Of a stretch of DNA of 64,000 nucleotides, positions 1 through 64,000 are shown in pieces. How positions within the stretch are numbered: the first letter of the stretch is position 1; each line of letters opens with the position of its first letter. Source of the stretch: Octopus sinensis (Eukaryota); NCBI RefSeq assembly GCF_006345805.1, contig NC_043001.1:127906001-127970000 (forward strand), read 5' to 3'. The translations under genes and the position numbers were made by a program. The notes under the pieces are model-generated. The model did not search any database. It was given only the letters and a program-made list of their open reading frames with translations, and was not told where the DNA came from.

Positions 1-1216
1 CAGCTATTCATTCTGTGCCATTACTATATTTTGACAATCTTTATTTTTTTTAGTTAGAAAGCTGACACATCTATTTCTTTATTCTAACTCATTTTGCACT
101 TTATAAAGTATTTATAAATTGTTTTTTGCTATCTTTGTTTACAGATGGATAAGTCGGAAATTCTTACAGTTTTGAAATATGAGTTCTTTCTTGGAAACAG
201 AGCATCACAAATAGCTTGGAATATTAATGGAGCATTTCATTCTAATGTTATTACACAGCAGACAGTATCAAATTGGTTTGCAAAATTTCGGTCTGGTAAC
301 TTTCACCTCACAAATGAGCAATGAAATCGACCAGAAACAAAGGTGGGTAATGATGAACTAAAAAAACCACCGTCGAATCAGATCCATTTCCATGTGCCTG
401 TGAATTATTGTTGTTGTTTGGTGTTAGCAAGCAAACCATATTGACTCACCTAGTTCAAATCAGTAAAGTGAACAAGTTGGATAAGTGGGTTCCACATGAA
501 CTCAATGAAAATCAGAAACAGCAATGTTTGGAAGCCTGCATTATGTTACTTTCTCGTCACAAAAATGAATCATTTTTTAATCGAATTGTAATATGATGAG
601 AAATGGATCCAATACAGCAACCATAAATGTTCAGCACAATGGCTGGACGAAGACTAGCCACCAAAACACAGTCCAAAAGGCAAAAGAACATCATGGTATG
701 TGTTTGATGGTCTGGCGCAGGTGTGATCCATTATGATTTCGTTAAACCTGGCTCATCAATCATGGCCAAAGTATACTGCAGCCAACAGGACCAAATGATA
801 CAGAAACTTACGAAAAGATTAATCAACAGATCCATTCCTATTTCATTGCAAGACAGCGCCAGACCACACATCGCAAAAATGACATTGGCGAAACTACAGG
901 AGTTGGAGTTGGAAGTTCTCCATCATCCACCATACTCATCTGATCTTGTCCCCACTGACTACCGTTTCTTCTAGAATTTGGATAACTTTTGGATAGGAAA
1001 AAAATTTAATTCCTACGATACTGTAAAATAGGCCTTGCAAGATTTTATTGATTCTAGATTGCCAGGCTTTTACAGTTTCGGGCTGGACAAGCTACTGCTG
1101 AAATTGCACATGTGTATTAACAATACGGGTGCATACTTTGGTAAATAAAACTATTCCTTGTATTCATAAAACATTAGCAAACTTTTTTCTTTTCTACAAA
1201 TTTCATACTTGATGAC
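1..1216 (+). mobile_element. Degenerate mariner (DD34D) transposon, transposase pseudogene about 145-1147
   Basis: WVPHEL (486), DEKW, QDSARPH and PPYSSDLVPTDY with 34-aa D-D spacing; stops and frameshifts. Confidence 0.9.
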
Positions 1217-4200
1217 CAGAAACAAAGGTGGATAATGTCAAATTATAAAAATCCACTGTCAAGTCAGATCCATCTCAAAGTCACAAAAAGTCACATAAAA
1301 AAAATCAGCGAAAATAATCACAGTAACGAAAACTTGAGAATCCAAAATTTCAGGATTGTGGGTCTAGATTCAGCCCAGAATGTTTTTAATTTACATATGG
1401 AGTCAGCCTAATTCCAAAATGGTATGATATGTGGGGCTATGGCCACTAGGAGTAAAGTTGAAAAAGTTTGACATACTGACATTCACATTTATTATATTAT
1501 ATTATATTATATTATATTATATTATATTATTATATTAAGGTGGTGAGCCAGAAGAATTGTTAGAACACCGGACGAAATGCCTAGCTGTATTTCGTCTACC
1601 ATTAGGTTTTAAGTTTGAATTCCACTGAGGTCAACTTAGCCTTTCATCCTTTCGGGGTCAATAAAATTAGCACCAGTTACGTACTGGGGTCAATGTAATT
1701 ACAAAATTTGAGGCCTTGTCCTTCCAGCAGAAAGGATTTATTAAAGTTGAAAAAGTGTGACACACTGACTTTCATATTTATTATATCAGATATATTTAAT
1801 TTTGGGGAAGCTTTATTTCAATTAAAGTGTATTATATATATATGTGTATGTATGTATGTATGTATGTATGTATGTATGTATGTATGTATGTATGTATGTA
1901 TGTATATATGTATGTATATATGAGTGTGTATGTGTGTGTATGTATTAAAGAAAACAAAAATGATAATGTTCAGTATGTTGGTGACAGGAATTTCTGTCAG
2001 AGACATGGTTAAACAAAGTTGTACATCATCTCCCTCTTTCTCTCACATACCTACTCTTTCTCTCTCTTCTATTATTACTCCCACTGCCACCATCAACACC
2101 ACTACTTTTAATAAAACATCATCGACTCTCCCTAAATTTCTTTGTCTCTCTTTTTCTTTCTTTCTCTCTCTCTCTTTCTCTCTGTCTTCGCCACCACCCT
2201 CATCGTCTCTATGCCTCCTATTATCCTCATGCCATCATGAGGAATAGTAGGAGTGTCATTGAATAGTGAGTGAGGGAGTCTAAGTGTGACATACTGACAC
2301 ACAGAAATTAGTTTTCACATTTATTGTATTAGATATATACACACACACTCACAAAAAATAGAAAAATAAAGAGAGCGAGAGAGCAAGAAGATACAGATGA
2401 GAAAAGTAAGCAGGTTGAGAGCAACAAAAGAATAATAGAGAAAAGGGGAAAAGGACCGAATTAATGTTTGTTTTATGTGAAAGTGTATGATCAACAGAGA
2501 GAGAAAGAAAGGAATGCAGGGTGAGAGAGAGACATACAAATGCATGCACACACACACATACGAATGCTCACACACATACACAATATATATATATACACAC
2601 GCATTAAAATTATTTTGGGGTCATCCAAACTTCCTTCCGTTTATACATTGCATGTGTAGAAGTGATTAAAAGTCATTTTCGCTCTCAAGTAGCATGCAAG
2701 CTTAGGCATAATATTTATTAAAATGTTGAAATAAATCACCATCTGTATATCGTACTAATTATATATATGCCATTGAAAGACATATCACTACATTTTTTGT
2801 CTAAGAGAAAACCTCTTCATAGACATGTGTAAAAAACACAGTATATACTGGAGTGAAGTGAACATCATCATAGCAATGACTGACGAGACCAAAAGACGCA
2901 TTTCGCTCTATAAGAGGTTTGTGAATGCTGTGCACCCACTTCTCTCTGGCCAGATGAAATTAGTACTTCGATATATGAGGGAAAGTCAATTATACATTCA
3001 CTTGTATTGCGGAAAGCTTGCTGGGCTGTAAAAAACTCAGCTAAAGTAATTGAAACAGTATTAAATTAATATCACCATCTATGTATCATGGCAGAAACGT
3101 TAGCACGCCGGACGAAATGCGTAGCCGTATTTCATCTGCTGTTACGTTCTGAGTTCAAATTCCGCCAAGGTCGACTTTGCCTTTCATCCTTTTGGGGTCG
3201 ATAAATTAAGTACCAGTTACGCACTGGGGTCGATGTAAGCGACTTAATCCGTTTGTCTGTCCTTGTTTGTCCCTTCTGTGTTTAGCCCCTTGGGGGTAAT
3301 AAAGAAATAAGTATTAAATTAATATCACCATCTATGTATCATGGCAGAAACGTTAGCACGCCGGGCGAAATGCATAGCCATATTTCATCTGCTGTTACGT
3401 TCTGAGTTCAAATTCCGCCGAGGTCGACTTTGCCTTTCATCCTTTCGGGGTCGATAAATTAAGTACCAGTTACGCACTGGGGTCGATGTAAGCGACTTAA
3501 TCCATTTGTCTGTCCTTGTTTGTCCCCTCTGTGTTTAGCCCCTTGTGGGTAATAAAGAAATATATAGTTGAAATGCATGCTGAGAGAAAATTTCTTCATA
3601 AACATGTTAAAAACACAATATGTATCGGAGCAAGGCAAGCATCATCACACTAGTGACCAACAAGGACTATGTTTGCCTCACATATACATTGTTTTTAACA
3701 CGTATCTTAAGAGATGTTCTCTCAGGCAATAATCACAGTAACATTCCTTTCAACATGTACATACATACACTAGCGTAGCTAGAATGTGTGTCGCCCAGGT
3801 CGGCCCTTCTGTTTGCTGCCCCTGGACCTCACAAAAAAACACATATTGCTTACGGCCGCCCCTACTGCTCCTCCTCTAAATACACTAGTGCATACATACT
3901 TATATTGTGGTTTTAATTAATATTGTTTCAATAAAGTAAATTGTATATTATGTACAAAGCACCATCCGTTCGTGGCCGTTGCCAGCCTCGCCTCGCCCCT
4001 GTGCCGGTGGCACGTAAAAAGCACCATCCGATTATGGCCGTTTGCCAGCCTCGTCTGGCACCTGTGCCGGTGGCACATAAAAAGCATCCACTACACTCAC
4101 AGAGTGGTTGGCGTTAGGAAGGGCATCCAGCCGTAGAAACATTGCCAGATCAGACTGGGCCTGGTGCAGCCTTCTGACTTCCCAGACCCCAGTTGAACCG

Positions 4201-6782
4201 TCCAACCCATGCTAGCATGGAAATCGGACGCTAAACGATGATGATGATGATGATGATGATGATGAATATATTGACAGTATTCCTTTTACTCAATATAATA
4301 ATTATATTTAAAATGTTCGCTTAATCAATAGTGACACATTTTTAATGAATTGAAAAAGAAGGGGTAGTGTGGTGAAACTGAGCATTATTATACTATGGCA
4401 ACATAATGAGAGGAAGATAAATTGATACAATGACTTCAGCCAATATTCCAGTGAAATGCTTGGTCTGAGAATACTATTCTACTAAACCTCTCAAATTCAG
4501 AAGAGGCTTTTATTTTCCTCTGTCACATTATATTCTTCAAATCACCATCATTGTACCACCTGGTTTTTGTACTCTCTCTTTTTCTCTCCCTCTGTCTCTG
4601 TCTGTCTCTCTCTTTCTGCCTGTCTGTCTGTCTCTCTCTTTTTGCCTGTCTGTCTGTCTTTCTCTCTCTCTTTCTCTATCAATCTTATTTTAAACATCTC
4701 TATTGCCCTCGCAAGCATGATATTCCTACAGAATGTCTCTCATTGGTTTTTAAGTATTGTAAATGCAAGCATATAAAGATACAAATACACCAAATATATG
4801 TATGTCTATGTGTGTATGTATGCGTGGGCGCACACACACACACACACACACACACATACATACACACACATTTACACTTCTAGGCTGGTTATTCCTTAGG
4901 TTATTGTTAATTTCCGGTTTACGGCGGTGAGCTGGCAGAATCATTAGCATGCTGGACAAAATGCTTAGCAGCGTTTCATCTGTCTTCATATTCTGAGTTC
5001 AAATCCCACTGTGGCTGACTTTGCCTTATATCCTTTCAGGGTTGATAAAATAAGTACTAGTTGGGCAATGGGGTCGATGTAATAGACTTACCTCCTGCCT
5101 CGAAATTACTGGCCTTGTGCTAGTAATTATTATTTTCCGGTTTATGTATTTGCAATGCATATTTTCAACTATGTTCCACACCTTCTGTTCAATACATTTT
5201 GTTTGCTAGTTTTTTTTCTTCTTCAATGTTTTATCGTTTCTAAGTTCTATAGTTTCTATCTCGCTTTTACTCTTTTACATGTTTCAGTCATTTGACTGCG
5301 GCCATACTGGAGCACCGCCTTTAGTTGAGCAAATCGACCCTGGGACTTATTCTTTGTAAGCCCAGTACTTATTCTATCGGTCTCTTTTGCCGAACCGCTA
5401 AGTGACGGGGACGTAAACACACCAGCATCGGTTGTCAAGCAATGCTAGGGGGACAAACATAGACACACAAACACATAGATATATATATATACATATATAC
5501 GACAGGCTTCTTTCAGTTTCCGTCTACCAAATCCACTCACAAGGCATTGGTCGGACCGGGGCTATAGCAGGAGACACTTGCCCAAGATGCCACGCAGTAG
5601 GACTGAACCCGGAACCATGTGGTTGGTTAGCAAGCTACTTACCACACAGCCACTCCTGCGCCTATGGTAGTAACATCTGTTTTGATGGTCTTTCTCTATT
5701 TTCTGTATTTTATTTTCTAATTTCTATGCTTCATAGCTTTTGATATGTAATGATTTCCATTTGAGATTTGATGTTAGTACCGGTGGTACGTAAAAAGCAC
5801 CCACTACACTCATGGAGTGGTTGGCATTAGGAAGGGCATCCAGCTATAGAAACACTGCCAGATCAGACTGGGCCTGGTGCAGCCTCCTGGCTTCCCAGAC
5901 CCCAGTTGAACCGTCCAACCCATGCTAGCATGGAAAACGGACGTTAAACAATGATGATGATGATGATTTGTGTTTTGTGATAATAAGCAAATGTAGATGT
6001 AAATGACATATTGCACTAATTCTTCGCTCTTGCTTCTTTATTAAGGTCCAGGCTGCATTTTTGTTTATAACACTGTTGACACCGTTAGATTGAATGGTAC
6101 TGTTGAGGTGCCGAAACAATAATGATATCCATACAACAGCTGATGATGGGATGTATACTCTTGATATGCTTGTTGACTGAGAACCTTTTTGTATATTGTG
6201 TCCTCATGGTTCTAAGTTGTCCTTCATTCTAATTTGAGTTCTTGCAGGATTAAACTTGTAGAGGTATTCTTGATTTATGATGGTTTTGTTTCATATTTTA
6301 TATGGTGCAGGTGTGGCTGTGTGGTAAGAAGCTTGCTTCCCAACCACATGGTTCCAGGTTCAGTCTGACTGCGTGGCACCTTGGGCAAGTGTTTTCTATT
6401 GTAGCCTTGGACCGACCAAAACCTTGTGAGTGGATTTGGTTGACAGAAACTGAAAGAAGCCCATTGTATATATATATATATATTGCAGTTCGGCAAAGGA
6501 GACCGATAGAATAAGTACCAGGATTATAAAGAAAAAGTCCTGGGGTCAATTTTTTTAACTACAGGCAGTGTCCCAGCATGGCCGCAGTCAAATGACTGAA
6601 ACAAGTAAAAGAATCAAAGAATACACTGGGATTGCGTGATTGTCTTTCATTAGAATTCTAATATCTGGAAAGGATATTATTTGTTTGGGGGTTTCTAGTT
6701 TATGAAGGTTTTGTTGCACACACACACACACACACACACATGCATGAGTGCGCACATATATACATATGTCCTCATATGTATA

Positions 6783-7012
6783 GCGGCGAGCTGGCAGACA
6801 CGTTAGCATGCCAGGCGAAATGCATAGAGGTATTTTGTCTGTCGTTACGTTCTGAGTTCAAATTCAGCCGAGGTCGACTTTGCCTTTCATCCTTTCGGGG
6901 TCGATAAATAAAGTACCAGTTTCGCACTGGGGTCGATGTAATCGACTTAATCCCTTTGTCCGTCCTTGTTTGTCCCCCTCTATGTTTAGCCCTTTGTGGG
7001 CAATAAAGAAAT
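6783..7012 (+). mobile_element. SINE family A (tRNA-derived head, Meta/MESC-like core CTTTGCCTTTCATCCTTTCGGGGTCGATA), representative copy
   Basis: Related copies at about 1537-1745, 3088-3310, 3341-3563, 4923-5125, 30712-30925, 32679-32914 (16-bp TSD tatataagatggtatc), 38085-38265, 55400-55500 and 55545-55760, plus minus-strand remnants at 23980-24410. The domain name is from recall. Confidence 0.85.
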
Positions 7013-9005
7013 ATATATACATATGTCCTCATTTCTCTGATATTCATCCACCCTCCATTCATCCTCCTTCTGTTCATTATAACATACCACTCATTAGCGA
7101 GGTATGTTTGTGACCCTGCGCATAATCTCCTACGAAGGTGCTCTCCATTACCCCTTTCTATACAGCTTAGCTATTACTTCCTCTTCTCCAAGTAGTTTGT
7201 TATTGACATCTGTTGCGATTCTCCATTATCTTTATTATCTTCTTGCACTTGATCTTTGTCTCACTCAAGAAAAAAGTATAGCTGTCATTACACACACACA
7301 CACACACCCTCTCTCTCTCTCCTTCCCTCTCTTTTGATATAACCCACAACGTTGTTACTCTTCCCCTATTGTATATCCCCATTCAAACTCCAATTGCTCT
7401 ATTTCTATCATCATAGCCTCATTTTTCTCAATCACTTAGCCTGGTTTCACTCTCCCTTCTATTCACCTCCTGTTGATCATGTTGTCTTAAACGAATGGAC
7501 ACACCAAGGAGTTGAAAGGGTCATTTAGAAATAGGTCTTGACACGAGTGTGTTGTCACTTCTCTTTACCTTTTTCTGCTGCAAGTACGGTATAATGGCCT
7601 CTGTTCCTTGGAGCCAGCTAAAATCATACTATTTTCACTGTGTGTGTGTGTGAGAGAGAGAAAGCGAGAGAAAGTGTGTGTAACAAATAGATTACAGAAA
7701 GGAAAATATTATTTAGTTGAAATGACCCTTTATTTTCATTGTTACAACTTCAAGTTGTTGTACACAAGCTCTTTGCTGTTCTTTTATCCATTCTGTTGAT
7801 AGTTAAATTCATCTTTCGTTATCTGCTAGAAGAACAGATGGGAAAAGGGGAAAGGAAAAGAGTAAAAGGATTTAGACAAGTAGAGAGAGTGAAGGTTGTG
7901 TAGTCCTTCATGTGAAATGTTTCCTCCATTGAAGCCAAAAGAAAGAAGGAAGAACTGAATTCGGTTTCTGTATTTATATTTTCTCCTAGCTAAATTAGGT
8001 CAAGCGAGACAAAGGATTTTCTGTCTCTTATCTTTCTGAACCCTGTTTAACATTAGAATGTTAACTTAAACAATTGAACTTAACTGAGAATGACAGTAGA
8101 CTCTCATAAATTTCTAAGTGCAAAAGCCGAGAACAATAGAAAAGGAACCAATAGGAAAATCTAGGTTTGGTTTTGAACCTTGACAGAAAAATCTAGGAAT
8201 ATATTCATTGCATGTGTGTGTGTGTGTGCATGCGCATGTATGCATGTGTGTGTGTGGACACGACCTTGCTGTGCCCAACGTAGCATGAGTCTGATCGGCC
8301 AACGTGATGTCAAGACTAATTCTCAGCCTCAACTAGTCAGGTTGGGGAGCCATAAAAGCCTCTAGGAGGGAACTTTTCAGGGCAGCACTGGAATCTTCTA
8401 AAGGAAGGAAACTCTGAGAGAAAACCAACCCTACTTCAGGTCTTGAAGGTTGAGCAACAAACAACTCATTGATTCTAGAAATAATTCTGATTACAGAAAC
8501 TTCAAATACTCAGAGGAATTCACCAACTCCTTGGAGATGCAGTAGTTCCTAGTCTGGAAAAGCAGGAACAGTGAAACACAGCCATCGTCAGGGCAGCAGG
8601 GAGAGGGCACATCCCTGTTAGTGCTAGTGTATATAATAACTGACCTTATCTAACTATATTTATATTCTATACTTGTAGTGGATCTTGAAGGCATGAAGTA
8701 GATTCTATCCTAGATAACCAAATTTAAATTAAGAGTTCAACATAACTTTCCACATGGTAAAACAAAAGTTTTTCTGTGACAGCAGTTTACATTTGCCAGA
8801 TGCTTTAGCTAAGCAAAATAATGCCTTCGCCACTTGACTCTTCTAGCCTCTTATAAGCCACCAAAAGCTAGAATTAAGATAACAAGTACCACCAACGAAA
8901 TCTATTGTTCTCAATGATATAGCTATCCTTCTGGATAGTTATAAAAACAAGAACCCCCAAGCAAAAGGAAAGAGAAGGCAATGCCCTTGGTCATGGACAA
9001 AGAGG

Positions 9006-11525
9006 GTGACTGCTGAAATTGAACCTGTAAACAAACTGGCTGAAGCGACACCAGTAGTAGAAGAAATGAACTTCGAAATGGTGTTGCGAAAAAGGCCTAA
9101 AAAGGTAATGGAGTCACCAAATAAAGAGGCAGCTCCAAGAAAAGAAGGAAAGGAGAAGATTAACCCAGAGGAAAGGAAAAAGAGGGAAAATTTATTTCAT
9201 CTAGAAAAAGTAGAAGTAACATACAATTTAGAAGAAAGGATAACTGTAGTTTTTAAAAATACAAACAATACACTGATGGAGGATAATTAAACCCCATTTA
9301 AAGAGTAATATTTTTCAGACAAGTAACCTTAAAAACCCGAACAGTATAGCGAAAATACCATGAGATCATTTTATAGACCTAAAGACAATAGTAACGTTAG
9401 GAGACTTTAACGCTATTCTAGATGCACGCCTAGATAACATTGGCTGAACTGGTAGGAAAAGTAACTCATGCCTCATCGATCTACTGAAGCAATTTAGGCT
9501 AGCAGATTGATTCAGATTCGAGAATCTGAGCGTTCCAATGTGGACTTGGAGTAATAACAACGGATCTCTCAGGTCTTATATAGACAGGATAGTAATGACT
9601 ACCAGAGATAGGCCCTCCTTTAGTTGTCCACAATTTACTTATATACTCTATACAGATCACAAATTAGTGATGTGCAGAGTACATAGACAGGGATCTGGTT
9701 ACTGGAAGTTTAACAGGTCCCTATTGGCTTGCGAGGCATACCATAACCAGATTAAGGAGTTTCTCATGAGGGCATTCACTGGCACCATGTTGAATAACCG
9801 GTGGTGGGTTGGCCTCAAAAGAGCCATTCGACTTGAGTCTATTAGATTTAGCAAACAGTTAAGTCTAGAGCAGGCCAGAGTAGAAGGGTCTCTAGTTAAG
9901 GCATTAGATGAGGCGGTGAGAATGGGCTTTGTACCCCAAGTTTTGGCAGCGTGATCGGCCTTGAACTGGCACCTCAATGCCAAACACGAAGGTTGCAGGG
10001 TCCGGGCTAAAGTACGTGCACTTGGTCATGAGGGTATCACCGCTTGTGAGGCACTCTATCTGCTGCTAGAAACCGTTAAAGGGTGGGTTAGGGATACCTT
10101 AGTTGATGATGTGCATGTATGTACTGAGGCTGAGGCACCTCTAGCTCTACCTGGATCGTAAACAGGTGTGGTCACCGCATGTCAAATTCTTCCTGTCACA
10201 TTTGATATCCCTGCAGGACATAGGCGCATGGATCACGTGGAGACCGAAAATGAGCGAATGGCAGAGGGAGTGCAGACATGCACTCGATCTGTTCTCCCGA
10301 GTGAGCAATACTGGCAGCGAGGCTACCACTGTGGATTTTTATAGCGGGTTGGTAGAGCATATGTCCAACGACGTCCTGGGGGAGACTCTAGGCTTCGATG
10401 AGGAACAGCTTGTCAACCTGTTCAGAAGAACATTCGGGCCGGGGTATCTGGACAACTTCCAGAAATCCCTGGCCTGGTTGTGCTACCGATCAGCCTTGCC
10501 ATTTCGAGAGAGATTGTCAAGGCATGGTTCTGGTACCCCAACCACATGCCCGAAGTGTGAGCATGTCAGTGAAACTGTCATGCATACCTTTGTACATTGT
10601 GAGGAACTAAGGGGACTGATAACCTATGTCGAACAACTGGTGTCAGATACAGAAAGAGTACAGTTATGGACTGAGTCTATCATCAAGATTGTGCCGCCAC
10701 CCTCTTTTAACAAGGATAAGGAGGCGTCATTTTTCTGCGTTGTAGTCGTATTGAAAGAGACAATATGGGTGATGCGTGGAAGAAGAATTGAAACAGGCAA
10801 CTTTATCTCTGGATACCTATTTCTTTATTTCTTTTTTTTTACCTATTTCGTTTATCTCTGGATACCAGTTGGTTATTTTTTTTTTTAACTACCACCTGTC
10901 CAGAAAGATCAGTTTGGAGTAAAGGTGCCTGCCTCAAAGAACATTTGAGAAAAGATGGGCAAATGTCATAAGGAAGTTGAGAGTGAATCGGGGCCACACT
11001 AGTGTAGCCGGTCTGAACGGAAAAGAAGGAAAAAAACAAGAAAAAAAAACAACAAAAAAATGATATTATAAAAAGTAAAAAAAGGGAAAAAACCAGAGGG
11101 TAGAACACGAGCCTGAAAAATATATCATCGTTTAACCCTTTAGCATTCAGACCGGCCATTTCCGGCCCAAATATTCTACTTGTTTTATGCCCAAATTGGT
11201 CAGATCCAACTTTTCATACCTATCCCACAATGTGATTCTGAAAAATAAGCAATCACATTATTGAAATCTTGAAGCTATGAGACAATGCATGGTTGATTCA
11301 AAACAATGTGAATAAATAAGCATTAGAGTTGACAGTGTAATCTGAATGCTAAAGGGTTAATTTTAAAATTCATTTCGATTTCATTGTACTGTGTAAATTC
11401 ATCCCATTATATTTGTCTTTTAGACAAACTAACTAATGTATAACCCCAGCCCCTAAATGTTTTTTTCTTTTGTCCTTGCGCTGTCCCCTCTGTGTCATGG
11501 CCTGTGTGCCAAATAAAAGAAATTA
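9006..11525 (+). mobile_element. Decayed L1/Tx1-clade LINE with RT domain deleted
   Basis: APE motifs LGDFNAILD, TW..SYIDRI, TDHK and YWKFNRSLL; C-terminal CPKC..ETVMHTFVHC zinc knuckle; FEKRW near the ORF2 end. No RT motifs lie between them. The basic ORF at 9006-9290 is ORF1-like. Confidence 0.85.
11136..11356. mobile_element. piggyBac-type MITE family 1 (221 bp, TTAA TSD)
   Basis: ttaa|CCCTTTAGCATTCAGA...TCTGAATGCTAAAGGG|ttaa (16-bp TIR). Other copies: 27148-27366, 37257-37477, 41450-41670, 42094-42807 (CR1 inside), 45981-46489 (SINE C inside). Confidence 0.9.
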
Positions 11526-11934
11526 GTCAGTGACAACCCAAGTTTGAGGGAGTGATCATCAGTTAGTGAATGGACCACTAGATCATGGCCACAAGCAGGC
11601 AGCAGCAAGACTTCTGCCCGTGCCCCCCCTCCCAACAACCACCCATAAAAATTTTTTTAGACCTCTCCCCTCCTTTTTGGCTATGGGGAATACGAATCTG
11701 CAAAAAAGTTGGCAAAAATTGGCATTTTTAAATCACCACCCCACCTTCATTTTTTTTTTCTTCATTTTTTTTTACATTTTTCCAGAATTTTTTTTTTTTT
11801 TTAAATATGCAGAAAAATACGGAGATTATGATTCTGAAAAACATTTCCAAAAATATTTGTAAAATTTTTTTAAATTTATATATTCGGAAAAAATACGGAC
11901 GTTATGATTTGGACAAAAATTTCAAAACATTAAG

Positions 11935-12176
11935 TTACGGTTAGGGTGAGGATTTTAGGGGTGGGGTTAGAGTTAGGGTTTTAGGGTTAGGGTTAAGGTT
12001 AGGGTTAGGGTTTTAGGGTTAGGGTTTTAGGGTTAGGGTTTTAGGGTTAGGGTTTTAGGGTTAGGGTTTTAGGGTTAAGGTTAGGGTTAGGGTTACGGTT
12101 TTAGGGTTAGGGTTAGGGTTAGGGTTTTAGGGTTAGGGTTTGGGTTAGGGTTAGGGTTTTAGGGTTAGTGTTGGGG
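11935..12176 (+). repeat. Interstitial telomere-like array (TTAGGG with TTTTAGGG variants, about 37 units)
   Basis: Read directly; includes an exact (TTAGGG TTTTAGGG)x5 run at 12005-12074. Confidence 0.97.
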
Positions 12177-12596
12177 AAAAAGTCAAAATTGAAGAATTGG
12201 GGGGAAATTTAACGACGCCGATTTTTGACAAATTTCCGGAACGTCCGTATCCGAAAACGGGGCATTTTGGCAAAAAAAAAAAAAATTTAATAAACAAATT
12301 TGGGAGAAATGGGGCGGGGGCGAGCGGAAGTCTTTCGTAGGCAGCCACTAAAGACAAGCGGCCAGAGAAAATAAGAGAAAGTTACAATCAGCGACCATGC
12401 GAGATAACTTCCCCCGACTCTCATTATCAGTAGCTCACTTCATTTTCTCTCCATCTCTCAGCATCACTCCACAAACACAAACTATGCAAGGAAAATCTCC
12501 ACATATCTTTACTTCGCATGCTTTTCCATTTACTAATTATACATACCAACCCGTCGTGGTTTTGGATTTTTTTTTTTTACAATGTAACCGTAAAAT

Positions 12597-12775
12597 AAGG
12601 AGTGGCTGTGTGGTAAGTAGCTTGTTTACCAACCACATGGTTCCGGGCTCAGTCCCACTGCGTGGCACCTTGGGCAAGTGTCTTCTACTATAGCCTCGGG
12701 CCGACCAAAGCTTTGTGAGTGGATTTGGTAGACGGAAACTGAAAGAAGCCCGTCGTATATATGTATATATATATA

Positions 12776-12819
<44 letters not shown>

Positions 12820-13025
12820 ATGTTTGTGTGTCTGTGTTTGTCCCCCTAGCATTGCTTGACAACCGATGCTGGTGTGTTTACGTCGCCGTCACTTAGCGGT
12901 TCGGCAAAAGAGACCGATAGAATAAGTACTCGGCTTACAAAGAATAAGTCCCGGGGTCGAGTTGCTCGATTAAAGGCGGTGCTCCAGCATGGCCGCAGTC
13001 AAATGACTGAAACAAGTAAAAGAGT
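12597..13025 (+). mobile_element. SINE family B (tRNA-like head, internal AT/GT microsatellite, 3' ...GAAACAAGTAAAAGAGTA), representative copy
   Basis: A/B-box-like GGCTGTGTGGTAAG...GGTTCAGTCCC. Copies: 5265-5665(-), 6303-6612(+), 20744-21153(-), 28136-28520(+), 28610-29090(+, GAT-tail variant), 31636-31965(-), 35310-35445(+), 44590-44992(-), 50624-51025(-), 59420-59645(+). Confidence 0.9.
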
Positions 13026-13744
13026 AATTTCTTTACAACTTCAACCACTGTTCTTTCATCTTTATATAATGGCAATCAACAAAGAACCAGTCCTTACTAT
13101 CCGATTACGACTCCGACATTCCATACTATTGTTTACAAATTAAGTTTCAACCGTTGCAGAAATAAACTTCTACCGTTGGTAACTCAACCGTTGCACTAAT
13201 TAATTCCAACCGTTACATACTGCTCTATAACTTAGAATATGCCTTTTCAGATTAACTGAATTATTTCATTACGAATTGCAGTAAGTTTCTACCTTACAAT
13301 CTTGTTGTGCTAATTAATTTGACAAGTTGGTTAAGATATTGCACTTCGTAAGATTTGGTGAAATAATCAGGCACTAGAATTCAGTATATAACAGCAAATA
13401 TATATGTTATTCGGCTGTAAAGTTACACAAGTGAATCAGGAGCCTAGAGTTTCGTCGCAGCCCTTAGTGTTATAAACAAAACTCTCAGCTCTTGAGTTCG
13501 TTATATAACTTTACAGCTGAATAATCCTTCCTCTCTCTCTTTTCCTCTCTACCCAGACTGATGACTGGGGGCTTCGAAAGTCCCGTCCGTGTTTTTTGTG
13601 TTGTCTTCTAAATGTTTCACGTTCTTGTCCCAGTTTGTATATTTTTTTACTTTTACATATCTATCTATGAATATATATATTGGTAAAACGGTAAGATAAC
13701 AAAAGAAAGAAAGAGACCTCAATATTATGTAAATAGAGGAAATT

Positions 13745-13855
13745 TATCTATACAATAATATGTTACATTACTCGATAGTCAAGATAAAACTCTGAGTTTG
13801 AAACTCAGAGTTTTATCTTGACTATTGAGTAATGTAACATATTATTGTATAGATA
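13745..13855. repeat. Palindrome, 55-bp arms, 1-nt centre
   Basis: 13745-13799 vs 13801-13855, one mismatch. Confidence 0.95.
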
Positions 13856-13912
13856 TGAATATATATATGTATATTTATGAATGTATCTATCAGTGTATAT
13901 GTAGTATGTATG

Positions 13913-13943
<31 letters not shown>

Positions 13944-14094
13944 GTATGTATGTATGTATGTGTGTGTGTATGTATGTATGTGTATGTGTGTGTGTGTATG
14001 TATGTGTGTGTGTGTGTGTGTATGTATGTTGCATTTAAGAAAGAGAAAGAGTAGAGCGAGGTATGATTGGCAAAATATAGTAATCACGTGATTA

Positions 14095-14166
14095 CATCAG
14101 CTGCTGAAGAAAATGCAATAATAAACTCCAGTGAGTAAAAACAAATATAAAAATAAGGTGTTATCT

Positions 14167-14219
<53 letters not shown>

Positions 14220-14340
14220 GGTAATGGTGGTGGCGGTGGTGGTGTTAGTAGTAGTAGTAGTAGTAGTAGTGGTAGTAGTCGCAGCAGCAGCAGCAGCTGT
14301 GGTGATAACAGCAGTGGTTATATAACAGCAGCAGCTGAAA

Positions 14341-14378
<38 letters not shown>

Positions 14379-14520
14379 ACTTAGCTGAAACAATAATAAT
14401 AGCAACGATTCAGGATTTTAACCACGACGACGACGACGACAACGACAACATATCGTCATCATTACAACCTTCACTATCACCGCCTCTACCACCACCACCT
14501 CCACCTCCAACTCCACCTCC
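14095..14520. repeat. Compound trinucleotide repeats (GTA/GTG/GCA/CGA/CCA)
   Basis: Read directly; just upstream of the IDH1 start. Confidence 0.95.
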
Positions 14521-14584
14521 ATCAACATCGTCATCGATACGTATTAATTACAAAGATTGTAAAGTACATCCAGTGAATTGTGGT

Positions 14585-14590
14585 TCAGTT
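14585..14590 (+). promoter_or_regulatory. Possible initiator (TCAGTT) about 117 nt upstream of the IDH1 ATG
   Basis: Matches the invertebrate Inr TCAKTY; CATCGATA (DRE-like) at 14532. The motif is short, and an upstream non-coding exon cannot be excluded. Confidence 0.3.
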
Positions 14591-14703
14591 CAATTCAATC
14601 GCATAGAATAGGCGGTGGCTGATAAAAAGTTAACTTATACAAACAGTGGAAGAAGGAATTGGCATTTGACACTTATTACTGCAAGATCAACAACGCTGTC
14701 AAG

Positions 14704-14719
14704 ATGACAAAAATCAAAG
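14704..14719 (+). CDS. IDH1: IDH1 coding exon 1 (MTKIK-G, 16 nt)
   Basis: AAGATG ACA AAA ATC AAA G|gtaaat. The phase-1 junction restores GGPVVEMQGD, matching human MSKKISGGSVVEMQGD. Confidence 0.85.
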
Positions 14720-14723
14720 GTAA

Positions 14724-15190
<467 letters not shown>

Positions 15191-15608
15191 AGTGTGTATA
15201 TCACTGCTAGTATAACGTATACATTGTGTACATTCCTGCTTTGACTGATATGTTTATGTGTGTGTGTGAGTCTGTGTGCGTGCGTGGTATCTTTTGTGTA
15301 AATTGCTTGGCGAATCTATCATTTGGTAAAAACTTTTATTTTTTAATAAAAAGAGTCCATGTTATAGCCATATGTAATGGATAAATATATATAATGGACA
15401 TGTTTACATTATCCATTTTATATTTACTTTTGGTTTTAAAATATTCTTATGAATGATATATTGCACACGCACGCGCGCGCACACACATTTATGTGTGTGT
15501 GTATGTATATATATATATATATAAAGTTAATTAAGGGTAGAAATTGATATTTATCAATTAAAACCAGTGGTCTAGCATATTAAAAAAGAATCCGAAGATT
15601 AAAATATT

Positions 15609-15823
15609 TATATATACCAATTAAGGACTGAACACAAAAAGTGGACAGTCAACATGCTAGATATAGACGTCAAATCGCCATTCTCCACAAAAGATTATGT
15701 TCTCAAATCAAACTCAGTTTTGTGCTGAGTTTGATTTGAGAACATAATCTTTTGTGGAGAATGGCGATTTGACGTCTATATCTAGCATGTTGACTGTCCA
15801 CTTTTCGTGTTCAGTCCTTAATT

Positions 15824-15833
<10 letters not shown>
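15609..15833. repeat. Palindrome, about 109-bp arms, 7-nt loop
   Basis: 15609-15717 vs 15725-15833, one mismatch. Confidence 0.95.
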
Positions 15834-15880
<47 letters not shown>

Positions 15881-16048
15881 GTAAACGCACACACGCTCAA
15901 AATCTATTTTTGACGCTTTACTATAATTAGCAGACGTCTCAAATAGTGTGTGTTATAACAAATGAATATTATAAAAACCACGATTTATGTTTATCATTTT
16001 CCAAATTTCTTTTCCGGCTTTTCATTATTCCCTATTTTTTTTTTTTAG

Positions 16049-16088
16049 GTGGTCCGGTGGTGGAGATGCAAGGTGACGAAATGACCAG
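16049..16088 (+). CDS. IDH1: IDH1 coding exon 2 (GGPVVEMQGDEMTR)
   Basis: T-rich tract + ag|GTGGTCCG...ATGACCAG|gtttgt; phase 1-2. Confidence 0.96.
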
Positions 16089-16372
16089 GTTTGTGATTAA
16101 CAACCACCCAACATCCGTGCGTGTGTGTGTGTGTTTGTGCGTCTGCAGGCAGGACAATATAATTTTTTTATATATATACCTTTGCTTGTCTTGTGTGCAT
16201 AAGTGTATATGAGTGCGTGTCAGTTTATTTAGTGAACGTTTGTTTTAACCGCACACACACACACACACACACACAGGGTGTGTATATTAAAAATCCTAAA
16301 ATCCTTAGTGTACATATAAGTGTATGTACATAAGTGTATGTAAATTTATTTGGTGAACGTTTGTTTTAACCG

Positions 16373-16410
<38 letters not shown>

Positions 16411-16837
16411 GTGTGTATATTAAAAAATCCTAAAATCCTGCTGGGGGCGTGCCACGATCTGTCTGTGTGTGTATGTACTTTTGTACATGTCATTTTATGA
16501 GTGCTTGTACTAACGAGTGTCATTTTGTATGGTTATATATTGTTCGTGAATATGTGTATATCCTAATGATTTACACACCCGTCCGTCTTAAGTGCCACGT
16601 TCTGTCTCCTACCTGTCCGTCTGGCTATATTTCTCCTTACAATCCCTTTGTCTGTCCTCGTTTGTGCCCTCTATGTTTAGCCCCTTGTGGGTAGTAAAGA
16701 AATATATATTTCTCCTTACACCCTTTCTCTGTGTGTGTGTGTTTTCTGTGTTTACTTTCTATCTCATTCGCACTTCAGTGTCCCACCCGTTCTCTCTGTA
16801 ATTCATACATTTTTTTTGCACTCTTATTCTTTCCATT

Positions 16838-16877
<40 letters not shown>

Positions 16878-17909
16878 TACTCTCTCTCTCAATCGAGAAT
16901 GTAAAAAAGGAGAAAGCAAAATCTTCAGTGTGAGTATGTGGTTTGTGGGGTCAACCGCGTCCTCCGCTTCATTTTTTTGTTATTCACTCATTCTCATTTA
17001 ATTGTTTGTTTATTCATACGTTTCGTCTCATTCGATACCCTGACCCCAACGTTTGTTTTGTCCCCTCTTTTTCTCAACCTTATGGTGAATAAAGAAATAC
17101 TCTCTCTCTCTCCCCTCCCCCTCTCTCTCTTTCTCTCTCTCACACACACATACTATAAGTGCCTTTTTGCTAAAGATACGAAGGTATTCAATACAAAAAA
17201 CTCCGAGTAGCGACTCAGCTTCGAATAAATGTTATTTCATTCTACCTTACAGTACTGACCAGTTTCATCCCACTATGATAACTCTCTACTGAGATAAAAT
17301 TGGTCAGTCTTTGGGAAGAGTTTCACACACATCGTGCGCTTGCTTATATGTATAAACATGGGTATTTTACATACAGATAAAAATCATCTCTTGAGGCCAG
17401 AAATTACTTGAGATTGAACCTTTAACAATCATTAACCTATAAAGCTCAAATGTGTACTGCTCCCATAGCCGGGATAATACTGTTGCTACACAATCAGAAA
17501 TCCTCGAGAATATCCAAAAGGAAAAAAGTTGCTCATACGCCAACGTCTGGTTTACAGATGAGCAGTGTCCTCTCTCTCTGCCCCTTCAGAGCTGCTTCAG
17601 TGGCTTCTACTCCGAGGAGCTAGATATTATCGTGAGGTTGGCTTGGTTTTGTGCAATTTGGAGCTGATAAATCATCAGCATCATCATCGTTTAACGTCCG
17701 CTTTCCATTCTTTCATGAGTTGGACAGTTTGACATGGAGCAGGGAGCTATCCAGACTACAGCTGTCTGGTGAGGCATGGTTTCAACGGCTGGATGCCCTT
17801 CCTAACGTGCACTACTTAAGAGAGTGTGCTGGGTACTTTTTACATGTCACCAACACAGGTATGTTTGTGCAGCACCAGCATGGGTGCTTTTTAAGTGGTA
17901 CCTGAAGAC

Positions 17910-17940
<31 letters not shown>

Positions 17941-18015
17941 CTTTATTTAAAGCAGCAGAAAATTCAACAAAACCTGTAACAGGTTTTGTTGAATTTTCTG
18001 CTGCTTTAAATAAAG
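17941..18015. repeat. Perfect palindrome, 37-bp arms, 1-nt centre (second copy at about 18369-18442)
   Basis: CTTTATTTAAAGCAGC...AACCTGT-A-ACAGGTT...AAATAAAG. Confidence 0.95.
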
Positions 18016-18335
18016 CATATCACTCTACCACTGGTATTTGAGTACTCTTTTTTCCACCTTGTTTCACATTTATGTGTTTACTATACTCCGGTATATATAT
18101 ATGTATATATATCATCATCATCATCATCATCGTTTAACGTCCGTTTTCTGCGCTAGCACGGGTTGGACGGTTCGACCGGGGTCTGGGAAGCCAGGGGCTG
18201 CACCAGGCTCCAGTCTGATCTGGCAGTGTTTCTACAGTTGGATGCCCTTCCTAACGCCAACCACTCCACGAGTGTAGTGAGTGCTTTTTATGTGCCACCT
18301 GCACAGGTGCCATATATATATATATAATATATATA

Positions 18336-18368
<33 letters not shown>

Positions 18369-18730
18369 CTTATTTAAAGCAGCAGAAAATTCAACAAAAC
18401 CTGTAACAGGTTTTGTTGAATTTTCTGCTGCTTTAAATAAAGCATATCACTCTACCACTGGTATTTGAGTACTCTTTTTTCCACCTTGTTTCACATTTAT
18501 GTGTTTACTCTGGTATATATATATATGTATATATATATCATCATCATCATCATCGTTTAACGTCCGTTTTCTGCGCTAGCACGGGTTGGACGGTTCGACC
18601 GGGGTCTGGGAAGCCAGGGGCTGCACCAGGCTCCAGTCTGATCTGGCAGTGTTTCTACAGCTGGATGCCCTTCCTAACGCCAACCACTCCACGAGTGTAG
18701 TGAGTGCTTTTTATGTGCCACCTGCACAGG

Positions 18731-18788
<58 letters not shown>

Positions 18789-19152
18789 ATAAATACATGC
18801 ATGTACACACATATTATATATATACATGAAGATATATTTTGTTGGCTGCATGAATAATAACTGAAGCATACTTACAAACATTTAACTGAAATATTTATTG
18901 CTGAACTATAAAGGTATTGGTGTTGGCTGTTTACAATAAATGATGTAAATATTTGCTGACTGGGTGAGAGAAGAAAGTGCTGCGTCAGCAGAAGTAACTA
19001 ATAAGACATTGTGTGAATGTCCAGTGATATATCACTAGTCTCAATGCATTTTGCATCATTTTAGCTTTCAAATGATGCCATCCTGCTGACTAGGCAAACA
19101 AGCCAACATTCCTCCTGATTGGAAGGATACTCCATTGCATGGTTACCCTTAA

Positions 19153-19373
19153 CCCTTTTGATACCAACCTGCCTGAAACCACCTCGTGTTCTATGACATA
19201 GACTTACTGTTTTAAAGTACTCTAAATTGTAATCGTTTATTAAAATCTTATGCTAATTTCCAGACCCCAGGTTAATGATAAGAAAGTTATTTTATTATTA
19301 AATTCTTCATTATTTTAAAAGTTAATTGAAACAAAGCTAACTTATGTTAAACTGAAATATGGTAACAAAAGTG
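19153..19373. mobile_element. piggyBac-type MITE family 2 (about 221 bp, TTAA TSD)
   Basis: ttaa|CCCTTTTGATACC...GGTAACAAAAGTG|ttaa; relatives at 49061-49280 and 36501-37241 (interrupted). Confidence 0.8.
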
Positions 19374-19454
19374 TTAACAACTGAGGTGGACTGAATTAAC
19401 TTGAAATGATGTGTTTTGCTCAAGAGCAGGGCATGCCGTTCTGTCTGGAAATCG

Positions 19455-19600
19455 AACCCATGTTCTAGCAATTATTAGTGCAACACCCTAACCACTAAAT
19501 CACATGGCTTCACATGGTTTTATATATATATATAAAAGCATGTGAAGCCATGTGATTTAGTGGTTAGGGTGTTGCACTAATAATTGCTAGAACATGGGTT
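19455..19600. repeat. 146-bp palindrome of a SINE-D head centred on (AT)6
   Basis: 62-bp arms plus a self-complementary centre; a single G/G mismatch. Confidence 0.95.
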
Positions 19601-19629
19601 AGAACATGTGATCTCTTGAGCACCACCAG

Positions 19630-19822
19630 CTCAAATATTTTCTCCTCTGTCTTCCCTCCTTGGGATCTTTCCTTCTCCTTGTTTCCGACGAAGAGCTCCG
19701 CTCGAAACGTTAAACCCTCCTTCCCTTCTTTCCTGAGCGTCAATAATACTTTAATTGTTCCACGTCCTGCATTGCTGTGTTTTTTTCTCTTTTTTTCTGT
19801 GTTTTCTTGTTTGGATTAACTT

Positions 19823-19840
<18 letters not shown>
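19630..19840 (+). mobile_element. Penelope-like terminal-repeat fragment (second copy about 52040-52215)
   Basis: Both copies share GAAGAGCTCCGCTCGAAACGTTAAACCCTCC, a hammerhead-like core typical of PLE pseudo-LTRs. This copy ends in (TA)n. Confidence 0.55.
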
Positions 19841-19855
<15 letters not shown>

Positions 19856-20943
19856 TTATACTAAAATCAATAGAAATTAGCTGCAGCTGTTTTTCTATGT
19901 TAGAGAATGTAGAACTGCTGTCACTCATTAATTTCTCTCTTGTCAACTTTAGCTTGAAGAAGGACTCTGTTGAAAATGTTGGATTTTCCACTCCTCATAG
20001 CAAATTCACTATACTCTTTTTTATTGATTTTATTAAATACAAATCTTGCTGATACAGATCACCTGCAGTCATTTTGGTTTCTGTATGATTGTAAATATGT
20101 ATATATGTACATACACACACACACACACATACACACACAAGATCTTAAGATGTTGAGTCTCACACATTTGATGACCAGTGACTTGTTGACGATTTGCTGT
20201 GCTTGAGAAGGTCCATCACGCTTAGTGAAATTATAGTTGTAGCCTGGTGACATGTAAAAGGCACCTGTGCAGGTGATATGTAGATGGCACTGGTGCCAGT
20301 GACACGATAAATTTACCTGTGCTGGTGACATGTTAAAAGCACCTGGTACACTCTGAGGAGTTTTTGGCTTTTGGAAGGGCATCCAGCCATAGAAGCTGAA
20401 CCAAAACAGACTGGAGCCTGGTGTAGCTCTCTGGCTTACCAGTTCCAGTCAAACCGTCTAACTCATGCCGGCATGGAAAACGAATCCTAAGTGATGATGA
20501 TGATGATGATATATATATATTCATATATAATAGAGAGAGAGAGAGAGAGAGAGGAAGAGCGAGCTAATGAAGATAATTATATAATTTCTTGTTTCCTTGT
20601 CATTTATTTAATTTTTTATTATGTTCTGTACTTGGTTAAGGCTTCTTTCTGAAGCTTATATCTGTTGAGTTCTAATACCAGGTTATTAGTATCACTATGA
20701 TTGATCAAAATATTAAAATATGTATGTATGTATGTATGTATGTATACTCTTTACTCTTTTACTTGTTTCAATCGTCTGACTGTGGCCATGCTGGAGCACC
20801 GCCTTTAGTCGAGCAACTCGACCCCGGGACTTATTCTTTTGTAAGCCCAGTACTTATTCTATCGGTCTCTTTTGCCGAACCACTAAGTAACAGGGACATA
20901 AACACACCAGCATCGGTTGTCAAGCAATGCTAGGGGGACAAAT

Positions 20944-20988
<45 letters not shown>

Positions 20989-21850
20989 TACAATGGGCTT
21001 TTTTCAGTTTCAGTCTACCAAATCCACTCACAAGGCTTTGGTCGGCCTGAAGCTATAGTAGAAAACACTTGCCCAAGGTGCCACGCAGTGGGACTGAACC
21101 CGGAACCATGTGGTTGGTAAACAAGCTACTTACCACACAGCCACTCTTGCGCCTATGTATGTATGTATGTATGTATGTATGTATGTATGTATGTATGTAT
21201 GTATGTATGTATGGATGGATGGATGGATAGATGGATGGCTGGATGGATGCATGTATGTTGAGAAAACAGAAAATATATTCAACATTAATGCTTAAAGGTA
21301 AGTTAAAGTTATTTTTTCGAGTCATGCTGACTCATAAGGGCTGATTTTCCAGTTTCATGGCGTTTAGATTCCCCAACTGGACAGTACTTATTTTTGCCAG
21401 CTGAGTGGACTGGAGCAATGTGAAATGAAGTGTTTTGCCCAAGAAACACAACATGTTGCCCAGTCCAGGAATCGAAACTACAATCTTCTGATCATGAGTC
21501 CAGTACCCTAACCACTAAGTTACATGTCTCCACCATGCTTTATATGATGTACACATGTTTCATGAAATTGGCAGAGAGTAATTATGTGAGCAATAAAACC
21601 CATTTAAGTGAACAAAAACTGTCAGTCCTATTCACTGGCATTAATCAGCAAAAATACAATATGAAAAAAAACTGAAATTTTCATATAAACATGTGTGCAA
21701 ATAAGAACAGCAGGATTAATATCTGATGATAGAGTAGAAGTGGAAGGAAGGGAGCAGGTAAAAGAGTATTAGAGAGAGACTACTTATGGTTTTTGATAGG
21801 ATATTAAAAAACTGTTGCCCTTTGAACCCTAAGTTATTGATTGCTCTTAA

Positions 21851-22022
21851 CCCCTTACCCGGCAGAAACGAATATATGCGTTTTGACCGAAATCGTTTTT
21901 TTCTATCTCTGGCGAGTTAACTCGTCAAAAGATAGACTCGCCAAAATCTGTCTGAATTAAAACAATTAAAAAATATGTCTGAAAAAATACATTTATTTTC
22001 AAAATAATTGTTGGGTAAGGGG
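21851..22022. mobile_element. TTAA-flanked MITE family 3
   Basis: ttaa|CCCCTTACCC...GGGTAAGGGG|ttaa. Confidence 0.8.
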
Positions 22023-22294
22023 TTAAATCTGGATGGAGCTAATGGGGCCTTTGCTTCTCTGCAGTGGTGCCCAGTTCAAGCATTTGCATAATTCAGAGAT
22101 ATACATAATTACTTGAACAACTTATAGTTTTTTTCTTATTTATATTTTCATTTCAAATCATTGGTTTGTTCTGTTTGACAAGTATATTGGTATAAATTTG
22201 TAGTTCATTGCTCTATTTCTCCCTTAATTAAAACCAAACAATATATATGTGTGTGCATATACATAATACATACATACATACATACATACATACA

Positions 22295-22326
<32 letters not shown>

Positions 22327-23615
22327 CAGGGTGTGATGCTTAAATTGTCGTCATTTTATATTTTTAATTCTGTACACACACATTGCCTCTTTTTTAATTT
22401 TGTCAATTACACAGTATAGTAGGATCAGTTGGGCACTGTCTGTGAGAAAAACAGTACCATAACACAATTTCCTCTTCCAAAAATTTTGAAACGCCATACT
22501 GTACTGCTTGGCATTCGCAGCAGTAGCTCCAATAGGAACATTTCAGAGTGTTTGGGTGTCAATCTGAGGACAGTGCAGAGTGTTTGGAAAGATTTGAATG
22601 AGTCTAATGGTGATTATGAAGGTATGGCAGCTCAGAAAACTCACTCTAATCATTCTGATAAGAAAAGAGCTCCTGAATTTGTTGGTGAGATCCAGGCCAT
22701 GATTGACAACGATCCCTCCAAGTCAATGAGGTCCATTGCCAGGGATATGGGAGTGTCCGAGTTTCTTATCAGGCAGGTAGTGCATGAAGACATTTGGTAT
22801 TCCTCATACAAGATGAGAAAGGATCAATTTTTATCCCAAGCCATCAAGGACAAGAGGAAAGACTGCACTACAAAGCTTTTGAACAAACTCAAGCATCCCC
22901 TCCAACTGAGTGTGCTTTAATTTTTCTTAGATAAGAAAAATTTCTTCCAGGATCAGATGGTGAACACACAGAACAACCGTTGGCTTGCTGTGTCCCCCAA
23001 ACATGTACCGAGAATGATAAAAATCAAATGAAGTGTCAACATCATGTTGTTTGGAGTGATTACTAGTGATGGTGACATTATGCTTCCATTCATCTTCCCA
23101 CACGGCCTCAGGCTCAACACAGAGGCCTACGTCAAGTGCCTGGGTCATGAGTGGGGGCTGCTGGAAGACCCTATGTCTGGCAACAGGACTCTGAACCATG
23201 TCACACAAGCAGGAGAACCCAATCTTGGCTGTCACACAATTTCTGTGACCACATCACCCCTAACATCTGGCTACCTAATTCCTCAGACTGCAAACCCCTT
23301 GATTATTATTATGTGTGGGGTGCAGTTGAGCAAGAGACAAACAAAACTCCTTGTGACACCAAAGATGAACTGAAGGCAAGGATTATGGCAGCATTCACCA
23401 ACTTAAACAAGGAGACTGTCCAGAAGAGTTACTGGAGATTCCAAAGTTGTCCGGAGGCCGTGGTTGAAGCCAATGGCAATTTTATTGAAGAAATTTACTC
23501 TTTAGTATTTTTAAAAAATTTTATGTAATTTTGGTAAATATATCTGTTAAAATGAGATGTCAGTGTCATTTTCATTTTTATATAATTCAGATTACAATTT
23601 ATGCACTGCACCCTG
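22327..23615 (+). mobile_element. Near full-length degenerate maT (DD37D) transposon
   Basis: Imperfect TIRs CAGGGTG...TAAATTGT after a TA. QQDSEPCH...WLPNSSDCKPLDY with 37-aa D-D spacing. Frameshifted across ORFs 22429-22920, 23044-23373 and 23151-23528. Confidence 0.9.
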
Positions 23616-26600
23616 TGTGTGTGTGTATGAATGGAAAAGCATTGTCATTTAAATGTAATCAATTTCTTATGTGTGTGTGTGTGTGTGTGCACAGAGAGAC
23701 ACAAAAAGGGAAACAGTTAGGTAGAAAAATAAATTGTTAGTTATGTATGTCAAGAGAAAAGGAATGAAATACGTATGAGAATGAGAGAAACTCACACAGT
23801 GATAAGAGAAATGCTCTAATTATCATGAAGTTAAATTTTCTTGTGACAAGTTATAAAAAGGTTCAGCCAGAACTATGACAACAGCAGCGATAGTAATAAT
23901 GATGATATTTCTAATATAGGCACTAGGCCTGAAATTTGAGTAGTGGTGTGGTGGAAAACCTTAATCAATTCTATTGACCTCAGCACTTGACTGGTACTTT
24001 ATTTTATCAACTACTTTATTTTATCGACCTCAGAATATTGAAATGCAAAACTGACCTCAATAGTATTAGAACTTAGAATGTAAAGAGCTAAAAGAAATGC
24101 CAATAAGCATTTTGAGTTCTATCCTAATGAGTCTATGAGCTCAATAATGATAATCCTTTCCACTTAGCCACAAGACCAGATAGGTACAAGCCCTGATTGG
24201 CATAAGACCTGATAGGCACAAGGGCTGAAGTTTTGGGGGAAGGGATCAATCAATTACATCACCCTCAGCACTCAAATAGTACTTATTTTATTGACTCTGA
24301 AAGGATGAAAGGCAAAGTTAACCTTGGTGAAATTTGAACTCAGAACATAAAACTGGAAGGAATGCTGCCAAGCATTTTGTCTGTTAATCTAACAATTTGA
24401 TGAGCTCAATAATCATAATAATAACAACTCTCATTTTCATTTTATATTCACTTTCTATGTCAGCATGGATTGGACTGGTCATTGCTATTCAAATTAGTTT
24501 TTATTTAGAGTTGTTATCCTCGTAGGGGAGTCAGGAACCACACCACACCACATTCATACATACCATTTTTGACATGGTGCTATAGTTATACATCCTTTCC
24601 TACACCAACCACATAGTGTGAGGAAGGACATATATATCCAAGCATTTGATGTAAGTCAGTGCATTTGAAGTGATTTGGTGCATTTGATCATGTACCATCA
24701 TTAAAGGGATTGCTCTTGTTCTTGACAGTCCTGAAGAGTTCTCTTTACCCTTTACTATCTTTGTTCATCTACCAACCACTCAATAGTGTGTATTGGGTGT
24801 ACTTTAATTGAACTCAAATTAATCAGACTCAAATTGCTGACAGCTAAAAATTTTGCTCAAGAACAATATGCCACAGTCTTATAAAGATCTGGCATATTTA
24901 CATTAAATGTTGACAAATTATTGTCAAATTATCAGTCCAATGGATATGACACAATATTTGTTTACCTAGTTTTGTCAGTTCATGGCAGTACTGTTTCAAA
25001 TATCAGCAGCATATCAGATAATTGGCTTCTGTTCTAGTAACCACATTACTTTTTCTTCTTTCTCTCACTCTGAAACTAAGGGCAAAGCTGGGAATATTTG
25101 ACTCTACAATCCTCCTGACAAATGAATTTATTGAAATCTCCTTATTTTTATAAATGAATTGTTATAGTTTACCTTCTTGTTAGGTCTGAGCAAGGTTACC
25201 TACTATCAAAGGTATTTCATCCACACTCATTAAAACTTTTCTTCAGTCATTGTGTATCAAGGGCTACATTATCCAATGTGTTCTTGCTTTTAAGATGCTG
25301 GCGTGTCAGTATGTATGAATGTGTACCCACCAATTTCTTTTCACGTTAAATTCCAATATCCACCTTCTCCTCAAGTTATGACCTATGTGACTTATGACCA
25401 TCCATACTTATGACCACAAAAAAGAAAGGAATAAAAAAACATTTCCTTATTTTCTCCAGCTGTTGCACATACAAAGACTATGGCAGTATCTAGCAATGCA
25501 GGCCTTCCTCAGACCCAGGTATCCATTGCCTGCCACTGTCTCTCATTCAGTCACTTTCAAACATCAGTTGCATTTGAATGAAAATAGTGTTGAAAAATAT
25601 AAATCTGACATACAACCAGATGGACTTACGACCTGCCAGTCGGAACAGAACTTGGTCATAAGTTGAGGAGGTGTAATTGAAATGTACACCATCTGAAAGG
25701 TATTTGTAGAAAATTTCATTAAAAATTACCCATTTTCTGCAAGTTTTGAAGAATCAAAATCAACTTGTGTGAATCATCTGAAACTACTCTCCCCACCTCT
25801 GAAAAAGTTTTACCCACAAGTTCTGATATAATTGTAATCTACACCATCTGAAAGGTGTTTGTAGAACATTAAAAAAAATGTTCATTTTTCTGGAATTCAC
25901 GAGGAAACAAAGTTAGGTTGAGGGCATACTTGCATAGGTATGCCCTCATTATAATTTGAAGGAGATTTAGTTGATATTTCTGGTTCAACATTCCCATCTG
26001 GTCTTTGAGTCTCTACTGGAGTCCACTCTTTGATTGCCTTTACGGGAGTTCACTCCGAATTCAGGTTAGCTCTGGGTCAACTTCTTCCTTTCCTTCCACC
26101 ATTCTCAAAGGCTCTAAAAATACAGTTAGTCATGGATACTGCTCTTCCCATGACCAAATGATTAAAAACTCTATGGATGAGAAACTGCATAGAGGCTCCA
26201 TCATTGGCCTGTTCATAACTGATTTCATACTAAAGATAGCAAAATGGCAGAAGTGTCATCAGAGGAGGAATGTATCTAGTACCAGTCATATACTGGATTG
26301 AATGAATCATGTGTTGTGACTATAGTTTTGATCACGTGACTTTGATTGTCTCGATTGCTGTTATTTGCCTGCAGTGCAACTGCGCAGAGTTCTGTTCTGT
26401 TTACGGCACAACGTGTTCAGTGTTAGTTTTTAGTTAGTCGAGAGACTGTAGCAACTCACTGCATAAAACTCTTATTACGTTGAAGTTTAGTTTTGCTTAC
26501 AATTTAACAATCTTTGTTTGTATTGTAGATTACTGTATTTTCAGTTGATTAAAACCTTTTAAACTTAGATAATCCAGTTTGGGTTTATAACATCATGTAT

Positions 26601-26653
26601 ATTCAATGCTAACAAACATGTGAGCTTGAGTCAATGTAAGAAATTATTGTATA

Positions 26654-26993
26654 CTAGCACTATGACCCGGCGTTGCTGGGTCATCGTGTTAGTGCATGCA
26701 TATACAGCTGCGTGCGTGCGCACATACACGCGAGTACTGTCCAAATCTCCGACCAATCACATACAGCTAGCTGGCATTCAACTGGTGTATCAAGTTTCAG
26801 GCATTTTGATTGGGTTTTGGATAGAAATTTCACAAAAAAGTCACTTCTATTGATTTTTTAATGACCTTGCGGGGTGACTGGGGAAATGTAAAGATGTGCA
26901 TGACCATAGAAAGTACGAGCTCTCTAACTGAAAAATTGTGGATTTGTATAAAGGACACACACGCAGACATTTTGCCGTTTATATATAGAGAGA
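26654..26993 (-). mobile_element. Non-autonomous Helitron (340 bp)
   Basis: On the - strand: A|TC start, subterminal hairpin ATGACCC-GGC-GTT-GCT-GGGTCAT (26662-26684), CTAG|T end; A-T target, no TSD. Confidence 0.8.
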
Positions 26994-27582
26994 TAATCAG
27001 TACTAGCCTCTTCCAAATATGAAAGTGTGTCCTAGTGGGATTTGAATGCAGAAAACTGTAAAGAATAAAGATAGGATATAGAAATTCATAGCTGGACTTA
27101 TCCTGCTTTATATCTGAAGGTTTTTAATTGTACCACTGACTTATTTACCCTTTAGTATTTAAACTGGCCAGTTCTGTCCAAATATTCTACCTGTTTTATG
27201 TTCAAACTAATCAGATCTGGCCTCTCACACCTTTCTGACAATGTTATTCTTAAAATAAGCAATCACATCATCCAAATCTCAAAGCTACGAGATAATGCAT
27301 GATTAATTCAAAACAATGTGAATAAATAAGCATTTCATTGAACAGAATAATCTGAATGCTAAGGAGTTAACATAGCCGTTAACTTGAGGATAACTGGGTG
27401 CTCTATCACTTTATCAGTCTTAACACTAATTTTTGCCAGTTGAGGGAATTGGAGCTATGGAAAGTAAAGTACTTTGTCATATGAACCCAGAGTTGAGAAC
27501 TCAGTGCTTAATGTCCTAGCCAATGCTTAATGTCCTAGCCACATGCCACGTAACTATATTTGCTACTGATTTGCTACCTAAA

Positions 27583-27629
27583 TAATAATAATAATAATGA
27601 TAATGATAATAATGATGATGATGATAATA

Positions 27630-27676
<47 letters not shown>

Positions 27677-27693
27677 GGTGGTGGTGGTGGTGG

Positions 27694-27733
<40 letters not shown>

Positions 27734-27810
27734 ACCACCACCAACAATAATAATAATAATATAAAGAGTAATAAAAAAGTAACAATGATGATGATAATAA
27801 TAATAATAAC

Positions 27811-27863
<53 letters not shown>

Positions 27864-27865
27864 TA
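27583..27865. repeat. Compound trinucleotide repeat AAT-GAT-GGT-GAT-AAT
   Basis: Read directly; source of the spurious poly-L/H/D ORFs. Confidence 0.97.
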
Positions 27866-30800
27866 AATTTTTTACATTGTTACAACGCTATAAATGTTAA
27901 GAAAAAATTCAGTCCATCAACTCAATTATAATAGTGACATATTTGGGTTGAATTAATTGTTTCCTCCTCTAAAATTCATGGAATTTATGATCAAAGATAG
28001 AATGCTAGATTGGTAGAATATTCTTGGGTCAGATAGACTGTTTTGTGGTCTGTTTCTACTCTCTGTAATCTGAGTCTGAATTGTTGCCAAGTCCACCTTT
28101 TTTTCTTCTACCTTTTAGAGTTAATGAAATAGGCATAGGAGTGGTTGTGTGGTAAGTAGCTTGCTTACGAACCACATGATTCCGGGTTCAGTCCCATTGT
28201 GCGGCACCTTGGGCAAGTGTCTTCTACTATAGCCTCGAGCCGACCAAAGCCTTGTGAGTAGATTTGGTAGACGGAAACTGAAAGAAGCCCGTCATATATA
28301 TGTATATATATTTATGTATGTGTGTGTGTATGTGTTTGTGTGTCTGTGTTTGTCCCCCCAACATCGCTTGACAACCGTTGGTGTGTTTACATCCTTGTAA
28401 CTTAACAGTTCAGCAAAAAAGACCGATAGAATAAGTACTAGGCTTACAAAGAATAAGTCAACTAAAGGTGGTGCTCCAGCATAGCCACAGTCAAATGACT
28501 GAAACAAGTAAAAGAGCAAGAGTAAAATACAAATTGAAAACTGGGACCAGTTTAATCAACTATGCTTCATCAAATTTGTGGCTTTGTGCCTGCGTTAGAA
28601 ATTATTATTAGAAGTGTGGAGGTGTGGTTAGGAAGCTTGCTTTCCGACCATGTAGTCTTGGGTTCAGCCCTACTACATGGCAACTTAAGCCCCATCCAAG
28701 CTGATCAAAACTGTGCAAGCAGATTTGGTAGATGTAAACTAAAAGAAGCCTGTTGTGTGTGCTTATACATGCATACATGTAAATGTATGTGTGTGTGTGT
28801 GTATATGTATATATGTGTGTATGTGTGTATGTGTGTGTGTTTATATATACACCCTTGTCTAGATATCATGTGATGGTTGTAAATGAGTATCATTACATAC
28901 AAGTGAAGTTGTTTGCTTCCAGTCTTCATGAAAAAATATGTCTATCTATGGGGAAAATATTACCTTGCTTGGAAACGGGTGTCGGTTGGCAACAGGAAGG
29001 ACACCCAGCTTTAGAAAATCTGCCTCAACAAATTTCGTCTGCCCCATGTAACCATGGAAAAGTGAACATTAAATGATGATGATGATGATGACTGGATAGC
29101 AGAATTGGTAAAGCACTGCTCAGTCGTTTAGCTAAAATACAATGGATAATTTTTTAGTTTGTAATACACTGTTCAAATCCTCAAGTGAGCAAATGTGCCC
29201 TATTCAGCAGAAGAAATAAGTTGCCTAATGCCATAAAAATTGAACTGGATAAAAGGCATATAAAATATAAGATATATTTTTACTAATGTTATCTTATCTC
29301 TTTGACAAAGAGATTAGATAACATCACCCAGTTTTCCACTCTTCATAAAGCTAGAGCCCTTAAATCTAGTCAAAAGAATTTATTTATTATGGTGGGTGGT
29401 GGAGATGCTTTTAGAGCCTCACAGTTTTGAGATAAAATACTGCTGTACTGACTTTATATTTCCTTTCTGTATGGTTAATAAATCACTTATATGGAGATCA
29501 CTCTGACCACCTTCCTACAAAAGATGGTCTCCTTCCTTATTGAAAGAAATCTTTTTATTCAATGACCTCTTTAACGCAGTGTCTTGTGTTTTAACAATAT
29601 AGAGTTTATTAGAAGAAATAATTTCTTTTCACCTTTACTGTTTGCTAATTCTCATTCAAGTAACATAAACATCACAACCTTACATTTCTCTCTTCTCCTA
29701 AAGTACTGGGTCTTTGTACCTGGACAATAATGTTTATTCAAGGTTGTACAGATAATTGTAAGGAGCTATATCATGATGATCATCATCATCATTTAATGTC
29801 CGCTTTCCACGCTAGCATGGGTTGGACAGTTCAACTGGGGTCTGGGGAGCCCGAAGGCTGCACCAGGCTAGTCAGATCTGGCAGTGTTTCTACAGCTGGA
29901 TGCCCTTCCTAACGCCAACCACTCCGAGAATGTAGTGGGTGATTTTATGTGTCACCGACACAGGTGCCAGATGAGGCTGGCGAACGGCCACGCTTGGATA
30001 GTGTTTTTTATGTGCCACCGACACAGGTGCCAGACGAGGCTGGCGAACGGCCAGGTGCCAGACGAGGCTGAAATTAATGCTTTGTAAATAAGTGTACTAA
30101 AAGTGTACTAAATCTAATTGAATTTATGGAGTGTATAGAAAAGGATGACACTACATATCAGTACATATGACATCACTAGCTTGTATTCATAATCAAATCG
30201 CTTAATTCTCAAATGGTCTATCAAGAGCAGGAACATAAATAGCAGCATTTTAAAATTGAATTACTGAATTCATTTCTCTATACAAGTCAATGTTATGGCC
30301 ATATCATTCTGAGATGCTACACACTATCTATCTCATTAGTCTATAACTCATAGATATATATGCAAACATTTAACTTACACATGGAAACACACACACACAT
30401 GCACATACACACACACTATCTCTCCCCAGTCTCTTGTCTCTGGCTCTTATTCACCCTTAAGTTCACAGATTTGAGTTTACAGTATATTTTCTCACAACCT
30501 CTGTTCTCAATTTTTGAACTTTCTCTTAATCTGATATGGGTTTTTATCTTCAAATACAATCTGGCTGTCTGGGGCAATAACTGTTAGGGCACTGAAGGAG
30601 TTAGTTAAACAAACTAGGTTTTTTACATTTATATCTTCTTAATCCTTATTATCTTCTTCCTCACACTGTCATGTTATTGTCATCATCATTGTTATCATTG
30701 ATAGTCTTGTATGACTGTGAGCTGGCAGAATTGTTAGCACACTGGATTAAATACTTAGAAGCATTTTGTCTGTCTTTACTTTCTGGGTCTAAATTCCAAC

Positions 30801-32257
30801 AAAGTCAACTTTACCTTTCATCCTTTTGGGGCAGATAAAATGAGTACCAGTTGAGCACTGGGGTTGATGTTATCAACTATCCCTCCTCCCCCCAAATTTC
30901 AGGCCTTGTACCTATAATACAAAGGATTATTAATATTCTTGTAATTTAGCATTTGTTTATTCATATTGGCATTGATTGGATGAATAAATCATTACTTGCT
31001 TTGATCCTGTATCATCTCATCTATGAGGTCCAACATCTGAGATCTAACTACACTGCTTTTTTCCATGTCTTCCTCAGTCTATCTCAACCTTACGTATTTC
31101 ATAATGCTAACACAATATTTTTTCACCCTGTCCTCATCTAACATTTGCATCAAATATTCATTAGAGCAGTTGTTCTTAGCCTGGCAGTAACATCTGTTAG
31201 GGGACATTGTGGGCTCAAAAGGTGACAGCAAGACCACTTATGAGATTTAGAGCTGTGAGTTTTTGTTATGTGTCAGACGTGGAGGTTTTAGTCCTCCACC
31301 TAGCTGTTTCTGATAATTCCACCTGAAAACATGTAAGATGGTTTTAGTCACCCACCTAGCTGTTTCTGATAATTTAGCAGTGAAGCACATGCGTTACTAG
31401 GGACAGTTAGCCTAAAACAAATGGAGCTCCAACCAGTCAGATGACTTGGATTACTATGAGGTTTGGGAGGTGGAGAGCATTGTGTAGTATGTGGGTATAT
31501 GTTGGGTAGTCATGTTTAGGTAGTGGTCATGTCGTGTTAAATAGATGCAGACACAGCTGTGGTTTGATAGAGGTTCAGTTTGAAGGTGAGAAAACAATCA
31601 AAATTATTTGGAGTGTCTGCATGTTTGTTAGGGGTATACTCTTTTACTCTTTTACTTGTTTCAGTCATTTTGACTGCAGCCATGCTGGAGCACCGCCTTT
31701 AGTTGAGCAAATCGACCCCAGGACTTATTCCTTGTAAGCCTAGTACTTATTCTATTGGTCTCTTTTGCCGAACCGCTAAGTAACGGGGACATAAACACAC
31801 CAGCATCAGTTGTCAAGCAATGCTAGGGGGACAAACACAGACACACAAACACACACACGCATATATATATACATATATACGACGGGCTTCTTTCAGTTTC
31901 CGTCTACCAAATCCACTCACAAGGCATTGGTCGGCCCGGGGCTATAGCAGAAGACACTTGCCCAGAATAAGACCAAAACCTATCCTGGGTTGTCTCTCTG
32001 TACTAGCTGGAAAAATGAAAATGATATTAGTCATTGGTAATATTTTTTTGCATTGTATATTTGTTTTGAGTCAGTCTTTTAACACTGTATTCATTCTATA
32101 TGCTAACACCAACTAACCTATTCATAGGTTTGTCTTGGCAATGTTAGGCAGTTGACTTTATTATCACAATTGGTTGAGATGAGTAAAATATTTACACAAT
32201 GCTAAATAATAAAAGTAAATAAAATAAATAAAAAAAAAATAAAATTTTAAATTTCAG

Positions 32258-32364
32258 AATCATTTGGGATTTAATTAAAGAGAAATTGATCCAGCCTTTT
32301 GTTGAACTCGAGTACCACTTTTATGATCTTTCCATCCAAAACAGAGACAAAACAAATGACCAAG
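32258..32364 (+). CDS. IDH1: IDH1 coding exon 3 ([35 protein letters not shown])
   Basis: tttcag|A ATC ATT TGG...GAC CAA G|gtaata; phase 2-1. Missed by the ORF track. Confidence 0.96.
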
Positions 32365-32659
32365 GTAATATGAACTGATACTTTATGAATTGATGATACA
32401 ATTAATTTCAGTCATTTTGTTATTGTTGTTTGTAGGGGTTGCTGCTTTAAAAAAAATATATATTATATGGTATTTTTGTAAGCCCTGCATAATAATATGT
32501 ATTTAGTTGTGTCAGTGATTCTTTAGTTTGTGCATGTGTTAGGTGCAATGAGTGATAAGAATTAAATTTTTTAATTTAATCACCAGCATCTGCATCAAAG
32601 TTATCATCATTATTATTGTTAAAGGTTGATGTGCGCTTCACTTCCAACCCTAATATGTT

Positions 32660-33210
32660 ATCTATATAAGATGGTATCTTAAGGCGGTGAGCTGGCAGAC
32701 ACGTTAGCGCACCGGGTGAAATGCTTAGCAGTATTTCGTCTGTCGTTACGTTCTGAGTTCAAATTCCGCCGAGGTCAACTTTGCCTTTCATCCTTTCGGG
32801 GGTCAATAAATAAAGTACCAGTTTCGCAGTGGGGGTGATATAATCGACTCAATCCCTTCGTCTGTCCTTGTTTGTCCCCTCTATGTTTAGCCCCTTGTGG
32901 GCAGTAAAGAAAGATATATAAGATGGTATCAAAAAGTTCCTGGAGTAGTTCTGTAGTCCACCAACATATGGCAGCATACAGTTGCATGTACAGTGAGGGA
33001 TAGCAGTGACCTTCATGAAGCAGTGTACCAAGTGACATTGCTGTGTTTACTTGGCAAGTTGTGAAATTTGTGTTTTTGTGGTCACATGTATGCTGTAGTT
33101 TGCAATTTTGTCGCAAACAGGAACAAAGAGCCAACGTGAAATTTTGTGCTAAATTTGGGAAGTCTACTACAGAGACATTGAGCATGCTTTGGCAAGCTTA
33201 CAGCAATGAG
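32660..33210 (+). mobile_element. Mariner 5' fragment interrupted by SINE A
   Basis: EQRANVKFCAKFGKSTTETLSML (mariner HTH start). The SINE sits between 16-bp duplications at 32663-32678 and 32915-32930. Confidence 0.7.
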
Positions 33211-34313
33211 GCAAATCCACTGCCAAGGCTTTGGTTGACCCAACACCATAGTAGAAGATGCTTGCCTGAGGGGCCATGCAGTTGGACTGAACCCAGAATC
33301 ATGCAGTTTGGAGGTTTCAGTCATTGGACAGCAGCCATGGCAGAGCACCATTTTCATTTATTTTCTATCAGCTTTTTTGTCACTTTATGGCTGAAAGTTG
33401 GTAGCAGCTGATCTCCTTTGAGTGCATCCTTCAATGGCTAACTGGTCTGGCATTATTGTTATGAGTTTATTCAAATTTTTTTTTGTTTAATGTTTCAGTA
33501 GAGCTTCCTTTGATGTTTCCGATTACTTTAGGCCGGCAGTTAAACAGTTGAGGACTTCTAAATATCAGACTTGTACAATAGCGTTTGATGCCAATGTTGT
33601 GTAACTGGCACATAAAAATCACCCCTCAAACATTGGGCCATATCCTCTGCTTGAGAAGACCTGTCAAACCAAGTGAAATTGTAGCCATGGCTGATGCCAG
33701 TGCCAGTTGACTGGCACATAAAAAGCACCCACTACACACTTGGAGTGGTTGATGTTTGGAAGAGCATCCAGCTGTAGAAATCATGCCAAACCAGATTGGA
33801 AGCTAGTGTAGCTCTCCAGCTCACCAGTTTTCAGTCAAACCATCTAACCCATGCCAGCATAGAAAGCAGACCTTAAATGATGATGATGATGATTTCGAAG
33901 GTGGTATATTTGGAAGCTGACAGTCCATGCATTAAAATTATCTGTAATACTGAAGTTTCGAACAGGATTTTCCATATCTCTCTCTTCAGCATTCAAGATA
34001 GTAGAGATGCAACGCTTTCAAATATTCCCAGTAGTTAATGCTTTTAACCAAAATTATTTTACTGGTGAACGTTTTTCATAACACTTCAATTTCTTCTATG
34101 ATACCAGATGAGTTAGGAGACCAAAGCTCTGAGCAGTAATCTAACCTGCTCAGAACTCAAGTTTTCTATAGATTTAGCCTAACCGCTGGTTCTCTTGTCA
34201 TGAAGATATGTTGAATCCATCCTATGAGATGTCTGCATTTAGAGGCCTATTCAGTTTTGGTAGTATTTGTTAAGAATAATAATTTTTTCTCTTTCTCTTT
34301 TGTTTTTACTCAG

Positions 34314-34400
34314 TGACTATTGATGCTGCCCATGCCATTAAAAAGTACAATGTTGGAATCAAATGTGCCACCATAACTCCTGATGAAAAAAGAGTTGAAG
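34314..34400 (+). CDS. IDH1: IDH1 coding exon 4 ([29 protein letters not shown])
   Basis: actcag|TG ACT...GTT GAA G|gtaaga; contains the conserved KCATITPD motif. Confidence 0.97.
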
Positions 34401-36240
34401 GTAAGATTTAAATGGCTTTTCTCAATTTTTTGTTCTTTACAAGCAAAATTCAAATTACCTTGCTTTCTTAATATTCATAATACCAACCTATATAAGACAG
34501 CCTCTACTATAATACTCATTTATTCATTTGCTCATTCACTCCATACAAATCAGAATTAAGAAAGGAATTAATTGTGTTAATTCACCTCCTAATAGCCAGT
34601 AGATACTGTTTACAACATCCAGTAAGGTAACTGATATCATGACTAAGGCTAATTTTGTTATGTCATCTAATATTGTTTCTGCTAAATGCTCGTATTCTTA
34701 TGGCAAATTTGCTCAGAATAAAGCTGAAATTATTGCAGTGTTTAATAAAACATGCACGTGCACACACACACACACACAAAATATTTCAGTGACTAATGAT
34801 ACAAACCCCAGTTTCATGTCACACCACAGAGAAATGTGACTTTGGTTAGTGCTAATGTTGTAGGTAAAATGCAAATGACTTCAAAAAATTTTTTGTATTC
34901 ATCTTAGTTTTTGATGAATCTACAGATATGCAAGACAACATATAATTGGCAGTATTTAATCAGTAATGTTTCTTTTGATGTAACTGTGAAAGAAGTGATG
35001 CTGGACTCAGTATTTGAAAAAAAAGAAAAAAAAAACTAATGGTGTTGAAATTTTAAATGCATGCACTTGATTAAGATCTAACAAATGTTGTTGTTGCACT
35101 TAATAAACTTCATCCATGTTGCAATGAACAAAACACCTACATTTCTAGAGAAAAATGCTGAATTAATTGCACAACCCCAACTTCAAGAAATAAAATGTAA
35201 AATGATGGCTGGAATACTACCTTAAATAATTTAAAACACTTCTTAATTAAAACTTTCAACACTTTTAGTATATATATGTATATATATATGTATATATATA
35301 TGTATATATGTGTGGCTGTTTGGTTAAGAAGTTTGCTTTCCAACCACATGGCTTCAGGTTCAGTCCCACTATGTGACACTTTGGGCAAGTGTTTTATACT
35401 ATGGTCTTGTGAGTGGATTTGGTAGATGGACACTGAAAGAAACCTGACTCTGTGTACTACACATTCACTGAAACTAATATAAATTAAATCTTAAACACTA
35501 CATGCAGAAATAAATATTGCATGCAAGCATTTCTTAAAATTTATATAAACTTTTTGTAATTAAATATATATCTAGCAATGAAAATGTGTCTAAATTTTAT
35601 TCATGTTTTGATACTCTCACATATCTGAATTTTATCACATGCAAATCTTACATGAATTAAATTTTGTAGATCAAGGTCTTAGTAGAAGAAAGATACAGAA
35701 ATATGAACTGTTGGCCCCTTGGCTGTTTTCTCCTACACTAATAACTTAGTTATTTCTAGCCTGCCCTTAAGGAATGTAGAATTAAGTATGCAGCCTCTAA
35801 TATACAGCAATAAGTATCTATACAAACATGCATATGTATATATGTATATATATATATATATATATATGTATCATCATAATCATCATCACCATTCAATACC
35901 TGCTTTCCATGCTAGCATGGATTGGAGAGGAACTAGCAACCCAGAGAACTGCACCAGGCTCCAGTTGTCAATTTTGGCAGGATGCCCTTCCTAATGCCAA
36001 CTATTTTACAGAGTGTACTGGGTGCTTTTTATGTATATGGGAAAAATATATTTTCTATATAAAACTTTTAAATATATATTTATGTATGTTTGTGTGTATG
36101 TGTTTGTGTGTATGTCATTGTGTGTGTGTGCATATGTGTGCAATATATATGCACACGCATACATACCGTAGATGAGTAGGCAGAGAGATAATGAAAATAT
36201 ATTTTATATACTCAGTGTCATATTATCTTTTCCTATTCAG

Positions 36241-36401
36241 AATTTAACCTAAAGCAGATGTGGAAATCACCAAATGGAACAATTCGGAATATTCTAGGTG
36301 GCACTGTATTTAGGGAGGCCATCATTTGTAAGAACATTCCAAGGTTAGTGCCAGGATGGACCAAAAGTATCGTCATTGGCCGTCATGCATATGGTGATCA
36401 A
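36241..36401 (+). CDS. IDH1: IDH1 coding exon 5 ([54 protein letters not shown])
   Basis: attcag|AA TTT...GAT CAA|gtaaga; contains SPNGTIRN and the R132-equivalent (GRH). Confidence 0.98.
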
Positions 36402-37726
36402 GTAAGAAAGTTCTCCTTTTGAATTTTAGTACAATGTTGGCATTTATTTATTGTTTTGTTTTGTTGTTGCTTGTTTTGAAGGTGAAAGAAATGACATTAA
36501 CCCTTTTGATACCAACTTGATTCTATGATACAAACTTCCTGTTTTAAAGTAAACTAATGATTTTTTATTACCCATAAAGGGCTTACACAGAGGGGGACAT
36601 TACAAACACTGGGGACACAAAACATCACAAATACATAAACATATGAAATATGAAAATTTTGAAAATTAAAAATGAAAGCAATGTCAACGGCCCCATCCGA
36701 TAACATCACTTACCTGTCCTTCTTCCCTATAACGGTATGAAAATCATGTAGTCCCCTAGTTTCGTTCCATATATTTCTTCCAGCTCATATCTTTTATCTG
36801 GTTCAATTGTTTGCCTAATCAATTTATAACTTTTTTCCAAAAACTTTTCCTCGAGTTCTTTTTCCTGTTCCTCAGAAATTATTACATACATCAACCCTGC
36901 CCTATCCCAGCTGTCTTCCCATTACACTTTTCCCCAGTCTTTCATTATTTCACATATTTCTTCCTTTTTTTATTACACCTAGTATATTGGGACTAGAATT
37001 TTTAAAGTTATCCTGTGTGCTTGCGTTATCTTTTTTTTTTGTTTTCTTGTTGGTGGAGATCAGGTGGCTTCAGTGTGTTTTAAAGTAAACTAAATTAAAG
37101 CCTGCCATCTAGATTTCATGTTAAATTATGTGCCAAACACCATCTTAGTAATGACAAAGTTATTTTACTAAATTCTTCATTATTTCGAAATTAACAGGAA
37201 CAAAGTCAGAACAGTTCTATACAAATATGGTGAGAAAAGGGTTGGTCATAGCTTAACCCTTTAGCATTTAAACCGGCCATATCCGGCCAAAAATATTCTA
37301 CCTGTTTTATGTTCAAACTAGCCCTATCTGGTCTCTCACAGCAACCCTACAATATTGTTTAAAAAATTAACAGCTACCTCATCAAAATCTCATAGCTACA
37401 AGATAATGCATGATTAATTCAAAACAATGTGGATGAAGAAGCATTAATTTTGGCAGAATAATGCGAACACTAAAGAGTTAAAAAACATCATTTGCTTTTA
37501 AGGGATAAAGATTAATAGGTGCTGATAGTTAATTCATGCCAAGTAAAGTTGTTCCCACAGCATTTCTACCATTGGGACAAATTTTCACCAATCTCTTCCA
37601 CCCTGCTCCATCTTGGGCTTTCTTTAAAAAAAAAAGAATTAACTATTGGTGTAAGTCCCCTCCTCCAATGGTAAGATATGATTTGAGGGTAATTTCGCTG
37701 TTATTTTTAGTGAGTTGACTGACGAT

Positions 37727-38065
37727 CAGTGGTTCTCAACAGAGGTCCATAGGGCCCATGAGGGTCCATATAAGATTTTGGGGTTCACACAACAAAATAG
37801 TAAATTGGATATCCACTATATTATTTTAAGGGCCCATGAAAAAATTTTGCTTTAGATGTATGTATTGCAAGATACAATTTGGTTTCTTTCTCTAACATTT
37901 TACATAGTTCAACCTACATGAGTTAATGTGTGAAAAACAATATAGGAATTTTGAAAGAAGTTTCTATGAAGCTATTTTCTAAACATTGAACATCTATGGG
38001 GATCCATCAGAATAAAATAGTAAGCAAATGGGTCCATAGATAAAAAAAATGGTTGAGAACCCCTG
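37727..38065. mobile_element. hAT-type MITE
   Basis: CAGTGGTTCTCAAC...GGTTGAGAACCCCTG termini; the 8-bp TSD has decayed. Confidence 0.75.
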
Positions 38066-38331
38066 ATGTAGAGGCTTCCTTGATGTTTTTGAGGGTAAGG
38101 GATAAGCAGAATTGGGGTAATGCTGGACAAAATACTATGCAGCATTTTGACAGATATTGTTACACTGAGGGTTCAAATCTAACTGAGGTCAACATAACCT
38201 TTTATTTTTTCAGGGGCAAACAATAAAAAAGTCTTAGGCAGTGTGTTAATTACCAATATCCCTCCCTCCAAAAACTGTGATTTTTGTTAAGAATCATTTC
38301 TCAGAATTTATTTTAACTTTATTTATTGCAG

Positions 38332-38475
38332 TATAAGGCAACTGACTTTGTTGTTCCTGGCCGTGGAAAAGTTGAAATAAAGTTTACACCAGAGTCTGGT
38401 GAACCAACACAGTATACAGTGTTTGACTTTAAAGATGGTGGTGGTGTTGCTATGGGGATGTACAATACAGATCAG
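38332..38475 (+). CDS. IDH1: IDH1 coding exon 6 ([10 protein letters not shown]...GMYNTDQ)
   Basis: ttgcag|TAT AAG...GAT CAG|gtgaga; 48 codons, includes the catalytic Tyr. Confidence 0.97.
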
Positions 38476-38870
38476 GTGAGAAGCATTCTATTTTTGTCTA
38501 TGACTGCTGGCAGAGTGTTCATAGCTATTATGCACATAAATACACATGCACTCTCATGCACTAAAACATCTGTGAAGAGACACATACATGTTTATATATG
38601 CACACATGCATGCACATACACATACAAATACGTACATAAATGTGCACACACACACACACACACACACACCACAGCACATACACACATACATGTGCATACT
38701 TAACTGTTCTAATCTAAGGAAACCATTGAATGAATTATCTTCCCCACCCTGCCCCACCACCTACTGTTGCTGCCAACACTGGCGATAGCAACACATACAC
38801 ACATGTATGTGTGTGTGTATATATATATATTCACACACACACACAGATAGATAGATAGATAATATCTGTA

Positions 38871-39290
38871 TTGGGTCATCCCATAAATAATACGGGTTTT
38901 TTTATACTTCTTTTATTTTTCAAAATTAAGATAAACAAAGTTCTTTCTTAATCTGAAATATACTCTCCTTCATTTTCTACAATGCTCTTCCATCTATCTG
39001 GTAGACTTGCAAGGCTCCTCTTCCAAAATTCACTTGTCCATGATGAAAAGTACTCCTCTAGTAATGTTCTGACTTCATCTACAGAATTCATATTTTTTCC
39101 ATTCAAATGATTTTGAATACTGCGAAATAAATGATAATCTGATGGGGCAATGTTTGGCGAATATGGTGGGTGGGACATTGTTTCCCATTCAAACTACTCT
39201 AGCCTTTGGAATGTCATCTTCGCTGTATGTGGCTGAGCATTATCCTGATGGAAGAACATCTTTTTGTCTTGAAACCAAAAAATGGTTGTT
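38871..39290 (-). mobile_element. Mariner 3' fragment in intron 6
   Basis: HPPYSPNIAPSDYHLFRS...DRWKSIVENEGEY; terminus TA|TTGGGTCATCCC. Confidence 0.88.
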
Positions 39291-39359
39291 TATCTCCATC
39301 ATTAGCATCACCACCATCATCATAATCATCATGTTTAAAACTTCTTTTTTTATTTTCAG

Positions 39360-39427
39360 AGTATAACAGATTTTGCTCACAGTTCATTCCAGTTTGCTTT
39401 GTCAAAAAGTTGGCCCCTATACCTGAG
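39360..39427 (+). CDS. IDH1: IDH1 coding exon 7 ([23 protein letters not shown])
   Basis: tttcag|AGT ATA...CTG AG|gtatat; phase 0-2. Confidence 0.96.
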
Positions 39428-40496
39428 GTATATAAGTTTTATCAATCATTATGGCTTCAGACTGTGATGTGTATTTTAGGGTAAAGCTAAAATCTCAACA
39501 AGATTTGTGGCTGAAGCTATTTCATATCTCTGAGATTTCTGTAAATAAACTGTGTTTAAATTGGCTTAAAAATTTCACTCTTCTCTGAAACTGTCAAATT
39601 ATGGGCTGTGAATTTCTTTATTAGTTAATTCAGTGTGCTTGCAATTTGTTTTATGCACATAAATTCGTTTTATGCATACTCTTTGAACGTTGGGCAATGT
39701 CTAGTGAACGAGACCTTTGGCGATATGCCGTGCTTGAACAGACCTCTTAAACCAAATAAAATCATAGTCATGGCCAATGCCAGTGTCACATAACTGGCAC
39801 CCGTACCGGTGGAATGTAAAAGGCACCTTTTAAGCGTTGGACCTCACAGAAGCATCGTGGCTGATGCTAGTTTCATGTAACTAACACCTGTGCTGGTGGC
39901 ACGTAAAAAGCACCTTTTGAGTGTTGGGCCTCATGGAGGCAATGACAAATGACTGAGACCTTTACCAATATACTGTGCTTGAGTAGAAGGCCTATCATGC
40001 CAAGTGAAATCATAGTTGTGATAAGTACTAGTGTTATGCAACTGGGACCTGTGCTTGTGGAACATAAAGGCACCCATTACACTCTCAGAGTGGTTGGCGT
40101 TATGAAAGGCATCTAACCATAGAAACCACGTCAACTTAGACTGGAGTCTGGTGTGAACCCCCCACTCCCCGGCTTACCAGCTCTGGTCAAACCATTCAAC
40201 CTATGTCAGCATGGACAGTGGACATTAAATGATGATGATGATGATAAATATGCATGAGTTTTGTTGGTCCTCTTTGACTGATGACCTTGACACAGTTAAT
40301 GTTTGTTAAAAACGTCTGCTAAAGAAATTTGACTGAGAAGGATATAGTCCTCTATGTTGTTACAGTCCTTAGGAAGAATGAGTATGTTTTTAGTATGACA
40401 CACCGAGGGGAATAGGAAAGGAGTATAACTAGATAGGCCTAGAGGAAGGTGTTACACAATTTTCTATTTCAGAGGAGCAGATATTATTTGGGTAGC

Positions 40497-41025
40497 ATCA
40501 TCATCATCATCATCATCGTTTAATGTCCGTTTTCCGCGCTAGCACGGGTTGGACGGTTCGACCGGGGTCTGGGAAGCCAGGGGCTGCACCAGGCTCCAGT
40601 CTGATCTGGCAGAGTTTCTACAGCTGGATGCCCTTCCTAACGCCAACCACTCCGCGAGTGTAGTGGGTGCTTTTTACGTGCCACCTGCACAGGTGCCAGG
40701 GGGGTTCGGCATCGGCCACAATCGGTTGGAGCTTTTAACGTGCCACCGGCACGGAAGCCAGCTAAGGCGGCGCTGGCAACCGCTCCGTTTGGATGGTGCT
40801 TTTTATGTGCCACCGGCACAGAAGCCAGTCGGGGTGGTGCTGGCATCGGCCACGTTCGGATGGTGCTTTTTATGTGCCACCGGCACAGAAGCCAGTCGAG
40901 GTGGCGCTGGCAACGGCCACGTCCAGATGGTGCTTTTTATGTGCCATTGGCACAGAAGCCAGTCGAGGTGGCACTGGCAACGGCCATGTCCGGATGGTGC
41001 TTTTTATGTGCCATCGGCACAGGTA
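40497..41025 (-). mobile_element. SINE-like family C (GGAAGGGCATCCAGCTGTAGAAAC core, (GAT)n tail, internal ~65-bp tandem repeats), representative copy
   Basis: Copies: 3955-4264(+), 5780-5966(+), 17668-17900(-), 18112-18310(-), 18537-18733(-), 20250-20510(+), 29772-30070(-), 33590-33894(+), 35870-36030(-), 39700-40245(+), 43457-43940(-), 45996-46285(+), 54005-54245(+), 61882-62190(-). Confidence 0.88.
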
Positions 41026-42134
41026 TCACAACTACTATTTCCATTGATATTTATATTTATTTCGATGTTCAAAAAAAAATCAGTGAGAGGAAACATTGAA
41101 TCTGTGAGCCAGTGCTTGTACTGTGTTGTTGAGTGAATATCTTGTTAAACTACTGAATAGCCTTCCGCTTGATGTTCCCTAGAATGTGCAGAGTAGATAA
41201 GTGAACATTACTTCAATGAAAGTATTCTTTTAACTTATAGAAAGCTATCAACTAATGAGAGCTGAAGTATTTCCTAGCTTTCAAGAGCAAGCTTACATTT
41301 TTGGGAACCCAATTTGCAAGATTTTTAATAGATGGCATCAGCACAAAGGATTATTAGAAATTGTAACATCTAGCACTGAGAACATTATTCATATGCAATG
41401 AAAATATGGTAAAAGTCGGTTTTCTTGACATGTGTAGGAATCAGTTTAACCCTTTAGTGTTTAAACCGGCTGTATCCGGCCCAAATATTTTATACATTTT
41501 ATGCTCAAACTGGCCAGAACCAGCATCTCACACCTACCCTGTAATGTCATTCTTAAAATAAGCAATTACATCTTTCTTATCTGGAAGCTACAAAATAATA
41601 TCAGATAAAATTTTTTTAAATGTGAATAAATAAGGATTATTTTTGCCAAATTAATCTGAACGCTAAAGGGTTAATGTTGTTAAAGGGGAATAGTTTCTCT
41701 TGTCATTGTCCCATTTTAGATTTGCTTTTAGCTTTTTTACAATTTTTGTTGTTTCTTCTTTCTTCTTACAAGTGTCTGTCATATAAACTTTTATTTTCTT
41801 TTTATTGGCTTCCTTGTTGACAGAAAGCAGTTTTTATGTTCCTGTTTTGTAGCTATTTGTTTTAATTTTCCTTTGTTTTTTACTAAATAGTCCTACTGTT
41901 GATACCCTATAAAAGTTTTCTATTGCATAAGGCCCTGTGTCTCTGTATTTATAGTAAATATAATACTTGTGTCAGGTTTTGATGAGTGTTTTGTAAATAA
42001 ACCATTATTTTATTAGTTTTTCTGTCTGGTCTTGCAATCTCATTCAGAGTCTACAGCAATAACAAACATTTTTGAGGTCATTATTTTTACTAACTCTTTA
42101 GCATTCAGATTCCTCTGTCAAATGTAATGCTTAT

Positions 42135-42622
42135 GTTAGTTAGTTAGTTAGTTAGTTAATTTGGCTCAAAAGCAAATAGCAAGGCCATGTAGGGGGACAT
42201 GGAGTTAAGTACAGGGTGGTGTTCATGTAAAGAGTTCAGGCCACTTGAGGTCCAGGGAGGCTTTGAACAAAGCGGTCATCGACATCTTCACCATCTTGTC
42301 TGGCAGCTTGTTCCACGGATCCGCAACCCGGACGGAGAAAGCTCCTCTCCTTTGATTGAGATGAAATCGTCGCAGGTAGAGCTTTTCGGAATGACCCTGC
42401 AGCTGACGCTCTGGAGCAGGAGTGAAGAACAGCTCTTTTGAGAGGTTACACTTTCCGCTTATGATGTTGTGGGCGAGAATGAGATCACCACGGCGGCAGC
42501 GTTTTTCAAGAGAATAAAGGTCGAGCGTCCTCAGCCTTTCTTCGTAGGACAAATTTTTGAGACCATGAACCATGTGGGTAGCCAGCTTCTGGACTCTTTC
42601 GAGATGCTGTATGTCTTTGAGG
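42135..42622 (-). mobile_element. 5'-truncated CR1-clade LINE
   Basis: LSYEERLRTLDLYSLEKRCRRGDLI...FSVRVADPWNKLP; (TAAC)n tail. Confidence 0.9.
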
Positions 42623-44307
42623 ACACTTTAATCACACTGATATGAATTAGTCATGCATTACCTTGTAACTTTGGACTTTTCGATGATGTGATTGTTTATT
42701 TTTATAATAATATTGTAGGATAAGTGTGAGAGGCTGGGTCTGGTCAGTTTGAAGATAAAACTAGTAGATTATTTTGACCAGATATGGCCAGTTTAAATGT
42801 TCAAGGGTTAATCTTGCAGACTCTTTGACAATCTTCTCCATTTTGTTTTCTGTAGTAATTGATTGACTGCTCCCTTCCCTTCAAAATTGCTGGTCTTGTT
42901 CTTGAATCAGAAACCCTTATTAATATTTCAGTTGTCTTAGTTAAACTTTGTGAATATGCAACTGAACACAGCCTTGTTTGCCTTAACCACCTGCAGTTTT
43001 TTTCTTTTTCTTTTTTTTTTTCTAGTCTGTTAAAAATACTATATGTTATATGGGTGCACTGCCTAGTAGTGCTCTTTTCTGAATGTTGTGAATGTGTGTA
43101 AGTTCTGATGTTTTGGATAGGTATTTTATGTCATTTGTATATATGTTTTTTCTTTGGCATATCGCCAATACCTGAGTTTTTGCATTTTATTTATAACACT
43201 CTCTTGGTAATAGAGTGTATCTGTATTTCTTTATTAGTTTATTTTAGGGAACATTTCTGAGCTGTAAAATATTTCTAGATAACCTCAGATTATTAATAGC
43301 ATTTCTTTACAAGTAACTTAAATGATCTTCCTTGTTTTATAGCTGCAATTAGATTTTGCATGTTGTAATATGTTGGAATATTCAGCAAAATATAGACATG
43401 TTATTACCACAATTATTGTCTGCGAAGGGTTACTTATTGTAGTTGATGCAATATATCATCATCATTGTTTAACATCCGCTTTCCATGCTAGCATGGGTTA
43501 GACGATTTGACTGAGGGCTGGCGAACCAGATGGCTGCACCGGGCTTCAATCTTGATCTGGCAGTGTTTCTACAGCTGGATGCCCTTCCTAACGCCAACCA
43601 CTCCGAGAGTGTAGTGGGTGCTTTTTACATGCAACCAGCACGGGGCTAGTCAGGCAGTACTGGCAATGACCTCACTCGAAACTTTTACACATGCCACCAG
43701 CACATGTGCCAGTAAGGCGATGCTGGTAACAATCACACTCGAATGGTGCCTTTTATGTGCCTCTGGCATGGAGGCCAGATAGCCGCTCTGGCAACGATCA
43801 TGCTCGGATGGTACTCTTAACACCCTACTAGTACGGGGCTCGAGTGTCAGTAAGGCGACACTGGTAATGATCATACTCGAATGGTACCTTTTATGTGCCA
43901 AGCCGGTTAGCTGCTCTGTCAACAATCACACTCGTATGGTGAAGCAGTGCATATTGACATTTATCATTCCTAAAAACATTCAATACCTGTTGCACCTGAT
44001 TTCATTAAAAATTAGTAAAAGCTAAAATTGCTGAAATTTTTATTATTCCATAGCTGTTTGTCTATTCCTACATTAAATCTGAATTTTTTTTATAACCTAA
44101 AACTATTTTGTAGAAAAGCTGACTATGTTTTCATGTATATAATTTATTATTTATGAATTTTATATAATAATTTTATACACATATCTACACTTTGTTTAAA
44201 AGAAAATTCTTTGTGAATACAAGCTAAGCTGAAGTTTAAAATTCAATTTAATTTACTTCCCCCTTTTTTTTTTGTTGCTTTAAATATCATCAATAATTTA
44301 ATTTCAG

Positions 44308-44376
44308 TACAAAAAATACCATTTTAAAGAAGTATGATGGCAGATTTAAAGATATTTTCCAGGAAATATATGAAAA
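44308..44376 (+). CDS. IDH1: IDH1 coding exon 8 (S-TKNTILKKYDGRFKDIFQEIYE-K)
   Basis: tttcag|T ACA AAA AAT...GAA AA|gtgagt; includes the catalytic K212-equivalent. Confidence 0.97.
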
Positions 44377-45312
44377 GTGAGTATTTTATCTTGTACAATA
44401 CTTTAATTTTTTTCATTCATTTTGGACTATTTATTCTATATTTTGTGAATGTAAATTTTCTGTTTTTGTTATTGGATTCTTCATTTATATTTACATGTTG
44501 CTGAGATGGCATATCTCCTGGTTCAGTTATTTTGTAATTGAATTGATTCACAACTGAATTCTGATGGTGAAATTTTTAAGCATGATGACTTACTCTTTTT
44601 TACTTGTTTCAGTCATTTGACTGCGGCCATGCTGGAGCACCGCCTTTAGTTGAGCAAATCGACCCAGGACTTATTCGTTGTAAGCCCAGTACTTATTCTA
44701 TCGGTGTCTTTTGCCGAACTGCTAAGTAACGGGGATGTAAACACACCAGCATTGGTTGTCAAGCAATGCTAGGGGGACAAACACAGACACACAAGCACAC
44801 ACATACATATATATATATATATATACATATATACGACAGGCTTCTTTCAGTTTCCGTCTACCAAATCCACTCACAAGGCATTGGTTGGCCCGAGGTTATA
44901 GCAGAAGACAGTTGCCCAAGATGCCACGCAGTGGACTGAACCCGGAACCATGTGGCTGGTTAGCAAGCTACTTACCACACAGCCACTCCTGCACTTGCTT
45001 AACATCTAATGAACTGTTACACACATGTCATCGCATATAGCTCATAATTAGAAGCAGGACTGGGATTCAGTGTGACTAGCAATTCAGTTGGTTAAACAAC
45101 TGGAAACTAATTATCAGAAATTCTAACTCAGATACACATATTTGACTGCTGAGTTTTATTGGCTGCTATCTCGTAACTAGCAGAGAGATCAGCATTTTAT
45201 ATCCTGTCACCAGTATTCTATTGTTTTGTGACCAAAATATTTCACTTTCACCCCCACCACCCCTGTTGCATATAACTATTATAGAATAAGAGCTGAATAA
45301 CATTCAAAATGT

Positions 45313-45560
45313 GGAGGCACGTGGCTTAGTGGTTAGGGTGTTGAACTCATGATCGTAAAGTTGTGGTTTCGATTCCTGGACTGGGCAATGCATTGTATTC
45401 TTGAGCAAAACACTTCATTTCACGTTGCTCCGGTCCACTCAGCTGGCAAAAATGAGTAATCCTGTGATGGACCGGCATCCCGTCCACGTGGGGAATTTCT
45501 ACACCACTGAAACCAGGAAACTGGCCCTTATGAGTCTGGCATGGCTTGAGAAGGAAGATT
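45313..45560 (+). mobile_element. SINE family D (tRNA head GGCTTAGTGGTTAGGG...TTCGATTCC; CORE/V-like middle)
   Basis: A/B boxes visible; minus-strand relatives at about 21325-21530, 19400-19516 and 47200-47420. Confidence 0.75.
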
Positions 45561-46671
45561 TATTATTTTTTTTTTAGCATTCAAAACAATAACCAGACTG
45601 AAGAATTGATTGTGTATTTCATAAGCTTATTGTATGAAGTTCAAAAACACCCACAGAAGGAAAAAAGTTACTTGTGATTGATTAGCCTCTTATCCAAGGT
45701 TGGCTTGCTTACATATGCATGTGAAGACTAATTCTAGCAGACTGTGTGGAAGAAACCTTCACAGTTGAATGTAGTAGAAGGCAACTGCAGCAACAAATTG
45801 TAGAGTACAGCGTGCAAGATGAGACAAGTAAGCTGTGTTATCCACTGCACTCGTCTCTATTCCCAGTCATCTTGACCTTGTCACTGGATTGAAGATGGTT
45901 GCAGACAAGAGAGTGAGCTTGACAGTGCACAACTCTTCACTGAAAACAAAGTCACCATGTAAGTTATCAGTCATCCTTAACCCTTTAGAGTTCACAAAAA
46001 ACACCATCCGAGTGTGGCCGTCTGGCACCTGTGTCGGTGGCACATAAAAAACACCATCCGAGTGTGGCTGTTCGCCAGCCTCGTCTGGCACCTGTGTCGG
46101 TGGCACATAAAATCACCCACTACACTCTCGGAGTGGTTGGCGTTAGGAAGGGCATCCAGCTGTAGAAACACTGCCAGATCTGACTGGCCTGGTGCAGCCT
46201 TTGGGCTCCCCAGACCCCAGTTGAACCGTCCAACCCATGCTAGCATGGAAAGCAGACGTTAAATGATGATGATGATGATGATGATTATTCTGCCAAAATT
46301 AATGCTTTTTTATCCACATTGTTTTGAGCTAGTTATGCATTATCTTGTAACTATGAAAATTTGATGAGGTAGCTGTTAATTTTTAAAACGATATTGTAGG
46401 GCTGGTGTGAGAGACCAGATCTGGCCGGTTTGAACATAAAACAGGCAGAATACTTTTGGCCGGATATGGCCGGTTTGAATGCTAAAGGGTTAAAGATGAC
46501 TAGATAGTCCCCATCACTCTAATGAACAAACATATATATAGATCCGAGGCTAGGAGGAATATACCTCTTTGTCACTTAATACTAATAATACTAGTAATAA
46601 ATCATAGGTAGGTTTATTTGTTATGTAGTCAAGTTTATCTATAATTCTGAATTATTTTTTGCACTCTTTAG

Positions 46672-46823
46672 AGACTATAAAAGTAAATTTGAAGCCAAAC
46701 AAATGTGGTATGAACATCGTTTAATTGATGATATGGTAGCCTTTGTGTTGAAATCTGAAGGTGGCTTTGTATGGGCTTGTAAAAATTATGATGGTGATGT
46801 ACAGTCTGATACTGTGGCACAAG
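46672..46823 (+). CDS. IDH1: IDH1 coding exon 9 ([51 protein letters not shown])
   Basis: ctttag|A GAC...CAA G|gtatgt; includes the metal-binding Asp residues. Confidence 0.98.
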
Positions 46824-46950
46824 GTATGTTGGTGTTTTTTGTTCTTTTTGATTTTGGTTTGTGATAAATTTTCTCTTTGCTTTTAAAACATTCTTCAGAT
46901 TAAGAAACATTGGTTCTTTTACATTTTTGCTTTCTTTGTATTTTTTGCAG

Positions 46951-47091
46951 GTTTCGGTTCTCTTGGTTTAATGACAAGCGTTTTGATGTGTCCGGATAAC
47001 AAAACAGTCGAGGCTGAAGCTGCTCACGGTACTGTTACTAGACACTATCGGTTCCATCAGCAGGGCAAAGAAACATCTACTAATTCCATAG
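46951..47091 (+). CDS. IDH1: IDH1 coding exon 10 ([48 protein letters not shown])
   Basis: ttgcag|GT TTC...ATA G|gtaaac, after a 127-bp intron; contains the [14 protein letters not shown] motif. Confidence 0.98.
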
Positions 47092-47847
47092 GTAAACAGT
47101 CCTCTTGTTCTATTGGACCCCATATCAAAAGTACATTTTAAAGCCAGCCATCACTCATGCACAAGTATGGCTTGCTAACATGTATCATGCCTATTGCTTT
47201 AGGTGACTTTATAGATGCACTCCCAAGCCCCTCGTTCTTGACACAAGGAAATACCCAGAGTGTAACAACTGCAGGGAAAGACAGCTACACCAGTATCTTG
47301 ATTAGTGCTCATTTACAACCAAGCAATGTGAAAAGAAGTGTCTTGTTCAAGCACACAACATACCAGCAAACCTAGGAAATGAACCCTCAACCTTACATTC
47401 ATGGGTTGAACATTCTAACCATTAAGCCTCATGCCTACACCGCCCATATCACATATTTTCTTACTCCTTTACTCTTTTGCTAGTTCCAACCATTTTCTCT
47501 TCTTAGAACTCTAACTTTAAAATTAAGTGGCATTTTTGAGCTAAGGGGAGTTTGTATATGGCCATTCAGCCTGCTTAAAATACTAGTCAAATCTCCCTCA
47601 AATCACTCTTTACTGTTCAGACTATATAAAATCAAGATCCAGGGAGTGATGGATGCTGTATGAGTTTATACTATTTTGAAAAGAAGTAAAAAGTGCACAT
47701 TAAAAACAACCTTTAAAAAAGGAGAGAAAACCCAATGGAGTTTTTCCTCCTTTTCAAGCCTGTATAAAATCAGCAAGTCTATAATATAACATTGCTCTAT
47801 GCATCTTGATCCTGTGTTATTGCAACAATGTGCCCTAACATGATCAA

Positions 47848-47887
<40 letters not shown>

Positions 47888-48676
47888 CCAATTATTGGTT
47901 ACTAAAGACAAATCTGTTTAGACAGGCTTGTGTTCACATCATCACATCTGTCAATTGTTTTGCTCAGATTCCAAAAATTCCTACTTGTTTACAAGGTATA
48001 CTATTCATCAGATTTTTGCTGAAATGGCAAAATGCTACCTGTTATTACCAAAAAGTTGCAAGTACGAATCATGGTATAGATCTGCAACATACCTGTAATG
48101 TTTCATCCATTTGAATTGTGTGTTCATATAATCTCTACCATCTTTCTTGTGCATACTGACACTTATGTTATATTGTATTAATGTTTAATAATGCAGAGAA
48201 AGAAAAGCAGGGGCAGGTACAAGAGAAGAAATCATTGGTTGAAATGATTAACACCTTTCTCTCTCTACCTCTACCTATCTCTCTCCTCTTCTAGCTCGTT
48301 TGCTCCCCCTCTCTCTATCTCTCTTTCCCCTGTCTTCTGTCAGTTTTGCCATATGAGGCATAACAGAAGTTAAAAGACAGGCAGAAGAGCTAAATCATGT
48401 TATTTGCAATGTGTCTCAAACAAATCTGAAGATCCAATCTTTGATGATGTGACAATGCCAAATGATATCACAAGTAAAACTGAAAAAATATAATTGAAAG
48501 TCAATTGCAGCTATGGTGGCAGGGAAGGTGATAATGGTGATGAAATAACCCATATATGAAGAATTTACTTCAAAAGTTACAGAAACATTTTGCTGCAATT
48601 ATGAATGTTTGTTTTCCTTTTTGTTTTTGTATATTCAAAACACAATTTTTGATTTCATTTTCATTTTTCTTCACAG

Positions 48677-48839
48677 CTTCTATATTTGCTTGGACAAGAG
48701 GTCTTGCTCATCGGGCCAAACTGGACAACAATGATAAATTGGCAAAGTTTTCAGCATGTCTTGAAAAAGCTTGTATTGATACAGTAGAGTCTGGTTTTAT
48801 GACGAAAGATTTAGCAATATGTATCAAAGGAATGAAAGG
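48677..48839 (+). CDS. IDH1: IDH1 coding exon 11 ([19 protein letters not shown]...[14 protein letters not shown])
   Basis: tcacag|CT TCT...AAA GG|gtaaat; overlaps ORF-track 48556..48843. Confidence 0.98.
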
Positions 48840-49646
48840 GTAAATTTGCTTTAACTATCACCTATTTAAATGTATTAAATGTATAGCCTTTTCAGGTATC
48901 TTGCTTTAGAAATCATCATCACCCTTATCAAAAATCGCATTTTGCCAGCCATCCTGGTTCTCTGCCATGTCTTTTTGAGGTTAAAGGTCCTCAGATCAAC
49001 CTTCACTACTTCATTTTATCATCCTGGTTCTTCCTCTTCTGTAAGTTCCATCCACATTAACCCTTTCATTACTGTACTCAATTTGAGATGCTCTGTGTTT
49101 CTTTAAATTATTTTAAATATAACAAAGAATTTAGTAAAATAACTTAGTTATCATTAATCTAGTGTTAGGAACGTAAATTGTGACTAAGGTTTGGTGGGAG
49201 ATTTTAATTCAAAACTTATGAAAACAAGACATTTTACCACAGAGCCAGAGCTGGTTTTGGCCGGGTTAGTAACAAAAGGGTTAAGTAATTGCCACTTCTT
49301 TAAACAGCTGTCCTCATTCATAAGTATCATACATCCATACCTGCACAGTCTTCTTTCTTACACACTACATTTGATCTCTCTTACACCCAGTTTTCTTTCA
49401 ATGCATTTATATGTATATGTTATTGTTCATGCATACTTACATTGCATATCCAAGAGCATGCTAGTTTAATTATGTGTGTGTGTGTGTCACTACTTGACAA
49501 TTGATCTTTGCTTACATTTTATGACTGAGAAATTCAGCAAAAACGATTCTGATAGAGTGCCAAACTTAAAATTAGAGTTACTAGTATTGATTTGATTGAA
49601 CATAAACATGCATATAATATATATGTGTATATGTATGTGTGTGTGT

Positions 49647-50224
49647 GGTTTCTGACTACAAATATCTTGGGTCATACATATCATCATCTGGAAAAGATTT
49701 TCTAACTAGAAAGGGTATGGCCTGGTCAGCCTGTAATGACATGCATAAGATCTGGTCATCAAATCTAAGTAGAGATTTCAAACTTGAAATCTTCAAAGCC
49801 ACAGTCAAACCAATTCTACTATATGGCTCAGAAACCTGGACATTATCAAAGAAGCTTGAGAGGCGGTTGGATGGAACCTACACTCGCCTTCTTATGAGAG
49901 CTCAAAATCTCTCGTGGAAGTGTCATCCAACCAAAATGCAAATATATGGGAAACTATCACCTGTGTCATCTCTTGTGAAAGGTACGAGAGTCCAGTTTGC
50001 TGGACATTGTTGTAGAGCTGAAAACGAGGCAATTTCTACTCTTCTCCTCTGGAAGCCATCTACTCGCAATACCAGAGGGCGCACACTCTCTTACCCTGAT
50101 GTAATCTCCAGAGATACAGGCATCCAGCAACAGGACCTCTGTAATGCTATGATGGACCGTGAAGTCTGGCGTAGCATGGTAAATTCCATTGTCTCGACCA
50201 CGGTCAAACAATGATGATGATGAT
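49647..50224 (+). mobile_element. 5'-truncated RTE-clade LINE (second copy 61262-61600)
   Basis: YKYLGS, ILLYGSETWTL, VQFAGH; (TGA)n tail; 191-aa open remnant. Confidence 0.88.
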
Positions 50225-51170
50225 GTGTGTGTATGTATGTGTGTCACTTTTACTCGTTTCACTCATTGGATTGTGGTCATGCTGGGGCACTGTTTTGATG
50301 TGTTTAGTTGAATAAATCAACCTCAGTACATATTTTTTAAATTTGGTTTTTATTCTGTTGAGCTCTTTTGCCAAACTACTAAATTAAGCGGACAGAAACA
50401 AACCAACACCAGTTACCAAGTAGTTGGAGGGGGTCATGTGCAAACACAAAGACACACACACACATGTATATGACAAGCTTCCAAATTCATTCACAAAGTG
50501 TTGGTTAGCCTGGTGCTATAGAAAAAGAGACAATCATCCAAAGTGCTGTGCAATGGGATGAAACCCAAAGCTACATGGTTACAAAACAAGCTTCTTAACC
50601 ACACAGCCATACCTACACCTATATATTCTTTTACTTGTTTCAGTCATTTGACTGCGGCCATGCTGGAGCACCGCCTTTAGTCGAGCAAATTGACCCCGGG
50701 ACTTATTCTTTGTAAGCCCAGTACTTATTCTATCGGTCTCTTTTGCCGAACCGCTAAGTAACGGGGACGTAAACACACCAGCATCGGTTGTCAAGCAATG
50801 CTAGGGGGACGAACACAGACACACAAACATACACACACATACATATTTATATTTATACATATATACTACAGGCTTCTTTCAGTTTCCATCTACCAAATCC
50901 ACTCACAAGGCATTGGTCGGCCCAGGGCTATAGCAGAAGACACTTGCCCAAGATGCCACGCAGTGGGACTGAACCCAGAACCATGTGGTTGGTAGGCAAG
51001 CTACTTACCACACAGCCACTCCTGTGCCTGTATATTGTATATTGCATATATTGTATATATTGTATATATTATGTATATTGCACAAATATACTTAAGAAAC
51101 ATGCATACATACCTGAGTGGTAAATATCTAATCAATTTCCTTTCAGGGTAATGCAACTACAGCTCGGCAG

Positions 51171-51787
<617 letters not shown>

Positions 51788-53559
51788 GAAGAGATAAATT
51801 CTTTTGACCTATTGTTATAGTACTTGGAAAAAAAAAAAAATTTGATATTTATCTCCCAGGTAAACAATAAATGAATAAAATGAAAAGAATAAGATTTTTT
51901 AAATAAATAAATAAATGTATGAGACATTCATATATGATTTTATCGTGTCGAGTTTATGTTGATATGAAACTGTTTGTTTATAATTATTTGATTTCTTCCT
52001 GCATGCGTAGCTATATGACTGCGTGTGTACAGTTGGCGATTTTTTTCCTCTGTCTTCCCTTCTCTGGATCTTTCCTTCTCCTATGTTTCCAACGAAGAGC
52101 TCCGCTCGAAACGTTAAACCCTCCTTCTTTCCTGAGTGTCCAATAATACTATATTTGTTCCACGTCCTCGCGTTGTTGCGTTTTTTTGCGCTTTCTTGTT
52201 TGGATTAACTTTATATGGTTAAGAAGCTTGCTTCCCAGCCATGTGGTCCTTGGTTCAGCCCCACTGAGCAGTATATTTGATGAATGTCTTCTTTCTCGCA
52301 TATTACATTTGATTCCTCTTATGTGCCGTTTTCTCTCAATGCATTTATACTTTATTGTTCAGGCATATTTACATTGCATATCCAAGAGCATGCTAGCTTA
52401 ATTTCTTTCCAGTCTCCTCTAATCCCTTGTATTCTAGGCCTCTGTGTGTGTGTGTGTGCGTGCGTGAGTGTGTGTGTGTGTGTGTTTGTGTCTCACCACT
52501 TGACAAATGGTCTTAGTTTGTTTACATCCTCATGACTGAACAATTCAGCAAAAAACATTATGATAGAATGGATTTGGTTGAAGGAAACTGAAATAAATCT
52601 GTTGTATATAATTCATATATCACATGATCACGTGACCGACCAGACCATCAGATGTTGTTACACATTGCTGGTCACAATGTGTTCGCATTGTTTAGCCACC
52701 CCGCTGGCTAAGCGAGCAGGCCAACAGAAGAAAGAGTGGTGAAAGAGTACAGCAGGGATCACCACCCCCTGCCGGAGCCTCGTGGAGCTTTTAGGTGTTT
52801 TCGCTCAATAAACACACACAACGCCCGGTCTGGGAATCGAAACCGCGATCCTGCGACCGCGAGTCCGCTGCCCTAACCACTAGGCCATTGCACCTCCACA
52901 TATAATTCATATATATACATAGATACATACATATGTCCACCTTGTACATGTCTATGTGTGTGCGAGTTTATGCTTACCCTTGTCTAGATATCATGTGATG
53001 GTTGTAAATAAGCATCAATTCATACAAGTCTTCCAATGAAAAATATGTTTAACTGTGGGAAAATATTTCCTTGCTTGGAAACAGGTGAGGGTGAGTAAAA
53101 GAAAGTGCATACAACCATAGAAAATCTGCCTGAACAAATTCTATCGAATCCATTGAAGTATGGAAAATTGGACATTAAATGATGATGATATTTGCACTAA
53201 GACTCTCTACCCATGTAGTTTATTAACTGGTCAAGCTAATAAAAAAATTGGCTGATTTTAGTAAAGTAACTTGGATTATAAATTGTTATATCAAGCTGAT
53301 ATCTGGAACACAACTCAAAAAAATTGTCCTGTATAAAACTATGATGGAATTATTAGTTGAAATCCCATGTTATCATTCATATAACAATGAAATTTGTATA
53401 AGATTTTCATTTAAATATGGGCATTTTTATGTAAATTCTGCTGGGAAAACTTGATGGTTTTTAAATGATTGACAGAAATAGTGTGGTAACATGTTCAGTG
53501 ACCTTGAGCAATATACATGATGGCATTTTAGTTGCTATGAAACAATGTAATACTTTACA

Positions 53560-54960
53560 TGGTGCTTTTGTGATTGAGACATTTTCTTAAAAAAATAACT
53601 GTGACCTGATTACCCAAATGCAGCAAAATTTTTCTTTGCTTTTTACTGCATTGATGTGTTCAGTTACAATATGATTTTGTTATAGGTAGATAACTTCAGA
53701 TTGACTAGTTCAGCATTGGTAAAGAAACTATCATGACATATATGAATGGTCTAAATAGATGAAAATTTTCAGTCTATTAGTTAGGCTATAGTGAACTGTT
53801 CTTACCATTCTGCATTGAAGCATGATGCAACACTAGTCATTTCAGATTATATCATGCAAAGTATACTGCATGTTGATTTAAATTTTCATCCTTATAAGAA
53901 ATAATTCTATACGATTGATAAAGGTAGAAGATTTTTGTTGAAAACATGCTTGTGATGTGCATGGTTCTTCTTATGAGTGATGAAGTACATTTTCATCTGT
54001 ATGCACGTAAAAAGCACCATCCGATCATGGCCGTTTGCCAGCCTCATCTGGCATCTGTGCCGGTGGCACATAAAAAGCACCCACTACACTCATGGAGTGG
54101 TTGGCGTTAGGAAGGGCATCAAGCTGTAGAAAAACTGCCAGATGAGACTGGGCCTGGTGCAGCCTTCTGGCTTCCCAGACCCCAGTTAAACCGTCCAATC
54201 CATGCTAGCATGGAAAGCGGACGTTAAACGATGATGATGATGATGCTTGCATAAATAAGCAAAACTTCCAAACTTCTGCTGGACATCATTTCACAACAAA
54301 TTAATCTGTACTCTGTTGTGTCTGGGGAGAGTCATTTTCAACACACGAACTCATATAAAGAATCTTGCAAACCAAATCCAAAGACGAAATATTAATCTGT
54401 ACTCTTTTCACTGAAAATATTTATCAGTGTAGTAATGTGTGGCAAACTTTGGCATGATAGACTTATTCTTCTTTGAAGAGGTCAGATATGCAATATCTGA
54501 TTACATTCTGATTGTTACATGTTCATGCTGCTCAACTTCCTTACCTCAGGATTGAACAAATGTGACATTAATATATAACATAAGATGGAGCACCCACCTA
54601 TACAACGAAGGCTTCCATGGAATTATTAAGAAAGTGTTTACCAACTATGTCATTTCTGAACTTGGTGACATATTATGACTTTTTAATTGCCTGATATTTC
54701 TTTCAGTTTTTGGCCAATGTTATTTTCAAGATGATATAAATAGTTAATTATGTGTTGCTAATAGGTTTATAAATGGTACACATTGCTTTGAATGTTTATA
54801 CGATAAGGTGGTTGCTAATGTCTTCTATTTGTAATATTCATTAAAACCATCAAATTTTTCTGCTGGACATTGTATGAGCTGTTACATATGGATTAGTAAC
54901 AGGGATCAGATGTAGTCTCAGGCAAGTTGACATTCGGAAGATTAAATATAATGAAAAGAA
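53560..54960 (+). mobile_element. Highly degenerate Tc1/mariner-superfamily transposase remnant interrupted by SINE C
   Basis: Scattered motifs FHPYK, SDEVHFHL, NKQN, LFFFEE and QDGAP in the expected order. Confidence 0.55.
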
Positions 54961-55015
54961 ATTGTGATATTGTATACAGTTATTAAATAAATCAAATATT
55001 CTTATTTAATTTCAG

Positions 55016-55100
55016 AGTAACAAGAGCTGACTATTTGAATACATTTGAATTTATTGATAAAATTGCTGAAAATCTGAAAACTCTGATGACTTCCATATGA
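55016..55100 (+). CDS. IDH1: IDH1 coding exon 12 ([28 protein letters not shown])
   Basis: tttcag|A GTA ACA...TCC ATA TGA; matches human [21 protein letters not shown]. Confidence 0.96.
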
Positions 55101-55139
55101 CTCGGCAGATTTAAGCCAATAACTGAGAGTAAATTATGA
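55101..55139 (+). CDS. IDH1: Putative in-frame readthrough extension LGRFKPITESKL* (cryptic PTS1)
   Basis: After TGA: CTC GGC AGA TTT AAG CCA ATA ACT GAG AGT AAA TTA TGA. The sequence is directly seen; its translation is inferred. Confidence 0.7.
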   Translation, partial: LGRFKPITESKL

Positions 55140-55360
55140 CTTTTAAGCACTATAGCTTATAAGCATGCAAAGGTCTTTTTTTTTAATCCTCCCTTTTTAA
55201 CTTTCTAGCATTTTCTATTCATTCTGTACGGTTTTAATGAAAATAAGGGCTCATCAAACCAATCAATGCTAGCCTATATTAAAAAAATTTTTTATCTGAA
55301 ATTCTTATAAAAAATCCTGCAGGTAATCTATAAATACTAACGTTTTGTGAATATTTTTGA

Positions 55361-55366
55361 AATAAA
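55361..55366 (+). promoter_or_regulatory. Candidate polyadenylation signal of IDH1
   Basis: AATAAA 260 nt after the stop, followed by T/GT-rich sequence. Confidence 0.55.
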
Positions 55367-55788
55367 GAATTTTGGTATCTTTTGGGAATTTGTGTTTGTT
55401 TTGTTAGCATGCTAGACAAAATCCTTTGTAACATTTTGTGTGTCTTTGCATTCTGGGCTCAAATTCTGCCATGGTTAACTTTGCCTTTCATCCTTTTGGG
55501 GTGAAAGTCCCCTAACCCCAAATTTCAGTAGAAGGGATTATTATTAATGGTGGTGATCTGGCAGAATTGTTAGCAATTGGACGAAATGCTTAGCGGTTTT
55601 TCGCCCATCACTACATTCTGAGCTCACATTCCACCAAGGTTAACTTTACTTTTCATCCTTTTGGGGTTGATAAATTAAGCACCAGTGAAACACTGGGATT
55701 AATGTAATCAACTGGTTCCCTCCCCCAAAATTTCAGGCCTTGTGTCTATAGTAGAAAGGATTATTATTATTATTATTATTATTATTCA

Positions 55789-56058
55789 GTAATTTTTTTT
55801 TTATATCGTGCTTTCACTTCACTACCGAGCACAGCTCTGTGTGCCTTGGGTATGTGCTGTGTTTTGTTGTGATGCTCTGATGGTTACTGTATTGAAAGTG
55901 TTCTGCGTAGGATGTGTGCAGTGCCTAGTAGTGCAATTTTCTGTATGTTATATGTGTTTGTAAGTCCTGGTGTTTTTGTTATGTATTTGTCTGAATATTT
56001 TTTTATCGTGCCTAATGCACCTACTATGATAGGAATTGTTTCTGTTTTTAGATTCCAC
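55789..56058 (-). mobile_element. R4/Dong-clade LINE 3' fragment (younger)
   Basis: IPIIVGALGTI...IQKIALLGTAHILRRTL*; short 3' UTR and poly(A); (AAT)n on both sides. Confidence 0.85.
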
Positions 56059-56344
56059 ATTATTATTATTATTATTTCACTAGTGCATGCTAATTTAGTT
56101 AGTATTTTATCTTGAAGTTTGGTGGCAATAAGTCTCCTCAAATCTCAAGTATTTTTCTTAGGATTCTAGCAGAATACAGGATGATGCCTTTCTGCAGGCT
56201 GGCAATGCAAGTTTCAATACCAATTTCTTTCAACTGTTACTATGGGAATAATTGTTGTCTTGGTCTTCCACAGTTTCCTCAGCTCTCCAACTAGACCTTA
56301 GTATTTCTCAATTTTTGTCCATTTCTTTGGTATCAACTCTGCTT

Positions 56345-56720
56345 TCATAGGGGAAGCACTCCGTCGGTTACGACGACGAGGGTTCCGGTTGATCCGATCA
56401 ATGGAACAGCCTGCTCGTGAAATTAACGTGTAAGTGGCTGAGCACTCCACAGACACGTGTACCCTTAACGTAGTTCTCAGGGATATTCAGCGTGACACAG
56501 AGAGTGACAAGGCCGGCCCTTTGAAATACAGGTACAACAGAAACAGGAAGTAAGAGTGAGAGAAAGTTGTGGTGAAAGAGTACAGCAGGGATCACCACCA
56601 TCCCTGCTGGAGACTCGTGGAGCTTTTAGGTGTTTTCGCTCAATAAACACTCACAATGCCTGGTTGGGAATCGAAACTGCGAGTCTGCTGCCCTAACCAC
56701 TGGGCCATTGCGCCTCCACT
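56345..56720 (-). mobile_element. SINE family E (head GGAGGCGCAATGGCCCAGTGGTTAGGGCAGC on -)
   Basis: Shares about 170 bp with 52620-52900(-); inserted in the older R4/Dong element. Confidence 0.75.
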
Positions 56721-56928
56721 TCTGCTTTCATAGTTAATTACAAAATCTATGATCTTGCATTGTTTGTTTATTTTATCCTCTATAATCATTTCTGGTCTTC
56801 TTGCTTCAATAGTATGGTCAGTCTTTATGGTGAAGCTCCACAAGATCTATTAATTCTCATTTTTTATCACAGCCTCTGGTTTGTGTTCATACCACTTTTT
56901 TGTTGTTGTGAAATCACATACTCAACTA

Positions 56929-57940
56929 TCAGGCTGAGTAAAAAGTAAGCAACGTTTTGAAACATGAAATTTATCGCAATATATTTCAACGATGCAGAAA
57001 TTTTATTCATCAAAGTAAGTACCATTACAATCAGCACATTTTTGCCAATGAGTTCCAAGTTTGTTTATTTCGGTAACATAAAAATCTGGAGTTCTGGAGC
57101 TGACAAGCTTTTTGAGCGTATTGGTTTGATTTTGAACTCCTTCTTTTGCAATACATCACCAAAGAGTCACCATAACCTTCTTTTGAAGAGCTCAGGTTTA
57201 GGGAAGGTTTTCAGTGTTTCATTTTGGCCCAACCACTGTGAAGAACGTTTTTTATTTATTGAACTGAATCCATTTTTCATCGCAAGTTACAATACAGTTG
57301 AGAAATGGATTGGTCTGGTTATGGAAAAGAAGTGATGAGCAAATTTCATATCTGTGCATTTTCTGATTTTCATTCAAATCATGTGGTACTCATTTGCTGA
57401 GCTTTTTTGATTTTCCTATCACATACAAATGGTTGAAGGCAGTTTTCTAGCTAAATTGAAGTCTTTTGCCAGTTCTCAAGTGGTTTTACATGGTTCTTTC
57501 TCAATGACAGTCTTTAATTGACTGTCATCAGTGACAGATGGGCGTCCACTATGTGGGACACTGCCATAAGCCTTCCTGTAATCTATCCCTCCAACACAGT
57601 GGGGCTTGTGTATAGGAACTGCAACTGCAGCACACCCTATTTTCACTTGATATTATTGATAGCATTCAATATAATGAGTCCTTTTTTCTTTAATTCTTTC
57701 TTTATATTTGTACATTATATAATCCTTAAGCTTAATGTCAGTAGCCATCCCCTAGTTTATGAAAAAATTACAAAAATCCTTGTATAGAACTGTGCACTTC
57801 ACAGTTCCAGCAGCATGGTGTTTAGCTGTTGTGCGCATGCTCACATCTCCAAGATAGGAAGCTTCACACTAGGGAGAGAGAGCACTGCGTGAATAACATT
57901 GCTGGGTGAAAGGTAGTGTTTCTTTTTGACTCCGCATGTG
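56929..57940 (-). mobile_element. Internally deleted mariner
   Basis: HTH (GRPSVTDD) and R.SQWL..PKPEL are joined almost directly to the C-terminal WQKCADCNGTYFDE; most of the catalytic core is missing. TA|TCAGGCTGAGTAAAAAGT terminus. Confidence 0.75.
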
Positions 57941-59351
57941 TTGTGCTTAAAAACATGTTTATATTCTTGAATGTGATAAAGTGTAGAATTAGATTATTAT
58001 CCTGCTTCCAGCTTCAGTGTTGCTGCCAGGATTTGAAAAATATTTTCTGATTTAGGGGTAATTTTTGAAAAACAAGGGGAAATTCGCGGCAGTGTTCAGT
58101 GAACAAATTAAACACGCTACCTGGCAGTGGCTAAAACATGAACCTATCAGGTTTATGTATAAATTTTCTTTTTATATGTTTACTTCCTTTTACACAATAT
58201 CAAAACAACAGCTAAAATTTTTCTGAAGCAGAACCCCAACTAATTTTATCTATGAGTTGCCACTGCTCCAACAGCTAAACTCTTCTTCATTACTCGTACC
58301 TCATTTGATATTCTGCTGTCTATATATGACAGCTCAGCAGTTCCTCTTGATTTCTTCCTACATCCTTTTTGCTCTTCTGGCAGTAGGTTCTCCTTTTCCA
58401 GAAAACTATACACTTCATCTTCTAGTTAACAGTTTCCAGAATAATGGTAAGCAAGCAAAAAGTCTATTATTGGTGACTTTTCTTTGTCCTTCTGTATCAG
58501 CACTGTCCTTCCTTTTGTCATCCATGCTGGTGTTCCATTTTTTATGCAGTCAATTAAACACTCGTATATAGTTGGAGGTTTTTGAGTCAGAAATCCTGGA
58601 CACCATCTGGTCCAGGGGGCTTTCCACTTTGGTATTTCCTTAATTATCTCTTTCGCTTTCTTATCAGTGAATGCTATATCCTTTTGTGTTATTTCATTTT
58701 CCATTTCTCTTTTAAATTCTTGTAACCAGTCTGCTTTTATATTATGTTGGACTTCTTTGCTCCAGATTTCTACCCAGAACTTTTTTTGCTCCTTCAGTAT
58801 CTAGTATATCCTTTCTCCGATGCTTTTTTTTCATTGTTCAGTTATCTTTTATTTTGTTACAGTCAATTGACCATTATAACATTTTCTTTCATTGTTCTAG
58901 AAGAGTTTATTCTGCTAGTACTGATTTGTTCTTTGTTGGTATGTTTTTTTGGGGTTTTTTTTGATGCCTGACACTATTTTGATTTTTTATCTTGGTCCTT
59001 CTTTAACTGCTTGCAGTCCTTTCTGTCTTACACTGTGTTTCCTTTGCAGTTCACCTTCTCTATGATTGCATTTATCCATCCAAGATCTCTTTTGAGCAAT
59101 TCAGTTTGATTCTCAAGCCTTCGTTCCCTCCATAGGGCTTTGTCTTTTGTTTTTCTTTCATTTTTAACCCGAAGCATTTGCATAGCAACAGAGGCTGTGC
59201 TGTATATAAGGTCATTTTGATCAGTTATGTTTTTGATATAGATTTTCATTAACAGTTCATCCATGTTTTCCACTACTGTATATAGTCTTCCACTTTTGAT
59301 TCTGCCAGAGCTAGTAGCCTCTTTCTTTCACTGTTTGGTGCCTCATTCACC

Positions 59352-59390
<39 letters not shown>

Positions 59391-60309
59391 CTTCTTTCTT
59401 CTTCTGTATATATATGTATATGTATGTGTGTGTGTTTGTGTGTCTGTGTTTGTCCCCCTAGCATTGCTTGACAACCAATGCCGGTGTGTTTATGTCCCCG
59501 TCACTTAGCGGTTCGGCAAAAGAGATCGATAGATTAAGTACTGGGCTTACAAAGAATAAGTCCCGGGGTCGATTTGCTCAACTAAAGGCGGTGCTCCAGC
59601 ATGGCCGCAGTCAAATGACTGAAACAAGTAAAAGAGTAAAGAGTAAGAGAGTCTTTCTCTACACAAAGTAATATTTACCTTTATCTGGGGAAGCTGTTCC
59701 TTTTGTGGGGATCTATTGACCCCTCTGTTAATCCCTGTCCTTGTTCTTCATGTTCAGCATAGTCATGTCCACATTCATTCACTATTGTGGAGATCTCTAG
59801 TTCATTTGGTCTGAAAGTCTTTGTTTCATGATAGGGAACATATCTTTTTCTGTCCAAATTTTATGCATTCTTTTTTGATATCCAATTTTGGTAGGCTCTT
59901 TTCAGTACTTGCTCAGTCTTTCAAACATTCTCACCTGGGGCTGCAAAATCAATCAGAAGACAAATCCCTTCAATATGAGATCAGCTTGGTTTGCCTATAT
60001 TTCCCAATCAGTCTTAACACTGAAATTCCAAAGGATGGTAACCTCTGGGCAAATTGAAACAGCTTGTGTTTCCACCAATTGCTGTGTGTATGGTGAGTTT
60101 ATGTACAGAGCTGTTCTGTTGTGCTTTTGCAAGTATTCTGTTAGTGACAGTCTGCTGCAGTTCTATATTTGAGAGATGAGGAATTATGTACATCATTTAC
60201 ATTAGACAGATATTTGTCCTCATCTTGTTTATTGTTAACACATATGCTCTCCAGCCTTCTGGGTTCTCATTCCTAAGGTATTTTTCGTCATCATCATTAT
60301 TATTATTCA

Positions 60310-60381
60310 GGTCACTGCCTGGAATTGAACTCGGAATTTTGAGGTTAGTAGCCCACACTCTTAACCACTACGCCATATGCC
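60310..60381 (-). other. 72-nt tRNA-like Pol III head with (AAT)n tail (short SINE or tRNA pseudogene)
   Basis: A box TGGCGTAGTGG, B box GAGTTCAATTCC, anticodon-like loop CTACTAA; the acceptor stem does not pair. Confidence 0.65.
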
Positions 60382-60419
60382 TGTGGGCAATTATGGAGTG
60401 AATTTTAGGGCTTATAAAT

Positions 60420-61215
60420 CTAATATTTTCCTATCCTCCCTGAATATCAGTTCCCATATGCTACTCATATCTGCACCGGGTCTGCTTGGGAGGTTATTGT
60501 CCTGGCATATGTGCTGCTTCTTTTAGTTTTTGTATTTTCCAGTGGTGTTCTCTTCTCTGTCTATTATTTTAACTTCATCCCACAGGGGTAAGTGGTTTCC
60601 GTTTTGCCATACATGATCAGCTATACCCAATTTGTCAATATCTCCTCATGTCACAGCTTTGCAACGTTCCTCTACCCTTATTTTGAGGGGGCAGCATGTT
60701 CCACCTTTGCATAACCTACCACAGCTGCATGGGATGGAGTACATGCAGTCTTTGGTCATATTCTCTTCTATTGGTACTTTTACTCGAAGGCAATATTTGC
60801 GAAGTGTTGTATTACTTTTGAATACTGTCCCGATATCATATGGGCTGCATATTTTTTTATTCTTTTTGGAGAGGCTTTTCACATAGGATAGACAGAATGC
60901 GGTCAATTTATGGGTTTCATCCCCTTTTTTCTTCATAATTGGAGTGGATAGTATGTTTTTGGGGTAGTTCTGGCTTAAAAGATTGTTACTGGGCTACTTA
61001 TATTCTTTACTCAGTATTTTAGGCACTGAGCAATCCCTCTCTTTACACTGTATGTATGGTGGGAATTGAAGTTGAGGTATCGTCCAGTGAAAGTTGGCTT
61101 CCAGTATACAGATGTCCTGGATCCATATTTGGTGCGTGTTATTAATACATCCAGGAATGTTAGTTGATTGTCTTTTTCCATTTCCATTGTGAACTGTATG
61201 GATGGCTTTATTGAG
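60420..61215 (-). mobile_element. Penelope-like element fragment (RT C-terminus + GIY-YIG endonuclease)
   Basis: IQFTMEMEKDNQLTFLDV..VYWKPTFTGRYLNFNSHH, then MYSIPCSCG..GGT, IADHVW and LKEAAH. Confidence 0.88.
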
Positions 61216-61850
61216 TTCAAATGATCTAACAGTACTTGGACATCTTCCTGGTGGGGCCAGAGTACTTATGAGAGCTCAAAATCTCTTGTGGAAGCGCCAT
61301 CCAACCAAAATGCAAATATATGGGAAACTACCACCTGTGTCATCTCTTGAGGAGGGTAGGAGAGTCCAGTTTGCTGGACATTGTTGTAGAGCTGAAAAAG
61401 AGGTAATTTCTACTCTTCTCTTCTGGAAGCCATCTACTCGCAATACCAGAGGGTGCACACTCTCCTACACTGATGTAATCTCCAGGGATACAGGCATCCA
61501 GCAACAGGACCTCCGTAATGCTATGAAGGACCGTGAAGTCTGGCGTAGCATGGTAAATTCCATTGTCTCGACCACGGTCGAACAATGATGATGATGATGA
61601 CTCTGTTTAATAACATCACCTGGTTCTAGGGTGTCATTAGCAGAATTCACTATGTTGCAATCATTTATCTCGGGTCTCCAGTGTAAGGATAATTCCTCCC
61701 TTAACTTCCACCTACCTTAGAGGACCTGACAAAAAAACAAAAAATGCCATGGGCTGTGGCCTTCCCTCACTGACTAAATAGTAAATAGCGATATCACAGA
61801 CCTGACATGGGCACTTTACTATTTAAGGACCTGATTCATTCGAATCCTGA

Positions 61851-61884
<34 letters not shown>

Positions 61885-62435
61885 TCATCATTTAGTGTCC
61901 GCTTTCCATGCTAGCATGGGATGGACGGTTCAACTGGGGTCTGGGAAGCCAGAAGGCTGCACCAGGCTCAGTCTGATCTGGCAATGTTTCTACGGCTGGA
62001 TGCCCTTCCTAACGCCAACCACTCCGTGAGTGTAGTGGGTGCTTTTTACGTGCCACCGGCACAAGTGCCAGACGGGGCTGGCAAACGGCCATGGTCAGAT
62101 GGTGCTTTTTACGTGCCACTGGCACGGGGACCAGGCGAGGCTGGCAACGGCCACGATCGGATGGTGCTTTTTACGTGCCACCGGTATGGATAAATGAAAA
62201 GATGTATAAACAAATGGGAGACAAACAGAAAGTCCATAATTCTTCATCAGTTATTGACCAATTGGTACTGTTTAGTTTCGCACTTTTAATGATAAGACTG
62301 AGTGCTTCTTGATTGACGGTACACACAAAAAATATTTTCTTTCGCAGAATTAGGGAAAAGAGCAGATAAAATAGAACAAGACAAGCAAAATGACATAGAG
62401 TGTGATTTAGGACGGTGGACGAGGACAAGCAATCA

Positions 62436-62821
62436 GATGGGATGCCTTGCAATATTTGCCCATGGGGCCAGATAGATAATTAGATAGGTGATGGGCTTCC
62501 ACATAGTTTCTATCCACCAAATTTACCCACAAGGCATTGGGTTAACCCAGGGCTATAGTAGAAAACACCCAATGTACTGCATGAAAAAACATTCACTTAA
62601 ACATTGAAGGCTTGTTTCCAACAGGGGTCTTTGTTGGTCAGGGTTAGCTAGATATTTGTACTTGTATGCACAATACCAGGCAGTCTACTCTTTCCATGAT
62701 ACTGATATTGTCCAAGGAAATGGCTGTTGCTTTAGGGCTGATATAGCTTGGTATTAGTGTGATTATTGGCATTGCTGACAGAATGTAATGAATCAGGGCA
62801 AATATTGCAAGGCATCCCATC
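62436..62821. mobile_element. MITE-like element with perfect 26-bp inverted termini
   Basis: GATGGGATGCCTTGCAATATTTGCCC / GGGCAAATATTGCAAGGCATCCCATC; a SINE-B fragment lies inside; no clear TSD. Confidence 0.6.
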
Positions 62822-64000
62822 GGACTCTCTAAAAATTCTGCTAATCTACTATCCTGGATTGGTATTTCACATAGATATATGACACAACAGAGCTTCTATA
62901 TAGCCACTCAATCTGCTAGAAATGACAACCAAATTTTTCTCAAATAACACCTATTTAAAAAAAAAAGGAAAGATTAAGCCAAATTCCCATCACACAGCTG
63001 TCAAGTATGAACAAATATTATTTGGGAACATATTCCATACTTTTGATAATTATTTTAGGTGCCTTTTTAGTTGTGAGTAGACAGAAACACTTTCTTGACT
63101 CTCTTGCCTTTGATCCAGTAGAACATCCAGAATGAGACAGCTGGAGGGAGAAAGGGTCATAGGCACAGTAGGGTACAATGGAGCAAAGACGCAAAGAGTT
63201 ACTCACTCCAGGAATTTGAACCTACAGCCTTACGATTATTAACCAAACCCCGTAACCACAGCTTGCCATTAAAAAAACCCCCAAAACGCAATAACGCATT
63301 AGACAATGTAGTCTTGTAAACATTGTTCAGAAATAAGATAGAATAATCATAGCGGCATCGGTTTATCGTAAGTCTACTTGATCAAAACTGACCTTAACCA
63401 AAAAAATAACCATAATTACTGTTACTTGTTATTTCTTGATTTTCAACTTGGAATTTATAAATTAAATGGAAGGCCTTGAAGGGAATAATAGATGCTACTT
63501 ATCAGGAATATAAAACCCTGGAGTCTCGAGGGATGCATTCAAAGGTGTTAATTTCTCTTATTAAGAATCAATATTTTCTTATATTGACACAAGGTCACGA
63601 ATATGTTGGATATTTCCAGTACTTATCAATACATAACTAAGGATTTGGATCTTGACTGTGGAGGGATAAAATCTAAATAGGTGTTAACTCATTTAATCGC
63701 TCCCTCCACAGTAATTAACGAATTCTTGTAATCGTATATCGATATAAGGTACTTATTCCCCAGAATCCAGACGGATGAAAAAGCCAAGTTAATTAACCCT
63801 AGCAACTCTTGTAGAGAAGAAACTACCAGCAATAAAACATTTACTGAATCGCTCTCTCCTTGAAAATAAATGGTAGTAAAATAGATTTTATAAGATTTAA
63901 AAAAAAAATCATTTTGAGAGAAGGATATTACAGACTACAAGCAATCACTTCTCACTTTTATAGACATTTGAAAGTATTAAACAAGCAAACTACATATGAA

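What the first reader, a model, noticed from the sequence alone, without database searches (positions are those of the whole stretch)
55095..55140. Hidden peroxisomal IDH1 isoform: stop-codon readthrough exposes a perfect SKL PTS1
Seen: the ORF ends ...LMTSI-TGA with no PTS1. The next in-frame codons read CTC GGC AGA TTT AAG CCA ATA ACT GAG AGT AAA TTA TGA = LGRFKPITESKL*, so the extension ends in SKL exactly at the next stop, and the first stop is TGA followed by CT. Known: vertebrate IDH1 ends in a constitutive PTS1 (-AKL). UGA-CU is the readthrough context that generates peroxisomal MDH1 and LDHB isoforms in mammals and peroxisomal enzyme isoforms in fungi. I recall a similar proposal for Drosophila Idh, which should be checked. 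SKL just before a stop has about a 3-in-10,000 chance under equal codon use (72/64^3). Inference: this animal keeps dual cytosol/peroxisome NADPH supply by recoding. Two other routes give the same frame. Cephalopod A-to-I editing could change UGA to UGI (Trp), although the 5' G neighbour is unfavourable. A cryptic acceptor cag|55109 would give ...KG-FKPITESKL but would delete the terminal helix.
Basis: partly seen in the sequence, partly recalled or inferred. Interest (0 to 1): 0.88.

Follow-up and report, generated by a model that had tools for sequence, protein, structure and literature searches.

The report
Hidden peroxisome tag after octopus IDH1 stop
The octopus gene for the cytosolic enzyme IDH1 ends in a leaky-type stop codon followed by 12 in-frame codons that spell a perfect peroxisome address tag; annelids, brachiopods and most molluscs sampled share this layout, which was already predicted for fly and sea-hare IDH in 2014, so it looks real and ancient but is a new example of a known trick.

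Summary
The window is the Octopus sinensis IDH1 locus, and my 12-exon model reproduces the annotated protein exactly. The CDS ends ...LMTSI-TGA (55098-55100). It continues in frame as CTC GGC AGA TTT AAG CCA ATA ACT GAG AGT AAA TTA TGA, which reads LGRFKPITESKL*.

In sequence of local composition, SKL directly before the first in-frame stop occurs at 4.6e-4, and any consensus PTS1 at 2.9e-3.

I recovered IDH1 3' ends from 13 lophotrochozoans:
- All 13 stop at TGA.
- 11 have CT at +4/+5.
- 10 carry a 6-19 codon frame-0 extension ending in a PTS1-like tripeptide directly before the next stop. These are Octopus x2, one decapodiform, oyster, scallop, limpet, Aplysia, chiton, Lingula and Owenia.
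- None of the 26 other-frame reads does.
- The interior of the extension is not conserved.

Argonauta, Sepia pharaonis and a second decapodiform have lost the signal.

I found no SECIS element, no significant downstream RNA structure, and no support for the editing or splicing routes.

Stiebler et al. 2014 (Fig. S3B) already predicted this for Drosophila, Apis, Tribolium and Aplysia IDH. I found no experimental test for any animal IDH.

The parts
14704..55100 (+). IDH1 gene (cytosolic NADP-isocitrate dehydrogenase), 12 coding exons: 14704-14719, 16049-16088, 32258-32364, 34314-34400, 36241-36401, 38332-38475, 39360-39427, 44308-44376, 46672-46823, 46951-47091, 48677-48839, 55016-55100
   Evidence: All introns are GT-AG, and the spliced CDS of 1233 nt translates to a 410-aa protein identical to P0001, 'isocitrate dehydrogenase [NADP] cytoplasmic [Octopus sinensis]'. 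The N-terminus MTKIKGGPVVEMQ has no mitochondrial presequence.
55016..55097 (+). Last coding exon, encoding (G)[27 protein letters not shown]. The annotated C-terminus has no PTS1.
   Evidence: It aligns to human IDH1 residues 386-406.
55098..55100 (+). Annotated stop codon TGA, the proposed leaky stop
   Evidence: TGA is the stop in all 13 lophotrochozoan orthologues examined.
55101..55103 (+). CTC codon supplying the CU at +4/+5 (UGA-CU readthrough core), followed by G at 55104
   Evidence: CT follows TGA in 11 of 13 species. UGA-CU was shown to be sufficient for readthrough in U. maydis and HeLa cells by Stiebler 2014.
55101..55136 (+). 12-codon in-frame readthrough extension LGRFKPITESKL
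   Evidence: The peptide is identical in O. bimaculoides, with two synonymous nucleotide changes (AAG>AAA, ATA>ATT).
55128..55136 (+). AGT AAA TTA = Ser-Lys-Leu, the canonical PTS1 tripeptide
   Evidence: The same terminal AGY-AAR/CGA/CAA-YTR arrangement occurs in 9 of the 10 species that keep a PTS1; Owenia has GCA AAG TTA.
55137..55139 (+). Second in-frame stop TGA, directly after SKL
55106..55108 (+).
   Evidence: It would give ...KGMKG-FKPITESKL and delete 27 conserved residues. The preceding 23 nt are 57% pyrimidine with 5 G, against 65% and 0 G for the real acceptor. No such protein was found in the database.
55361..55366 (+). AATAAA, the likely polyadenylation signal, implying a 3'UTR of roughly 280 nt
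   Evidence: motif positions. Similarity to O. bimaculoides is high up to about 55340 and drops after that. This is an inference, not verified with transcripts.

Best explanation
Octopus IDH1 is a dual-destination enzyme made by programmed stop-codon readthrough.

Most ribosomes terminate at UGA (55098-55100) and produce the 410-aa cytosolic enzyme. The UGA-CU context is a weak terminator, so a small fraction of ribosomes decode UGA with a near-cognate tRNA (Trp, Arg or Cys in other systems). They add X-LGRFKPITESKL and stop at the next UGA. The new C-terminus, -SKL, is a canonical PTS1. It would be bound by the import receptor Pex5 and carry IDH1 into peroxisomes, probably as a folded dimer, so one extended subunit might suffice. 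[quoted passage not shown]

Shown here:
- the sequence architecture;
- its conservation across Lophotrochozoa, with TGA, CU, an open frame and a terminal PTS1 kept while the interior is free to vary.

Inferred:
- that readthrough actually occurs in octopus, and at what rate;
- which amino acid is inserted at UGA;
- Pex5-dependent import;
- the metabolic role.

The arrangement looks ancestral for lophotrochozoans. With the published insect cases it may be ancestral for protostomes. It has been lost in some cephalopod lineages.
For: (1) The architecture is exactly as described.
(2) Chance is low: P(SKL before the first in-frame stop) = 4.6e-4 and P(consensus PTS1) = 2.9e-3.
(3) Comparative table (from loci fetched). 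TGA is the stop in 13 of 13 species. CT follows in 11 of 13. A frame-0 PTS1 sits directly before stop 2 in 10 of 13:
- O. sinensis and O. bimaculoides: LGRFKPITESKL
- decapodiform P0244: QNEAELSRSKL
- Magallana gigas: LAGRDPSKL
- Pecten maximus: LDMEDEPASRL
- Patella vulgata: LSQSSSKL
- Aplysia californica: ...RDASKL
- Liolophura: LRKRSSQL
- Lingula: ...GLSKL
- Owenia: LSNAKL
The other two frames give 0 of 26. The binomial P for at least 8 of 11 at p = 0.0034 is 3e-18.
(4) Extension length (6-19 codons) and interior sequence vary while both ends are fixed. This is the signature of selection on stop context plus PTS1.
(5) The annotated C-termini of protostome IDH1 lack a PTS1, whereas vertebrate and hemichordate IDH1 end directly in -[ASP]KL. 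The extension therefore supplies what other lineages encode constitutively.
(6) UGA-CU was shown experimentally to drive readthrough in a fungus and in human cells, and it produces peroxisomal MDH1 and LDHB.
(7) The two O. sinensis / O. bimaculoides differences in the extension are both synonymous (p about 0.045).
(8) mRNA contigs from oyster, Sepia and two other decapodiforms are colinear with the stop and the extension, so the extension lies in the mature transcript.
Against: There are no octopus data on ribosome footprints, peptides, reporters or localisation.

The octopus context is CUC-G, not the stronger CUA(G). Stiebler reports that an A at the third position after the stop further stimulates readthrough, so the rate may be low.

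No downstream stimulatory RNA structure is predicted (z = -0.52).

Glu at position -4 of the PTS1 is not ideal (my knowledge of PTS1 preferences, not tested here).

The signal is dispensable in some relatives:
- Argonauta has +4 C>G, a 2-nt indel, AGT>AGA and TTA>TGA.
- Sepia pharaonis ends -SLP.
- The P0006 decapodiform has an early TGA.

The divergence between the two Octopus species in the extension (2/42) equals the neutral intron rate (5.2%), so within the genus there is no rate-based evidence of constraint.
Confidence: 0.72

Rival explanations
1. Relic or coincidence in Octopus. The extension is inherited from an ancestor in which it worked, or arose by chance, but in today's octopus it is neutral 3'UTR that has not yet decayed. 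IDH1 is purely cytosolic, as seems to be the case in Argonauta and Sepia.
For: Three of six cephalopod sequences have lost the PTS1, so the feature is dispensable in this class. The extension diverges between O. sinensis and O. bimaculoides at the neutral rate. The context is CUC rather than CUA.
Against: All four elements (TGA, CU, open frame, SKL directly at stop 2) are intact. Argonauta shows how fast the region decays once unconstrained: four disabling changes in about 40 nt. Retaining all four elements in Octopus since the split from decapodiforms, one of which also keeps SKL, would be very unlikely without selection. Both substitutions between the Octopus species are synonymous.
Confidence: 0.13
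2. A-to-I editing recodes the stop. ADAR edits the A of UGA (55100) to inosine, giving UGG (Trp), so the extended isoform comes from edited mRNA and not from ribosomal readthrough.
For: Coleoids recode extensively, and stop-loss editing (UAG>UGG, STOP>W) is handled as a real class in cephalopod editome pipelines. The product would have the same frame and the same PTS1.
Against: The target A has a 5' G neighbour, which by established ADAR preference is the least favoured. No significant local RNA duplex is predicted. The same architecture is conserved in bivalves, gastropods, a chiton, a brachiopod and an annelid, and it is tied to the CU that matters for ribosomal readthrough, not for ADAR. 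I found no IDH entry in the held supplements of the cephalopod editing paper, though those files are small.
Confidence: 0.05
3. Alternative 3' splice site. Exon 11 (ending at 48839) is joined to 55109 (cag|A), or to the AG of the Ser codon, giving ...KGMKG-FKPITESKL or ...KG-GKL. This would resemble the splicing-derived PTS1 isoforms of fungal GAPDH.
For: An in-phase AG exists at 55107-55108, and the product ends in SKL. Nine of the ten PTS1-bearing species encode the PTS1 Ser as AGY, which also places an in-phase AG there. Alternative splicing to a PTS1 is known in fungi (Freitag 2012, cited).
Against: It would delete 27 highly conserved C-terminal residues ([10 protein letters not shown].AENL), probably destroying the fold. 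The candidate acceptor has a poor, G-containing pyrimidine tract. Owenia (GCA AAG TTA) has no in-phase AG at all, and neither does Drosophila. Splicing does not explain the conserved TGA-CT. No such protein isoform was retrieved with a query containing the extension. AGY conservation is explained more simply: Ser AGY cannot reach TCN by single substitutions without losing Ser.
Confidence: 0.04
4. UGA encodes selenocysteine, with a SECIS element in the 3'UTR directing Sec insertion.
For: The stop is invariably TGA (13 of 13).
Against: No SECIS family match, even at E<=10, in 54900-57000, and no Rfam hit at gathering threshold anywhere in the window. The likely 3'UTR is short, about 280 nt. The conserved CU fits readthrough.
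Confidence: 0.01

Closest known systems
Predicted readthrough-PTS1 of animal NADP-IDH (Drosophila melanogaster Idh, Apis, Tribolium, Aplysia californica): Stiebler et al. 2014, PLoS Genet, Fig. S3 and Table S2 (PMC4207609)
   Same: It is the orthologous gene with the same logic: TGA followed by CT, a short in-frame extension and a terminal PTS1 (SHL, SKY, ARL, SKL). My Aplysia locus reproduces their N16-SKL entry.
   Different: Octopus has CTC-G instead of CTA. The extension sequence is unrelated apart from the first Leu and the PTS1. The published cases are in-silico predictions in a supplement, and I found no experimental test for any animal IDH. Cephalopods, bivalves, a limpet, a chiton, a brachiopod and an annelid were not in that table.
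Human MDH1x and LDHBx (readthrough-derived peroxisomal isoforms): Stiebler 2014; Schueren 2014
   Same: UGA-CU(A) context, a short extension ending in a PTS1 (CRL, SRL), and dual cytosol/peroxisome targeting of a redox-shuttle dehydrogenase.
   Different: These are different enzymes (NAD-dependent), and they are experimentally demonstrated. Their context is UGA CUA(G), which is stronger than the octopus UGA CUC G.
Pre-duplication yeast IDP2 with a cryptic PTS1 in the 3'UTR: Yanagida et al. 2015 (PMC4526572)
   Same: The same enzyme family and the same outcome: a cytosolic NADP-IDH reaches peroxisomes through a cryptic PTS1 hidden behind the stop codon.
   Different: The yeast signal is reached by +1 translational frameshifting. 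In octopus the PTS1 is in frame 0 and needs only stop-codon suppression.
Constitutive PTS1 of vertebrate and hemichordate IDH1 (-AKL, -PKL, -SKL), plant peroxisomal ICDH and yeast Idp3
   Same: The same enzyme and the same targeting signal class.
   Different: There the PTS1 is part of the main ORF, so every molecule carries it. In octopus only the readthrough fraction would.
Fungal cryptic PTS1 by readthrough or alternative splicing (U. maydis PGK, Tpi1, GAPDH): Freitag et al. 2012
   Same: The general principle of hidden PTS1s on core metabolic enzymes, and UGA-CU as the trigger.
   Different: Different genes and a different kingdom. The splicing variant of the mechanism is disfavoured here.

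Membership tests
Readthrough-exposed cryptic PTS1 (UGA-CU class) | UGA stop codon followed by CU at +4/+5 | tested here: met
   TGA 55098-55100 followed by CTC. The stimulatory A at +6 is absent; G at +7 is present.
Readthrough-exposed cryptic PTS1 (UGA-CU class) | Stop-free in-frame extension whose last three residues match the PTS1 consensus, directly followed by a stop | tested here: met
   LGRFKPITESKL then TGA. P(SKL by chance) = 4.6e-4.
Readthrough-exposed cryptic PTS1 (UGA-CU class) | Phylogenetic conservation of both stop context and readthrough-dependent PTS1 (the criterion used by Stiebler 2014) | tested here: met
   TGA in 13 of 13, CT in 11 of 13 and PTS1 in 10 of 13 lophotrochozoans, with 0 of 26 in the other frames. 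Patchy within cephalopods: kept in 3 of 6 sequences.
Readthrough-exposed cryptic PTS1 (UGA-CU class) | Measured readthrough (reporter, Ribo-seq or peptide evidence) | not testable with these tools
   No expression, footprint or proteomic data are available here.
Readthrough-exposed cryptic PTS1 (UGA-CU class) | Pex5/PTS1-dependent peroxisomal localisation of the extended isoform | not testable with these tools
   Needs imaging or fractionation. No PTS1 predictor is available offline. SKL is the prototype signal.
Cytosolic NADP-isocitrate dehydrogenase (IDH1 orthologue) | Full-length Iso_dh domain protein orthologous to IDH1, without a mitochondrial presequence | tested here: met
   The 410-aa product is identical to O. 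sinensis 'isocitrate dehydrogenase [NADP] cytoplasmic', with PF00180 precomputed. Its N-terminus MTKIKGG aligns with the human IDH1 start.
Selenoprotein gene (UGA = Sec) | SECIS element in the 3'UTR | tested here: not met
   No SECIS hit at E<=10 in 54900-57000, and no Rfam hit at gathering score in the window.
ADAR stop-loss recoding site | Edited A in a favourable sequence and dsRNA context, with A>G in RNA-seq | tested here: inconclusive
   The 5' neighbour is G (unfavourable, from established ADAR preference). The local fold is not better than shuffles (z = -0.52). RNA-seq is not available, so editing itself is untested.
Alternative-splicing-derived PTS1 isoform | Usable in-phase alternative acceptor, conserved among species that share the PTS1 | tested here: not met
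   An in-phase cag is present at 55106-55108 but with a weak tract. There is no in-phase AG in Owenia or Drosophila. No isoform protein was found. Junction reads are untestable here.

The most novel reading that the evidence does not exclude
The hidden PTS1 behind UGA-CU in IDH1 may be a single, continuously maintained recoding site that dates back at least to the lophotrochozoan ancestor, and with the insect cases possibly to the protostome ancestor more than 500 million years ago. That would make it one of the oldest conserved cellular readthrough events known in animals. It would have been lost repeatedly and recently within cephalopods (Argonauta, the Sepia lineage), which raises the question of what replaces peroxisomal NADPH supply there. 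The invariant AGY serine codon of the PTS1 in nine lineages fits continuous descent better than repeated independent gain.
Probability: 0.55. Interest if true: 0.6.

Novelty: new member of a known kind. Interest (0 to 1): 0.45.

Why it matters
If confirmed, octopus and most other lophotrochozoans supply peroxisomes with NADPH from the same gene that serves the cytosol. A leaky stop codon would set the split between the two compartments. The site would be a clean, deeply conserved natural readthrough signal outside insects and mammals, suitable for testing how UGA-CUN variants tune readthrough. The cephalopod losses give natural knock-outs for asking how essential peroxisomal IDH is. Current genome annotations miss the isoform in every species I examined: the annotated proteins stop at the first TGA. 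The concept itself has been published since 2014, so the gain is wider scope and stronger comparative support, not a new principle.

Tried and rejected
(1) The search for related loci on metagenome contigs with a protostome IDH1 alignment. It returned only intron-less IDH genes at 65-72% identity, which look bacterial.

(2) A second protein search with the C-terminal 103 aa plus W plus the extension. I was looking for annotated extended or alternatively spliced isoforms and for more octopods. It returned only short fragments; none reached into the extension and no new cephalopods appeared.

(3) Looking up the SRA run numbers of the unnamed decapodiform contigs in the literature gave no hits. 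P0006 and P0244 are called 'decapodiform' only because they share a 90% cluster with Sepia (Acanthosepion) pharaonis IDH1.

(4) The selenocysteine idea: no SECIS.

(5) A downstream stimulatory RNA structure: not significant.

(6) Rate-based constraint between O. sinensis and O. bimaculoides: uninformative, because the species are only about 5% diverged.

(7) Search for IDH in the held supplements of a cephalopod editing paper: nothing.

(8) Literature search for readthrough + PTS1 + mollusc: no paper in the searchable main texts. The Aplysia entry sits in a supplementary figure.

(9) The cryptic acceptor and the editing route were considered and ranked low, as explained under the rival explanations.

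Full report
**1. Observation**

The last coding exon of a plus-strand gene ends ...CTG ATG ACT TCC ATA TGA, with the stop at 55098-55100. The frame continues as CTC GGC AGA TTT AAG CCA ATA ACT GAG AGT AAA TTA TGA (55101-55139), which reads LGRFKPITESKL*. The first stop is therefore UGA followed by CU, and the extension ends in the prototype PTS1, Ser-Lys-Leu, directly at the next in-frame stop.

**2. Gene identity**

I set the splice sites and found a short first coding exon at 14704-14719. This gives a 12-exon, all GT-AG model of 1233 nt. Its 410-aa product is identical to the database protein 'isocitrate dehydrogenase [NADP] cytoplasmic [Octopus sinensis]'. It is one residue from the O. vulgaris protein and six from the O. 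bimaculoides protein. The N-terminus MTKIKGGPVVEMQ has no mitochondrial presequence. The window is therefore the O. sinensis IDH1 locus, and the annotated protein ends ...LMTSI without a PTS1.

**3. Chance**

I generated 400,000 random sequences with the local base composition. SKL directly preceded the first in-frame stop at 4.6e-4, and [SAC][KRH][LM] at 2.9e-3. Requiring TGA (about 1/3) and CT at +4/+5 (about 0.06 from the base frequencies) as well brings the joint chance for one gene to about 1e-5 to 6e-5 (my arithmetic). A scan of many windows can still turn up such coincidences, so the comparative test decides the matter.

**4. Cephalopods**

- O. bimaculoides has the same TGA CTC and the same peptide (L001). 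Two nucleotide differences fall in the extension, AAG>AAA and ATA>ATT, and both are synonymous.
- These two species are only about 5% diverged at intronic sites, and the extension (2/42) is no slower. The only within-genus signal is that both changes are synonymous. With 23 of 108 possible single changes being synonymous, p is about 0.045.
- Argonauta hians (L002) still has recognisably homologous nucleotides, but the element is broken four times: +4 C>G, a 2-nt deletion, AGT>AGA and TTA>TGA. Its frame-0 read is VRL*.
- The 90% cluster of P0006 contains Sepia (Acanthosepion) pharaonis IDH1, so its members are decapodiforms.
- Sepia pharaonis reads TGA CTT ... LNESQGYCNWSLP*, with no PTS1.
- The P0006 species reads TGA CTT AAT GAA TCT TGA.
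- A third decapodiform (P0244, three independent mRNA contigs) reads TGA CAG AAT GAA GCA GAA TTG TCA CGC AGC AAA TTA TAA, which is QNEAELSRSKL*.
- The hidden SKL is therefore present on both sides of the octopodiform/decapodiform split and has been lost in some lineages.

**5. Other Lophotrochozoa**

Every non-cephalopod sampled has the architecture:

| Species | Post-stop sequence | Frame-0 read |
|---|---|---|
| Magallana gigas (genome and mRNA contig) | TGA CTA GCC GGG CGG GAC CCT AGC AAG CTG TAA | LAGRDPSKL* |
| Pecten maximus | TGA CTA ... | LDMEDEPASRL* |
| Patella vulgata | TGA CTT ... | LSQSSSKL* |
| Aplysia californica | TGA CTA ... | LPGAPCSGQDAAVRDASKL* |
| Liolophura sinensis (chiton) | TGA CTG ... 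| LRKRSSQL* |
| Lingula anatina (brachiopod) | TGA CTG ... | LAAGEAQGLSKL* |
| Owenia fusiformis (annelid) | TGA CTA ... | LSNAKL* |

Across all 13 sequences:
- TGA is the stop in 13.
- CT follows in 11.
- A PTS1-like tripeptide sits directly before the second stop in frame 0 in 10. This count includes the non-canonical SQL of the chiton.
- The same test on frames +1 and +2 gives 0 of 26.
- Extension length ranges from 6 to 19 codons, and the interior is not alignable between classes.
- With p = 0.0034 per lineage, at least 8 of 11 has a binomial probability of 3e-18, and 13 of 13 TGA has 6e-7 under equal stop use. Lineages are not fully independent, but 3'UTRs are saturated at these distances.

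A neutral 3'UTR cannot produce this pattern. It is what selection on a leaky stop plus a C-terminal targeting signal would produce.

The annotated C-termini of protostome IDH1 proteins generally lack a PTS1 (-SS, -TS, -QS, -SA and so on). Hemichordate and vertebrate IDH1 end directly in -SKL, -AKL or -PKL.

**6. Mechanism and rivals**

The conserved element beyond the PTS1 is UGA-CU. Stiebler et al. showed by mutagenesis that UGA followed by CU is sufficient for efficient readthrough in Ustilago maydis and HeLa cells. They also found that an A at the next position, and probably a following G, increase it further, and that this context produces peroxisomal MDH1 and LDHB. Octopus has UGA CUC G: the core without the stimulatory A. 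I expect modest readthrough.

- **Downstream RNA structure:** none is predicted (MFE z = -0.52).
- **Selenocysteine:** there is no SECIS element or other Rfam match, so selenocysteine is effectively excluded.
- **A-to-I editing of UGA to UGG:** stop-loss editing is a recognised class in cephalopods. Here the target A follows a G, which ADARs disfavour (established knowledge). No duplex is apparent. The architecture is shared by animals that, to my knowledge, lack extensive recoding, and it is linked to CU, which matters to the ribosome and not to ADAR.
- **The cryptic acceptor cag|55109:** it is in phase and would give ...KGMKG-FKPITESKL. It would also remove 27 strongly conserved residues. 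Its tract is weak and G-containing. It has no counterpart in Owenia or Drosophila, and it does not explain TGA-CT.
- **The AGY serine codon:** nine of the ten PTS1-bearing lineages encode the PTS1 serine as AGY, never TCN. I read this as a sign of continuous descent under selection, because AGY and TCN are not connected by single serine-preserving steps. I do not read it as a splice site.

**7. What is known**

Stiebler et al. 2014 state that D. melanogaster NADP-IDH has UGA-CU and a predicted PTS1 in the extension. Their Fig. S3B lists:
- Drosophila: TGACTA, N10-SHL
- Apis: N9-SKY
- Tribolium: N3-ARL
- the mollusc Aplysia californica: TGACTA, N16-SKL, PTS1 score +9.7

My independent Aplysia read matches that entry.

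These are in-silico predictions. I found no experimental test of IDH readthrough in any animal. Idh is not mentioned in the main text of Dunn 2013, of Jungreis 2016, or of a 2026 Drosophila readthrough preprint. No searchable paper combines readthrough, PTS1 and molluscs.

A related experimental precedent exists in yeasts. Pre-duplication IDP2 reaches peroxisomes through a cryptic 3'UTR PTS1, but by +1 frameshifting.

**8. Verdict**

Readthrough and import themselves remain inferred. The octopus case is a new member of a known, predicted kind. What this analysis adds:
- the breadth of the pattern (annelid, brachiopod, chiton, bivalves, limpet, cephalopods);
- its apparent antiquity;
- its patchy loss within cephalopods.

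I put the probability that octopus makes a functional readthrough-derived peroxisomal IDH1 at about 0.72. Interest is moderate at 0.45. A specialist would not be surprised by the principle, but would value the conservation table and the natural losses.

Noticed in passing
L012:45746-45790 and L003:1324-1368 (decapodiform IDH1 3'UTRs): In Sepia pharaonis and the P0006 decapodiform, the first ~45 nt after the stop are almost identical. The only difference is ctCAAgg versus ctTGAgg. Yet the last seven codons of the CDS differ and include an indel (KEKLDCQ versus KKLYFK). This post-stop stretch carries no PTS1, and I have no explanation for why it is so conserved.
   Followed up: partly
table; window 55128-55130: The serine of the hidden PTS1 is encoded by AGT or AGC, never TCN, in all nine lineages that have Ser there. 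Owenia has Ala. This fits continuous inheritance of the signal. It also means an in-phase AG always sits two codons before the stop.
   Followed up: partly
proteins P0083, P0087, P0112, P0118, P0129, P0184, P0197, P0216: Animal IDH1 C-termini vary by clade. Hemichordates end directly in -SKL. Several nematodes end in -SKI, -SKL, -SQL or -AHL. Two passerine birds end in -PKA, not -PKL. Echinoderm-like sequences end in -QLQ. I did not check whether the lineages without a direct PTS1 hide one behind the stop.
   Followed up: no
window 11934-12176: An interstitial telomere-like repeat, (TTAGGG)n with variants, about 240 bp long and about 2.5 kb upstream of the IDH1 start codon.
   Followed up: no
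window 14724-15199: A long (ATCT)n / (TGTA)n microsatellite begins 5 nt after the donor site of coding exon 1 (14719). It creates the spurious 158-aa ORF at 14659-15135.
   Followed up: no
window 3952-4086, 40666-41022, 62038-62184: The same 63-67-nt tandem-repeat unit (GGTGCTTTTTA[TC]GTGCCACCGGCAC...) occurs at three places, once inside an IDH1 intron. It is probably part of a dispersed octopus repeat family.
   Followed up: no
window 10166-10888 (+), 58426-58704 (-), 61202-61588 (+): Retroelement relics flank the gene. The ORF at 10166-10888 hits Pfam zf-RVT (E = 4e-8). The two downstream ORFs look to me like reverse-transcriptase tail fragments, but I did not test them against a library.
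   Followed up: partly
protein P0003 (O. vulgaris): An annotated 406-aa O. vulgaris isoform starts MGGPVVEMQ, not MTKIKGGPVVEMQ. This implies an alternative first exon or start. The equivalent in the window was not located.
   Followed up: no
window 16089-32257: The intron between coding exons 2 and 3 is about 16 kb. The 1.2-kb CDS is spread over about 40 kb.
   Followed up: no
window 55024-55131 and 55535-55632: Three sub-threshold C/D-box snoRNA-like Rfam matches (about 20 bits against gathering scores of 42-55, E about 1) overlap the last exon and the 3' flank. I treat them as chance.
   Followed up: yes
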